From Fidelibacterota bacterium (GTDB lineage Bacteria; Fidelibacterota; UBA2242), in the NCBI GenBank assembly GCA_023133185.1, contig JAGLWX010000067.1:1-39662 (forward strand): a DNA stretch of 39,662 nucleotides, given 5' to 3'. Positions within the stretch are counted from its first letter, which is position 1. The number at the start of each line of letters is the position of its first letter. Shown one piece after another: positions 1 to 39,662 of this stretch. The notes under the pieces were generated by a model, which saw only the letters and a list, made by a program, of their open reading frames with translations, searched no databases and was not told the origin of the DNA. The position numbers and the translations under genes are program-made.

Positions 1-30
1 CGTGCCAAGGAGGGGAAAGAGGGGAAATTA
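1..30. repeat. Window-edge fragment of the nested-hairpin repeat family (right arm GCCAAGGAGGGG plus downstream GGGG box)
   Basis: cgtgccaaggaggggaaagaggggaaatt matches the core of the elements at 4136-4185 and 35200-35245 (CCCCTCCTTGC[C/T]AAGGAGGGG-AAAAA-GGGGAGGTT). It is truncated by the window edge. Confidence 0.5.
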
Positions 31-334
31 TATCATCTCGACATAATATTAGGTACAGCACTTAAATTTCGGGGCAACTTCAGTTGTTTTAATCATTGAT
101 TTCAACCAATCTTATGTAATCTCTATCACACTAACAAGTTCAGAAACTTTCTCCTGTGCGTAAAATCACAGCCATTTATGGCTTTAATAAATAGTTTTTA
201 CCTGAACATGAAGTGGAGATATTACAGCGAAGTCAGTAAACGAATGAATAACAGGTTGAGTTATTTTAGCCAATTTATTGCATTTTTACGATGGTAACAG
301 TATATTGAAGTGTATTAACAAACAAAAACAAAGC

Positions 335-340
335 AGGAGG
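335..340 (+). promoter_or_regulatory. Shine-Dalgarno AGGAGG, 5 nt upstream of ATG 346
   Basis: The sequence reads aagcAGGAGGtttttATG. Confidence 0.7.
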
Positions 341-345
341 TTTTT

Positions 346-3300
346 ATGAAGAAAGTAGCAACAATTCTATTGACGATTACATTGCTTTTCTCGTTTGTTA
401 TCGGTGCCAACACCGATAAAGCTGTCAAGCGAGTGCAGTGGAGTCGTATGATGACGTCTGAATTTACTCAGTCTGATCAGGCTGATGTAAAAGCGGATAT
501 TCAAAAGGTCATGCAGTTGAAAATCGATCGGAACGAGATTAAGCAGATTCAAATGAGCAAGACTCATCGAACTCAGTCCGTACCGGAAAAATCCATAAGT
601 ACGCAGATATTCCGGACTACCAAAGGGTTTGTGCCGGTTAAAGCAGAATTTGATACGATGATGATGGATACAGCAGTCATCAATTTTATTGAACCTGATA
701 CAATCTGGTATATTGGTGGAGACACATTCGTGTTTCAGATTTTTTCCTATGATACTGTCCTGATAGAATTCTATGTCGATGATGGTGACAGCATTTTTGA
801 TCCGGATTCGGATTTTTATGTAGATTTTGATGAAGAAGACATGGAAGATATTAAAGTATGGGATGGTATTGAGTTTGATGAATCGCCCCCTGGTGATGGA
901 ATCTTCCAGGTAACAATTAACACTTCAAGCGTAGATGAAGGTCCAAATCCATTATTAGGGTTGCAAAATGCTGTAATTTTTATTTATGCAGAAGAGGTGA
1001 CGAGTGAACTGAGTTCGATAGGCACCGCTTATGTTGGAGCGCCGGATGAAAATACCAGTATTGAAGGTACGGTTATGGTAAGCACAAACAAAGGGGAATT
1101 ATGGCCGGGCACGAATCTTCTTGTATTTGCCATACAGTTTCCCGATTTTGGACCTACGCCTCCAAAAGGTGAAGGTGGAGATGACTGGGAACCGTTGATC
1201 GGATTTCTTACCATGACCAATGACACGGGATATTACAAGATTGAAATTCCTGATATGTTTCGAGGTCAATATATAATTGGCGTAGTAGATATATGGCAGC
1301 AGTATCCCGGATATTTTCCTGATCCGGAATACTATGAAATGTCGATTATGGGCGATATTCCCGGCTTCGATTTTGTATTGAGAGAGGCAACTGAAAAAAT
1401 CTATGGTTATGTTCTTGATGAGCTGGGAAATCCTGTTCCCGGTATCCATGTCTGGGCGGAAGGACCTAGCGGGATCGAGGCTGTAACCGATGGGACCGGA
1501 TATTATGAACTGCCTGTTGTGCCGGGCTGGTGGGAAGTCGGAATAGAGGAATATGATATTTATGGCATTTATATGATGATTGGCGAACAATACCTGGAAG
1601 TCTTTACAGACGGTGATCATCCTGCAGACTTTGTGCTGTACAGTCTAAATGAGTCCTTTACCGGTTTTGTCGGAACACCCGACGGAATGCCTGTTCCTGA
1701 TATGGAAGTATATGCCGATATCTGGATGGGTGAAAAAGGCGGTTTCTATTGGAACTACACCCATACCGACGAATCTGGAAATTATGAACTGTTTGTTTCC
1801 ACATCGCTTCAAGGACAGCTGGTTTATACCGATTGGGGTGATACAATGATCACCTCTTATTGGGTTGGTGCCTGGATGGATGGCGCCATAATAACGCCCG
1901 ATGGTTATCATGATATGTACGCTCCGGCTGCAGATATTGATTTTACCGTATTAATTTCCGATGCGATGTTGAGTGGTATTGTATATGATGCTGTAAGTCA
2001 AAATCCACTTTATGATGCCGGTGTTCATGCGTGGATGCCTATGCCTGATAGCGGTAAAGGGCCCAATGGATATATGCCAATGTTTGAATGTTGGGCATAT
2101 ACCGATGAAAACGGTTATTATGAATTGCCCTTGATCGGTGGTCCTCCGCCGGATGGGAATACATGGATTATCGATGTGTACTGGCCATGGGAATGGATGC
2201 CTTCCGTATTTGATTCCCTAAACGTTGTATCCGGGAATAATTATACACGTGATTATTACATTGATCCACCTGTTACTAATGGTATAATTGAAGGATATGT
2301 TTTTGATGAGAACGGTTATGGTATCTCCAATGCCAGGGTTGAAATATACGGTCCTGAATATTATGAGTTATATACCGATGGCGGCGGAAAATTTTATATT
2401 GATCAGATACCTTTTGGTTGGTATTCCGCAACCGCGTATGCCGAGGGCTATGAACCTTATGATATCTGGGATATATGGGTCGGGCAGCAGCCGGTCTATC
2501 TGGAATTCTGGATGGGAAGTATTGTCGGTGATATAATGATTGAAGGTGTTGTCACCGACGCAACAACTTCCGAGCCGATCCGAGGCGCTATTTTGATGGC
2601 ATTTAACTGGGATTTTTATGAACCATTTACACTCTTCACTGACTCTACCGGTCATTACGAATTAAAAGTGAGACCCGGATTATATGATTTTCAGGTTGGA
2701 GCCAATGGATACTCGGTACAGTACTTAGATAGTGTTGATGTAGTTAATGATACATTGATCAATTTCTTACTTAATTTGGCGGCGATTTCCGATACATTGA
2801 GTGGAAATGTTGTCGATGATATGAATAATCCATTACGGAAAGTGTTCATTTACCTTGAATCTGATAATTACATCGGTTATACACATACCGATTTTATGGG
2901 ACACTACGTGATTGGTTTGCCTGCCGGATATTACGATGCCATGTATTTAAAGAATGGATTTAATCCTGAATGGCGTAGTTTTAACTTTCCAGCGGAAAGA
3001 CCGGAAGAGACTATTATGCTCTACCCGGAAGTCCATGTATTCGGACCTCAAATTCTTGATGTAACGGATGTTCCAATGGATCATGGTAAGAAAGTGCGTT
3101 TGACCTGGAAGAGAGCGGAAGGATTAGAGGGCGCAGTTAAAGAGTATCAGATATGGCGGGCAATTGAACCAATGGGCGGTCCGGAGCCATACCAGGAATT
3201 TCAAACAGGATGGGATTATATAACTACTGTTCCGGTACATCCTGAATTGGATATTTTTAATGTTGTTGTTCCGACTCTGTATGATAAAGTGGGTGATAAT

Positions 3301-3972
3301 CCTTACTGGTCCGGTTTTACGGTGACAGCTATTGGTTATGACGGCTGGTCTTTTTGGAATTCGAATATAATGGCTGGTCAGTCGATAGATAACCTGCCGC
3401 CGGAAATCCCGCTTGGATTAACGGCTGTCGGTGGTGGAAACAGTATTGCATTGCAGTGGGAACCGGTAACGAGCGAGAAGATCAAATACTATTCGATCTA
3501 TCGGAAAACGGCTACAAGTGAATTCAGTATAGTCGGATATTCCACAATGCCTGAATTTACTGACGTCACTGTTTCCCAGACGGAAGTTTATACCTACACG
3601 GTTACGGCTACCGATTTCGGTTTGAATGAATCTGACAGAGCTATGCCATTCTCATTGTTGGCGATAGCAATCGAAGAAGTTGTTGAACTTCCAACTGAAT
3701 TCGCACTGAAACCGAACTATCCGAATCCGTTCAACCCGGAAACCACGATTGAATTCGCTCTTCCGAAAACCAGCAAGGTAACCCTGACGATCTATAACCT
3801 GATGGGTCAGATGATTCAGGAATTGGTCAATTCGGAATATTCCGCCGGTTACCAGAGAGTGATCTGGAATGGTCGTGATTTTAACGGTAATTCTGTTGGA
3901 AGCGGTGTCTATATCTACGCCCTAAAAGCGGATAACTTCTCACAGACCAGAAAGATGATTCTGATGCGATAA
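346..3972 (+). CDS. Secreted multi-CarboxypepD_reg-repeat protein with Fn3-like domains and a T9SS C-terminal sorting domain
   Basis: 1208-aa ORF with a strong SD and signal peptide MKKVATILLTITLLFSFVIGA. At least six carboxypeptidase-regulatory-like beta-sandwich units are visible (IYGYVLDELGNPVPGIHVWAEG..TDGTGYYEL; IEGYVFDENGYGISNARVEIYG..GGKFYI; IEGVVTDATTSEPIRGAIL..TDSTGHYEL; LSGNVVDDMNNPLRKVFIYL..). An Fn3-like segment is present (IALQWEPVTSEKIKYYSIYR). The C-terminus NYPNPFNPETTIEF..GVYIYALKA..KMILMR is typical of Por/T9SS CTDs. Confidence 0.9.
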   Translation: MKKVATILLTITLLFSFVIGANTDKAVKRVQWSRMMTSEFTQSDQADVKADIQKVMQLKIDRNEIKQIQMSKTHRTQSVPEKSISTQIFRTTKGFVPVKAEFDTMMMDTAVINFIEPDTIWYIGGDTFVFQIFSYDTVLIEFYVDDGDSIFDPDSDFYVDFDEEDMEDIKVWDGIEFDESPPGDGIFQVTINTSSVDEGPNPLLGLQNAVIFIYAEEVTSELSSIGTAYVGAPDENTSIEGTVMVSTNKGELWPGTNLLVFAIQFPDFGPTPPKGEGGDDWEPLIGFLTMTNDTGYYKIEIPDMFRGQYIIGVVDIWQQYPGYFPDPEYYEMSIMGDIPGFDFVLREATEKIYGYVLDELGNPVPGIHVWAEGPSGIEAVTDGTGYYELPVVPGWWEVGIEEYDIYGIYMMIGEQYLEVFTDGDHPADFVLYSLNESFTGFVGTPDGMPVPDMEVYADIWMGEKGGFYWNYTHTDESGNYELFVSTSLQGQLVYTDWGDTMITSYWVGAWMDGAIITPDGYHDMYAPAADIDFTVLISDAMLSGIVYDAVSQNPLYDAGVHAWMPMPDSGKGPNGYMPMFECWAYTDENGYYELPLIGGPPPDGNTWIIDVYWPWEWMPSVFDSLNVVSGNNYTRDYYIDPPVTNGIIEGYVFDENGYGISNARVEIYGPEYYELYTDGGGKFYIDQIPFGWYSATAYAEGYEPYDIWDIWVGQQPVYLEFWMGSIVGDIMIEGVVTDATTSEPIRGAILMAFNWDFYEPFTLFTDSTGHYELKVRPGLYDFQVGANGYSVQYLDSVDVVNDTLINFLLNLAAISDTLSGNVVDDMNNPLRKVFIYLESDNYIGYTHTDFMGHYVIGLPAGYYDAMYLKNGFNPEWRSFNFPAERPEETIMLYPEVHVFGPQILDVTDVPMDHGKKVRLTWKRAEGLEGAVKEYQIWRAIEPMGGPEPYQEFQTGWDYITTVPVHPELDIFNVVVPTLYDKVGDNPYWSGFTVTAIGYDGWSFWNSNIMAGQSIDNLPPEIPLGLTAVGGGNSIALQWEPVTSEKIKYYSIYRKTATSEFSIVGYSTMPEFTDVTVSQTEVYTYTVTATDFGLNESDRAMPFSLLAIAIEEVVELPTEFALKPNYPNPFNPETTIEFALPKTSKVTLTIYNLMGQMIQELVNSEYSAGYQRVIWNGRDFNGNSVGSGVYIYALKADNFSQTRKMILMR
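3691..3969 (+). other. T9SS (Por) C-terminal sorting domain of the 1208-aa protein
   Basis: PTEFALKPNYPNPFNPETTIEFALPKTSKVTLTIYNLMGQ..GVYIYALKADNFSQTRKMILMR. Confidence 0.8.
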
Positions 3973-3994
3973 AGTAATGGAAATCGCTATAAAA

Positions 3995-4019
3995 GGGGCG
4001 GGATATCCCGCCCCTTTTT
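3995..4019 (+). terminator. Rho-independent terminator
   Basis: Perfect 20-nt GC-rich palindrome ggggcgggatatcccgcccc followed by ttttt, 23 nt after the stop codon. Confidence 0.85.
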
Positions 4020-4085
4020 CATATTGAAACTGGAGCCGGGTATCTCTATTTTATAGTGATTTTCCTCAATGAGACCTCCTCGAGG

Positions 4086-4250
4086 TAAAAGTTTTGTCCT
4101 ATGAAACAATGTTGTTTGATTATGCAAACATATTAACCACCCCATAATCCCCTCCTTGCTAAGGAGGGGAAAAAGGGGAGGTTGATTGGAATCTTTATGA
4201 AATAAGGCTTTTTCCAGCTCAACTTTCCTAAATTACTATTCCACTTGTCA
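4086..4250 (+). repeat. MITE-like nested-hairpin element, copy 1
   Basis: About 105 nt are almost identical to the reverse complement of 35190-35295 (taaaagttttgt..tgcaaa..ttaaccaccccataatcccctccttgctaaggaggggaaaaaggggaggtt), with weaker similarity beyond. The core is an inner 10-bp stem (cccctccttg/caaggagggg) within an outer stem (aaccacccc/ggggaggtt). Confidence 0.7.
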
Positions 4251-4391
4251 ATGTGGTTTATCGTCTTAAAATACAAAATATTGCGCTATAAGGAATTTCC
4301 AATTTCGGGTTAACTTCAGTGAAATATTCATATTGAAATATAGCTATGGTATTTCTATCTTTATCAGAGGAATTAGAACGAATTTATTAAT

Positions 4392-5999
4392 ATGAAAAAC
4401 ACCTGTATAATTATCGCAATATTGACCCTTTGGATATTGTCCGTTTCTTTTGCGGAAGTATCGAAGGATCGGTTTTCGCGTCCTGAAATTTATTTTCGGT
4501 TTCAAATCGAATCGAAAGATGAATTGATAGAAATAACTCGGATCATCTCCATCGATAATGTTATTGGAGATACTGTTTATGCCTATGCGAATCGAAAAGA
4601 GTTTGAGAAATTTCAGAAATTAAATAAAAAGATAGAAATATTACCAGCGCCGTCATTAATGTTCAAACCGGAAATGAGCCAATCGGTAAAAAAAGCCACC
4701 GAATGGGATTCCTATCCTACTTATGACGCCTATGTTTCGATGATGTACCAATTTGCGGAGGACTATCCCGAAATATGCCGGATCGACAGTATCGGCGCAT
4801 CCGTCAACGGACGGGCGATTCTGTTTACGAAAATTTCGGATAATGTCAATTCCGACGAAGCCGAACCGGAATTTCTATATACATCCACAATGCATGGCGA
4901 TGAAACAACCGGTTTTGTCCTGATGCTGAGATTAATCGACTATTTATTACGGAATTATGGTGTGAATGAAAAAGTGACTTACCTCGTCGATAATCTTGAA
5001 ATCTGGATAAATCCGAATGCAAATCCTGATGGATCTTATTTTTGCGGTAATGATTCTGTTTATGGAGCCATACGATATAATGCCAATAGCGTTGACCTGA
5101 ACCGGAATTTCCCCGATCCTAAATATGGAGACCATCCGGATGGTAATCAGTGGCAGCCGGAAACAGTTGCGATGATGGATTTCGCCGATCAGCATCATTT
5201 TGTGTTATCCGCAAATTTTCATGGCGGCGCCGAAGTCGTCAACTATCCCTGGGATTGTTGGGAACGGCGCCACGCCGATGACGAGTGGCTTATCTGGCTT
5301 TGCCGTCAATATGCCGATACCGTTCACGCTTACAGCCCGTCAGGTTATATGGATCACTTAAATGATGAATATTTTAATAATGGTATAATTAACGGTTATG
5401 ACTGGTATCCGATTTATGGAGGTCGGCAGGATTACATGACCTATTTTCAGCATTGCCGTGAAACTACTATTGAAATTTCAGATACAAAATTACTTCCGGC
5501 ATCCTTGCTGCCGGCTCACTGGGAGTATAACCGGGCGGCTCTGCTGAATTATATGGCGGCGGCATTGACCGGTATTCGGGGAGAAGTCAAATACGGAAGT
5601 GATCCGCTTAATGTTCAGGTCAGGATTATAGATCATGAAAAAGATAATTCCTGGGTGTTTTCCGATTCAGTTTTGGGTGATTATTATCGTTTGTGTTTGC
5701 CGGGAGTGTATGATCTGGAATTCAGCAATGATCTTTTTACAAAAGTCATACGCCAAATTTCTGTCGAACCCGGAAATGCAACAATGGAAAATGTTTTTAT
5801 CCAATCAGGTTCTTTGGGTGATATTAATAACGACGGTTTTGTCAATATCACGGATATTATGCGGGTTGTAAATTTTATCACAGGTAGATTGACGCCGAGT
5901 AATGAGGAATTCAATCGATCGGATTGGAACAGTGATAATGAGTTAAATATAGCGGATATTATCGGGATCACTCAATATATTTTAAATCAAAGTCCGTAA
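4392..5999 (+). CDS. M14-family zinc carboxypeptidase with CarboxypepD_reg-like domain and C-terminal dockerin
   Basis: 535-aa ORF with a signal peptide. Zinc ligands sit in STMHGDETTG and NFHGGAEVVNYPW, with NPNANPDG and the catalytic-Glu context TTIEISD. A beta-sandwich segment is present (GIRGEVKYGSDPLNVQVRII..GVYDLEF). The two-segment dockerin is GDINNDGFVNITDIMRVVNFI / DWNSDNELNIADIIGITQYIL. There is no T9SS CTD. Confidence 0.9.
   Translation: MKNTCIIIAILTLWILSVSFAEVSKDRFSRPEIYFRFQIESKDELIEITRIISIDNVIGDTVYAYANRKEFEKFQKLNKKIEILPAPSLMFKPEMSQSVKKATEWDSYPTYDAYVSMMYQFAEDYPEICRIDSIGASVNGRAILFTKISDNVNSDEAEPEFLYTSTMHGDETTGFVLMLRLIDYLLRNYGVNEKVTYLVDNLEIWINPNANPDGSYFCGNDSVYGAIRYNANSVDLNRNFPDPKYGDHPDGNQWQPETVAMMDFADQHHFVLSANFHGGAEVVNYPWDCWERRHADDEWLIWLCRQYADTVHAYSPSGYMDHLNDEYFNNGIINGYDWYPIYGGRQDYMTYFQHCRETTIEISDTKLLPASLLPAHWEYNRAALLNYMAAALTGIRGEVKYGSDPLNVQVRIIDHEKDNSWVFSDSVLGDYYRLCLPGVYDLEFSNDLFTKVIRQISVEPGNATMENVFIQSGSLGDINNDGFVNITDIMRVVNFITGRLTPSNEEFNRSDWNSDNELNIADIIGITQYILNQSP
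5817..5985 (+). other. Dockerin (two Ca-binding segments) at the C-terminus of the M14 peptidase
   Basis: GDINNDGFVNITDIMRVVNFITG...DWNSDNELNIADIIGITQYIL. Confidence 0.75.
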
Positions 6000-6091
6000 A
6001 ATTATTGCTTTACAATTTCAATGGTATTCGTTAATCTAAGTAGGTGTATGCAAGTCTATGATAAAAAAAGAAAATTATTAATTGATTTAAG

Positions 6092-6567
6092 AACAAGGAT
6101 TAACGATTTTTGATTTGAGAAGTTAAAGACAGATGAATAAATTTGACCTTGAAGAACGATTAATAGATTTTTCAGTATTGATTATTGAAATAGCGAGTGA
6201 AATGCCAAATACAAAAGCAGGAAGTCATTTATCAGGGCAATTAATTCGATCAGGGACATCTGTTTCTTTAAATTATGGAGAGGCTCAAAGTGGAGAGTCC
6301 CGAAAAAACTTCATTCATAAAATAAAAATTGTGCTGAAAGAGTTAAGAGAAACTTTCATCTGTTTGAAAATCATATTCAGAACAAAATTGTATAAATCTG
6401 AGGGAAAAATTAAAACAGCCCTGAATGAAAGTGACGAATTAATATCAATATTCGTAAAGAGCGTTGAAACAGCACAAAAGAATATGGAGAAGTGAAATCT
6501 TTGCCGAAGGCATGCCTATGGCAAAATCATAAAATAAATCAGAAATCGCTATTCGTTAATCCTTGTT
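6092..6567. repeat. Perfect 15-bp inverted repeat pair bracketing the four-helix-bundle ORF (IVS-like cassette)
   Basis: aacaaggattaacga (6092-6106) and tcgttaatccttgtt (6553-6567) are exact reverse complements. Similarity extends further (gatttttgattt / gatttctgattt). A third partial copy, tattcgttaatc, lies at 6025-6036. Confidence 0.75.
6133..6495 (+). CDS. Four-helix-bundle protein (23S rRNA intervening-sequence protein family)
   Basis: 120-aa ORF. The pattern SGQLIRSGTSVSLNYGEAQSGESRKNFIHKIKIVLKELRET is characteristic of the TIGR02436/PF05635-type family. Confidence 0.8.
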   Translation: MNKFDLEERLIDFSVLIIEIASEMPNTKAGSHLSGQLIRSGTSVSLNYGEAQSGESRKNFIHKIKIVLKELRETFICLKIIFRTKLYKSEGKIKTALNESDELISIFVKSVETAQKNMEK

Positions 6568-6651
6568 GGATATTCAAGGAAGCAGAAAGATTATACTGGA
6601 AGGTAATTATGAAAAGTTCAAATAAAACAATCTCTGATAACTAATAGAACA

Positions 6652-7299
6652 ATGCAAAAATTAATACTAATCCTTGTTGTTTTATTGCTACTGTGGGGCT
6701 GCGCTTCCCATCCGACGATCAGTCCGATACCTCTAAAAGAGGGCGAGGCCTATTCCGCCGTCACTTTTTCCGTCGAGAACATTTTACCTGTATTTGTCTA
6801 TCGTAAGGGATTAAGCGACGTCAGCGACATCGGATTCAGGATTGGACTGCCCATTTATGGTACCGGTATCGATTATTCGAGAACAGTTTTTCAGCGCGGT
6901 GAATTTTATGACATTATCAATTTCGGATTTTCGCTGACTCCGAATTCCAACATTGACATGACCTATTACAGTGTCCGCACTTTTCCCAAGAAACCGGGAA
7001 ACGCGTTTTATACCGGTTTTCGCGCTATGTATATTCCAAACGGAATTAATGGTAAAGAGAGTATGCGGGTTGGCGCTCTGGTGGGACTTCGGATAAATAA
7101 TAAGGTTGGCGTTGAGCTGGGTTATTTTCATGACCTGGATAAAGGACAGCCCATCGAAAAGATTTTTTCCATGAAACCTGAAAATGACCCGCGGTATCCG
7201 GCTATAACTGATTTTGGTTTACCCTCTGAACATTCCCGCCTTGTAGGATTATCCCTGCAGGTGTCTTTAAGCACTTCCGTTTTTCAGAAGAAAAAATAA
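6652..7299 (+). CDS. Hypothetical lipoprotein
   Basis: 215-aa ORF with signal peptide and lipobox (LLLLWGC|ASHP). No recognisable catalytic motifs. Confidence 0.7.
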   Translation: MQKLILILVVLLLLWGCASHPTISPIPLKEGEAYSAVTFSVENILPVFVYRKGLSDVSDIGFRIGLPIYGTGIDYSRTVFQRGEFYDIINFGFSLTPNSNIDMTYYSVRTFPKKPGNAFYTGFRAMYIPNGINGKESMRVGALVGLRINNKVGVELGYFHDLDKGQPIEKIFSMKPENDPRYPAITDFGLPSEHSRLVGLSLQVSLSTSVFQKKK

Positions 7300-7375
7300 A
7301 TTCTTAGAACAGTACTATATCACAGATTCTTGGATAAAAAATCAGTATATTGTGCAGAGAATAATGTAACTGTCT

Positions 7376-10300
7376 ATGAATAAACTTTTGTATTATATCA
7401 CCGCAATGATTCTCCTTCAGTCCATAATCTTTGGGTCGGTCAGGCTGAACGACACGAATCTTGATCAATCTTCATATACAATTACACAATTTGCAACGTC
7501 ATCTGAACTCAGTCTGAAGATTACACTGGAATATCTTAAAATCAGTACAGTTACAGAGAATGGCAAACCATTTACCCGGATCGACATTCCCGGAGAAGGA
7601 TTTCAGTATGTGGTTGGCAAGCCCCGGCTTCCGGTGATTCGAAAAATGATTGAAATTCCAGAGGGCTGCAAAGTTGAATGGGACATTACAATTGATAAGG
7701 AAGAGGTCTTATCATTACGGAAAAATAATTATCACGAACCGATATTGCCGGTACAACCCTTTCAGCGAAAATCAGATCCCAAACAACAAACTTTTAGTAT
7801 TGATAAAGAACTTTATGAAAGCGACCATTTTTATCAGCCCGGCACGATTCGGATCGGAAGCATATTTCAGATGGGAGGTTTTCGAGGAGCGATGTTTGAA
7901 TTTTACCCTGTGGATTATAATCCGGTTCAAAATTCTCTTAAAATTCATTCAGAAGTAACTATTCAAATACGATTTATCAAAGATAGGATGGACTCAGAAT
8001 TTTTTGATAAACCCAAAGTGCCTCATCCCGAATTATCCAAAATAGCACGGGAGATGTTTATCAATTTTGATGAACCAAAAACTGAAATAACGCCGCAGCC
8101 ACTTAATCTTCTGGTAATAGCCGGAGACCGGTTTGTCGATCATCCTGATTTGCAGGAATATCTGAAGTGGAAGAGCCAGAGCGGGTTTTATGTTATCCTG
8201 AAATCTGTATCTGAGCTTGGAAACACGCCTGAGTCAATCAAGGATTCTATCAGCGCTGAATATAATGGGGATACCCCTCCCGCATATATCTTATTGATCG
8301 GTGACGTCGAGGATGTACCGGCGTGGAACGGAAGCGAAAGTGAAACCGAGACAGATGTTCCCTATACGCAGATATCGGTCGGAGATTATATTCCCGACCT
8401 CATGATCGGACGGTTTTCCGTTAGCAGCAATGAAGAGCTTTCCGCCGTTATTCATAAGTCAATGAACTATGAACAATGTCGATATGAAGATATAGAGGCG
8501 TTGAACAAGATAACATTTATTTCAACCGACGATGATGAAAGCTGGTGGATTGCCGAAGGTTCTCACAATTATGTGATCAACAATCATTTGAATCCAAGAG
8601 GAATTCAAAGCGACCATATCAAAGGGCATTCCGGCGGAAATACTGCGGATATTCATCGGGCGTTAAATGATGGAAGAACTATCTGCCACTACTCCGGTCA
8701 CGGACTGGAATATGAATGGCAGGGACCGGAATTTACCATGACCGATATCGCAACACTGGATTCGTCGTCGGTCTCCTTTTTTGTCATAAGCAATGCCTGT
8801 GAAACCGGCAGTTATTTGATGGCGGAATGTTTTGGCGAAAGCTGGATCAGGGCAGAAAACCGGGGCGCATTTGCGTTTGTCGGAGCATCAAACAGTTCTT
8901 ATTGGGATCCTGATGATTGGATGGAACGCCGAATGTATGACGGTTATTTTCAGGAAGAAAAATATTCCATTAGCGCGATGGTTCAGCGGGGATTGTTTGA
9001 GAACTTCCAGCAAAACACGTCAATGGGAAAATACTATTACGATATATATAATATCCTGGGTGATCCGACAATTGTTCCGTGGATCGGGATTCCAAAAAGT
9101 CTGTCCGTAAACTACAACCCAATTCATTCTACCGATTCAGATCTGTTTGATGTAGTTGTTCAAAATGAAGGCGTTAATGTTGAGAATGCGAAAGTCACAC
9201 TTACTCGGGATTGGAATATTATTGGGTATGGGATCACAGATTTTGATGGTCGGGTATCGATAATACTCGATTCAACGATGCTTCAAACGGGTCAGATGCT
9301 GTTGACAGTTACAGGGAATCAGTACATCCCTTACATTGATACCGTCAATGTCATTCATCCGTTGACTGTAACGCTGGACACGTCGGCGATTCCGGTGGGT
9401 GAAACAACCCAGAAGGAAATAACTGTCCACGATTCCGACGCTAATCCATACGACAGTCTTGAAATTTACATAGCAGGGTGGACAGTTTCGGCGGATAGTC
9501 TGTTGGGCGTTACGGATTCGGATGGGGTATTGAATTTTCAAATTTTACCCAAATATGGTGAAACTCTCGCAATAAAAGGGAAAAACCCGGAGGATGAAAA
9601 CTTCTTATTTTCCGAACCTTTGCAAGTCAGCGGAGGAGTGTCTTTTCAAAATGCGGAGATAAGCGCCGGAGTTCCGGCATATGGAGTAACCGATGCATTA
9701 TTGCCGGGTAAAGTGGGTATCATTCAGGCAAGTTGTGATGAATCGAATTGTTCTATTGCTGTGTCCGGTTGCGGAATCGATACTGTTGCCAGTGGGAAAA
9801 TCATCGAAGTTGTCCCGGAATTTACCGGCGTCATTCGTGCCGGTATTTTGATGCAGGGCTACAATGTATTTGAAGAATCCTTTGCCGTAAAAAAGGTTTA
9901 TGGAACAGTAAGCGGATTGGTGAATGATACAAATCACCAGGCTTTAGCCGGTGTATCAATCGCAGGATTTCTGTTACCGGATACGATTGATGCGGTTTTT
10001 AATTGTGTGACAAATGACGCCGGTGAATATTCTTATCAGCTATCTGTGGAAGTTGGCGAATACCGGATCAAGGCAAGTCTGTTTGGTTATCTCTCACAGA
10101 CTTTCGATCATATTATTCAAACCGGTGAAAATACAATAGGTATTGAGATGAACGAATTAGCCCGGACAATGGTATCCGGATCAGTCACCGGGAATCCATC
10201 CGAACAGCCTCTGGATGCAGAAATCGTTCTCTATCGAATGGATGATAACGAGCTTCCAATTTATCATACAACGGTTACGACATTGGCGTCGGAAGGAGGC

Positions 10301-11935
10301 ACATACCAGGTTGAATTACCTCAGGCTTCCTACTTATTCCGGGCGTCTTCACCTCGATATATTACTGACAATGTTTTGGTGTTCATTGATGCGCAACCGG
10401 TGAACCTTGACTTTATCCTTGATACAACCTTAGCGGGTATTTTGCTTGTCGATGACGATAGCGGGAAACGGTCAATTGATAAAAACGATACCTACACTAT
10501 TGATCTCGGTGAAGGAAAAGGCAGCAGCGCCGTCGAGATTCAGAATGTGCTGGAATCAGATGGGTATTATGTTTTTAAAACAGTGTACACAAGTGGATTG
10601 TCTGCTGAATTGAGCGACTATGATATGGTAATTTCATCTTCCGGCTCAAATATGAGTCCGGTTGTTGAGGATGCCTATCGCCTGATGCTTGAGCAATATG
10701 TGGAAAATGGCGGAAAACTACTCATTGAAGGCGGTGAAGTTGGCTACGATGCAGCATATGACCCTGTATATCCTTCCTTTAAAGAAAAGGTGTTGCATAT
10801 AAATGAATGGAACGCTGATAAAGCCAATAGCTTGTATCGTCTCGTTACGGATCATGATCTGGTCACTCAGCCAAATGCGTTGCCCTATGAGATCGGGATC
10901 AATTACAGCAGCTTTGGCGATGAAGACGCCTGCACGCCGACATTAGATGCACAGATAATCTATTTCAATAATAATAGCTCGTTATATGGCGGAATTATCC
11001 TATATGAAGATCCTGAAAATATTCACGGTACGAAAGTAATCTTTTACACATTTGCTTTTGATAAACTTGCCGATGAAATTGTACAGAAGAATCTGCTTGA
11101 AAATACAATAGAGTTTTTACTGGCTGAACCGGATCTAATAAAGGGCGATGTCAATAAAGACGGCTCCGTTAACATACTGGATATGGTCAAAATTGTGAAT
11201 TTTATCCTTTATCCCGATCAACAGCCCGATGAATATGAACAGTGGGCAGCCGATTTAAATAGCGACCAGGATATCAACGTGCTGGACCTGGTCTGGGTGA
11301 TTAATAAATTGCTGGGACGGGAAGGATTTACAAAACCGACAGACTTTGTGGAAGGCAAGCTTGAAATCTTTCAGCAAAATGGTCAAATACAGTATAAAGC
11401 AAGCAAACCGGTCGCCGGTCTGGAAATCCAATTTGATTCGGACTGCTACCCGGTTTTTTCCAATCACATCATCGAAAATAATATGATAACAGCCCGAGCC
11501 GAAAAGAATAAATTGCTGCTTTACAGCATCAACGGAGATGATATATTGGCTGATGAGGGAATTATTGCGACACTATCATCTAATGGGAAGATTCAAAAAG
11601 TCATCGCTGCGGATCATTTCGGCAATAATGTCGATGTAAGTGTCGGACTTCTGCCCGGAAGTTTTGTATTGCACCGGAATTATCCCAATCCGTTTAATGC
11701 TTCTACGGTGATTCGATTTGACATTCCGGTTGAGACACATGTGACTATTGAAATATTTGATATACTGGGGCGGAAAGTCGGTATTTTGACGGATGAAAAC
11801 AAGCCCCCCGGATTTTACGAAATATTCTGGGATGGTCGTGGCAAAGATAGCAAAATTCTTCCCTCAGGAGTTTATTTTTATGCAATCACCGCCGGACAGT
11901 TTCACCGATTGCATAAGATGGCGCTCGTGAAGTAA
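7376..11935 (+). CDS. Gingipain-like C25 cysteine peptidase with dockerin and T9SS C-terminal sorting domain
   Basis: 1519-aa ORF with a signal peptide and a C25-propeptide-like N-terminus. LLIGDVEDVPAW is present. The putative catalytic His is in HYSGHGLEYEW and the Cys in FVISNACETGSY. CarboxypepD_reg-like units follow (VSGLVNDTNHQALAGVSI..; VSGSVTGNPSEQPLDAEIVLY..), then the dockerin GDVNKDGSVNILDMVKIVNFI / ADLNSDQDINVLDLVWVINKLL and the CTD HRNYPNPFNASTVIRFDIP..GVYFYAI..KMALVK. Confidence 0.88.
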   Translation: MNKLLYYITAMILLQSIIFGSVRLNDTNLDQSSYTITQFATSSELSLKITLEYLKISTVTENGKPFTRIDIPGEGFQYVVGKPRLPVIRKMIEIPEGCKVEWDITIDKEEVLSLRKNNYHEPILPVQPFQRKSDPKQQTFSIDKELYESDHFYQPGTIRIGSIFQMGGFRGAMFEFYPVDYNPVQNSLKIHSEVTIQIRFIKDRMDSEFFDKPKVPHPELSKIAREMFINFDEPKTEITPQPLNLLVIAGDRFVDHPDLQEYLKWKSQSGFYVILKSVSELGNTPESIKDSISAEYNGDTPPAYILLIGDVEDVPAWNGSESETETDVPYTQISVGDYIPDLMIGRFSVSSNEELSAVIHKSMNYEQCRYEDIEALNKITFISTDDDESWWIAEGSHNYVINNHLNPRGIQSDHIKGHSGGNTADIHRALNDGRTICHYSGHGLEYEWQGPEFTMTDIATLDSSSVSFFVISNACETGSYLMAECFGESWIRAENRGAFAFVGASNSSYWDPDDWMERRMYDGYFQEEKYSISAMVQRGLFENFQQNTSMGKYYYDIYNILGDPTIVPWIGIPKSLSVNYNPIHSTDSDLFDVVVQNEGVNVENAKVTLTRDWNIIGYGITDFDGRVSIILDSTMLQTGQMLLTVTGNQYIPYIDTVNVIHPLTVTLDTSAIPVGETTQKEITVHDSDANPYDSLEIYIAGWTVSADSLLGVTDSDGVLNFQILPKYGETLAIKGKNPEDENFLFSEPLQVSGGVSFQNAEISAGVPAYGVTDALLPGKVGIIQASCDESNCSIAVSGCGIDTVASGKIIEVVPEFTGVIRAGILMQGYNVFEESFAVKKVYGTVSGLVNDTNHQALAGVSIAGFLLPDTIDAVFNCVTNDAGEYSYQLSVEVGEYRIKASLFGYLSQTFDHIIQTGENTIGIEMNELARTMVSGSVTGNPSEQPLDAEIVLYRMDDNELPIYHTTVTTLASEGGTYQVELPQASYLFRASSPRYITDNVLVFIDAQPVNLDFILDTTLAGILLVDDDSGKRSIDKNDTYTIDLGEGKGSSAVEIQNVLESDGYYVFKTVYTSGLSAELSDYDMVISSSGSNMSPVVEDAYRLMLEQYVENGGKLLIEGGEVGYDAAYDPVYPSFKEKVLHINEWNADKANSLYRLVTDHDLVTQPNALPYEIGINYSSFGDEDACTPTLDAQIIYFNNNSSLYGGIILYEDPENIHGTKVIFYTFAFDKLADEIVQKNLLENTIEFLLAEPDLIKGDVNKDGSVNILDMVKIVNFILYPDQQPDEYEQWAADLNSDQDINVLDLVWVINKLLGREGFTKPTDFVEGKLEIFQQNGQIQYKASKPVAGLEIQFDSDCYPVFSNHIIENNMITARAEKNKLLLYSINGDDILADEGIIATLSSNGKIQKVIAADHFGNNVDVSVGLLPGSFVLHRNYPNPFNASTVIRFDIPVETHVTIEIFDILGRKVGILTDENKPPGFYEIFWDGRGKDSKILPSGVYFYAITAGQFHRLHKMALVK
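11144..11314 (+). other. Dockerin in the C25 peptidase
   Basis: GDVNKDGSVNILDMVKIVNFILYP...ADLNSDQDINVLDLVWVINKLL. Confidence 0.75.
11650..11932 (+). other. T9SS C-terminal sorting domain of the C25 peptidase
   Basis: LLPGSFVLHRNYPNPFNASTVIRFDIPVETHVTIEIFDILGRKV..GVYFYAITAGQFHRLHKMALVK. Confidence 0.8.
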
Positions 11936-11944
11936 TTTTCAGCG

Positions 11945-12307
11945 TGTTTTCTCTCCGTACCGTCAGTTAGAATACAGGCTACAGAGCAGAGCCCTGTAGC
12001 CAACCCGATAACTCAACCCCTCATTCCGGCTTTTCAAAAAGAATTGATTTTGGCGCTCTCCCCTTCTCTTTGAAAGAGAAGGGGACGGGGATTGAGTTCT
12101 ATTCTCCCATCTTGGGCCATTTCGCCGATAGGAATAACCCACCAATTTATTGGTGGGAATACGATACCACCATACCCGACCCGGATAACCGTTTTAACGG
12201 TTTAATAATGAAAACCCACAACGAATCGTGACAAACCGATAAATCGGTTCGTAGAGTGGTGATTGTAACACCGTATTCCCCACGCTAAAGCATGGGGCTA
12301 CTCCTAA
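11945..12307 (+). repeat. Structured 3' trailer (L element plus one H1-H2-H3-H4 hairpin unit), copy 1
   Basis: About 90-95% identical by eye to 32365-32702. Contains hairpins ggctacag..ctgtagcc (11977-12001), ccccttctctttgaaagagaagggg (12060-12084), H1 at 12138-12157, H2 at 12187-12202, H3 at 12234-12249 and H4 at 12278-12297. Confidence 0.85.
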
Positions 12308-12995
12308 TGTCATAGGATTAGCGCCCCGATTCACTTGTCCGGCGTAGAGACAGGAAAAACCTCATGCTGGTATCAACGCGGGAGCGTTGACACCAGTAAA
12401 TAAAATGTATGCAAAACCGTTGTATTATTAAAATAAAATCAATAATATCACTCCGAGCGGTAATCCTACAAACCGGGGTGGAGTAAAAATAAAGTACCGC
12501 AGTCAAATTCCGAGAAATCGGGATGGGACTGACGGTGCTACTGCATTGGAGGAGAGAATTTGGCAGAGTATCGAACATTTAAAAATATATCTTCACTTTC
12601 TCGTCTATTAATTGTTTTAATAGGCATTATTCGTTGTGATCCGGTGTCAAAAAATATATGAGTATAAACATCCGAATGGCTATGTTTGAGAAACTGCCCT
12701 TAAAATTTCTATTTGGTACTATATTTGCCAATAGCATTGATATTTTAATATAACTATTTGTTGAGGCTGCAAATGCCCTGAGTGAGCCATTTAAAGCATT
12801 AAATTTTATCTCAACAATTGATAATAAAAAGTTGAAAAAATGAATTAATATTCATATTATATAAACAATTACGAATGAAAAGTAAAAATCTAAATATTAT
12901 ATCACATAAAGTATCTCTATTTAGGTACTCTATTTGATGTTCTCCATATTAAAAAAAACCTTATGTCTTGTAAAATATAAATTTATGGCAGGTGT

Positions 12996-14258
12996 ATGAA
13001 AAAAACTCAATTAACGTTCTTGCTCTCCTTTTCTTTAATTCTGCTCACGTCTTACTCAACCGTTCTTGCCCAGGAAAAAGAGGCGATCGCCGTTCTGGAT
13101 TTCGAAAGTTTCGGAATTAGTGAATATGAAGCTCAATCCCTTACAAACAGGTCCCGAAGTCTTTTGGTCCGTACCGGTAAATACCAGGTTGTCGAACGGG
13201 GTAGAATGGATGAAATTCTGAACGAACAGGGATTTCAACAATCGGGATGTACATCTGAAGAATGCATTATTGAAGTCGGGCAACTGTTAGGTGTGAAATA
13301 TATGCTGGCTGGTGCAATTGGTCTGGTTGGTTCGACTTATACAATTGATATGCGGATAATCGATGTTGAAAGCGGCAAAATATTTAAAACAGCGTCTCAT
13401 GATATTGAAGGGAAAATTGATGATGTATTAAAAACAGGTTTAAAGCAGGCAATTAACAAACTTGTGGGTACAGCCAAACCCGAACGTCAAATTCCCAAAT
13501 CAAGTATCACAATAACGAGCGAACCTGTTGGCGCACAAGTACTCATTGGGAATAATCCAAGAGGCGTTACACCTCAAACGCTTACCGGTCTCCCTTCCAA
13601 TACACCAATCACAATCGGACTGGTGAAAGAGGGTTATGAACCCTATGAAGAAGTGATTGAATTGAAACCGCGGATGAATCCTCCCCTGAATATATCGCTC
13701 ACGAAACTGAGTGGTTTTCTTACCGTTTCAGGACAACCGGACAGCGCCAATATCAGAGTAGGCGCTCAGAAACTCGGAAAAACACCACAAGCAGATATTC
13801 CACTCGTTGTGGGAAATTATTTATTAAAAGTTACAAAACCGGATTATCTGACATTTAAACAGTCATTTGATATAACTGAGGACGAACTAACCCGGATTAA
13901 TTACAAATTATCGCCCGTTTCCAAAAAGAAAGCTTTTGCCTATTCTCTATTTATTCCGGGCACGGGACAGATATACCAAAACCGAAAATTCAAAGGGATC
14001 AGCATACTGACCGCAACCCTTGGACTCGCTTATTTATCCTATGATTCTCACTCGACCTATCTTGACCAACAAGACGATTGGATTACCCAAAAGGATATTT
14101 ATAATGCGAACATTTCACAACCGGAATTGTGGGAATCTCAGCGAGCTGCCGTACAAGATGCATTTGATGTGATGAAAGAAACCGAATCAAAGCGATATAT
14201 GTTTATTGGCGGCTTGGGGCTGGTATGGACCATAAATTTATTTGACATAATTTTTTAA
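12996..14258 (+). CDS. CsgG/LpoB-like plus PEGA-domain membrane protein
   Basis: 420-aa ORF with a signal peptide. The N-terminal domain is AIAVLDFESFGISEYEAQSLTN..VVERGRMDEILNEQGFQQSGC..GAIGLVGSTYTIDMRIIDVESGKI. PEGA-like units follow (ITSEPVGAQVLIGNNPRGVTPQTL; SGQPDSANIRVGAQKLGKTPQ). C-terminal hydrophobic segments are present. Confidence 0.8.
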   Translation: MKKTQLTFLLSFSLILLTSYSTVLAQEKEAIAVLDFESFGISEYEAQSLTNRSRSLLVRTGKYQVVERGRMDEILNEQGFQQSGCTSEECIIEVGQLLGVKYMLAGAIGLVGSTYTIDMRIIDVESGKIFKTASHDIEGKIDDVLKTGLKQAINKLVGTAKPERQIPKSSITITSEPVGAQVLIGNNPRGVTPQTLTGLPSNTPITIGLVKEGYEPYEEVIELKPRMNPPLNISLTKLSGFLTVSGQPDSANIRVGAQKLGKTPQADIPLVVGNYLLKVTKPDYLTFKQSFDITEDELTRINYKLSPVSKKKAFAYSLFIPGTGQIYQNRKFKGISILTATLGLAYLSYDSHSTYLDQQDDWITQKDIYNANISQPELWESQRAAVQDAFDVMKETESKRYMFIGGLGLVWTINLFDIIF

Positions 14259-14270
14259 TTGGAGCGATAG

Positions 14271-15095
14271 ATGAAACGTTTATTGATTTTTTCGTTAGTC
14301 GTTTTTTACTTTTTCAGCTGGCGTTGTGAAATTATAACCGATCCCGGCTTTGATAACCCCGTTGACAGTACGGCTTCCGAGCATATTCCGCCTCAAACTA
14401 CGATCCTTGCCGGGCCTGCAGATAATGAGGTTATTAATACTCATACTGTCACATTCAAATGGAGCGGTAATGAAACTGCGGCAGAATTTTTCTATAGTCT
14501 GGACACAAAGGCATGTAGTGATTGGACAAGCGATACGACCGCAACATTTGAACTGTTAGACGAAGGCGAGCATCTCTTTACCGTCGTGAGTAAGACGCCG
14601 GCAGGTGAAATTGAAGATAATCCTCCTCTGCGTCAGTTTCAGATCGATGCGGTAAAAGGACCGGCGCTGCGGTTTTATCCACGGAAAGTCAGGGTAGCAA
14701 CAAACGAGACATTTACTGTTGAAGTTGTCGTGGAGGAGGTGACTGACCTGATGGGATTGTACATTGAACTGCCCCTGAATCCAAACGGTTTGGAATTGAT
14801 TGATCGTGAAATCTACCTCGGAACCAGCGACTTTCTGTCCAAAGAAAGTCAAAATATTTTGACTGTTGATGTGGAAGATTTGACAAATAATCTGCTCAAA
14901 ATTACTCTCGGTCGCGTTTCGGATATCAATGCCGGAGTAAGCGGCACGGGCAAAGTCATTCAGCTGACCTATCGGCTGACAGGCGATCAAAATACATTGC
15001 TATCATTCACACCCAATTGCGCGATGGAAAACAGCCAGATTCAATCGATCGAGATACTTGAACGGGTCGATTGTGTGATAGAGGTGGGGGAGTGA
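14271..15095 (+). CDS. Cohesin-domain protein (N-terminal signal/anchor, Ig-like domain, cohesin-like domain)
   Basis: 274-aa ORF starting 13 nt after the PEGA gene with GGAG upstream. The cohesin-like segment is LRFYPRKVRVATNETFTVEVVVEEVTDLMGLYIELPLNPNGLELID..GVSGTGKVIQLTYRL. The last few codons run into the REP array. Confidence 0.75.
   Translation: MKRLLIFSLVVFYFFSWRCEIITDPGFDNPVDSTASEHIPPQTTILAGPADNEVINTHTVTFKWSGNETAAEFFYSLDTKACSDWTSDTTATFELLDEGEHLFTVVSKTPAGEIEDNPPLRQFQIDAVKGPALRFYPRKVRVATNETFTVEVVVEEVTDLMGLYIELPLNPNGLELIDREIYLGTSDFLSKESQNILTVDVEDLTNNLLKITLGRVSDINAGVSGTGKVIQLTYRLTGDQNTLLSFTPNCAMENSQIQSIEILERVDCVIEVGE
14661..15080 (+). other. Cohesin-like domain
   Basis: ETFTVEVVV..V.DL.G....L...P.GLEL pattern with a later G.SG.G.V pattern, as in non-cellulosomal cohesins. 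Confidence 0.55.
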
Positions 15096-15343
15096 ACTCA
15101 CCCCTTGATCCCCTCTCTTGCAAGAGAGGGGAAATCGGCGCACCTAAAGAAAAAGGTGAATCGGTTCCGGGTTTTATGGATGGTATCGATATAATCCCCA
15201 CGTTGAAACGTGGGGTTAACCCTAATAACGATCAATCGAACGTTTCAGATAGGGCTAACCCACCAATTCATTGGTGGGATAAAAGCGCCCCAACCCACCC
15301 CCAACAAAACCGTTTTAACGGTTTAAAAGACAAAGGGTAAAAA
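15096..15343. repeat. REP/BIME-like palindrome array upstream of the RAYT gene
   Basis: cccctctcttgcaagagagggg (15110-15131), half H3 (~15155-15168), H4 ccccacgttgaaacgtgggg (15196-15215), H1 cccaccaattcattggtggg (15259-15278), H2 aaccgttttaacggtt (15308-15323). Confidence 0.85.
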
Positions 15344-15787
15344 ATGTCCCATTCATACATCGCCAATTGGCTGCACATCATCTGGTCAACCAAAGACCGG
15401 GATCGGTGTCTATTCAAAGGATCAGCGGTAAAGATCAGACAGCACTTCCTTGAAAAAGCCGAAGAAAATAATGCTCCGATCGAAACCATAAACATTCAAC
15501 CGGAACACGTACATATATTGATAAATCTCCCCGCCACGAAATCCCTGGATTCGGTGGTGCATCAGATGAAAGGTGAATCGTCCCATTGGATCAATGATGA
15601 GAAATTGTTAAAAGGACATTTTCATTGGCAGAAGGGATACGGGGCGTTTTCAGTGAGTGCGTCGATGGGGGAACAGGTTAAGGAGTATATCAAAAATCAG
15701 GAAGAACACCATCGGCGAAAGACATTTGCGGAAGAGTATGAGGAGTTTTTGGAGAAATACGGATTTGAGGTCGATAGTGATTTTTAA
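15344..15787 (+). CDS. REP-associated tyrosine transposase (RAYT), Y1/IS200-like HUH family
   Basis: 147-aa ORF. The HUH motif is in QPEHVHILINLP and the C-terminal Tyr box in VKEYIKNQEEHHRRKTF. The N-terminus WLHIIWSTKDR is typical of the family. There is no TnpB partner, and both flanks are palindrome arrays. Confidence 0.85.
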   Translation: MSHSYIANWLHIIWSTKDRDRCLFKGSAVKIRQHFLEKAEENNAPIETINIQPEHVHILINLPATKSLDSVVHQMKGESSHWINDEKLLKGHFHWQKGYGAFSVSASMGEQVKEYIKNQEEHHRRKTFAEEYEEFLEKYGFEVDSDF

Positions 15788-16150
15788 AGTAAAAACCGAT
15801 AAATCGGTTCCCGGGTATTGTGTTGGTGTGATCATGTGCCCCCCGATAAATCGGGGGGTTAACCCTAAACGCATATCCAAACCATCACGCCATGGGGCTA
15901 ACCCACCAATTTATCGGTGGGATTTGGATGATCATCTCGTATTTCACACCTATTTTAATGGGGGTTTTGAAACCGATAAATCGGTTCCAGGTTTAATGGA
16001 TGGTAACGACATGGTCCCCACGTTGAAACGTGGGGTTAACCCTAATCGAGATTCATTAAACAATGCGTGTAGGAATAACCCACCAATTTATTGGTGGGAT
16101 AAAAACGCCCCAATTCCCCCAAAAATTAACCGTTTTAACGGTTTAATAAT
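15788..16150. repeat. REP/BIME-like palindrome array downstream of the RAYT gene
   Basis: H3 15794-15809; chimeric ccccccgataaatcgggggg 15839-15858; H1 variant 15902-15921; H3 15971-15985; H4 16016-16035; H1 16079-16098; H2 16128-16143. Confidence 0.85.
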
Positions 16151-16181
16151 GAAAACCTCCAATAAACAAAAAGGAACCATT

Positions 16182-16262
16182 ATGATTCCGATTAAACGAA
16201 TCATCACAATCACGACAATATTCATCGGACATAACCTGCTTATTCTGCAGACAGCCCGCGCA
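16182..16262 (+). repeat. 81-bp duplicate of the first 27 codons (signal peptide) of the giant gene
   Basis: atgattccgattaaacgaatcatcacaatcacgacaat..ctgcagacagcccgcgca matches 17643-17723 with a few mismatches (MIPIKRIITITTIFIGHNLLILQTARA vs MIPIKRIITITTIIFGLNLLILQTARA). The reading frame stops 7 codons later. Confidence 0.9.
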
Positions 16263-16279
16263 TTAAATAAAAAAGGTGT

Positions 16280-17077
16280 TTGAGATTGAGTAATAAAGAA
16301 AAACAAACCTTTCCTATTGAACAAATTAAACACCGTATTTATTTCATACGTGATGTACAAGTAATACTTGATTGTGATCTATCCATAATTTATGGTGTCG
16401 AAACCAAGCAGGTTAATAGAGCAGTTAAACGTAATGAAGATAGATTCCCAGAAGAATTTATTTTTCAATTGACTAAAAAAGAATGGCAAAACTTGAAGTT
16501 CCAAACTGGCACTTCAAGTGAACATGGCGGCAGAAGAAAACTACCATATGTTTTCACAGAACAAGGAGTCGCAATGCTCTCCGCGGTATTGAGGAGTGAT
16601 CGGGCGATAAAAGTAAGTGTGCAAATTATTAACGCCTTTGTTGCCATGCGAAAATTTATCGGCAGCAATGCAAAACTATTTCAGAGAATAAATCAAATTG
16701 AACTAAAGCAATTAACGGATAAAAGCGAAATCGATGTGAAATTTGAAAGAATCTTTGATGCTATCGAACAAAAGGAAATTTCACCGAAACAAGGCATTAT
16801 ATATAATGGCCAAATTTTTGACGCCCATGCCCTGGTGTCCAAAATTATACAGTCGGCAAAAAAGTCTATTATCATTATCGATAATTATATTGATGACAGC
16901 GTCTTAACATTATTAACGAATAGAAAAAAAGGCGTCCGGGCAAAAATATACACCAAATCCATTTCAAAACGATTAGCGTTAGATATTAAAAAGTTTAAAA
17001 ATACTGGGGAAGCTCAAATGAATACAACGAAAAAACCGATGAATCGGTTCCGGGTTTCATGGATGGTAACGTCATGA
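16280..17077 (+). CDS. ORF6N/KilA-N-like DNA-binding protein, probably 3'-truncated by the REP array
   Basis: TTG start at 16280 or 16286, preceded by aaggtg. The N-terminal pattern IYFIRDVQVILDCDLSIIYGVETKQVNRAVKRNEDRFPEEFIFQLTKKEW is typical of ORF6N proteins. The C-terminal part IIIIDNYIDDSVLTLL..IYTKSIS..LALDIKKF breaks off into repeat-derived sequence (TKKPMNRFRVSWMVTS). From memory, family members continue about 60-80 aa further. Confidence 0.6.
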   Translation: MRLSNKEKQTFPIEQIKHRIYFIRDVQVILDCDLSIIYGVETKQVNRAVKRNEDRFPEEFIFQLTKKEWQNLKFQTGTSSEHGGRRKLPYVFTEQGVAMLSAVLRSDRAIKVSVQIINAFVAMRKFIGSNAKLFQRINQIELKQLTDKSEIDVKFERIFDAIEQKEISPKQGIIYNGQIFDAHALVSKIIQSAKKSIIIIDNYIDDSVLTLLTNRKKGVRAKIYTKSISKRLALDIKKFKNTGEAQMNTTKKPMNRFRVSWMVTS

Positions 17078-17560
17078 TCCCCATGCTAAAGCATGGGGTT
17101 ACTCCTAGTCGCGCTTATCCGAATTATACGTGTAGGAATAACCCACCAATTTATTGGTGGTCAGTGGAATCCATAATCCAAAGCCCAAACCGTTTCAACG
17201 GTTTATTACATAACCATGATGGATCGGGATGGATATGTACCACCACACCAATCCCCATATATAAAACCGATGAATCGGTTCTTAGAGGTGGTGGTTGTGA
17301 CACCATATTCCCCATGCTAAAGCATGGGGTTACTCCTAGTCGCGCTTATCCGAATTATACGTGTAGGAATAACCCACCAATTTATTGGTGGGATAAAAAC
17401 GCCCCAACGCCATCCGATAACAACCCCCGATACATCGGGGCAGGCTGTTTCAACGGTTTAATAACGAAAATCCCCAGCCCCTTTCTGGCTGAGGGCAGCG
17501 AATGGGGAGAGAGACGGAACTCAACCCCCTGCCCCTTCTCTTTGAAAGAGAAGGGGAGAT
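17030..17560. repeat. REP/BIME-like palindrome array (two full H3-H4-H1-H2 units) immediately upstream of the giant gene
   Basis: H3 17034-17049, H4 17079-17098, H1 17142-17160, H2 17188-17203, H3 17265-17280, H4 17310-17329, H1 17373-17392, chimeric ccccgatacatcgggg 17425-17440, half H2 ~17447-17460, ccccttctctttgaaagagaagggg 17532-17556. The H3-to-H3 period is 231 bp. Confidence 0.85.
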
Positions 17561-17642
17561 CGCATCAATCATTGTTTTTTGCAATACTTTTTCCAGGGGA
17601 TGAGTTTGTAACCAACAACCAATCAAAATATGAGGATGTCCT

Positions 17643-20600
17643 ATGATTCCGATTAAACGAATCATCACAATCACGACAATAATCTTCGGACTTAACCTGC
17701 TCATTCTGCAGACAGCCCGCGCACAAGGCAATCGAATTGATGTTCCTGCCGATTACAGCGCCATCCAATCCGCTATCGATGCATCTACTAATGGCGATAC
17801 TGTCCTTGTCCAACCCGGCACCTACGTAGAGAATATCAACTTCAACGGCAAGAATATCGTTGTTGGGTCATTGACATTGACAACTGGTGACACCTCATAT
17901 ATATCCCAGACGGTGATTGATGGAAATCAAAATGGGAGTGTGGTTACGTTTAATAATAGTGAAGATTCCACAGCGGTATTGAGTGGCTTTACTATAACTA
18001 ATGGCTATGCCTCAGGAAACGACGACCGAGAAAGCCGTGGTGGTGGTATATATTGTGGTTATTATGCTGCTACCGACCCCAATCCCACATTAATGAACCT
18101 AATAATTAAGAATAATACAGCAACCCAACATGGAGGAGGTGTTGCTATTGATGTTGCAAATGTAAACTTAAAAAATATTAAAATAATTAATAATACAGCT
18201 GAAAGTGAGGGTGGAGGAATATATTGTCGTGATGCGAATAATACTTATATTTCCAATGCGTTGATATCTGGTAATACAGCCCATAGGCATGGTGGTATTA
18301 GATGTGAGAATTCTGATCCAGTACTCAATAATGTTACAATCACAAATAATACAGGAAGTGATGGTGGCGGTATTGGTTGCAGGTATTATTCTGATCCGGT
18401 ATTAATTAATACGATAGTTTGGAATAATCTACCGAATAATGTTTATTTCATTTTGGATTATCCTGAAAATTCGATTACTTTTTCCTACTCTGATATCCAG
18501 GGCGGCCAGGACAGTATTGTCACAAATGACAATGGCTCTGTGATCTGGCTCTCCGGCAACATTGATCTCTATCCCCAATTCGTCGATTCTGCCAATGGTG
18601 ATTACCGCTTAGCCGATACTTCTCCCTGCATCGCTATGGGAACCAACTCTATCGAAATCGATGGAACTACATACACGGCACCTACAATCGACCTCGACGG
18701 TAACCCCCGACCGATGCCAGCCGGAACTCGCCCTGATATGGGAGCGTATGAGAATCAGACCGCCTATCCCGACACCACCTACATCACCGGCGGCACGATC
18801 AGCACGGACAGCACCTGGAGCAAGGCCCGCAGCCCCTATGTGATCTCCGGGGATGTTACTTTAGCAAACGGTGCTACGCTTTCGATAGAGCCTGGAGTTA
18901 AAATATATTTTAAAGCAAATCACGATGATCAGAATTCAGGTTCAAATAATAATCTTTCAGAATTGAGAATTAATGATGGATGGCTAAAAGCTAATGGAAC
19001 AGACACTGATTCTATTGTTTTTACAAGTCGGTCATCTAATCCAAATGATGGGGATTGGGGAGGTATAAGACTTAATTCCAGTCAGCGAGACTCTCTACAG
19101 TATTGTGTGATTGAATATTCCGGTATTGGGTTGTTTTTTAATTCAAATGCTTTAATCAAACATTGTCGGATTTCCCATTCACCTGAACCTGGAATAGCAG
19201 TTGCCCAGAATTCCAATACCTCTGTCGATACAACTATAATATCAAATTGTAATATTTCAAATAATCAAGGTAATGGAGTATCATTTGCTGGTTCGAATCC
19301 CCTTAAACTACAGAAAAGTAAAATATATGCAAATCAGGCAAATGGCATTTACATTGGATGGGACTCACCAACTGAATTTTATTTAATTCAGTTTAATAAT
19401 ATTCATTCCAATTCAGGCTTCGATATATATAACGCGGTTCATGGGGATATCGATGCCCGCTACAACTACTGGGGCACCACCGCCACTGCTGAAATGTCCA
19501 CCACACCGGAACTCCATAATATCTCCACTATCCACGATTATTTCGACGACAACAGTCTCGGCACTGTCGATTACTCCCAATTCCTCGATGCGCCCTGGCC
19601 CGATGGTGAACCGGTCTTCCCCGACACCACCTACATCACCGGCGGGACGATCACTCAGGACAGCATCTGGACAAAAGCTCGGAGTCCATATAAGGTACTT
19701 CAAGATCTTACTATAAATAACGGTGCTATTTTAACAATTGAGGGCGGAGTTGAAGTCATAATAGCAACAAATACTAATCCTGAAGATCCTGGTATTTCAA
19801 TAATTATTGCAAATGGCTCAATCAACATGGAATCCGATCAAAGCAACTTGATCAGGTTTGTAACTGAGGATTCCACATATATGCCAACAGATGGTAACTC
19901 AGGATTAGGATGGAGAGGGTTATCATATTGGAATTCAGTAGCCGATGTGCATGATTGTATTATTGAAAATGCGAACACGGGAATTCAAATCTTAGCTGAT
20001 AGTTTTCATGTTGCAAGAACTATTTTTACAAATTGTTTCGCTGCCATGCACATTTCTTCCCACAACAGTGGGTTTAACAATGGTTCTATTCGTAATGTAA
20101 CAATTAGCAAAATGACTAATCCTCCTGGTGAACCCTCCGATTCGCCAATTGAAATATATGCTCCAGGAAATGTGTCAATTGAATACTCCAATATTGAAAG
20201 TATAAATAATTCTCAATATTCTGACATTGATGCCAAATACAACTACTGGGGCACCACCGCCACCGCCGAGATGTCCACCACGCCGGAACTCCACGATATT
20301 TCCACCATCCACGACTACTTCGATGATAATAGCCTCGGCACGGTGGACTACTCCCAGTTCCTCGACGCTCCCTGGCCTGATGGCGAACCGGTATTCCCCG
20401 ACACCACCTACATCACCGGCGGAACCATATCTCAGGACAGCACCTGGACAAAAGCACTAAGTCCTTATGTGATCTCCGGGGATGTTGTTGTGGGTAATGG
20501 AGCGACTCTGACGATTGAGCCGGGGGTGGAGGTGTTATTTGTATATAGAACTGATGCTATGGCCTCTGGTGCACACCTTGATTTAATCGAGATTACCATT

Positions 20601-23600
20601 AATGCTAACTCAAGATTAATCGCAAATGGAACTGAATCAGACAGTATTTTCATTAGATCACGTTCAAATCCAGAACAAATTTGTGGATGGGGAGCGATCT
20701 ATTTGAATTCAGATTCAAATGAAATTAATTATACAAAAATTGAAAATGCATATAAAGCACTCTTTGTTAATGGTGCCGTAAAAATGTATAACTCATATAT
20801 TAATAATTGCGCATTTGGTATATATAAAGAACTAAATGATAATTTTGATATAAAATATTGTACATTTTCAAATAATTATGATGCTGATATTTGGATGAAT
20901 GGAATCTATGGCGATGAACAAATTCAAAATAATAATTTTTATTCATTAATTGCTATTTATATCAATTATTATACAAATGATGTTTTATCTGCAACTAATA
21001 ATTATTGGGGCTCTGTTTCAACAAGTGAAATTTCAGAAGGAAATAACCCAAAAAACATCTCTTCAATTCATGATAAATATGATGATCTTCAAATGGGACT
21101 TGTCGACTACTCCCACTGGCTCGACGCCCCCTGGCCCGATGGTCAACCCGTAGGCGGCACCTATGGTGCCGAATTACTAATTACGAATTACGAATTTACT
21201 AATGAAATGCTTACCTACCATTCCGGGGACAGCATCTTCATCCAGATCACGGACCCTGACCGCAACAGCGACGACATCATTCCCGATCAACTCACTCTGG
21301 ACATCTGGAGCGAAACCGAGACCACTCACGAAACCCTGACCCTCAACGAGACCGACCTCGCCACCGGCATCTTCCGGGGCTGGATCAAATTAGACGACGC
21401 CACCGGTGTGCCCTTCCCGGACGGGCAGCTGCAGCTCAGTCATGGCGACTGGATGTATTTTCAGTATATTGATCCGGCGGATGATTGGGGAAATGTGGAT
21501 ACTTTACTTGATGGTCGTGTTTTTGAACTGACCGTGAAGAATGGATACGCACTTGCTGATGATGAGACTTGGACCTTATCAAATGAACCATATTTGATCA
21601 CTGGCGATATTCAAATTTATACTTTTAAAACTCTTACGATTGACCCGGGTGTAAGAATCTATGTTTTACCATATCATGATGATTTTCAAGTGAATTATGA
21701 AACCAACTTAAGCGATATTGAAGTAAATGATGGCACATTGAACGCTGTTGGAACAATTAGTGATAGTATAATCTTTTCTCCTTATTCAATTACAATTCAT
21801 CCAAATATGTGGCGTGGAATAATATTTACTGGATCTGAAAACACAAACGGTGAAATTCGATACTGTCGAATAGAAGGGGCAGTGCGAGGAGTTGATATTG
21901 AAGGAAACTCTCCTATTATTAGTCACTCAAATATAAGAAATAATGAACAAGGCGTTTGGATAAGTGGAAATTGGAGTAGTGATGTTCCGAGGGATAATTC
22001 AAAGATTAAAAGTTGTAATATATCAAAGAATGAGCATGGTATATATGTTGTTGGTTCAACGACTATTAAAGACAACGTAATAAAAGATAACAAATACGGA
22101 ATTTTCCTTGGTCAAGGAGGATTTCCAGTTTCAATTACTGGTAATACACTATCAAATAATGAATGTACCAGTTTATATGTTAGGCCAATTGATGTATCAG
22201 AAGTAATATTTTCGAATAATAATATTCCCTATAATGGTGGAAATTCTGTTATAGACTATTATTCCCAAGAGGAGTTGATTGCTAAATACAATTATTGGGG
22301 CACTGCAACCACCTCTGAAATGAATTCCGGCAGTAATCCAAAAAATATATTCGCTATTCTGGATAAGTTCGACGATCAATCCAGAGGAATCGTCAACTAC
22401 TCTCGTTGGCTGGACGCACCCTGGCCCGATGGCACACCGGCGCCGGGCGGATATACCGGGGAGATGAATTTCATCTATTCCGACGGCAGCGACGCCTGGG
22501 GCTACAATGAAGGCGACACGCTCTATGTCAAACTCTACGATCCCGATCTGAATACCGATATCAATACTCCTGAATATGCCACCGTCGAGGTCTGGAGCCA
22601 ACTGGAAAACGTCCCGGAGATGCTCAATCTCAACGAAGTTGACGCCGACACCGGGCTATTCATCGGCTGGATGCTGTGTGACAGTCAGACCGGTTTCGCC
22701 ATGACCGATGGAGTTTTACAGGTGGATCAGGGGAACCGGGTTTGGGTACAATATACCGATGCTGTAGATGATTGGAATAATCAGAATACAACAACTCAGG
22801 ATTCGGTTACCTATGATTTCCGTATTCGGGAATATGAGTCGGATGAGAATACGGTTTTGTTGCTGCATTTTAATGAAGGGGAAGGACAATTATTAAATGA
22901 TGCTAGTGACTTTAGCAATAATGGTCAGCTCGGGCCATCTGTTAATCAAGATTCACAGGATCCAGTATGGATTGCTGGAATTAATGATTTTGGACTATCA
23001 TTTGATGGATCTGACGACTATGCTTTCGTAAATCATATTGATAAATATAATTTAACCGATTTGACAATTGATTTTTGGATTTTTTCTGATGCATCTATGG
23101 GTAATTGGGGATGTATTGTTTCTAAAGAAAATAATGATTCACCACTTGCTTGGCCATTTAGTATCCATATTGAATCCAGTTCTGGGAGAGTGATGCATAA
23201 TTTTTCTGTTGATGTTGGGGGGCATCATTCGTTCACATCAGAAAAAAGTATTAAAGAAGTTGGCTGGCATCATGTGAGAGTTGTAAGAAATGACACATTA
23301 AAAACTGTAAAAATATACATCGATCAAATACTTGATAATACGTGGAATTATAATGGAACAATAGATCAAAACGACCAAATTATTGGAATTGGAAGCAATC
23401 CTACCGGAGGAGGATGGGGCTTTCCATTTAAAGGGTTAATTGATGAGCTAAGAATATCGAATATCGCCCGGACTTCCTTTGATTATGAATACACCGAAAA
23501 TCCTCCTGGCAAGGTCAGCGACCTCGCTGTTATCGACTCTACCTCCCAGTCCATCACACTACAGTGGCATGCGCCCGGCGCGGATAATTACACCGGTACC

Positions 23601-26600
23601 TGTGATCTCTACGACCTGCGCATATCCACCAGCCTGATTGATTCCGCTAATTTCGCCTCGGCTTCTCCTGTTTCCTGTTTCCTTTCTCCTTCCTCCGCCG
23701 GTACGTTACAGTCGTTCATGGTGGATAGTCTGAATTATGCTACGACCTACTATTTCGCCCTGAAAGCCAAAGATGACGAAGGCTTATGGTCGCCGATCTC
23801 CAATGTTGTCGCTGGGCACACCGAACCCAAAGACGAAACGCCGCCGGGGACCATCAGCGATCTGGCGCAGAGTTCCGTTTCCAAGCGCAGCGCGATCATC
23901 ACCTGGACCGCACCCGCCGATGACGGGCAATCGGGACGTCCTATCTCCGGCTACACGGTCTATTACGCCACTTTCCCGATCAATGGCACTAATTTTATGA
24001 CGGCTGACTCCCTTGCTCCTCTGCACCTCAGCCCCCTCTTTCCGGGCGTTGCGATTTTCGATACACTTACCAACTTATTACCCAATACCCTTTACTACGC
24101 CGCCGTCCGCTCTTACGACGAAGTCCCCAACTGGTCGGCGCTTTCCAATGTTCTGCAACTCACCACCGCAGCGGTTCCGGTGATTGCAGACGTCACATTT
24201 CCAATGAATGCCTACGACGCGCAGCGCAGCCGCAGTGTGCCCTATAATGGCGCGACGCTGGGAACCTTCCGCTGGACCTTCAATACCGGCGCGGCGGTGT
24301 CATCGTCGCCGGTAATCGACAATGACGGGACGGTTTATGTCGGTTCCGAAGATGGTAAGGTCTATGCCGTCGATCCCGGCGGGAATCAGCTGTGGAGCAA
24401 GAGTCTTGGCGAGGGCGTCTTCGCAGCGCCCTGCATCGGCACGGAGAATCATCTCTTCGTTACATGCAAGAACAATAAAGTCTATGCACTGAATAAAACC
24501 ACCGGCGATACGCTCTGGACTTACACCACCGGTGGGCAAATCTACAGTTCACCGGTCATCAGTTCTTTCGGTTATCTCTATGTGGGCAGTCTCGATAATA
24601 AAGTCTATGCCCTGACAAGTGACGCCGGCGATTTGGTCTGGACTTTCACCGGCAGCGGGAAGTTTTACGCTTCACCGGCGTTGACTATTGACGAATCCAA
24701 ACTGATTATCGGCGATCAATCAGGCAAACTCTACGCATTGAATCCTCATACCGGCGAAAAACTCTGGGAATACCCGGCGAATTCTGCTATCTATGCCAAT
24801 GCTGCGGTGGACTCTACTGGCAATATATATTTCGGCGCCCAGAACGGCAGGCTCTATTGTCTCTCATCAATCGGCGCTTACAAGTGGGATTACAATACCG
24901 GCGGTGCGATCTTCTATGCCTCACCGACGCTGGGTTATGCTTCGGTATCCACAAAAGCAAGCATGGTAAATGATGCTACTGATATGTTAAAATCCTTTAA
25001 GAAAGTTGATACAGGAAACAGGAATCAGGAAACAGGAATCAGGAAAAGGGAATCAGGAAATTGGAAACTGGAAACCGGAAAGTCGATAAATCGAAAAGCG
25101 GCAATGCGGAACGATAATACTCTATTAAAATCCAAAGATCAAAGTACTGCCAAAATTCCATCTTCCGGTCTCCGTTCTTCCGTCTCCGGTCTCCTGTCTC
25201 CTGTCTCCTCAATCTCCGGTTCTTCTGCTGATGTGATCTACATCGGTTCCGACGGTCAGAAACTGCACGCCGTGAATGCGTCAACGGGAGCCAATATCTG
25301 GTCCTACACGACGCTCGGCAATATCCGCAATGGCGCGGTGCTGAGCGCCAACGGTTTTCTTTATTTCGGTTCATCCGATGATTTGCTGTACTGTATCAAG
25401 ACCGATGGCAGCCGCCGCTGGGCATATAAGACCGGTGGTGATCTTTATACCTCCAATCCGGCGATGGGGCTGGACGGCGCGGTCTATATCGGCTGCTACG
25501 ACAATAAACTCTACGCCGTGGGCGAATACCTCGAAGTGGTCGATCCGGTGGTGGTCTCCACCTATCCGGCGATGAACTCCTGCACTATGCCGGTTGATAC
25601 GACGATCCGGGTGAAATTTAATACCATTATCAATATGTTCACTGTTGATGAAAACTCATTCTATGTCTATGGTAAACAGCATGGCAGATATAGCGGAACA
25701 TATGCCTGGAGTGCTGCTGACTCCGCAGTAGTATTCACATCGAATGATAATTTCTTTTATGGTGAGGAGATTACTGTCCTGCTTACTGATGGAATTAGGA
25801 GTGTGAGTGGGGGGAACTATCAGAATTTGCGAATTACTTTTTATACGAAACCAATACCACAAAATGAAACCTTGTCCTCAACTCCTAGTTGGGTTACCTC
25901 GGAAATATTTAACAATGAAGATATAGCACTTGCAGATTTGAATGGTGATGGTTATCTGGATATGGTAGCCTTACGTGGATATGATGAACCTAGGCCTTCT
26001 CTGTATATATACCTGAATGCCGGTGGATATTTTAATCAGACCGCGACTTATTCAATTTTTGTTGATGCTCATGGCCTGATAGATGTGGTGGATATTGACA
26101 ATGACGGAGATCCGGATATTTCATTTTACAGCAATGAAAATAGCCGGATAGAGATATATAAGAATACGAGTGGATTTTTGTCCATGACACCGCAGATTAT
26201 CAATGCTCGTGGATTTTATTCCTGGGGTGATCTAAATAATGACTCATATCCTGATCTAGCTGTAAAAACTGATTATAATAGGATTTATCTAAATAATTCA
26301 GGGACTATTGAAAGTGACCCAGTTTGGAGCGAATACACAGGGGAAGCATATCATGCTGAACGATGTATCTGGGTGGATTACGATAGTGATGGGGACCAGG
26401 ATATTCTTTTTGGATTAAAGCTTTATCGCAATAACAATGGAACGGTTGGTACAGTTGTTTACCAATTGGGAGCAGGACTTCCGAACGGAGAAACACAAGA
26501 CTATGCAGTAGGTGATATTGATAGGGATGGATATCCAGAGATAGGTTTAGCCTCACCGGTCTATCCATCATCGAGTAAAGTATATAAATATAATGGGATA

Positions 26601-29600
26601 GATGCATTCACAGAAATTTGGTCGAGTAGCCATGGGACATCTAGATCAATAGAATTTGTTGATGTGGATGGAGATGGATATCTGGATTTGTATCTAGGAA
26701 CATTTGGATCAAAAGGGAGAGAAAATTACACTCAGGATGTAGTGTATTTAAATCACAGCGGAGAAATAAGTACAGTACCTGATTGGGCAACCGATGAGGT
26801 TACGAACACGCTTAAGAGTGCATGGGGAGATATAGATAGAGATGGGGATATGGATCTGGCATTGGTAAGTAATACACAAATTAGGGAACCTATATATGTA
26901 TATTTCAACCACCTCGAATGGCGCTTCAACGTCTCAATCGATGAAATGACCCAGCCCGAATATTCCGGAACTTTTGCGGTTCCTTATACCATTGATAATC
27001 CCGGCAACAATTCGACGTCGTTGATCTGTCGATATTCAACCAATAACGGCACTACCTGGAATATTCCGACAACCGTCAGCGATACTACGGATATTGGATC
27101 GTCAGGTTACGAAGGAACAATTGCCTGGCAGTCGGCGGTTGACCTGCCGGGTCTGGATATTGAAGATGTCGTTTTTGCTATCACGCCCTGGGACAATGCA
27201 AATACCGGCAAGTCCGATACAGTGCATATCCATGTGGACAATAACCTGCCGCCAACTGTTGATATGGTTGCAATCTCCGGTGAACAGAGCGGCGATATAC
27301 CAATTACGGTCAATTATAATGACGCAGAGAATGATACACTGACATTGACGGTGGAATATGCCGAAGTTGGTGATCAGAACTGGTTAGCGGCTTCAGTCGA
27401 TGCCGATATAAATGCTCTCACAGGATCAAGTCTTGCCCTGACGTGGAATACATTGACCGATCTGCCTGATATGTCCGGCGCTTACCGGTTCCGGGTGACT
27501 GCCCGTGATAAGGATCAGGGTGTGCCGGATACACTGGCAATTCGGATTGACAACTATCATAAACAGTCCATCTCTTTATCTATCAGTGAGAGTCCCGTCC
27601 GGGATACACTGGATATAAATTATTCGATTACCGATCCCACGAATGACACTCTGCGACTGATCTGCCGTTACGCCGTCAATGCGCAATTTGATGATAAAGC
27701 GTCTTCAACTAAAAGTGGATTAATCGGCAACGATCCGGTTTCCGGTACCGGTCGATTTCCTACGAAATCGGCGAAAAAAGGCAAACCGTTTAAATCGTCA
27801 AAATCTGCTGAATCAGTTGAAATTGTAAATCCTGTTCCGATAAGTCGGGATTCCTACGGAATTAGTCCTGTAAAAGGCATTACTTCGGCGGAATGGCATC
27901 TGCCCTACATTGTCAGCGACACACTTCAGATCACGCCTGATGAATACAGCGGGATTCTGCAATGGTACACCCATTACAACCTGCCCGGAATGGATATTGA
28001 CACTGTCGTGCTGACAATTCATCCCGACGATTATTGGGCAGTGGGAACAGGTGATACGCTGATCTTTGAATTGGACAATAATCGCAGTCCGGTAGCGAGT
28101 ATCTCACCCATTGCCGGCGAAGAATCCGATAGCGTCACTATTCATTATTCGATAACTGATACGGAAGGTGATCAGGCGTCAATCTATTGTGAATTCAAGC
28201 GCAAGTATGAATTGAACTGGCATCCTGCAACCGTTTTTGGCGATACCGTCAACCTTGCGACCGGAGATCATTCATTAATATGGTTGTCTTCAAATGATGT
28301 CCCCGCTTATGTTGGACACGTGATTTTCCGGATTACTCCCAAAGATAACGATCAGGGTGAGGCGACGTCCATTGAAATATTAATAGACCAGGTCGGCGCG
28401 CCGATGGTGACAGCGCTTTCAGTTGGCAGCGCTGATGAATATTCCGGTGATATCAGCGTCGCTTATGTCATTACCGATGATGAAAGCGATGCTGTGGATT
28501 TGTCTGTTGAGTATTCGCTGAGCGATGGACAAGGCTGGCAGACGGCGACCGTCGGCGGCAATGTTACGGGCATTACACCTGAGAATTATACCGGGTCCTT
28601 TGTGTGGCACTCGGTAACTGACGCCGCAGGTGTTGATTCACCGGCGGTATGCCTGCGAGTGACGCCGTCGGATGGACATTCAGGCGGAGCTCTGATTAGC
28701 GAAGCCTTTCACCTGGATAATAATGAAGCGCCTGAAATTGCTCTGAATGTAGAATATACGGAACTCAATGGAATGATAGACCTGCCTTACGTAATCACGG
28801 ATGCGGAATCTGATTCTATCAGGATGAAATTGCAATATTCCTCCGATAAGATGAACTCCTGGAATGATTGTACGCTGGAGAGTGATTCCATAATTGGCGC
28901 AGACGAATATTCCGGTTCTGCTTCATGGAATTCGGTAACAGATTTACCGGGAATTGATATTGACTCGCTTTTTGTAATGCTGCAATGCTTTGACAATGAT
29001 TCCGGTAATATTGATACCGCAATGCTTCATATAGATAACAATGCTGTTCCGGTTGTGGAGATTGCACCGCTCATGACCGAACAGCACGATACGGTAATAA
29101 TTCAATATACTGTTTTTGACGAAGAATCTGACCAATTGACTGTAAATGCAAGTTTCAGTTATGATAATGGACAAAACTGGAGTTCGTCAACATTATCCGC
29201 AGGCGGTAAAAACAGTGTCGGAGGAAAGTTGGAAACCGGCGGGCAACTTGTCTGGAATTCCTTTACTGATCTGCCTGATACAAATTGCCAGGACCTGATG
29301 TTCAGGATTCGGGTTTTTGATAATGATGAAGGTATTGATGATACAATTACTTTTGATCTGGATAATTATCAATTACAGAGCATAGACATTGCCGACATTA
29401 CAGAAGAACAGAGAGATACGGTTACATTCGATATTACCCTTACAGATGAAAGCAATGATACCAGCGACCTGAATATTGCTTACAGCATTGACGGGGGAAT
29501 TGACTGGCTGGAGAGTATTGCAATTGATGGAGAAATGAATAATTATCTTCCGGGTAATTTCCAATTGCAATGGAGTTCTATGGACGACCTGCCGGGTTTT

Positions 29601-32357
29601 GACGGCGAAGTCCGGGTAAGAATCGAGCCTGATGATGGCTGGGGAACCGGCAGAAGTGATACAGTAATTTTTCATCTTGACAATAACCTGCCGCCGGTAA
29701 TATCTCTGGATGAGATTACAGATGAGCAGCACGATATTGTGGAATTAGCATTTACAAGCACAGATGACGAATCGGATTCTTTGACAATTATTCCCCTTTT
29801 CAGCAAAGATAATGGCGCCAATTGGGATAGCGCATCCTATTCTTTTTCATCCAAAGCCAATGGAAACAGTTCAAATGAATTACATGAAATTGCGATAAAT
29901 GACAGAAAGATCTTCCAGGGAAAATCTCTGATAGAAAAGGGCGCTCGGAATATGGTCTGGTATTCCGGGGATGATATTCAGAACGAAGATATTGACAATA
30001 TGCTTTTCAGATTAGACGTATATGATAATGACCGCGGCTCAAGCGATACTATCACCTTTCATCTCGACAATTTTCAAAATCACTCCATCGCTCTTATGCC
30101 TTTCACCGATGAGCAATCGGGCGATGTCGCTATTTCCTATATAATTAACGATACAACAGGCGATCGAATAAATCTCAGTGTTGATTACAGCCTTGATATG
30201 GGCAATACATGGCAATCGCCGAGCATTACGGATGATCTCAATAATATCATTGATTATGATAACTCATTCACCTGGAATTCTGCTACTGAGACGGAAGGAA
30301 TGGATAATGAATCGGTCTTCATTCGTGTTATTTCTGATGATAGCTGGGAGTCTGGCAAAGGTGATACCGTGGAATTTCACCTCGATAATAACCTTCCGCC
30401 GACTGTTGTGTTATCAATACCGCAAACAGAACAACATTTCGATATTACGGATGGATATTTTGAATACAACGATGTGGAAGACGATTCCATCTCTTTCAAC
30501 TTATTCTACTCAATTGACGGCATCAATTATCTGCAACCCGATACGCAAGATGTGGTGCATGATGAAATTAACAATAGAGTGGATTTTACCTGGAAAACGC
30601 AGACGGACTTACCGGATACGGAACTTACAGATGTGATTTTTAAAGTAACTATTTCCGATAATGATCCGGGAACTCCGGATTCCACTTTAAATCTCCATAT
30701 TGATAATGATCAAGGGAAAATTATTTTAACTGAATTGCCGGGCGAACAGACCGGTGAAATAAAAATTCCCTACAACATTCAGGAATCAGGTAATGATACA
30801 CTGTCGCTGCAAGCCTTCTATCGCTTGAAAGACGCCAGTGATTGGGTTGTAGCCACGCTTGCTGAAACCGGTGATATCCTGCCCGCCATGTATGATTCGG
30901 TTATCATCTGGCAGAGCGATGTGGATTTACCTCATCAATGCCTGGAAGAAGTTGCAATCCGTGTAATTCCGGCTGACTATTGGGGCGCTGGTAAAGCAGA
31001 TACAATAACATTGGATATTGATAATGAGATTGGTCCGGTTGTGACTTTCCACAGTCCCTATTCCCTGGATCAGGATACATCCGGCTGGAAGGAATCGATC
31101 TTTGTCATTTTCGACCACGATATTGATACAAATACCGTTTATGGTCAAATATCGATCAACAGTCAGGTAGTGGGCGCTATGTCCCATCAATTATATTTTA
31201 TCAGCAAGACTGAGCTGGAAATAATCCCCGATGGTTTTTACGGGTCACTCGATACGATTACGGTTGCTTTAAGCGCCGGGATTACCGATGAGTTTGGTAT
31301 TCCTCTCGATGGAAACCTTAACGGCGATCCCGCTGGCTCACCGGCAGATGATTATTCGTTTCAATTCAGGACTGCCCTGTTAGGCGATTATGATACCGAT
31401 GGTGATGTTGATCTTGTGGATTTTTATACTTTACGTGACGCCTGGACTGCGGAACCGCCCGATTACAGTAAGGAACTGGGTCCTGTGACAGGCACATTGC
31501 CTCAATACGTTCTCACACCGGATAACCAGTTCAATTTAAAAGACTTGTTGGTGCTTATTTCCGCCTGGAACTGGACCTTTGATCACTCCTATAATACCTT
31601 TGCCTCCTTTGGTCTGGCAAAATCGATTTCCAATGAACAATCACCGATTTCACTAATCACCAATTATGAAAAAGATGGTAAATGGAATGCCGCGATGCAA
31701 TCGGGGCTTGCCCTTGAATTGAATGTGAATCTGAAAGACGCCTGTATCGGTTCTGAGATGGTCATTCGTTATGATCCGGAAATATTGGAGTATAACCGGT
31801 TTGTGCCCTTGAATATCGATAAAGAATCGGGTGACTGGATTGTGTTGGATCGCCATGACCCTGAAGAAGGGTTAATCCTGGTAACCGTATTTAAGATGGG
31901 CAATGTGGATTATGATATCAGCGCCTTTAAGTCTATCGGTCGTCTTGATTTTACCACAAAACAGAACACCTTCACCGAGGTAGAATATTTGACAAATCTC
32001 TGTATGGAAACAGCTGATACCATCTATTTTGCAAAGCAACATAGTTCATATTCATTTGAAACCAGTCCGCCGGTTCCAGCCCGGTTTGCATTACATCAGA
32101 ATTTCCCGAATCCTTTTAACCCAATAACCACTATCCGATACGAATTACCAAAGGAATCGGAAGTTCGTCTGGCGATTTTCAACCTGAACGGTGAAATCGT
32201 GAAGGATTTGGTTCATGAACAAAAGCAACCCGGATATTATGAGGTACGCTGGGACGGTACAACTAATTCGGGAACGCTGGTTTCATCAGGAATTTATTTC
32301 TATCGGGCCCAGGCAGGCAGATATGTGAAGACCAATAAGATGGTGTTGATGAAATAA
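17643..32357 (+). CDS. Giant (4904 aa) multidomain secreted surface protein with T9SS C-terminal sorting domain
   Basis: Uninterrupted ORF with a signal peptide. Approximate domain order is as follows. About five right-handed beta-helix modules lie at 17730-22285 (GGGIYC, NNTA repeats; DLDGNPRP..RPDMGAYE). They are separated by conserved NYWG..LDAPWPDG linkers. A LamG/ConA-like domain is at ~22850-23480 (LLLHFNEGEG..LSFDGSDDYA..DELRISN). Two Fn3 domains are at ~23500-24170. An 8-blade PQQ/BamB-like propeller is at ~24268-25530 (GKVYAVD, NKVYALN..). An SbsA/Big_5-like Ig domain is at ~25540-25860. FG-GAP/VCBS repeats are at ~25900-26900 (DLNGDGYLDMV, DIDNDGDPDI, DVDGDGYLDL). The 12 Asp-box Ig-like repeats span 26919-31037. 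A second Big_5-like domain, a dockerin, a cohesin-like domain and the CTD FALHQNFPNPFNPITTIRYELP..GIYFYRAQA..KMVLMK complete the protein. Confidence 0.92.
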   Translation: MIPIKRIITITTIIFGLNLLILQTARAQGNRIDVPADYSAIQSAIDASTNGDTVLVQPGTYVENINFNGKNIVVGSLTLTTGDTSYISQTVIDGNQNGSVVTFNNSEDSTAVLSGFTITNGYASGNDDRESRGGGIYCGYYAATDPNPTLMNLIIKNNTATQHGGGVAIDVANVNLKNIKIINNTAESEGGGIYCRDANNTYISNALISGNTAHRHGGIRCENSDPVLNNVTITNNTGSDGGGIGCRYYSDPVLINTIVWNNLPNNVYFILDYPENSITFSYSDIQGGQDSIVTNDNGSVIWLSGNIDLYPQFVDSANGDYRLADTSPCIAMGTNSIEIDGTTYTAPTIDLDGNPRPMPAGTRPDMGAYENQTAYPDTTYITGGTISTDSTWSKARSPYVISGDVTLANGATLSIEPGVKIYFKANHDDQNSGSNNNLSELRINDGWLKANGTDTDSIVFTSRSSNPNDGDWGGIRLNSSQRDSLQYCVIEYSGIGLFFNSNALIKHCRISHSPEPGIAVAQNSNTSVDTTIISNCNISNNQGNGVSFAGSNPLKLQKSKIYANQANGIYIGWDSPTEFYLIQFNNIHSNSGFDIYNAVHGDIDARYNYWGTTATAEMSTTPELHNISTIHDYFDDNSLGTVDYSQFLDAPWPDGEPVFPDTTYITGGTITQDSIWTKARSPYKVLQDLTINNGAILTIEGGVEVIIATNTNPEDPGISIIIANGSINMESDQSNLIRFVTEDSTYMPTDGNSGLGWRGLSYWNSVADVHDCIIENANTGIQILADSFHVARTIFTNCFAAMHISSHNSGFNNGSIRNVTISKMTNPPGEPSDSPIEIYAPGNVSIEYSNIESINNSQYSDIDAKYNYWGTTATAEMSTTPELHDISTIHDYFDDNSLGTVDYSQFLDAPWPDGEPVFPDTTYITGGTISQDSTWTKALSPYVISGDVVVGNGATLTIEPGVEVLFVYRTDAMASGAHLDLIEITINANSRLIANGTESDSIFIRSRSNPEQICGWGAIYLNSDSNEINYTKIENAYKALFVNGAVKMYNSYINNCAFGIYKELNDNFDIKYCTFSNNYDADIWMNGIYGDEQIQNNNFYSLIAIYINYYTNDVLSATNNYWGSVSTSEISEGNNPKNISSIHDKYDDLQMGLVDYSHWLDAPWPDGQPVGGTYGAELLITNYEFTNEMLTYHSGDSIFIQITDPDRNSDDIIPDQLTLDIWSETETTHETLTLNETDLATGIFRGWIKLDDATGVPFPDGQLQLSHGDWMYFQYIDPADDWGNVDTLLDGRVFELTVKNGYALADDETWTLSNEPYLITGDIQIYTFKTLTIDPGVRIYVLPYHDDFQVNYETNLSDIEVNDGTLNAVGTISDSIIFSPYSITIHPNMWRGIIFTGSENTNGEIRYCRIEGAVRGVDIEGNSPIISHSNIRNNEQGVWISGNWSSDVPRDNSKIKSCNISKNEHGIYVVGSTTIKDNVIKDNKYGIFLGQGGFPVSITGNTLSNNECTSLYVRPIDVSEVIFSNNNIPYNGGNSVIDYYSQEELIAKYNYWGTATTSEMNSGSNPKNIFAILDKFDDQSRGIVNYSRWLDAPWPDGTPAPGGYTGEMNFIYSDGSDAWGYNEGDTLYVKLYDPDLNTDINTPEYATVEVWSQLENVPEMLNLNEVDADTGLFIGWMLCDSQTGFAMTDGVLQVDQGNRVWVQYTDAVDDWNNQNTTTQDSVTYDFRIREYESDENTVLLLHFNEGEGQLLNDASDFSNNGQLGPSVNQDSQDPVWIAGINDFGLSFDGSDDYAFVNHIDKYNLTDLTIDFWIFSDASMGNWGCIVSKENNDSPLAWPFSIHIESSSGRVMHNFSVDVGGHHSFTSEKSIKEVGWHHVRVVRNDTLKTVKIYIDQILDNTWNYNGTIDQNDQIIGIGSNPTGGGWGFPFKGLIDELRISNIARTSFDYEYTENPPGKVSDLAVIDSTSQSITLQWHAPGADNYTGTCDLYDLRISTSLIDSANFASASPVSCFLSPSSAGTLQSFMVDSLNYATTYYFALKAKDDEGLWSPISNVVAGHTEPKDETPPGTISDLAQSSVSKRSAIITWTAPADDGQSGRPISGYTVYYATFPINGTNFMTADSLAPLHLSPLFPGVAIFDTLTNLLPNTLYYAAVRSYDEVPNWSALSNVLQLTTAAVPVIADVTFPMNAYDAQRSRSVPYNGATLGTFRWTFNTGAAVSSSPVIDNDGTVYVGSEDGKVYAVDPGGNQLWSKSLGEGVFAAPCIGTENHLFVTCKNNKVYALNKTTGDTLWTYTTGGQIYSSPVISSFGYLYVGSLDNKVYALTSDAGDLVWTFTGSGKFYASPALTIDESKLIIGDQSGKLYALNPHTGEKLWEYPANSAIYANAAVDSTGNIYFGAQNGRLYCLSSIGAYKWDYNTGGAIFYASPTLGYASVSTKASMVNDATDMLKSFKKVDTGNRNQETGIRKRESGNWKLETGKSINRKAAMRNDNTLLKSKDQSTAKIPSSGLRSSVSGLLSPVSSISGSSADVIYIGSDGQKLHAVNASTGANIWSYTTLGNIRNGAVLSANGFLYFGSSDDLLYCIKTDGSRRWAYKTGGDLYTSNPAMGLDGAVYIGCYDNKLYAVGEYLEVVDPVVVSTYPAMNSCTMPVDTTIRVKFNTIINMFTVDENSFYVYGKQHGRYSGTYAWSAADSAVVFTSNDNFFYGEEITVLLTDGIRSVSGGNYQNLRITFYTKPIPQNETLSSTPSWVTSEIFNNEDIALADLNGDGYLDMVALRGYDEPRPSLYIYLNAGGYFNQTATYSIFVDAHGLIDVVDIDNDGDPDISFYSNENSRIEIYKNTSGFLSMTPQIINARGFYSWGDLNNDSYPDLAVKTDYNRIYLNNSGTIESDPVWSEYTGEAYHAERCIWVDYDSDGDQDILFGLKLYRNNNGTVGTVVYQLGAGLPNGETQDYAVGDIDRDGYPEIGLASPVYPSSSKVYKYNGIDAFTEIWSSSHGTSRSIEFVDVDGDGYLDLYLGTFGSKGRENYTQDVVYLNHSGEISTVPDWATDEVTNTLKSAWGDIDRDGDMDLALVSNTQIREPIYVYFNHLEWRFNVSIDEMTQPEYSGTFAVPYTIDNPGNNSTSLICRYSTNNGTTWNIPTTVSDTTDIGSSGYEGTIAWQSAVDLPGLDIEDVVFAITPWDNANTGKSDTVHIHVDNNLPPTVDMVAISGEQSGDIPITVNYNDAENDTLTLTVEYAEVGDQNWLAASVDADINALTGSSLALTWNTLTDLPDMSGAYRFRVTARDKDQGVPDTLAIRIDNYHKQSISLSISESPVRDTLDINYSITDPTNDTLRLICRYAVNAQFDDKASSTKSGLIGNDPVSGTGRFPTKSAKKGKPFKSSKSAESVEIVNPVPISRDSYGISPVKGITSAEWHLPYIVSDTLQITPDEYSGILQWYTHYNLPGMDIDTVVLTIHPDDYWAVGTGDTLIFELDNNRSPVASISPIAGEESDSVTIHYSITDTEGDQASIYCEFKRKYELNWHPATVFGDTVNLATGDHSLIWLSSNDVPAYVGHVIFRITPKDNDQGEATSIEILIDQVGAPMVTALSVGSADEYSGDISVAYVITDDESDAVDLSVEYSLSDGQGWQTATVGGNVTGITPENYTGSFVWHSVTDAAGVDSPAVCLRVTPSDGHSGGALISEAFHLDNNEAPEIALNVEYTELNGMIDLPYVITDAESDSIRMKLQYSSDKMNSWNDCTLESDSIIGADEYSGSASWNSVTDLPGIDIDSLFVMLQCFDNDSGNIDTAMLHIDNNAVPVVEIAPLMTEQHDTVIIQYTVFDEESDQLTVNASFSYDNGQNWSSSTLSAGGKNSVGGKLETGGQLVWNSFTDLPDTNCQDLMFRIRVFDNDEGIDDTITFDLDNYQLQSIDIADITEEQRDTVTFDITLTDESNDTSDLNIAYSIDGGIDWLESIAIDGEMNNYLPGNFQLQWSSMDDLPGFDGEVRVRIEPDDGWGTGRSDTVIFHLDNNLPPVISLDEITDEQHDIVELAFTSTDDESDSLTIIPLFSKDNGANWDSASYSFSSKANGNSSNELHEIAINDRKIFQGKSLIEKGARNMVWYSGDDIQNEDIDNMLFRLDVYDNDRGSSDTITFHLDNFQNHSIALMPFTDEQSGDVAISYIINDTTGDRINLSVDYSLDMGNTWQSPSITDDLNNIIDYDNSFTWNSATETEGMDNESVFIRVISDDSWESGKGDTVEFHLDNNLPPTVVLSIPQTEQHFDITDGYFEYNDVEDDSISFNLFYSIDGINYLQPDTQDVVHDEINNRVDFTWKTQTDLPDTELTDVIFKVTISDNDPGTPDSTLNLHIDNDQGKIILTELPGEQTGEIKIPYNIQESGNDTLSLQAFYRLKDASDWVVATLAETGDILPAMYDSVIIWQSDVDLPHQCLEEVAIRVIPADYWGAGKADTITLDIDNEIGPVVTFHSPYSLDQDTSGWKESIFVIFDHDIDTNTVYGQISINSQVVGAMSHQLYFISKTELEIIPDGFYGSLDTITVALSAGITDEFGIPLDGNLNGDPAGSPADDYSFQFRTALLGDYDTDGDVDLVDFYTLRDAWTAEPPDYSKELGPVTGTLPQYVLTPDNQFNLKDLLVLISAWNWTFDHSYNTFASFGLAKSISNEQSPISLITNYEKDGKWNAAMQSGLALELNVNLKDACIGSEMVIRYDPEILEYNRFVPLNIDKESGDWIVLDRHDPEEGLILVTVFKMGNVDYDISAFKSIGRLDFTTKQNTFTEVEYLTNLCMETADTIYFAKQHSSYSFETSPPVPARFALHQNFPNPFNPITTIRYELPKESEVRLAIFNLNGEIVKDLVHEQKQPGYYEVRWDGTTNSGTLVSSGIYFYRAQAGRYVKTNKMVLMK
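24945..25226 (+). repeat. In-frame nucleotide-level inverted repeat (7/14-nt periodic arms) inserted in a propeller loop of the giant ORF
   Basis: The left arm is five tandem 14-mers at 25013-25082 (aggaaacaggaatc x2, aggaaaagggaatc, aggaaattggaaac, tggaaaccggaaag). The right arm, 25163-25225, has reverse complement gaagaac cggagat tgaggag acaggag acaggag accggag acggaag aacggag accggaa. The centre contains the tcgataaatcga palindrome (25083-25094). Confidence 0.8.
26919..31037 (+). repeat. Twelve tandem ~105-aa Asp-box-containing Ig-like domain repeats (protein-level repeat, diverged DNA)
   Basis: Repeat ends were mapped on DNN(L/A/E/R)xP or DN[YF]Q motifs. The units are 26919-27254, 27255-27566, 27567-28091, 28092-28403, 28404-28733, 28734-29051, 29052-29378, 29379-29696, 29697-30083, 30084-30401, 30402-30719 and 30720-31037. 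Each carries an S-x-D-x-G-x-x-W-type motif (YSLSDGQGW, SYDNGQNW, SIDGGIDW, SKDNGANW, SLDMGNTW). Confidence 0.85.
31383..31570 (+). other. Dockerin-like segment of the giant protein
   Basis: LGDYDTDGDVDLVDFYTLRDAW ... TPDNQFNLKDLLVLISAWNW. Confidence 0.6.
31640..32050 (+). other. Cohesin-like domain of the giant protein
   Basis: ALELNVNLKDACIGSEMVIRYDPEILEYNRFVPLN..GLILVTVFKMG..IGRLDFTTK. The IRYDPEILEY motif resembles the cohesin (F/I)RYDPxxLE core. Confidence 0.55.
32070..32354 (+). other. T9SS C-terminal sorting domain of the giant protein
   Basis: PVPARFALHQNFPNPFNPITTIRYELPKESEVRLAIFNLNGEIVKDL..GIYFYRAQAGRYVKTNKMVLMK. Confidence 0.8.
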
Positions 32358-32364
32358 TTTTGAT

Positions 32365-33450
32365 CTTTCTCTCATTCTGTCAGTTAAGATAAGCCAGCCC
32401 GATAACTCAACCCCTCATTCCGGCTTTTCAAAAGGCATTGATTTTGGCGCTCTCCCCTTCTCTTTGAAAGAGAAGGGGACGGGGGATGAGTTCTATTCTC
32501 CCATCTTGGGCTATTTCGCCATAGGATTAACCCGCCAATTTATTGGTGGGAATACGATACCACCATACCCGACCCAGGATAACCGTTTCAACGGTTTAAT
32601 AATGGAAAACCCCAACGAATCGTAGCAAACCGATAAATCGGTTCGTAGAGGTGGTGGTTGTGACACCGTATTCCCCACGCTAAAGCATGGGGCTACTCCT
32701 AATCGAGATTCATTAAAAAACTCGCATAGGACTAACCCACCAATTTATTGGTGGGATATAAACGCCACAACGCCTCCCGATAACAACCGTTTCAACGGTT
32801 TATTACCTAACCATGATGGATCGGGATGGATATGTACCACCACACCAATCCCTATATATAAAACCGATAAATCGGTTCGGCATTTCGACGAATCGGGGTG
32901 ATGATGAGTCCACCCCTCTCTCTCAGCACACTTCAGTGTATTTTCTCCCGTTCCGTCAGTTAAGACACAGGCTACAGAGCAGAGCCCTGTAGCCAGCCCG
33001 ATAACTCAACCCCTCATTCCGGCTTTTCAAAAGGCATTGATTTTGGCGCTCTCCCCTTCTCTTGCAAAGAGAAGGGGTCGGGGGTTGAGTTCATTATTTC
33101 TCCCCTACACAATCCTCTTCCAAAAAAGGGACGGGGGTTGAGTTCTATTCTCCCATCTTGGGCCATTTCGCCATAGGATTAGCACCATGCTTTAGCATGG
33201 TGTGAGAGAGAGAATGAGTACCCCTTCAACGCACTTCAGTGTATTTTCTCTCGTTCCGTCAGTTAAGACACAGGCTGCAGAGCGGAGCTGTAGCCCGATA
33301 ACTCAACCCCTCATTTCGGCTTTTCGAAAAGCATTGGTTTTGGCGCTCTCCCCTTCTCTTGCAAAGAGAAGGGGTCGGGGGTTGAGTTCATTATTTCTCC
33401 CCTACACAATCCTCTTCCAAAAAAGGGACGGGGGATGAGTTCTATTCTCC
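32365..33450. repeat. Repeat cluster: 3' trailer copy 2 (32365-32702), a further H1-H2-H3 unit, and two more L-element copies (~32925-33180, ~33225-33450)
   Basis: Hairpins: 32454-32478 (ccccttctctttgaaagagaagggg), H1' 32531-32550, H2 32581-32596, H3 32628-32643, H4 32673-32692, H1 32736-32755, H2 32785-32800, H3 32862-32877. Further hairpins: ggctacag/ctgtagcc 32970-32994, ccccttctcttgcaaagagaagggg 33053-33077 and 33350-33374, caccatgctttagcatggtg 33183-33202. Confidence 0.85.
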
Positions 33451-33601
33451 CATCAACTAACAATCGAGAAGTCAGAGAGTGAACTCCTCATCCATTTAAC
33501 TTCACTAATATCTTCCTCATCGCACTTCAATACGTTTTTACCTGAAACTTTCATGACGTCTCATAGTTAAACGGTGTAAAAGTAACAGGAGAAAAAAGAA
33601 T

Positions 33602-35119
33602 ATGGATCGAAAAAGAATAACATTAATATCAGGTTCGTTATTGCTGGTGCTTCTGGGGATTGTTATCGGGCAGATGTTTTCTCAATCGAAGCCCGAACGG
33701 GTTGTGCTTTATGAAAATACCGAAAAGGAAAGTTCGCCGGCATTTATGCAGGCGTCATACGTTACCGCAGACAATTCAAGGCTTCCGTCTATAGTAGATT
33801 TAAATGAAGCCTTTGTCAATATCGCTGAAAACGTCAATCCGTCTGTTGTAACAATTATCACGACTAAAGTTGTCAAACTGCGCGGGAACCAGATGTTTCC
33901 CGGTTTCGACGATGATTTCTTTTACCGGTTCTTTGGCGTTCCACCGGAAGCTGAACGGCGCGGAACGGCGTTGGGATGCGGAGTCATTGTAGATAAAAAG
34001 GGTTACATTCTCACCAATAATCATGTTGTTGAACAAGGTACGGAAATTCTCGTCAGGCTTATTGATAATCGCGAATATGAAGCGGAGATTATCGGCACAG
34101 ATCCCAAGAGTGATCTGGCAGTGATTAAAATTAAAGCCGGTGATCTGAAACCGGTTATTCTGGGTGATTCCGATGCACTGCGGATCGGGGAATGGGTTCT
34201 GGCGATCGGCTCTCCGTTCTCCGATAATCTCGATCACACCGTGACTGCCGGAATCGTCAGCGCCAAAGGGCGCAGCAATATTATCAATTCCAGAAATTAT
34301 GAAAGCTTTATTCAAACCGATGCGGCGATCAACCCGGGTAATAGCGGCGGGGCGCTGGTCAATATCCATGGAGAACTTGTTGGCATTAATACCGCGATTG
34401 CCACGAGCGGTCAGGCAGTAGGGAATCTGGGAATCGGTTTTGCCATTCCAGTGAATCTGGCAAAAAAAGTAATGACTGATTTGATCAAACACGGAAAGGT
34501 CATCCGAGCTTGGCTCGGCGTCACAATTCAAAATATTGACGATCCAACGGCTAAGGCGATGAAATTAGAGAATCGCTCAGGTGTGCTTGTAGGTAGTGTG
34601 GTTAAAGATGGACCGGCGAAGAAATCCGGATTGAAGATTCAGGATGTTATAATTGAGTTCGATGGAATTAAAGTTAAAAACGTCAGCCACCTGCAGATAT
34701 TAGTCTCAAATTCCGAAGTCGGCAAAGAGAAAGAAGTCGTGATTATCAGGGGTAAAAAGAAAAAACGGATTAAAGTCAAATTAGAAGAGTTACCGGGTTC
34801 GATCGATCAGACGACAACACAAACCTTATCAAGTACAACAAAGCTGGGACTAGATGTAGAAGAATTAACCCCTTATCTTACCCGGCAATATAGAATTGAC
34901 CCAAATGAAAGTGGAGTAGTAATTACCCAAATCGAAAAAGACAGTGAAGCCGCAAAGGCGCTTCGCCCAGGTGACCTGATCCAGCGAATTGGTGATATCG
35001 ATATTGAATCGATGGATGACTATAACATAGCTCTTGAAGAAGCCGCCGATGAATATATCTTAGTTCTGATTAAACGCCGGGATGCAACGTTTTTCATTAC
35101 GTTGAAGTTTGACGAATAA
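33602..35119 (+). CDS. htrA: Do/DegP/HtrA-family periplasmic serine endopeptidase with two PDZ domains
   Basis: 505-aa ORF with AGGAG SD and an N-terminal anchor. The catalytic His is in LTNNHVV, the Asp in SDLAVIKI and the Ser in NPGNSGGALVN. Two PDZ-like regions are present (GVLVGSVVKDGPAKKSGLKIQDVIIEFDG; GVVITQIEKDSEAAKALRPGDLIQRIG). Confidence 0.92.
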   Translation: MDRKRITLISGSLLLVLLGIVIGQMFSQSKPERVVLYENTEKESSPAFMQASYVTADNSRLPSIVDLNEAFVNIAENVNPSVVTIITTKVVKLRGNQMFPGFDDDFFYRFFGVPPEAERRGTALGCGVIVDKKGYILTNNHVVEQGTEILVRLIDNREYEAEIIGTDPKSDLAVIKIKAGDLKPVILGDSDALRIGEWVLAIGSPFSDNLDHTVTAGIVSAKGRSNIINSRNYESFIQTDAAINPGNSGGALVNIHGELVGINTAIATSGQAVGNLGIGFAIPVNLAKKVMTDLIKHGKVIRAWLGVTIQNIDDPTAKAMKLENRSGVLVGSVVKDGPAKKSGLKIQDVIIEFDGIKVKNVSHLQILVSNSEVGKEKEVVIIRGKKKKRIKVKLEELPGSIDQTTTQTLSSTTKLGLDVEELTPYLTRQYRIDPNESGVVITQIEKDSEAAKALRPGDLIQRIGDIDIESMDDYNIALEEAADEYILVLIKRRDATFFITLKFDE

Positions 35120-35124
35120 ATTTA

Positions 35125-35295
35125 TCTTAAGGTAAAAAATTACTTTAGTAAAATTTTCTTGAGGCTGAAGAAATGTCCTATCAAAGTTTGTAACCTCCCC
35201 TTTTTCCCCTCCTTGCCAAGGAGGGGATTATGGGGTGGTTAAAATATTTGCAAAATCAAAGAACATTACTTCACAGAACAAAACTTTTAAAAATC
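35125..35295 (-). repeat. MITE-like nested-hairpin element, copy 2 (inverted relative to 4086-4250)
   Basis: The reverse complement reads ttaaaagttttgttctgtgaagtaatgttctttgattttgcaaatattttaaccaccccataatcccctccttggcaaggaggggaaaaaggggaggtt..., matching 4086-4190 almost base for base. Confidence 0.75.
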
Positions 35296-35316
35296 TGTAT
35301 AATAACTGATGCCAAA

Positions 35317-35350
35317 GCGGGCTTCCGGAAACGGGAGCCCGTTCTGTTTT
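35317..35350 (+). terminator. Probable rho-independent terminator (GAAA-capped stem plus T-rich tail)
   Basis: gcgggcttccg-gaaa-cgggagcccgt followed by tctgtttt. It lies about 200 nt after the htrA stop and 80 nt before mtnP. Confidence 0.5.
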
Positions 35351-35430
35351 ATCCGTCTGAAATGTGTTGTATTTTGGTTGTTTATTTTTTTATCCCGGTC
35401 TAAATTTCAAAGTCATAATGAAAGGGCGAT

Positions 35431-36291
35431 ATGGAAATAAAATTAGGGATTATCGGCGGCACTGGGTTTTACGAGCTTACGGGTGTAAAAGAGCTAAATC
35501 GTCTTACGCTGAAAACTCCCTACGGTGATCCCTCCGACGAATATATGATCGGTGAAAGAGATGGAAAAGAGATTGTGTTTCTGCCACGGCACGGGAGGGG
35601 ACATACCATTCTGCCCATGAAAGTAAATTATCGCGCCAATGTTTACGGGATGAAACAGCTGGGAGTAACCCATATTATTTCGATTTCGACAGTCGGCAGC
35701 TTCAAAGAAGAAATTGAACCGGGATCAATCGTATTTATCGATCAGTATTTCGATCGCACCAAAAAGCAAGTTCATGATACATTTTTCGATGAAGGCGCTG
35801 CTATTCACATTTCCTTTGGAGACCCGATTTGCCCTTGTATGCACGGTCAATTATTGGAGATTGCCGGAGATTTGGATGTCAAATACACTTCTTCGGGAAC
35901 TTATGTAAATATTGAAGGACCATCTTTTTCTACCAGGGCGGAATCCAAATTATATCGCTCATGGGGAATGTCGGTAATCGGAATGACGAATATATATGAA
36001 GCTAAACTGTGCCGTGAAGCGGAATTGCATTTTGCAACCATCGCGCAGGTTACCGATTATGACAGCTGGAAGGAAGAGTCGGTGGATGTGCCCTCAGTCA
36101 TGGCAAATCTGGGGAAAGCGACTGAAAGCGCCGGCAAGGTAGTGGCAGGCTATATCAAGAAATTTCCTTTTCAGGAATGCCGTTGTGCTTGCCAAAATGC
36201 TCTAAAAACAGCGTTTGTGTCGGATATAAACAGGTTGGAACCGTCATTAAAACAACGCTACGCGCTCTTTCTGGATAAATATTTTAATTGA
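35431..36291 (+). CDS. mtnP: S-methyl-5'-thioadenosine phosphorylase
   Basis: 286-aa ORF. Motifs include LGIIGGTGFYEL, LPRHGRGHTILPMKVNYRANVYGMKQLGV, GTYVNIEGPSFSTRAES and GMTNIYEAKLCREAEL..VTDYDSW, the canonical MTAP/PNP-family pattern. Confidence 0.9.
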   Translation: MEIKLGIIGGTGFYELTGVKELNRLTLKTPYGDPSDEYMIGERDGKEIVFLPRHGRGHTILPMKVNYRANVYGMKQLGVTHIISISTVGSFKEEIEPGSIVFIDQYFDRTKKQVHDTFFDEGAAIHISFGDPICPCMHGQLLEIAGDLDVKYTSSGTYVNIEGPSFSTRAESKLYRSWGMSVIGMTNIYEAKLCREAELHFATIAQVTDYDSWKEESVDVPSVMANLGKATESAGKVVAGYIKKFPFQECRCACQNALKTAFVSDINRLEPSLKQRYALFLDKYFN

Positions 36292-36338
36292 ACTTACCGT
36301 TGAAATTGTTAATATATCCCTCTTATTTGGTAACTAAT

Positions 36339-36663
36339 CAGCCACAAAGGCACCAAGGCACAAAGGAAGAATATGAGTTTTAAACCACTATCAGAGAAGG
36401 AAGAATTCATTGCAAAAAAAATTGTAGATGCTGCATATACAGTACATAAGAAGTTGGGACCTGGTTTGCTTGAAAAAGTTTATGAAATATGTTTTTGTCA
36501 TGAACTATCTAAACGAGGACTAAAATATCAAAGACAGGTTGATATCCCAATTATATATGATGGAATAATCTTTAATGAAGGACTACGTGCAGATGTTTTG
36601 GTAGAGAAACTTTAAGAAAAGATATATTTTATGATCTTAGTGAACTTAGTGACTTAGTGGCTG
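36339..36663. repeat. Triple-octamer inverted arms bracketing the GxxExxY gene fragment
   Basis: The upstream arm is cagccacaaaggcaccaaggcacaaagg (36339-36366). The downstream arm gatcttagtgaacttagtgacttagtggctg (36633-36663) has reverse complement cagccactaagtcactaagttcactaagatc. They share the cagccac head and a 3 x CACNAAG(G/T) architecture. Confidence 0.6.
36373..36615 (+). pseudogene. GxxExxY-family (PD-(D/E)XK-like) protein, C-terminally truncated
   Basis: 80-aa ORF with the GxxExxY signature in GPGLLEKVYE, then CHELSKRGLKYQRQVDIPIIYDG..LRADVLVEKL*. From memory, family members are ~125 aa and continue with the ..ELK.. nuclease motif, which is missing here. Confidence 0.6.
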
Positions 36664-36721
36664 AACAGATTTAAGATGTATTTTCACGAATTGATAAAAC
36701 AATAGAGGAGTCAAAGGAATT

Positions 36722-38209
36722 TTGAAAATTAAAGTCAGACAAAAATATGAATCTATGCATCCTGATCGTATCGTAACAATTTCAAATGTGATTTCCATAT
36801 TGCGGGCTTTTATGGCATTGCCTATCCTGTATTTTCTGCAGAAAGGAAAAGGGGATGTTGCGCTGATATTCATTCTGATTGCCATTGTTTCCGACGTTCT
36901 CGATGGCTGGCTTGCACGAATCAGTAATGAGATTACCGATATTGGAAAGGTTCTGGACCCTATTGCAGATAAAGTAGTGATTTTCAGTGTAATGCTATAC
37001 CTCATGTTCGCGGATAGAATGCCGGCGTATTTCTTTCTATTGTTGGCGATTCGCGATCTTACTATTGTATTAATGGGAGTATATCTGTTGAATTACCATA
37101 AGATCGCTCCTTATGCAAATAAACTCGGTAAAATCTCAATTACCTTTACTTCTGCGACTGTTCTGGCTTTTGTTTATTCCGATATTGCCCATGATTGGGT
37201 TTTGCTGATCATGTGGATTACTATATTCTTTCTCCTGATCTCATGGGTCCAGTACTGCCGCGTCTTCGTCGGTCAGATTACCGGGGCTAAAAAAAAAACA
37301 GCAGTATCTGAGCGATTCTCAAAACTTTCCAAAGGTCTGAAAAAAACCGAAAGTAGTATCGCGTCGCGGATACCTCTTTTAGGTAAAATTTTTCGTATCG
37401 ACAGTGATATGTTGACGTCGATTGAAGAAACGTTGGTTGCTTCCGATCTGGGCGTTGACCTGACTGACATTCTAATTGACAGGCTTAAGAATGTTGACCG
37501 GAAAGAGGCGGAAAAATTAGAAGATATTCTGAAATCCGAGATGAAGTCGCTAATTAAAACCGATGAAAATATGCCCGATACCAATGCCAAACCGAGGGTC
37601 ATGTTATTCGTAGGCGTGAATGGAACGGGGAAAACAACCAGCATCGGAAAGCTGGCGCGAAAATTCACGTCGGAAGGAAAAAGAGTATTAACGGTTGCAG
37701 CGGATACGTTTCGTGCGGCTGCTTATGACCAGCTTAAGATATGGGCGGACCGCGCTGATGCGGACTTTATGGGAAATCCAAAGGGCAAAGATCCGTCTTC
37801 AGTCGCCTACGACGCAATTAAATCAGCCCTCGCAAAAGGACACGATATTGTCATGATCGATACAGCCGGTCGGCTTCATACCAGGTCTAACCTGATGAAT
37901 GAACTTGTCAAGATTAAGCGGGTGATCGCCAAACTGATCCCCGACGCACCTCACGATATCTGGCTCGTTCTGGACGCCAATACGGGTCAGAACGGCATTG
38001 TTCAGGCACAGGAATTCATGAACGCCGTGAGTGTAACCGGTATTATTTTGACTAAACTGGACGGCACGGCAAAAGGCGGCGTCGTTTTAGCCATTCACCA
38101 CAAATTGAGCATTCCCATTCGTTATTTGGGAGTTGGAGAACAAATCGACGATCTAATTGAATTCGATCCGAATAATTTTGTTGACGCCCTGCTTTCTAAT
38201 GATAATTAA
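36722..38209 (+). CDS. ftsY: Fusion protein: CDP-alcohol phosphatidyltransferase (PgsA-like) membrane domain plus signal-recognition-particle receptor FtsY NG domain
   Basis: 495-aa ORF with a TTG start at 36722; the first in-frame ATG (MHPDRIV) is 11 codons later. The N-terminal ~190 aa contain an intact DxxDGxxARx8GxxxDxxxD motif (DVLDGWLARISNEITDIGKVLDPIADK) and several TM segments. The C-terminal ~300 aa are FtsY-like (FSKLSKGLKKT, GVNGTGKTTSIGKLA, DTAGRLH, TKLDGTAKGG). The junction carries an A10 tract (37289-37298). Confidence 0.8.
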   Translation: MKIKVRQKYESMHPDRIVTISNVISILRAFMALPILYFLQKGKGDVALIFILIAIVSDVLDGWLARISNEITDIGKVLDPIADKVVIFSVMLYLMFADRMPAYFFLLLAIRDLTIVLMGVYLLNYHKIAPYANKLGKISITFTSATVLAFVYSDIAHDWVLLIMWITIFFLLISWVQYCRVFVGQITGAKKKTAVSERFSKLSKGLKKTESSIASRIPLLGKIFRIDSDMLTSIEETLVASDLGVDLTDILIDRLKNVDRKEAEKLEDILKSEMKSLIKTDENMPDTNAKPRVMLFVGVNGTGKTTSIGKLARKFTSEGKRVLTVAADTFRAAAYDQLKIWADRADADFMGNPKGKDPSSVAYDAIKSALAKGHDIVMIDTAGRLHTRSNLMNELVKIKRVIAKLIPDAPHDIWLVLDANTGQNGIVQAQEFMNAVSVTGIILTKLDGTAKGGVVLAIHHKLSIPIRYLGVGEQIDDLIEFDPNNFVDALLSNDN

Positions 38210-38237
38210 AAATAGATTATTAACATGTATTATTCAT

Positions 38238-38449
38238 AGCCACGAAGGCACCAAGACACAAAGTATTTTATAGATAAAAAATATAAATACGGGATAAGAC
38301 CATTTTGAAAAAGTCAATTATTGATGGAATCGTAAAAAGTATCAAAACTGTTATTCTGAGAAGCTTGTCTTAAATGTGTCAGCAGCTTTGGTTTGGATAT
38401 ATGTTTCTTATAAACTTAATAATTTTCTGCGTCCTCTGCGCCTCTGCGT
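38238..38449. repeat. Second pair of triple-octamer arms without a credible ORF between them (empty or decayed cassette)
   Basis: The left arm is agccacgaaggcaccaagacacaaag (38238-38263). The right arm is ctgcgtcctctgcgcctctgcg (38428-38449; 3 x CTGCG at 9- and 8-nt spacing). Only about 160 nt of AT-rich sequence lie between them. Confidence 0.45.
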
Positions 38450-38495
38450 TAAGTATTAAAACCCTTTTCAAATGAGATCTAAACAGGCTAAATGT

Positions 38496-39662
38496 ATGTT
38501 AAAAAAATCGTTCTCGATCATATCACTTGGATGTCCAAAAAATACGGTCGATTCGGAAGTGTTGAAAGGATATCTCGAAAAGTTGGATTATAACTATCTT
38601 CAAGAACCGGAAGATGCGGATATCATTATCATAAACACCTGCGGTTTCATTGATTTTGCAAAAGAAGAATCAATCGAAGTCATCCTGGAAACAGTCGAAT
38701 TAAAGAAGACAAACCCCGGTAAAAAAATCCTCGTTGTCGGTTGTCTGTCACAACGCTATCCTGAACAGCTGCGAACTGCACTCCCGGAAGTGGATGGAAT
38801 ATTTGGAATCGACTCATGGGACAAAGTAATCAAAAATATTGTTGAAACTTCCGAATCCTGCGAAGATGTGGAACGAATCCGGTCGCTGCTGACTCCGGGA
38901 TATTTTGCTTATCTGAAAATTGCGGAGGGATGTGATAACAGTTGCAGTTTTTGTTCGATTCCCCTGATCCGGGGGCAACAGAAAAGCCGGAGCGTGGACA
39001 GTTTACTGCGGGAAGCTGAATACTTAAACCAAAAAGGTGTGCAGGAACTTATTCTGATTGCCCAGGACTTAACCCGCTATGGATCTGACCTTCCCTCAAA
39101 ACCGGATCTATTCAAATTGTTGCAGGAACTGCTGCCGATGAAACTGTTTCCCTGGGTTCGCTTATTGTATGGAAACCCGGATTTCTGGAATCCAAAATTG
39201 AACGCTCTTTTTCAAAAGTACCCGGAGTTATGCCCCTATCTTGACATACCGGTTCAACATGCTTCACCGCGAATATTGAAGTTGATGGAACGGGGATATG
39301 ATATTCGGAAGGTCAAACGGAAATTGCGCCGGCTCCGGCAGGATGTTCCCACAATTGCACTAAGAACATCCGTTATGGTGGGATTTCCGTCGGAAAGTGA
39401 TGATGATTTCAATATGCTGCTGGATTTTATTGAAGATATTCGATTCGAGCGGTTGGGAGTGTTTACCTATTCACAGGAAGAGGATACCAAGGCGGCAGAA
39501 TTACCGGATAACATTTCACCTGAAGAAAAGGAACGCCGCAAAGATATCGTGATGCAGATACAGTGGTCGATTGCACGTGATTTTGCCGCTTCAAAAGTCG
39601 GGCGGAAAATTGATGTGATTATTGAAGAGCGGGAGACAAACGGATTCCTTGGCAGGACAGTC
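38496..39662 (+). CDS. rimO: Ribosomal protein S12 methylthiotransferase RimO (3'-partial, runs off the window)
   Basis: Absent from the ORF track because there is no stop codon in the window. Manual translation from ATG 38496 gives MLKKSFSIISLGCPKNTVDSEVLKGYLEKLDY..IIINTCGFI..LVVGCLSQRYP..AYLKIAEGCDNSCSFCSIPLIRGQQKSRS..FLGRTV. This is the MiaB/RimO N-terminal Cys triad plus the radical-SAM CxxxCxxC, with 389 codons in frame to the window end. Confidence 0.88.
   Translation, partial: MLKKSFSIISLGCPKNTVDSEVLKGYLEKLDYNYLQEPEDADIIIINTCGFIDFAKEESIEVILETVELKKTNPGKKILVVGCLSQRYPEQLRTALPEVDGIFGIDSWDKVIKNIVETSESCEDVERIRSLLTPGYFAYLKIAEGCDNSCSFCSIPLIRGQQKSRSVDSLLREAEYLNQKGVQELILIAQDLTRYGSDLPSKPDLFKLLQELLPMKLFPWVRLLYGNPDFWNPKLNALFQKYPELCPYLDIPVQHASPRILKLMERGYDIRKVKRKLRRLRQDVPTIALRTSVMVGFPSESDDDFNMLLDFIEDIRFERLGVFTYSQEEDTKAAELPDNISPEEKERRKDIVMQIQWSIARDFAASKVGRKIDVIIEERETNGFLGRTV

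What the first reader, a model, noticed from the sequence alone, without database searches (positions are those of the whole stretch)
15096..17560. RAYT embedded in an ordered array of four unrelated perfect palindromes (composite REP/BIME-like system)
Seen in sequence: ORF 15344-15787 has the HUH (PEHVHILI) and Tyr-box (EYIKNQEEHH) motifs of Y1 transposases. It has no IS200/IS605 partner gene. Both flanks consist of four distinct perfect hairpins. H1 is CCCACCAATTTATTGGTGGG, starting at 12138, 15259, 15902, 16079, 17142, 17373, 32531 and 32736. H2 is AACCGTTTTAACGGTT, at 12187, 15308, 16128, 17188, 32581 and 32785. H3 is AACCGATAAATCGGTT, at 12234, 15794, 15971, 17034, 17265, 32628 and 32862. 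H4 is CCCCAYGYTNAAGCRTGGGG, at 12278, 15196, 16016, 17079, 17310 and 32673. They always occur in the cyclic order H3-H4-H1-H2, with conserved spacers and a period of about 180-235 bp. The RAYT ORF occupies exactly the H2-to-H3 spacer of that cycle. Chimeric hairpins also exist (CCCCCCGATAAATCGGGGGG at 15839-15858, an H4-type GC clamp on the H3 core; CCCCGATACATCGGGG at 17425-17440). Established knowledge: RAYTs are domesticated Y1 transposases typically flanked by the REP hairpins they act on. Inference: one RAYT associated with four sequence-unrelated hairpins in fixed synteny, in an apparently non-proteobacterial T9SS organism, is not the textbook REP/REPIN doublet. It could be a new composite mobile unit, or several REP families sharing one enzyme.
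Basis: partly seen in the sequence, partly recalled or inferred. Interest (0 to 1): 0.75.

Follow-up and report, generated by a model that had tools for sequence, protein, structure and literature searches.

The report
Domesticated Y1 transposase with hairpin arrays
A small, immobile IS200-like transposase gene in a Marinimicrobia genome sits inside arrays of a 173-base four-hairpin DNA palindrome, and the same gene-plus-hairpin layout recurs in several other phyla, for a transposase subclass that the literature lists as having no such repeats.

Summary
H1 to H4 lie at every stated coordinate, in the order H3-H4-H1-H2, and the ORF fills an H2-to-H3 gap; shuffled sequence gives about zero matches.

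Two parts of the interpretation need correcting.

- The ORF is not a classical RAYT. It is PF01797 and belongs to TnpA_Y1 subclass 1.2 (HVH, WQ, YIKNQEEHH). Quentin et al. 2018 list this IS200-proximal, low-copy subclass as having no REP.
- The hairpins are not unrelated. H1 and H2 have TTYA loops and H3 and H4 have the reverse complement, TRAA. H3 resembles the reverse complement of H2. H1 and inverted H4 share a TAGGRNTAA tag. With fixed 29/43/29 spacing, the 173-nt block is an imperfect palindrome, like a REPIN with two hairpins per arm. Its stems are kept by compensatory changes.

The gene holds the same chromosomal position in four Marinimicrobia lineages. It is 66-70% identical there, while neighbouring genes are 23-35% identical. 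The same hairpin order flanks homologues in KSB1 and Bacteroidota. In other phyla the identical H1 hairpin, there part of Rfam Acido-Lenti-1, flanks subclass-1.2 genes in inverted orientation.

Best reading: a domesticated Y1 nuclease with its cognate REP/REPIN-like elements, a new variant of a known kind. Enzymatic activity and genome-wide copy number are untested.

The parts
15344..15787 (+). Y1 HUH nuclease gene (147 aa), TnpA_Y1 subclass 1.2. HUH is H55-V-H57, then W95-Q96, then Y115-IKN-Q119-EE-H122-H123.
   Evidence: PF01797 at 91 bits. NCBIfam transpos_IS200 at 74 bits (cutoff 55) and REP_Tyr_transpos at 33 bits (cutoff 80). The best solved relatives are ISDra2, IS608 and Sulfolobus TnpA, with Y115 and Q119 aligned to the catalytic YxxxQ. 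The motifs match subclass 1.2 in PMC6006769 Table 1.
15150..15323 (+). Block 1, directly upstream of the gene: degenerate H3, H4 (15196), tag plus H1 (15259), H2 (15308, which ends 20 nt before the ATG).
15794..15921 (+). Block 2, starting 6 nt after the stop codon: H3 (15794), H4 variant CCCCCCGATAAATCGGGGGG (15839), H1 (15902). It has no H2.
15971..16143 (+). Block 3, a complete 173-nt unit: H3-29-H4-43-H1-29-H2.
17034..17203 (+). Block 4, a complete unit. As ssDNA it folds into a closed structure in which the arms pair around a junction of H4, the central helix and H1.
   Evidence: z = -4.9.
17265..17462 (+). Block 5: H3, H4, H1, an extra hairpin CCCCGATACATCGGGG (17425) and half of H2 (17447-17462).
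12129..12306 (+). Locus A, downstream of the 1519-aa peptidase C25/T9SS gene: tag-H1-29-H2-31-H3-28-H4-tag'. This is the permuted frame of the unit.
32522..32877 (+). Locus C, downstream of the 4904-aa gene: tag-H1-H2-31-H3-H4-43-H1-H2-61-H3.
15109..15132 (.). Fifth hairpin family (H5), TCCCCTCTCTTGCAAGAGAGGGGA, at the left edge of the array. Other copies are at 12059, 17532, 32453, 33053 and 33350, with related ones at 4148 and 35205.
   Evidence: and families D2 and D16.
17532..17556 (.). H5 hairpin at the right edge of the array.
16280..17077 (+). ORF6N-domain gene (265 aa) in another H2-to-H3 gap. Its 3' end overlaps H3 of block 4.
   Evidence: PF10543 at 113 bits. It is absent from the orthologous site of the close relative L166.
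16181..16262 (+). An 82-bp copy (95% identical) of the first 82 bp of the 4904-aa gene (17642-17723). Together with the original it brackets the ORF6N gene and blocks 4-5.
   Evidence: Family D13, and for the undisrupted state in L166.

Best explanation
The ORF encodes a domesticated IS200-like Y1 (HUH) single-strand DNA nuclease/transferase of TnpA_Y1 subclass 1.2. By domesticated I mean chromosomally fixed, apparently single-copy and slowly evolving.

The hairpins are its cognate REP/REPIN-like elements. The basic module is a roughly 9-nt tag (TAGGRNTAA), then an 8-9 bp GC-clamped hairpin with a TTYA loop, then about 29 nt, then a 6-bp AACC..GGTT hairpin with a TTYA loop. Two such modules in inverted orientation, with the tags facing each other, make the 173-nt imperfect palindrome H3-H4-H1-H2. 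The gene sits between the small outer hairpins, giving tag-H1-H2-gene-H3-H4-tag'. This is the REPtron layout and looks like the relic ends of an ancestral IS200-type element.

Inferred mechanism: when the DNA is single-stranded, the enzyme binds a tag-plus-hairpin on whichever strand shows the TTYA loop. It then cleaves and rejoins next to it through Y115, with the metal ion held by H55, H57 and Q119. This would excise, copy or rearrange the gene-less modules, producing arrays and copies in nearby intergenic sites.

Shown: the protein family, the catalytic motifs, the palindromic architecture, compensatory stem evolution, synteny, and recurrence of the layout across phyla.

Inferred: that the enzyme acts on these hairpins, and that the modules spread by its action.
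For: 1. Protein. PF01797 match, HUH and YxxxQ aligned to the ISDra2 TnpA catalytic residues, and subclass-1.2 signature motifs.

2. Not an active IS.
- The exact protein is found on only two contigs, both from the same organism.
- Orthologues at 66-70% identity lie between the same cohesin-like gene and the giant T9SS gene in L121-128, L129-133 and L173.
- The neighbouring genes are only 23-35% identical.

3. Architecture.
- Fixed 29/43/29 spacing.
- Each block aligned to its own reverse complement scores 22-38, against a shuffle mean of -14 to -18, sd 7.5-8.4.
- ssDNA folds give z = -4.5 to -4.9, with the arms pairing.
- Loops are TTYA in H1/H2 and TRAA in H3/H4 in every lineage.

4. Structure is maintained. 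13 of 37 pairs show changes on both sides and 93.6% of cells are paired. 0 of 500 shuffles reach this, and slid controls give 28-45% paired.

5. Recurrence.
- The same H3-H4-H1-H2 order with the gene in the H2-to-H3 gap occurs in KSB1 (52% identity), and an equivalent layout occurs in Tangfeifania, Bacteroidota (51% identity).
- In 9 of 11 subclass-1.2 loci an 8-bp-class hairpin (perfect stem of 5-8 bp) with a TTYA loop lies 79-113 nt upstream of the start codon. In 8 of 11 a hairpin with a TRAA loop and a perfect stem of 6-8 bp lies 42-90 nt after the stop codon.

6. A search using the H1 sequence alone retrieved 144 loci. Six of them carry a subclass-1.2 gene within about 150 nt of H1. Inverted Acido-Lenti-1-type units lie on both sides of the gene in L017 and L141, and upstream of it in L148.

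7. Copy dynamics.
- Three intergenic loci in the window.
- Dispersed copies near the KSB1 gene.
- Block number differs among close relatives: one block and no gene in L166, and two blocks upstream of the gene in L164.
Against: - There is no biochemical evidence that subclass-1.2 proteins cleave DNA or bind these hairpins.
- Genome-wide abundance is unknown. A further 20 kb or so of the contig has no copies. In L173 the hairpins occur only at the gene. A protein search with the spurious ORF that spans the arrays found only 6 clusters.
- Copy-number differences could come from recombination between tandem units rather than transposition.
- The mobile unit is unresolved. The single unit in L166 reads H3-H4-H1-H2, whereas locus A reads tag-H1-H2-H3-H4-tag'.
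- There is no canonical GT[AG]G at the hairpin foot.
- Hairpin sequence does not track Y1 phylogeny. H1 is identical where the proteins are 35-38% identical, and diverged where they are 66-70% identical.
Confidence: 0.6

Rival explanations
1. It is an active or recently active IS200-type insertion sequence, with LE = tag-H1-H2 and RE = H3-H4-tag'. The gene-less units would be its MITE/PATE derivatives, inserted in tandem.
For: - NCBIfam transpos_IS200 scores above its cutoff, and the closest solved structures are IS200/IS605 TnpAs.
- The gene is bracketed by inverted structured ends.
- Locus A is exactly LE plus a 31-nt spacer plus RE.
- A second cargo gene (ORF6N) sits in the same kind of gap.
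Against: - The gene keeps a fixed syntenic position across lineages whose neighbouring genes are only 23-35% identical.
- The exact protein is at a single site.
- Subclass 1.2 averages 1.7 copies per genome, with 36% identity between copies.
- The invariant 43-nt H4-to-H1 distance is not expected for junctions between independently inserted elements.
Confidence: 0.1
2. The hairpin blocks work mainly as RNA: an sRNA like Acido-Lenti-1, or 3'-UTR stabilisers or insulators for the very large secreted-protein genes. The Y1 gene would be only a neighbour, or would simply prefer to reside in such hairpins.
For: - Related two-hairpin units are curated in Rfam as the candidate sRNA Acido-Lenti-1.
- Stems show compensatory changes.
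- All arrays are co-oriented with, and downstream of, long + strand genes.
Against: - The palindromic symmetry puts equivalent tag-plus-hairpin modules on both strands, which fits a DNA-level element better than a strand-specific RNA.
- The tight, orientation-specific link with a DNA nuclease gene across phyla is not explained.
- On the + strand none of H1-H4 is followed by a T-run. Only weak terminator-like calls appear, and they are antisense.
- The window has no Rfam match.
Confidence: 0.15
3. The hairpins are only relic ends and regulatory structures of a fossil IS200-like gene. All extra copies would come from local duplication, unequal crossing-over and gene conversion, without any Y1 activity. 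The Y1 protein would be kept for an unrelated host function.
For: - The copies cluster within about 20 kb of the gene.
- Junction sequences (the 31-nt and 61-nt spacers) are copied along with the units at 91-97% identity, implying duplication of segments larger than one unit (families D10 and D14).
- L166 looks like a deletion between direct repeats.
- An 82-bp duplication shows that recombination is active here.
- In L173 the units occur only at the gene.
Against: - Copies lie in three separate intergenic regions, separated by 3-15 kb of unrelated coding DNA.
- KSB1 has dispersed copies up to 10 kb from the gene.
- Acido-Lenti-1-type relatives are multi-copy genome-wide in several phyla.
- A 20-nt hairpin that is identical across phyla implies ongoing sequence-specific constraint.
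Confidence: 0.15

Closest known systems
TnpA_Y1 subclass 1.2 (Quentin, Siguier, Chandler & Fichant 2018, BMC Genomics 19:475; PMC6006769)
   Same: - The length matches (147 aa here, median 148 aa).
- The WQ and YIKNQ(K/E)EHH motifs and the H[IV]H histidines match; the residue before them is E here, against D in the published DH[IV]H.
- It is close to IS200 but low in copy number and not IS-like.
   Different: [quoted passage not shown] Here the gene is in Marinimicrobia and is flanked by conserved, orientation-specific hairpin modules. The same holds for homologues in KSB1, Bacteroidota and Calditrichaceae.
RAYT/TnpA_REP with REP, REPIN and BIME elements, i.e. REPtrons (Nunvar 2010; Bertels & Rainey 2011; Ton-Hoang 2012; Bertels 2017)
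   Same: - A single-copy, syntenic, slowly evolving Y1 gene.
- It is flanked by inverted hairpin repeats that also occur without the gene in intergenic DNA.
- The units pair as inverted doublets that can fold into a long hairpin.
- They form mosaic arrays with regular spacing and complementary stem variants.
   Different: - The protein lies outside class 2 (no Y-x3-NP; below the NCBIfam RayT cutoff).
- The tag is TAGGRNTAA, not GT[AG]G at the hairpin foot.
- Each arm has two hairpins plus a central helix.
- High genome-wide copy number has not been shown.
Rfam RF01687 Acido-Lenti-1 RNA motif (Weinberg et al. 2010; PMC2864571)
   Same: It is an 8-bp hairpin with a 4-nt loop, followed by CUA and a small second hairpin. 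In other phyla the large hairpin is 20/20 identical to H1, and these units flank subclass-1.2 genes.
   Different: The window's units do not match the model, because the second hairpin and the linker differ. The motif was described as a probable trans-acting sRNA in Acidobacteria and Lentisphaerae, sometimes near group II introns, with no link to transposases.
IS200 and IS200/IS605 PATE/MITE derivatives
   Same: A tnpA-only unit with structured subterminal hairpins, and gene-less versions made of the two ends.
   Different: There is no evidence that the gene moves. Its position is conserved across deeply diverged lineages, and the ends are inverted copies of each other, unlike the same-strand, same-orientation LE and RE hairpins of IS608 (the last point is established knowledge, not tested here).

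Membership tests
Y1 HUH transposase fold (Pfam PF01797 Y1_Tnp) | Profile match above the gathering threshold | tested here: met
   91.4 bits against a cutoff of 23, covering residues 9-119.
Y1 HUH transposase fold (Pfam PF01797 Y1_Tnp) | HUH metal-binding motif and catalytic Tyr in Y-x3-Q | tested here: met
   H55-V-H57 and Y115-IKN-Q119 align with the HVH and YIESQ of ISDra2 TnpA 2XM3.
TnpA_Y1 subclass 1.2 (Quentin 2018) | Signature Y-x3-Q-x2-HH (YIKNQKEHH), WQ, DH[IV]H, length about 148 aa | tested here: met
   The protein has YIKNQEEHH, WQ and EHVH and is 147 aa (sequence, table). This was judged by motif only; the authors' HMM was not run.
TnpA_Y1 subclass 1.2 (Quentin 2018) | Low copy number, not IS-like | tested here: inconclusive
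   There is one copy in the 65-kb contig, the exact protein occurs at one site, and orthologues are syntenic. The whole genome was not available.
RAYT / TnpA_REP (class 2; NCBIfam NF047646) | Class-2 Y motif Y-x3-NP and a RayT profile score above cutoff | tested here: not met
   The motif is YIKNQ, not Y-x3-NP. REP_Tyr_transpos scores 32.9 bits against a cutoff of 80. No E. coli RAYT structure was among the PDB hits at E<0.01.
RAYT / TnpA_REP (class 2; NCBIfam NF047646) | Gene flanked by its repeats in inverted orientation (REPtron) | tested here: met
   The layout is tag-H1(TTYA)-H2-gene-H3-H4(TRAA)-tag'. The same layout is seen in 11 loci.
RAYT / TnpA_REP (class 2; NCBIfam NF047646) | Single copy, vertical inheritance | tested here: met
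   Synteny is conserved in four Marinimicrobia lineages. Y1 is 66-70% identical while neighbours are 23-35% identical.
REP / REPIN elements | High genome-wide copy number in extragenic space | not testable with these tools
   There are 27 hairpins at 3 loci in 39.7 kb and none in a further 20 kb or so.
REP / REPIN elements | 5' GT[AG]G tetranucleotide at the foot of the hairpin | tested here: not met
   H1 is preceded by [AG]TAGGRNTAA, so a GTAG-like element lies 6 nt from the foot and TAA lies at the foot. In other phyla it is TAG or TAA.
REP / REPIN elements | Two inverted units able to form one long hairpin | tested here: met
   Block-versus-reverse-complement alignment gives z of about 5-6, and the ssDNA fold pairs the two arms.
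IS200/IS605 insertion sequence (autonomous) | Several near-identical copies at variable sites | tested here: not met
   The profile NF033573 is nevertheless above its cutoff.
Rfam RF01687 Acido-Lenti-1 | Covariance-model score at or above 37 bits | tested here: not met
   There is no hit in the window at the gathering threshold, nor at E<=1 in 15000-17700. Loci from other phyla that carry the identical H1 score 38-51 bits.

The most novel reading that the evidence does not exclude
Subclass 1.2 would be a second domestication of an IS200-type transposase, independent of the class-2 RAYTs. It would have co-persisted across many phyla (Marinimicrobia, KSB1, Bacteroidota, Calditrichota, and Lentisphaerae- or Planctomycetes-like lineages) with a multi-hairpin, REPIN-like DNA partner. 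On this reading the Rfam 'sRNA' Acido-Lenti-1 is the DNA substrate of this enzyme, not an RNA gene.
Probability: 0.4. Interest if true: 0.75.

Novelty: new variant of a known kind. Interest (0 to 1): 0.62.

Why it matters
REP/RAYT systems are the main model for a transposase that stops moving itself and persists vertically alongside small non-autonomous DNA partners. So far they are tied to class-2 Y1 proteins, mostly in Proteobacteria.

If this reading holds, it has three consequences.

- A Y1 subclass closest to true IS200 transposases, and reported as REP-less, would also have a conserved, structured repeat partner across several phyla. Domestication would then have happened at least twice, or earlier than thought.
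- An orphan Rfam motif, Acido-Lenti-1, would gain a concrete and testable function.
- There would be defined substrates for biochemistry: a tag plus a hairpin with a TTYA loop.

It also bears on annotation. Gene callers turn these arrays into spurious 'hypothetical proteins', such as the 168-aa entry P0121.

Tried and rejected
- **Genome-wide census.** It showed how widely H1 is distributed across phyla but gave no copy number for this genome.
- **JGI metagenome scan with TAA+H1.** It returned 26 loci. Most are Acido-Lenti-1-type units and the rest isolated matches; none has the window's H2, H3 or H4.
- **Protein search with the spurious ORF that spans the arrays.** It found only 6 clusters, all at the orthologous locus of close relatives. 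It gave useful comparators (L164, L166) but no other loci.
- **Rfam.** The window gave nothing at the gathering threshold, and the three weak E-value hits (mir-K12-10, L4-Archaeoglobi, STnc560) are chance.
- **Search for an empty site at locus A.** Comparison with L164 shows that modules are gained and lost (H3 and the 31-nt spacer are absent there), but it gives no precise insertion boundaries.
- **Strand assignment from G-T wobble versus C-A mismatches in variant stems.** I inspected this by eye; the results were mixed and I did not use them.
- **Intrinsic-terminator reading.** Only weak, antisense terminator-like calls appear, so I rejected this as the main function.
- **Strict block finder.** My first version required uninterrupted stems and missed most units. 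I replaced it with explicit coordinates and a MAFFT alignment. In that alignment the L121 H1 is shifted by 2 columns, which slightly understates pairing in helix 4.


Full report
**1.

| Hairpin | Copies | Detail |
|---|---|---|
| H1 | 8 | 4 exact, 4 with one mismatch |
| H2 | 6 | 3 exact, 3 with a T>C change in the loop |
| H3 | 7 | 5 exact, 2 with an A>G change in the loop |

- All copies are on the + strand, at three intergenic loci: 12129-12306, 15109-17556 and 32522-32877.
- Dinucleotide-preserving shuffles give 0.00 matches for H1 and 0.02 for an H2/H3 pattern.
- The order is always H3-H4-H1-H2, with nearly invariant spacing: H3-29-H4-43-H1-(26 to 30)-H2.
- Only the H2-to-H3 gap varies: 31 nt, 61 nt, 470 nt (the Y1 ORF) or 890 nt (an ORF6N gene).
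- Imperfections: one unit lacks H2, one has an extra small hairpin and half an H2, and the first H3 is degenerate.
- A fifth hairpin family (TCCCCTYCTCTT..AAGAGARGGGGA) bounds the central array and recurs at the other loci.

**2. What the ORF is**

- ORF 15344-15787 (147 aa) matches PF01797 at 91 bits.
- In NCBIfam it passes the IS200/IS605 TnpA model (74 bits, cutoff 55) and fails the RayT model (33 bits, cutoff 80).
- Its closest solved relatives are the ISDra2, Sulfolobus and IS608 TnpAs. H55-V-H57 and Y115-x3-Q119 align to their catalytic residues. No E. coli RAYT structure was hit.
- The motifs EHVH, WQ and YIKNQEEHH and the length match TnpA_Y1 subclass 1.2 of Quentin et al. 2018 (PMC6006769). 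That paper describes the subclass as IS200-proximal, low in copy number (mean 1.7), not IS-like, absent from Bertels' RAYT groups, mostly in Cyanobacteria and Bacteroidetes, and with 'REP: no'.
- So 'RAYT' is right as an analogy but wrong as family membership.
- The organism is a Candidatus Marinimicrobia MAG: GCA_030631535.1, and an ENA scaffold of 65 kb.

**3. The four hairpins are one palindromic unit**

- H1 and H2 have TTYA loops. H3 and H4 have TRAA loops, the reverse complement.
- H3 differs from the reverse complement of H2 only at the innermost base pair. H1 and H4 share the CCC(C/A)...GGG clamp.
- H1 on the top strand and H4 on the bottom strand are both preceded by TAGGRNTAA. These two tags pair as a 9-bp helix that closes the 43-nt spacer.
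- Each full block aligned to its own reverse complement scores 22-38, against shuffle means of -14 to -18 (sd 7.5-8.4).
- As ssDNA the blocks fold with z = -4.5 to -4.9. The H3-to-H4 and H1-to-H2 spacers pair, or H3 pairs with H2, around a junction of H4, the central helix and H1.
- The unit is therefore REPIN-like: two inverted arms, each made of a tag, a large hairpin and a small hairpin.
- I aligned 11 units from the window and four related loci (A1). In that alignment 93.6% of cells pair and 13 of 37 pairs show changes on both sides. 0 of 500 shuffles reach these values, and slid controls give 28-45% paired.

**4. The gene is fixed in the chromosome and evolves slowly**

- The exact protein occurs at one site.
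- Homologues at 66-70% identity (P0008, P0005, P0007) lie in the same position, after a PEGA/CsgG gene and a cohesin-like gene and before a giant T9SS beta-helix gene.
- Those neighbouring genes are only 23-35% identical.
- At each of these loci the hairpin order and the position of the gene in the H2-to-H3 gap are the same. Stems and spacings have diverged. For example, H1 is CCCACAGATTCATCTGTGGG in L131 and CACCAGTCTTTAGACTGGTG in L121.
- A close relative, L166 (cohesin-like protein 90% identical), has exactly one block and no Y1 or ORF6N gene at the site. That is what a deletion between directly repeated blocks would leave.
- L164 has two full blocks upstream of the gene.

**5. The layout is general for this subclass**

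- KSB1 (L171, 52% identity) has the same order: H3 AACCGTTGAAACGGTT, H4 CACCCGGATGAATCCGGGTG, H1 CACCCTGCTTCAGCAGGGTG, H2 AACTGCTTCAGCAGTT, then the gene, then H3-H4-H1-H2. It also has extra H4 and H1 copies in three other intergenic regions within 10 kb.
- Tangfeifania diversioriginum (Bacteroidota, L170, 51% identity) has the equivalent arrangement. There a TTAA-loop palindrome serves as both H2 and H3.
- Across 11 subclass-1.2 loci:
  - in 9, a TTYA-loop hairpin of the 8-bp class (perfect stem 5-8 bp) lies 79-113 nt before the start codon;
  - in 8, a TRAA-loop hairpin with a perfect stem of 6-8 bp lies 42-90 nt after the stop codon.

**6. H1 is far more widespread than this lineage**

These came from Calditrichia, Planctomycetota, Saprospiraceae, Chitinophagales, Lentisphaeria, Marinimicrobia, Methanothrix and others.
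- The usual context is GTCCCnnnGGGAC, about 10 nt, TAG or TAA, H1, about 25 nt, GTCCCnnnGGGAC. A JGI metagenome scan gave 26 more loci, most of the same type.
- These two-hairpin units match Rfam RF01687 Acido-Lenti-1 at 38-51 bits. [quoted passage not shown]
- Six of the 144 loci retrieved by H1 carry a subclass-1.2 gene (YxxxQxxHH, 31-38% identical to ours) within about 150 nt. Two of them (L017, L141) are bracketed by inverted Acido-Lenti-1-type units.
- None of these loci contains H2, H3 or H4, and the window itself has no Rfam match.

**7. Interpretation**

The best-supported reading is a domesticated IS200-like Y1 nuclease with cognate REP/REPIN-like hairpin modules, in a REPtron-like layout that probably descends from the ends of an ancestral IS.

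The mechanism is inferred by analogy with IS608/ISDra2 TnpA and E. coli TnpA_REP. The enzyme would recognise tag plus hairpin on single-stranded DNA in a strand-specific way, cleave through the tyrosine, and rejoin. That would move or rearrange the gene-less modules.

What remains unshown:
- any enzymatic activity;
- genome-wide abundance (no further copies in about 20 kb more of the contig; none away from the gene in L173);
- whether the mobile unit is H3-H4-H1-H2 or tag-H1-H2-H3-H4-tag'.

Local recombination clearly contributes. The 31-nt and 61-nt junctions are duplicated together with their units (families D10 and D14). An 82-bp duplication of the giant gene's 5' end brackets the ORF6N gene and two blocks.

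Rival readings are an active IS with MITEs, RNA-level elements, and purely recombinational spread of relic ends. Each is less well supported, but none is excluded.

**8. Novelty**

Within the literature I could search, I found no paper that links subclass 1.2 to flanking repeats, and none that links Acido-Lenti-1 to a Y1 gene. Quentin et al. state the opposite for subclass 1.2.

I rate this a new variant of a known kind: REPtron/REPIN logic, with a different Y1 subclass, a different tag and a multi-hairpin unit. It is not a categorically new system.

Some points remain unexplained:
- H1 is 20/20 identical across phyla whose proteins are 35-38% identical, yet it has diverged among sister lineages with 66-70% identical proteins.
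- The H4-to-H1 distance is exactly 43 nt even though the inner 25 nt are unrelated between copies.

Noticed in passing
window 16181-16262 and 17642-17723; ORF6N gene 16280-17077: An 82-bp, 95%-identical duplication of the start of the 4904-aa gene (its signal peptide) brackets an ORF6N/KilA-N-type gene plus two hairpin blocks. The close relative L166 has the undisrupted state, with one block directly followed by the giant gene. This suggests a recombinational insertion, not a transposon-type target duplication.
   Followed up: partly
window 12059-12085, 15109-15132, 17532-17556, 32453-32479, 33053-33077, 33350-33374; related copies at 4148-4170 and 35205-35227: A fifth GC-clamped hairpin family, TCCCCTYCTCTT(3-4 nt)AAGAGARGGGGA, lies inside larger repeated modules: D2 of about 163 nt in 4 copies and D9 of about 63 nt in 3 copies. 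D2 ends in the same ATAGGAWTA tag that precedes H1. At 33183 the tag is followed by a different TTTA-loop hairpin, CACCATGCTTTAGCATGGTG. The intergenic DNA downstream of the large T9SS genes is therefore a mosaic of at least five hairpin families.
   Followed up: partly
window 17643-32357 versus L160/L002 and L161: The giant beta-helix/T9SS gene is 4904 aa in the window but 5366 aa on the ENA scaffold, and the NCBI MAG splits it across two contigs. Its internal repeats (families D5, D7, D8, D12) probably cause assembly differences or real length variation.
   Followed up: no
window 15071-15340, 15657-16283, 17059-17646: The hairpin arrays are open in one reading frame (peptides such as ..NPPIYWWDKNAP..NRFNGL..). 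Public annotations call them hypothetical proteins, for example P0121 (168 aa, 'hypothetical protein KAU06_02005'). These are almost certainly spurious genes.
   Followed up: partly
L011, L012, L045, L051, L077, L107, L118, L120 (Methanothrix and Methanotrichaceae MAGs): The archaeal loci carry CCCGCCAATTYATTGGTGGG, usually followed by GAGTAGTCAC or GATACAGCC. In L107 it forms the tip of a longer palindrome (GAGTGACTACT-hairpin-AGTAGTCACTC). I saw no adjacent Y1 gene in the stretches I fetched.
   Followed up: no
L006, L027, L041, L064, L070, L088, L093, L098, L111 (Saprospiraceae MAG-138): H1 occurs many times in this one MAG as the centre of a larger inverted element: GGGCTGAATTTTATCACGAAATAGTTTTAG-H1-... 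in both orientations. This is a different composite built around the same hairpin.
   Followed up: no
window 6133-6495 and about 36370-36765: Genes for a 23S_rRNA_IVP (four-helix-bundle) protein and a PDDEXK_3 protein lie in the same region. Both are small proteins of unclear function.
   Followed up: no
L121 2480-2990: Upstream of the orthologous Y1 gene of a sister lineage, only the two large hairpins alternate (H4-H1-H4-H1..., period 96 nt, at least 4.5 repeats), without H2 or H3. So the large-hairpin pair can be amplified on its own.
   Followed up: partly

Follow-up and report, generated by a model that had tools for sequence, protein, structure and literature searches.

How does a convergent pair of heptanucleotide arrays come to be translated in the middle of a propeller domain? 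In the window (the whole stretch of 39,662 nucleotides analysed here), a gene on the plus strand (17643 to 32357) encodes a giant secreted protein of 4904 amino acids of a Marinimicrobia bacterium. The gene comes from the ORF listing, and Pfam families were taken from the allele on an ENA metagenome scaffold. The protein has beta-helix repeats, a PQQ propeller, Big_5, FG-GAP-like repeats, and ~100-aa repeats, and a C-terminal T9SS sorting domain is present. The eight-blade PQQ/BamB-type beta-propeller (24168 to 25562, plus strand) was recognised by Pfam PF13570 (3e-65) and PF13360 (7e-42) and by AlphaFold2. It is the host of an in-frame insert of 282 nt or 94 codons (24945 to 25226, plus strand), which lies in the turn between strands A and B of blade 6, between ASPTLGYAS and ADVIYIGS.

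Structure of the insert

The insert occupies codons 2435 to 2528 of the 4904-codon ORF, and the arrays are thus located mid-gene. Alignment with 40 homologues shows that P253 and G355, two nearly invariant positions in the motif SSPAIGxDGTIYVGS of the blades, are separated by about 100 residues here versus about 6 in the consensus. In the domain, the insert falls in the turn between strands 254–256 and 356–360. Across the 282 nt, only frame 0 of the plus strand is open, and each of the remaining five frames has three to five stop codons. The same insert, identical base for base, was found on an independent, near-identical ENA metagenome scaffold of 65 kb. Thus, the insert is not an assembly artefact; the two assemblies with identical arrays may stem from one sample. 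The sequence is as the sequence-only reading had described it, namely an in-frame insert of 282 nt with inverted 7/14-nt arms in a propeller blade.

The insert consists of four parts on the plus strand. The left non-repeat segment (24945 to 25010, 66 nt) is AT-rich, has no 7-nt periodicity, and encodes VSTKASMVNDATDMLKSFKKVD, which is a low-confidence helix in the AlphaFold2 model. This segment showed no similarity to any fetched locus, and it pairs with neither the centre nor the right arm or flank. The left arm (25011 to 25081), whose coding strand is purine-rich, has about ten (A/T)CAGGAA heptads, equivalent to 4.9 copies of CAGGAAACAGGAAT. The central spacer (25082 to 25155, 74 nt) is AT-rich and holds TCGATAAATCGA at 25083 to 25094, including 10 nt common to REP hairpins. 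The right arm (25156 to 25226), whose coding strand is pyrimidine-rich, has about 9–10 degenerate TCTCC(G/T)G heptads (the complement type of ACAGGAG), including two off-length units of 8 and 6 nt. The GC content is 0.32–0.42 in three of the four parts versus 0.53–0.55 in the flanks, and that of the right arm is 0.55.

The giant gene sits in a strain-specific island of 21.6 kb, which is dense with REP arrays and carries a Y1_Tnp transposase gene. The whole island is missing in relatives whose HtrA shares 95%, 80%, and 78% identity, and the closest relatives are thus without the gene. An exact look-up of the giant protein gave no record, and a propeller search gave paralogue-level matches only (40% identity or less), with no orthologue of the giant gene. 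I infer an insert-free ancestral state only from the other blades and from distant homologues. Two K/S-rich extra segments of the giant protein (27678 to 27876 and 29841 to 29943) were considered as similar inserts and rejected, since they have no significant structure and no heptads.

The two heptad arrays

In the left arm, TRF detected a period of 7 (25011 to 25081, 10.1 copies, 78% matches, consensus ACAGGAA), and the array is also readable with a period of 14 (25012 to 25080, 4.9 copies, 85% matches). The right array was detected at 25156 to 25208 with a period of 7/21, at least 6.4 copies, and 81% matches. At a lag of 7, the autocorrelation reaches 0.78 for the left and 0.62 for the right arm, while it is about 0.22–0.24 in the flanks. 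With two mismatches or fewer, the left-arm 14-mer occurs seven times in the window, where 0.27 occurrences are expected. Divided into heptads, the left arm reads ACAGGAA, TCAGGAA, and the like, and the reverse complement of the right arm reads GACAGGA, GACCGGA, and the like. The units may also be written as AGGAA(T/A)C and GGAGAC(A/C), and GGG is seen only in one unit, AAGGGAA. No stop codon occurs in the arms in any frame of the plus strand. The arms are 74 nt apart, and the purine-rich array is 5′ on each strand, which is the convergent orientation.

It was calculated that the arm–arm duplex has −53.9 kcal/mol versus −35.3 ± 4.4 for shuffled sequences (z = −4.2). In the predicted RNA folds, the plus strand forms 45 arm–arm pairs with one G-U pair, while the minus strand forms 56 pairs with eight G-U pairs. 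These results bear out the sequence-only reading in that the repeat, with its 7/14-nt periodicity and inverted arms, exists at the nucleic-acid level and the arms can pair. The pairing is better on the minus strand, via G-U pairs. With DNA parameters, a hairpin or cruciform of the insert was not significant (z = −1.6 and −1.85).

Heptad arrays in other genomes

Is this kind of array found elsewhere? More than 120 genomes of GTDB species, spread over many phyla, were found to contain arrays of at least four NNAGGAA units. Among the fetched heptad loci, the ratio of convergent to divergent pairs is 14:1. An exact 28-mer of the window occurs in ten metagenome contigs of very different composition, four of which also have an inverted arm of the TTCCTGA type. 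Several of the arrays in these contigs begin directly after stop codons. The contigs share nothing outside the arrays, except for two loci of one metagenome (L123 and L125) that are alike in arms plus spacer (163 nt at 72%). Thus, at least one heptad-armed hairpin is multi-copy. Horizontal spread was considered as the cause of the 28-mer identity in the ten contigs and was rejected, because the flanks are unrelated and because AC and TC units already occur together in about 2% of the NNAGGAA arrays of the genome sample.

Slippage is documented by two Raoultella loci (L086 and L126), whose orthologous intergenic arrays are one heptad apart in length. I also found two arrays in the frame of other enzymes. 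About 22 ACAGGAA/ACAGGAC units lie in frame in a PabB-like chorismate-binding enzyme (L148), and six GAATTAG units lie in frame in a GH78 rhamnosidase (L073). These two cases show that in-frame heptad arrays recur.

Comparison with known heptameric repeats

Heptanucleotide long SSRs of prokaryotes were reported by Mrazek et al. (2007; cited in both PMC4679880 and PMC4692102). Heptameric G-rich repeats, including convergent inverted pairs, are known as GGGAATC in Xanthomonas and GGGGAYT in Nostoc (Rehm et al. 2015, PMC4692102). The (GGGANTN)n arrays of Xanthomonas, 70–75 as convergent inverted pairs, vary in length between species and are of unknown function, and 7–11% of them overlap ORFs (PMC4692102). 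Like those of Xanthomonas and Nostoc, the present arrays consist of 7-nt units in tandem that keep a GGA core and vary at the other positions, and they are degenerate (2–26 units) with 7-nt length steps. Further shared features are the lack of a known function, the overlap of a minority with ORFs, and the arrangement of two arrays face to face, such that the purine/G-rich strand is 5′ on each strand. The unit AGGAATC of the window is only one base apart from the Xanthomonas unit GGGAATC. By the definition of Rehm et al., the insert thus has tandem arrays of at least two heptamers in close, convergent arrangement.

In contrast, the G-tract of GGGANTN is lacking; the units here have GG rather than GGG, and no G-quadruplex is possible. 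Nor are the arrays intergenic within about 50 nt of an ORF end. Rather, the arrays and the spacer are translated in frame in the middle of a conserved domain, while the Xanthomonas arrays mostly lie 50 nt or less from a stop codon. Moreover, the heptad family is not abundant in the approximately 45 kb of the source genome that were read. In these 45 kb, the only long heptad arrays (at least six copies) are at the insert locus, and none were found in 228 kb of related loci.

Taken together, the balance tips modestly towards the insert being an intragenic, in-frame instance of the bacterial heptameric SSRs that are often found as convergent inverted pairs. Slipped-strand mispairing of the DNA, in steps of 7 or 14 nt, would have produced both arrays and would keep them periodic. 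The arms may be related by an inverted duplication or a template switch, and each arm would later have been homogenised separately, which would explain the constant A versus G difference per heptad. The insert survives in the gene because the units are stop-free in every frame of the coding strand, because the whole is divisible by three and, by chance, no stop codon interrupts the spacer in the frame that is read, and because the site is a beta-hairpin turn where 94 disordered residues leave the propeller fold undisturbed. However, pure in-situ slippage cannot account for the whole insert. Some insertion or capture event is needed, since the left segment (66 nt) and the centre (74 nt), 140 nt in all, carry no repeats and differ in composition from the flanks. 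Also counting against the assignment to heptameric SSRs, the centre has a 10-mer in common with REP hairpins, and the class is defined by G-tracts and intergenic location, both of which are lacking here. Given the island with its REP arrays and Y1 transposase gene, an origin from mobile DNA is plausible in context.

A possible mobile element in the blade

It is worth asking whether one 282-nt unit of a non-autonomous, hairpin-type mobile element (MITE-, REP- or RPE-like) was inserted in the turn of blade 6 and is tolerated since it is open in frame. I regard this as rather unlikely, though it has several points in its favour: the inverted arms, the foreign composition of three of the four parts, the surrounding island, and the multi-copy hairpin at L123 and L125. 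In addition, TCGATAAATCGA of the central spacer contains the 10-mer CGATAAATCG, which is common to six intergenic REP hairpins of the window. The sequence-only reading had taken this for the core of a REP hairpin. The match itself is real, but it is barely above chance; in shuffled inserts, some 10-mer of a repeat family was shared in 4–9% of the trials (P ~0.04–0.09). The insert has nothing but this 10-mer in common with the REPs, and its stem has 4 bp versus at least 6 in theirs; it is not the short G+C-rich palindrome, present many times between genes and linked to a RAYT, of the REP/BIME type. Here, the REP hairpins are short and G+C-rich, form composite arrays between genes, and lack heptads. 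The link between the insert and the REP hairpins is weak.

No second copy of the insert was found in the window, in the approximately 42 kb examined of the 65-kb scaffold that is nearly identical to it, or among loci of the source bacterium and related Marinimicrobia that total 228 kb. The parts outside the arms had no match in the 148 fetched loci, the peptide has no relative in the protein collections, and Rfam gave no match to the insert at E ≤ 1. Two other matches were discarded. The only other arm-motif match of the window, on the minus strand at 23664 to 23684 (~18–20 nt at 90–94%), falls within a coding segment of Fn3-like type and seems to be fortuitous, and a period-7 TRF match at 21170 is ordinary coding sequence. 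By inspection, the junctions GGTTATGCTTCG|GTA and CCGGTTCTTCT|GCT have only GGTT.T in common, and no convincing target-site duplication was found there. Furthermore, the right arm reaches the right junction while the left arm begins 66 nt inside the insert. Thus, the arms are not the terminal inverted repeats of a MITE.

The insert resembles MITEs, REPs, and BIMEs in its inverted arms, its small size, and its genome context with REP hairpins and a Y1 (IS200/RAYT-type) transposase gene, and it shares the 10-nt core with one REP type. It differs from them in the non-terminal left arm, the lack of a target duplication, and the single copy in the sequence covered. A precedent for in-frame residence is provided by the RPEs, which are palindromic DNA elements in frame in genes that encode Rickettsia proteins (Ogata et al. 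2000, reviewed in PMC10969869). As far as the review describes them, the RPEs are likewise palindromic DNA of ~100–300 nt in frame, whose extra peptide lies at the protein surface in a manner compatible with a functional fold, and the present insertion is also in frame at a structurally tolerant site. In contrast, the RPEs in that account are multi-copy with conserved DNA and a conserved encoded peptide, while no second copy of the insert and no related peptide were found; its arms are tandem heptads, while the RPEs have unique inverted repeats. Long inverted arms of short tandem repeats around a unique centre are also found in the foldback (FB) transposons. However, these are eukaryotic, kilobase-sized, and associated with a known transposase, while there is no evidence of mobility for the insert. 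On these grounds, the suggestion of a hairpin-type mobile element in the sequence-only reading is not supported.

Slippage as a possible switch

Like the SSR contingency loci (CTCTT in Neisseria opa, tetranucleotides in Haemophilus), the insert has a non-triplet repeat unit inside the ORF of a surface protein. A slipped unit would hence change the reading frame. Thus, slippage by one heptad or one 14-mer may truncate the protein before its T9SS sorting domain, and a second slippage may restore it. Simulated changes of ±7 and ±14 nt led to stop codons at amino acids 2480–2494, while −21 nt kept the frame; the frameshifted reading terminates around 25080–25122, inside the central spacer or at its edge. 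A change of one unit would thus shift the frame and abolish the product, as in the contingency loci. In such a switch, the display of the C-terminal 2400 residues would go off. The host gene lies in a variable island and codes for a giant surface protein, and the heptad number does vary at the orthologous intergenic array of Raoultella. Nevertheless, a contingency function seems quite improbable. The tracts are degenerate, with the longest perfect runs being about 2.5 14-mers and about 2.9 heptads, which is far from typical hypermutable tracts. They form an inverted pair mid-gene rather than lying near the 5′ end, and no length polymorphism was seen, the arrays being identical in the two assemblies (possibly of the same sample). 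For the Xanthomonas class, phase variation was judged unlikely by the authors (PMC4692102).

RNA and protein levels

The insert might act as RNA, either by tuning translation in the form of an antisense transcript or an mRNA hairpin (a pause between blades is one example) or as a stabilising or terminating structure on the minus strand. The whole-insert fold of the minus strand has −88.4 kcal/mol (z = −4.5), and it has eight G-U pairs in place of A-C mismatches in the sense strand, whose own fold has only −70.6 kcal/mol (z = −2.4). Weak promoter-like hexamers exist inside the insert on both strands, and most of the Xanthomonas repeats are transcribed (PMC4692102). However, the G-U/A-C asymmetry is one substitution spread through the array, that is, a single event without statistical weight. 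There is no Rfam match and no terminator-like site in the insert. In a sliding fold of 300 nt, the intergenic REP arrays were among the most structured regions, and the insert was not. I would thus give an RNA-level role very little credence.

What about the peptide? The sequence-only reading had called it aperiodic. Instead, it has a period of seven residues (TGNRNQE/TGIRKRE/SGNWKLE), which is imposed by 3 × 7 nt. In the AlphaFold2 model of the propeller (mean pLDDT 82.4), the blades are above 94 and the insert is at 32–50. In the model, the insert thus forms a disordered loop while the rest of the propeller is intact, in agreement with the earlier idea of a tolerated disordered loop. In a set of 5.8 billion proteins, no protein shares three 5-residue words with the insert peptide, and no Pfam family matched. 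A HMMER search against 1.84 billion representatives gave only the heptad-encoded PabB stretch and one spurious match, a eukaryote-like repeat protein (P0241) with unrelated low-complexity similarity, which was discarded. Apart from that heptad-encoded stretch, these sets contain no homologue of the peptide, and the insert is therefore not a conserved protein loop. A functional loop, such as a flexible K/S-rich linker or binding segment with incidental DNA periodicity, is extremely improbable: the frame is open over 94 codons while the other five are closed, the composition (S18, K11, T7, N7, G7) is typical of flexible surface segments, and K/S-rich extra segments are also present in other repeats of the giant protein, but the peptide is without homologue or family, the 7-nt period is not a codon multiple, arm inversion is meaningless at the protein level, and the segment is modelled as disordered. 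On the favoured reading, the peptide is a passenger with no conserved role at the protein level.

Implications

The strong bias towards the convergent orientation across phyla deserves attention, and nothing in the cited papers or in the present results explains it. A long shot is that convergent purine-rich heptad pairs are the footprints of a directional process that acts across bacterial phyla and could strike inside genes. In such a process, repeats might be added at both 3′ ends of broken DNA, which are then joined, at times with filler DNA that has been captured. A fold-back type of small mobile DNA would be another candidate. If so, only events that keep the frame and bring no stop codon would persist, adding new disordered loops to proteins. 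A directional process would fit the 14:1 convergent bias, the recurring 14-mer of unrelated genomes, and the three unrelated in-frame cases, although these do not demand it.

Heptameric repeats are usually treated as intergenic curiosities. The present locus shows that they, even as a complete convergent pair, can sit in frame in a conserved domain and give rise, on translation, to a disordered loop. Taken with the PabB and rhamnosidase arrays, it points to a general route from repeat dynamics at the DNA level to low-complexity loops in bacterial proteins, which would differ from the multi-copy palindromic elements of Rickettsia.

Facing heptad arrays in a propeller blade

The giant ORF of the window (17643-32357, + strand; 4904 residues) has a T9SS-type sorting domain at its end and, at residues about 2176-2640, a PQQ/BamB-type beta-propeller (Pfam PF13570, 3e-65; PF13360, 7e-42). 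When split at the conserved tryptophans, the propeller has eight blades, seven of which read SSP-x6-8-(V/I/L)Y(V/I/F)G, while blade 6 reads ASPTLGYAS-[94 residues]-ADVIYIGS. In an alignment with 40 homologues, P253 and G355 of the blade motif are nearly invariant, and their spacing is about 100 residues here versus six in the consensus SSPAIGxDGTIYVGS. AlphaFold2, run on this alignment, gave a pLDDT of 94-99 for all blades and 32-50 for domain residues 261-351, where a single low-confidence helix (263-278) is found. Thus, positions 24945-25226 add 282 nt in frame to the strand A-B turn of blade 6; the model predicts that this extra segment is disordered and that the propeller is intact. The sequence-only reading had proposed just such an in-frame insertion, tolerated as a disordered loop, and the alignment and the model agree with it.

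The insert begins with 66 nt without periodicity (24945-25010, GC 0.32). The left arm (25011-25081) follows with ten heptads, ACAGGAA, ACAGGAA, TCAGGAA, ACAGGAA, TCAGGAA, AAGGGAA, TCAGGAA, ATTGGAA, ACTGGAA, and ACCGGAA, an array that TRF reads as 10.1 copies of period 7 or 4.9 copies of period 14. The centre (25082-25155, 74 nt, GC 0.36) also lacks periodicity and contains TCGATAAATCGA. The right arm (25156-25226) has about ten degenerate units, one of 8 nt and one of 6 nt, and its reverse complement reads GGAGACA/GGAGACC/GGAAGAT. Its consensus is the complement of ACAGGAG, from which the left-arm unit differs by one base, so that each heptad has an A-C mismatch on the + strand or a G-U pair on the - strand. 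In RNA folds, 45 arm-arm pairs (one G-U) form on the + strand and 56 (eight G-U) on the - strand. The duplex of the two arms has z = -4.2, and folding the whole insert as RNA gave z values of -2.4 (+ strand) and -4.5 (- strand); with DNA parameters the whole-insert fold is significant on neither strand. These values confirm the periodic inverted arms (7/14 nt) and the one A-C or G-T position per heptad that had been read from the sequence. The constant A/G difference implies that the arms diverged and that each was then homogenised separately. The encoded peptide had been taken as aperiodic; in fact, it has a 7-residue period (TGNRNQE, TGIRKRE, and SGNWKLE; SSGLRSS and VSGLLSP), because three heptads make 21 nt.

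The insert is open in + frame 0 only, with no stop through the 282 nt, as had been stated for its 94 codons, and each of the other five frames has 3-5 stops. TAA, TAG, and TGA are absent from all three + frames of the arms. If flipped, TCAGGAA would become TTCCTGA, closing every frame. Since the arms are stop-free, openness has to be explained only for about 47 non-repeat codons, together with the length divisible by three, and selection that keeps the giant protein intact accounts for both.

Two of the C-terminal repeats of the giant protein (about 100 residues each) also have K/S-rich extra segments, of 67 residues (27678-27876) and about 35 residues (29841-29943). Neither segment has a significant fold or heptads; the former carries two small hairpins, CGATTTCCTACGAAATCG and GGATTCCTACGGAAT, whose loop is CCTACG.

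Heptad arrays in other genes and genomes

One genome per GTDB species was scanned for four consecutive NNAGGAA units. At least 120 loci were found, and those listed belong to Cyanobacteria, Bacteroidota, Firmicutes, Acidobacteriota, Planctomycetota, Proteobacteria, and others. With a pair defined as an array of at least three GGAR units and an inverted array at most 400 nt away, 14 inverted pairs were convergent (the purine-rich array comes first on either strand) and one was divergent among the matches listed. Convergent pairs were seen in Clostridia, Bacteroidales, Selenomonadales, Cyanobacteria, and Poriferihabitaceae. The pairs of loci L008 (3379-3606), L051 (6208-6303), L089 (1997-2068), L113 (6810-6914), L010, L055, and L115 have stops in all frames and are thus intergenic. 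Arms of the GGAR-type pairs are common to several genomes, and the spacers are unrelated.

The exact 28-mer made of two window 14-mers was found in 10 metagenome contigs, whose G+C content differs widely; in four of them (L123, L125, L127, and L129), an inverted arm of the TTCCTGA type follows after 10-90 nt. Several of these arrays begin a few bases from a stop codon, and the contigs are unrelated outside the arrays, except for L123 and L125. Since AC and TC units are mixed in about 2% of the NNAGGAA arrays of the genome sample, among the matches listed, the recurrence of the 28-mer requires no horizontal transfer. An orthologous intergenic array of Raoultella ornithinolytica (L086, 3400-3460) and a metagenome relative (L126, minus strand, 5910-5975) differs by one heptad (six versus seven units) and by unit substitutions, which is direct evidence for slippage in units of seven.

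A HMMER search of 1.84 billion representatives with the insert peptide gave two matches. One (P0241) was rejected as spurious. The other (P0242, encoded by locus L148) is a PabB-like chorismate-binding enzyme with about 22 ACAGGAA/ACAGGAC heptads in frame (205-366), flanked by the conserved motifs GSIGYI and DFNIAIRT; its gene is followed by a pabC-like one. A G+C-rich GH78 alpha-L-rhamnosidase gene of a Hydrogenedentota MAG has six in-frame GAATTAG heptads after its N-terminal domain (L073, 2508-2542, minus strand; 42 nt, EELGIRNEELGMGNE). Thus, in-frame, stop-free, purine-rich heptad arrays recur in real genes. Among the in-frame cases found, only the window insert has a complete convergent pair.

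Among the long simple-sequence repeats of many prokaryotes, heptamers are reported to be the most abundant (Mrazek et al. 2007, cited in PMC4679880); MacGregor describes TAACTGA arrays (PMC4679880). In two Xanthomonas genomes, Rehm et al. counted 186 and 183 arrays of the (GGGANTN)n type, with 70-75 cases of convergent two-array pairs, one array per strand (PMC4692102). Of these arrays, 89-93% are intergenic, mostly at most 50 nt away from a stop codon, and an overlap with ORFs is seen for 7-11%. Between the two species, 83% keep their position but differ in length, usually with the single or paired type retained, and the arrays have no known function (PMC4692102). The arms of the window insert have the orientation typical of this class. 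The window unit AGGAATC differs from GGGAATC by one base and lacks its G-tract, and thus the quadruplex idea is inapplicable to the window arrays.

Second assembly and strain-specific island

ENA metagenome scaffold_192 (ERZ23498665, 65 kb; L136) is 99.99% identical to window 4271-25095 and 100% identical to 24988-26903. No base of the insert differs, and thus an assembly artefact is unlikely, although one sample may underlie both assemblies. The giant gene encodes 5366 aa on the scaffold versus 4904 aa in the window, because a 1386-nt unit (window 25872-27257; L136 885-3656) is doubled in tandem there; either the length is truly polymorphic or one of the assemblies has collapsed the repeat. 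Window 36612-39662 is not collinear with the ENA scaffold or an NCBI MAG contig; past 36611 these have a PDDEXK_3 gene and isoleucyl-tRNA synthetase, while the window has one ORF (36722-38209) with CDP-alcohol phosphatidyltransferase and SRP54/FtsY domains. Either a rearrangement or a join made in assembly would explain the break. The isoleucyl-tRNA synthetase is split into two ORFs (132 and 906 aa) at L136 13251-16394 and is a single 1047-aa gene in relatives; a frameshift or a sequencing error may be responsible.

In the window, htrA lies downstream of the giant gene, and its product assigns the organism to Marinimicrobia (Candidatus Neomarinimicrobiota). Relatives with 95% and 80% HtrA identity have a C25 peptidase gene followed after 79-115 nt by htrA, and therefore window 11950-33525 is a strain-specific island of 21.6 kb; a relative with 78% HtrA identity has different genes at this site. 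No orthologue of the giant gene was found. The island contains REP arrays, a CsgG/PEGA gene, a Y1_Tnp gene, an ORF6N gene, and the giant gene. Its edges are near-identical composite REP arrays (11950-12330 and 32360-33470). Dense composite hairpin arrays occupy the intergenic regions (11960-12330, 15780-16110, 17030-17560, 32360-33470, 4132-4186, and 35182-35250), with hairpin types including AACCGATAAATCGGTT, CCCACCAATTTATTGGTGGG, CCCCATGCTAAAGCATGGGG, AACCGTTTTAACGGTT, and CCCCTTCTCTTTGAAAGAGAAGGGG. The Y1_Tnp gene (IS200/RAYT-type, 147 aa; about 15344-15787) adjoins such arrays. A second copy of the initial 82 nt of the giant gene (17642-17723), start and signal-peptide codons included, is present 1.46 kb upstream (16181-16262, 95% identity). 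The two copies are separated by an ORF6N-domain gene (16280-17077) and REP hairpins, as if an insertion into the 5′ end of the giant gene had regenerated the start.

Origin of the insert

The evidence best supports a reading of the arms as members of the heptameric simple-sequence-repeat class. Slippage would generate and homogenise the arms at the DNA level, arrays neutral enough would persist in a coding region, and the insert peptide would be a passenger, probably lacking a function. The 140 non-repeat AT-rich nucleotides argue for at least one insertion or capture event. A mobile element, which the sequence-only reading had suggested in the form of a hairpin-type mobile or structured element, would account for these nucleotides and would suit the REP- and transposase-rich island, but it is rather improbable, given that no second copy was found in the window, in about 42 kb of the ENA scaffold, or in 228 kb of loci from this and related Marinimicrobia, and given the left arm that is not terminal, the lack of a convincing target duplication, and the near-chance REP match. 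The centre had also been said to carry a REP core. The 10-mer CGATAAATCG is indeed common to the insert and six intergenic hairpins, but in 4-9% of trials a shuffled insert also had a 10-mer in common with the repeat families of the window.

A phase-variation switch is mechanically possible; in a simulation, slippage by +/-7 or +/-14 nt gave a stop at residues 2480-2494, and -21 nt left the frame intact. However, the tracts are degenerate and identical in both assemblies, and such a switch is quite improbable. An RNA element is slightly less probable again, and the A/G difference between the arms is one event, spread by slippage, and uninformative on the functional strand. A functional protein loop is the least credible, and no protein among 5.8 billion shares three 5-residue words with the insert peptide.

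Heptameric repeats with convergent pairs are already known, as is selfish or repeat DNA in frame within genes; the insert is a further case in an unusual location. No reason for the convergent orientation is given in the cited heptamer-repeat literature or by the present data. The greatest potential of the finding is general rather than local, namely the strong convergent bias of heptad pairs across phyla.
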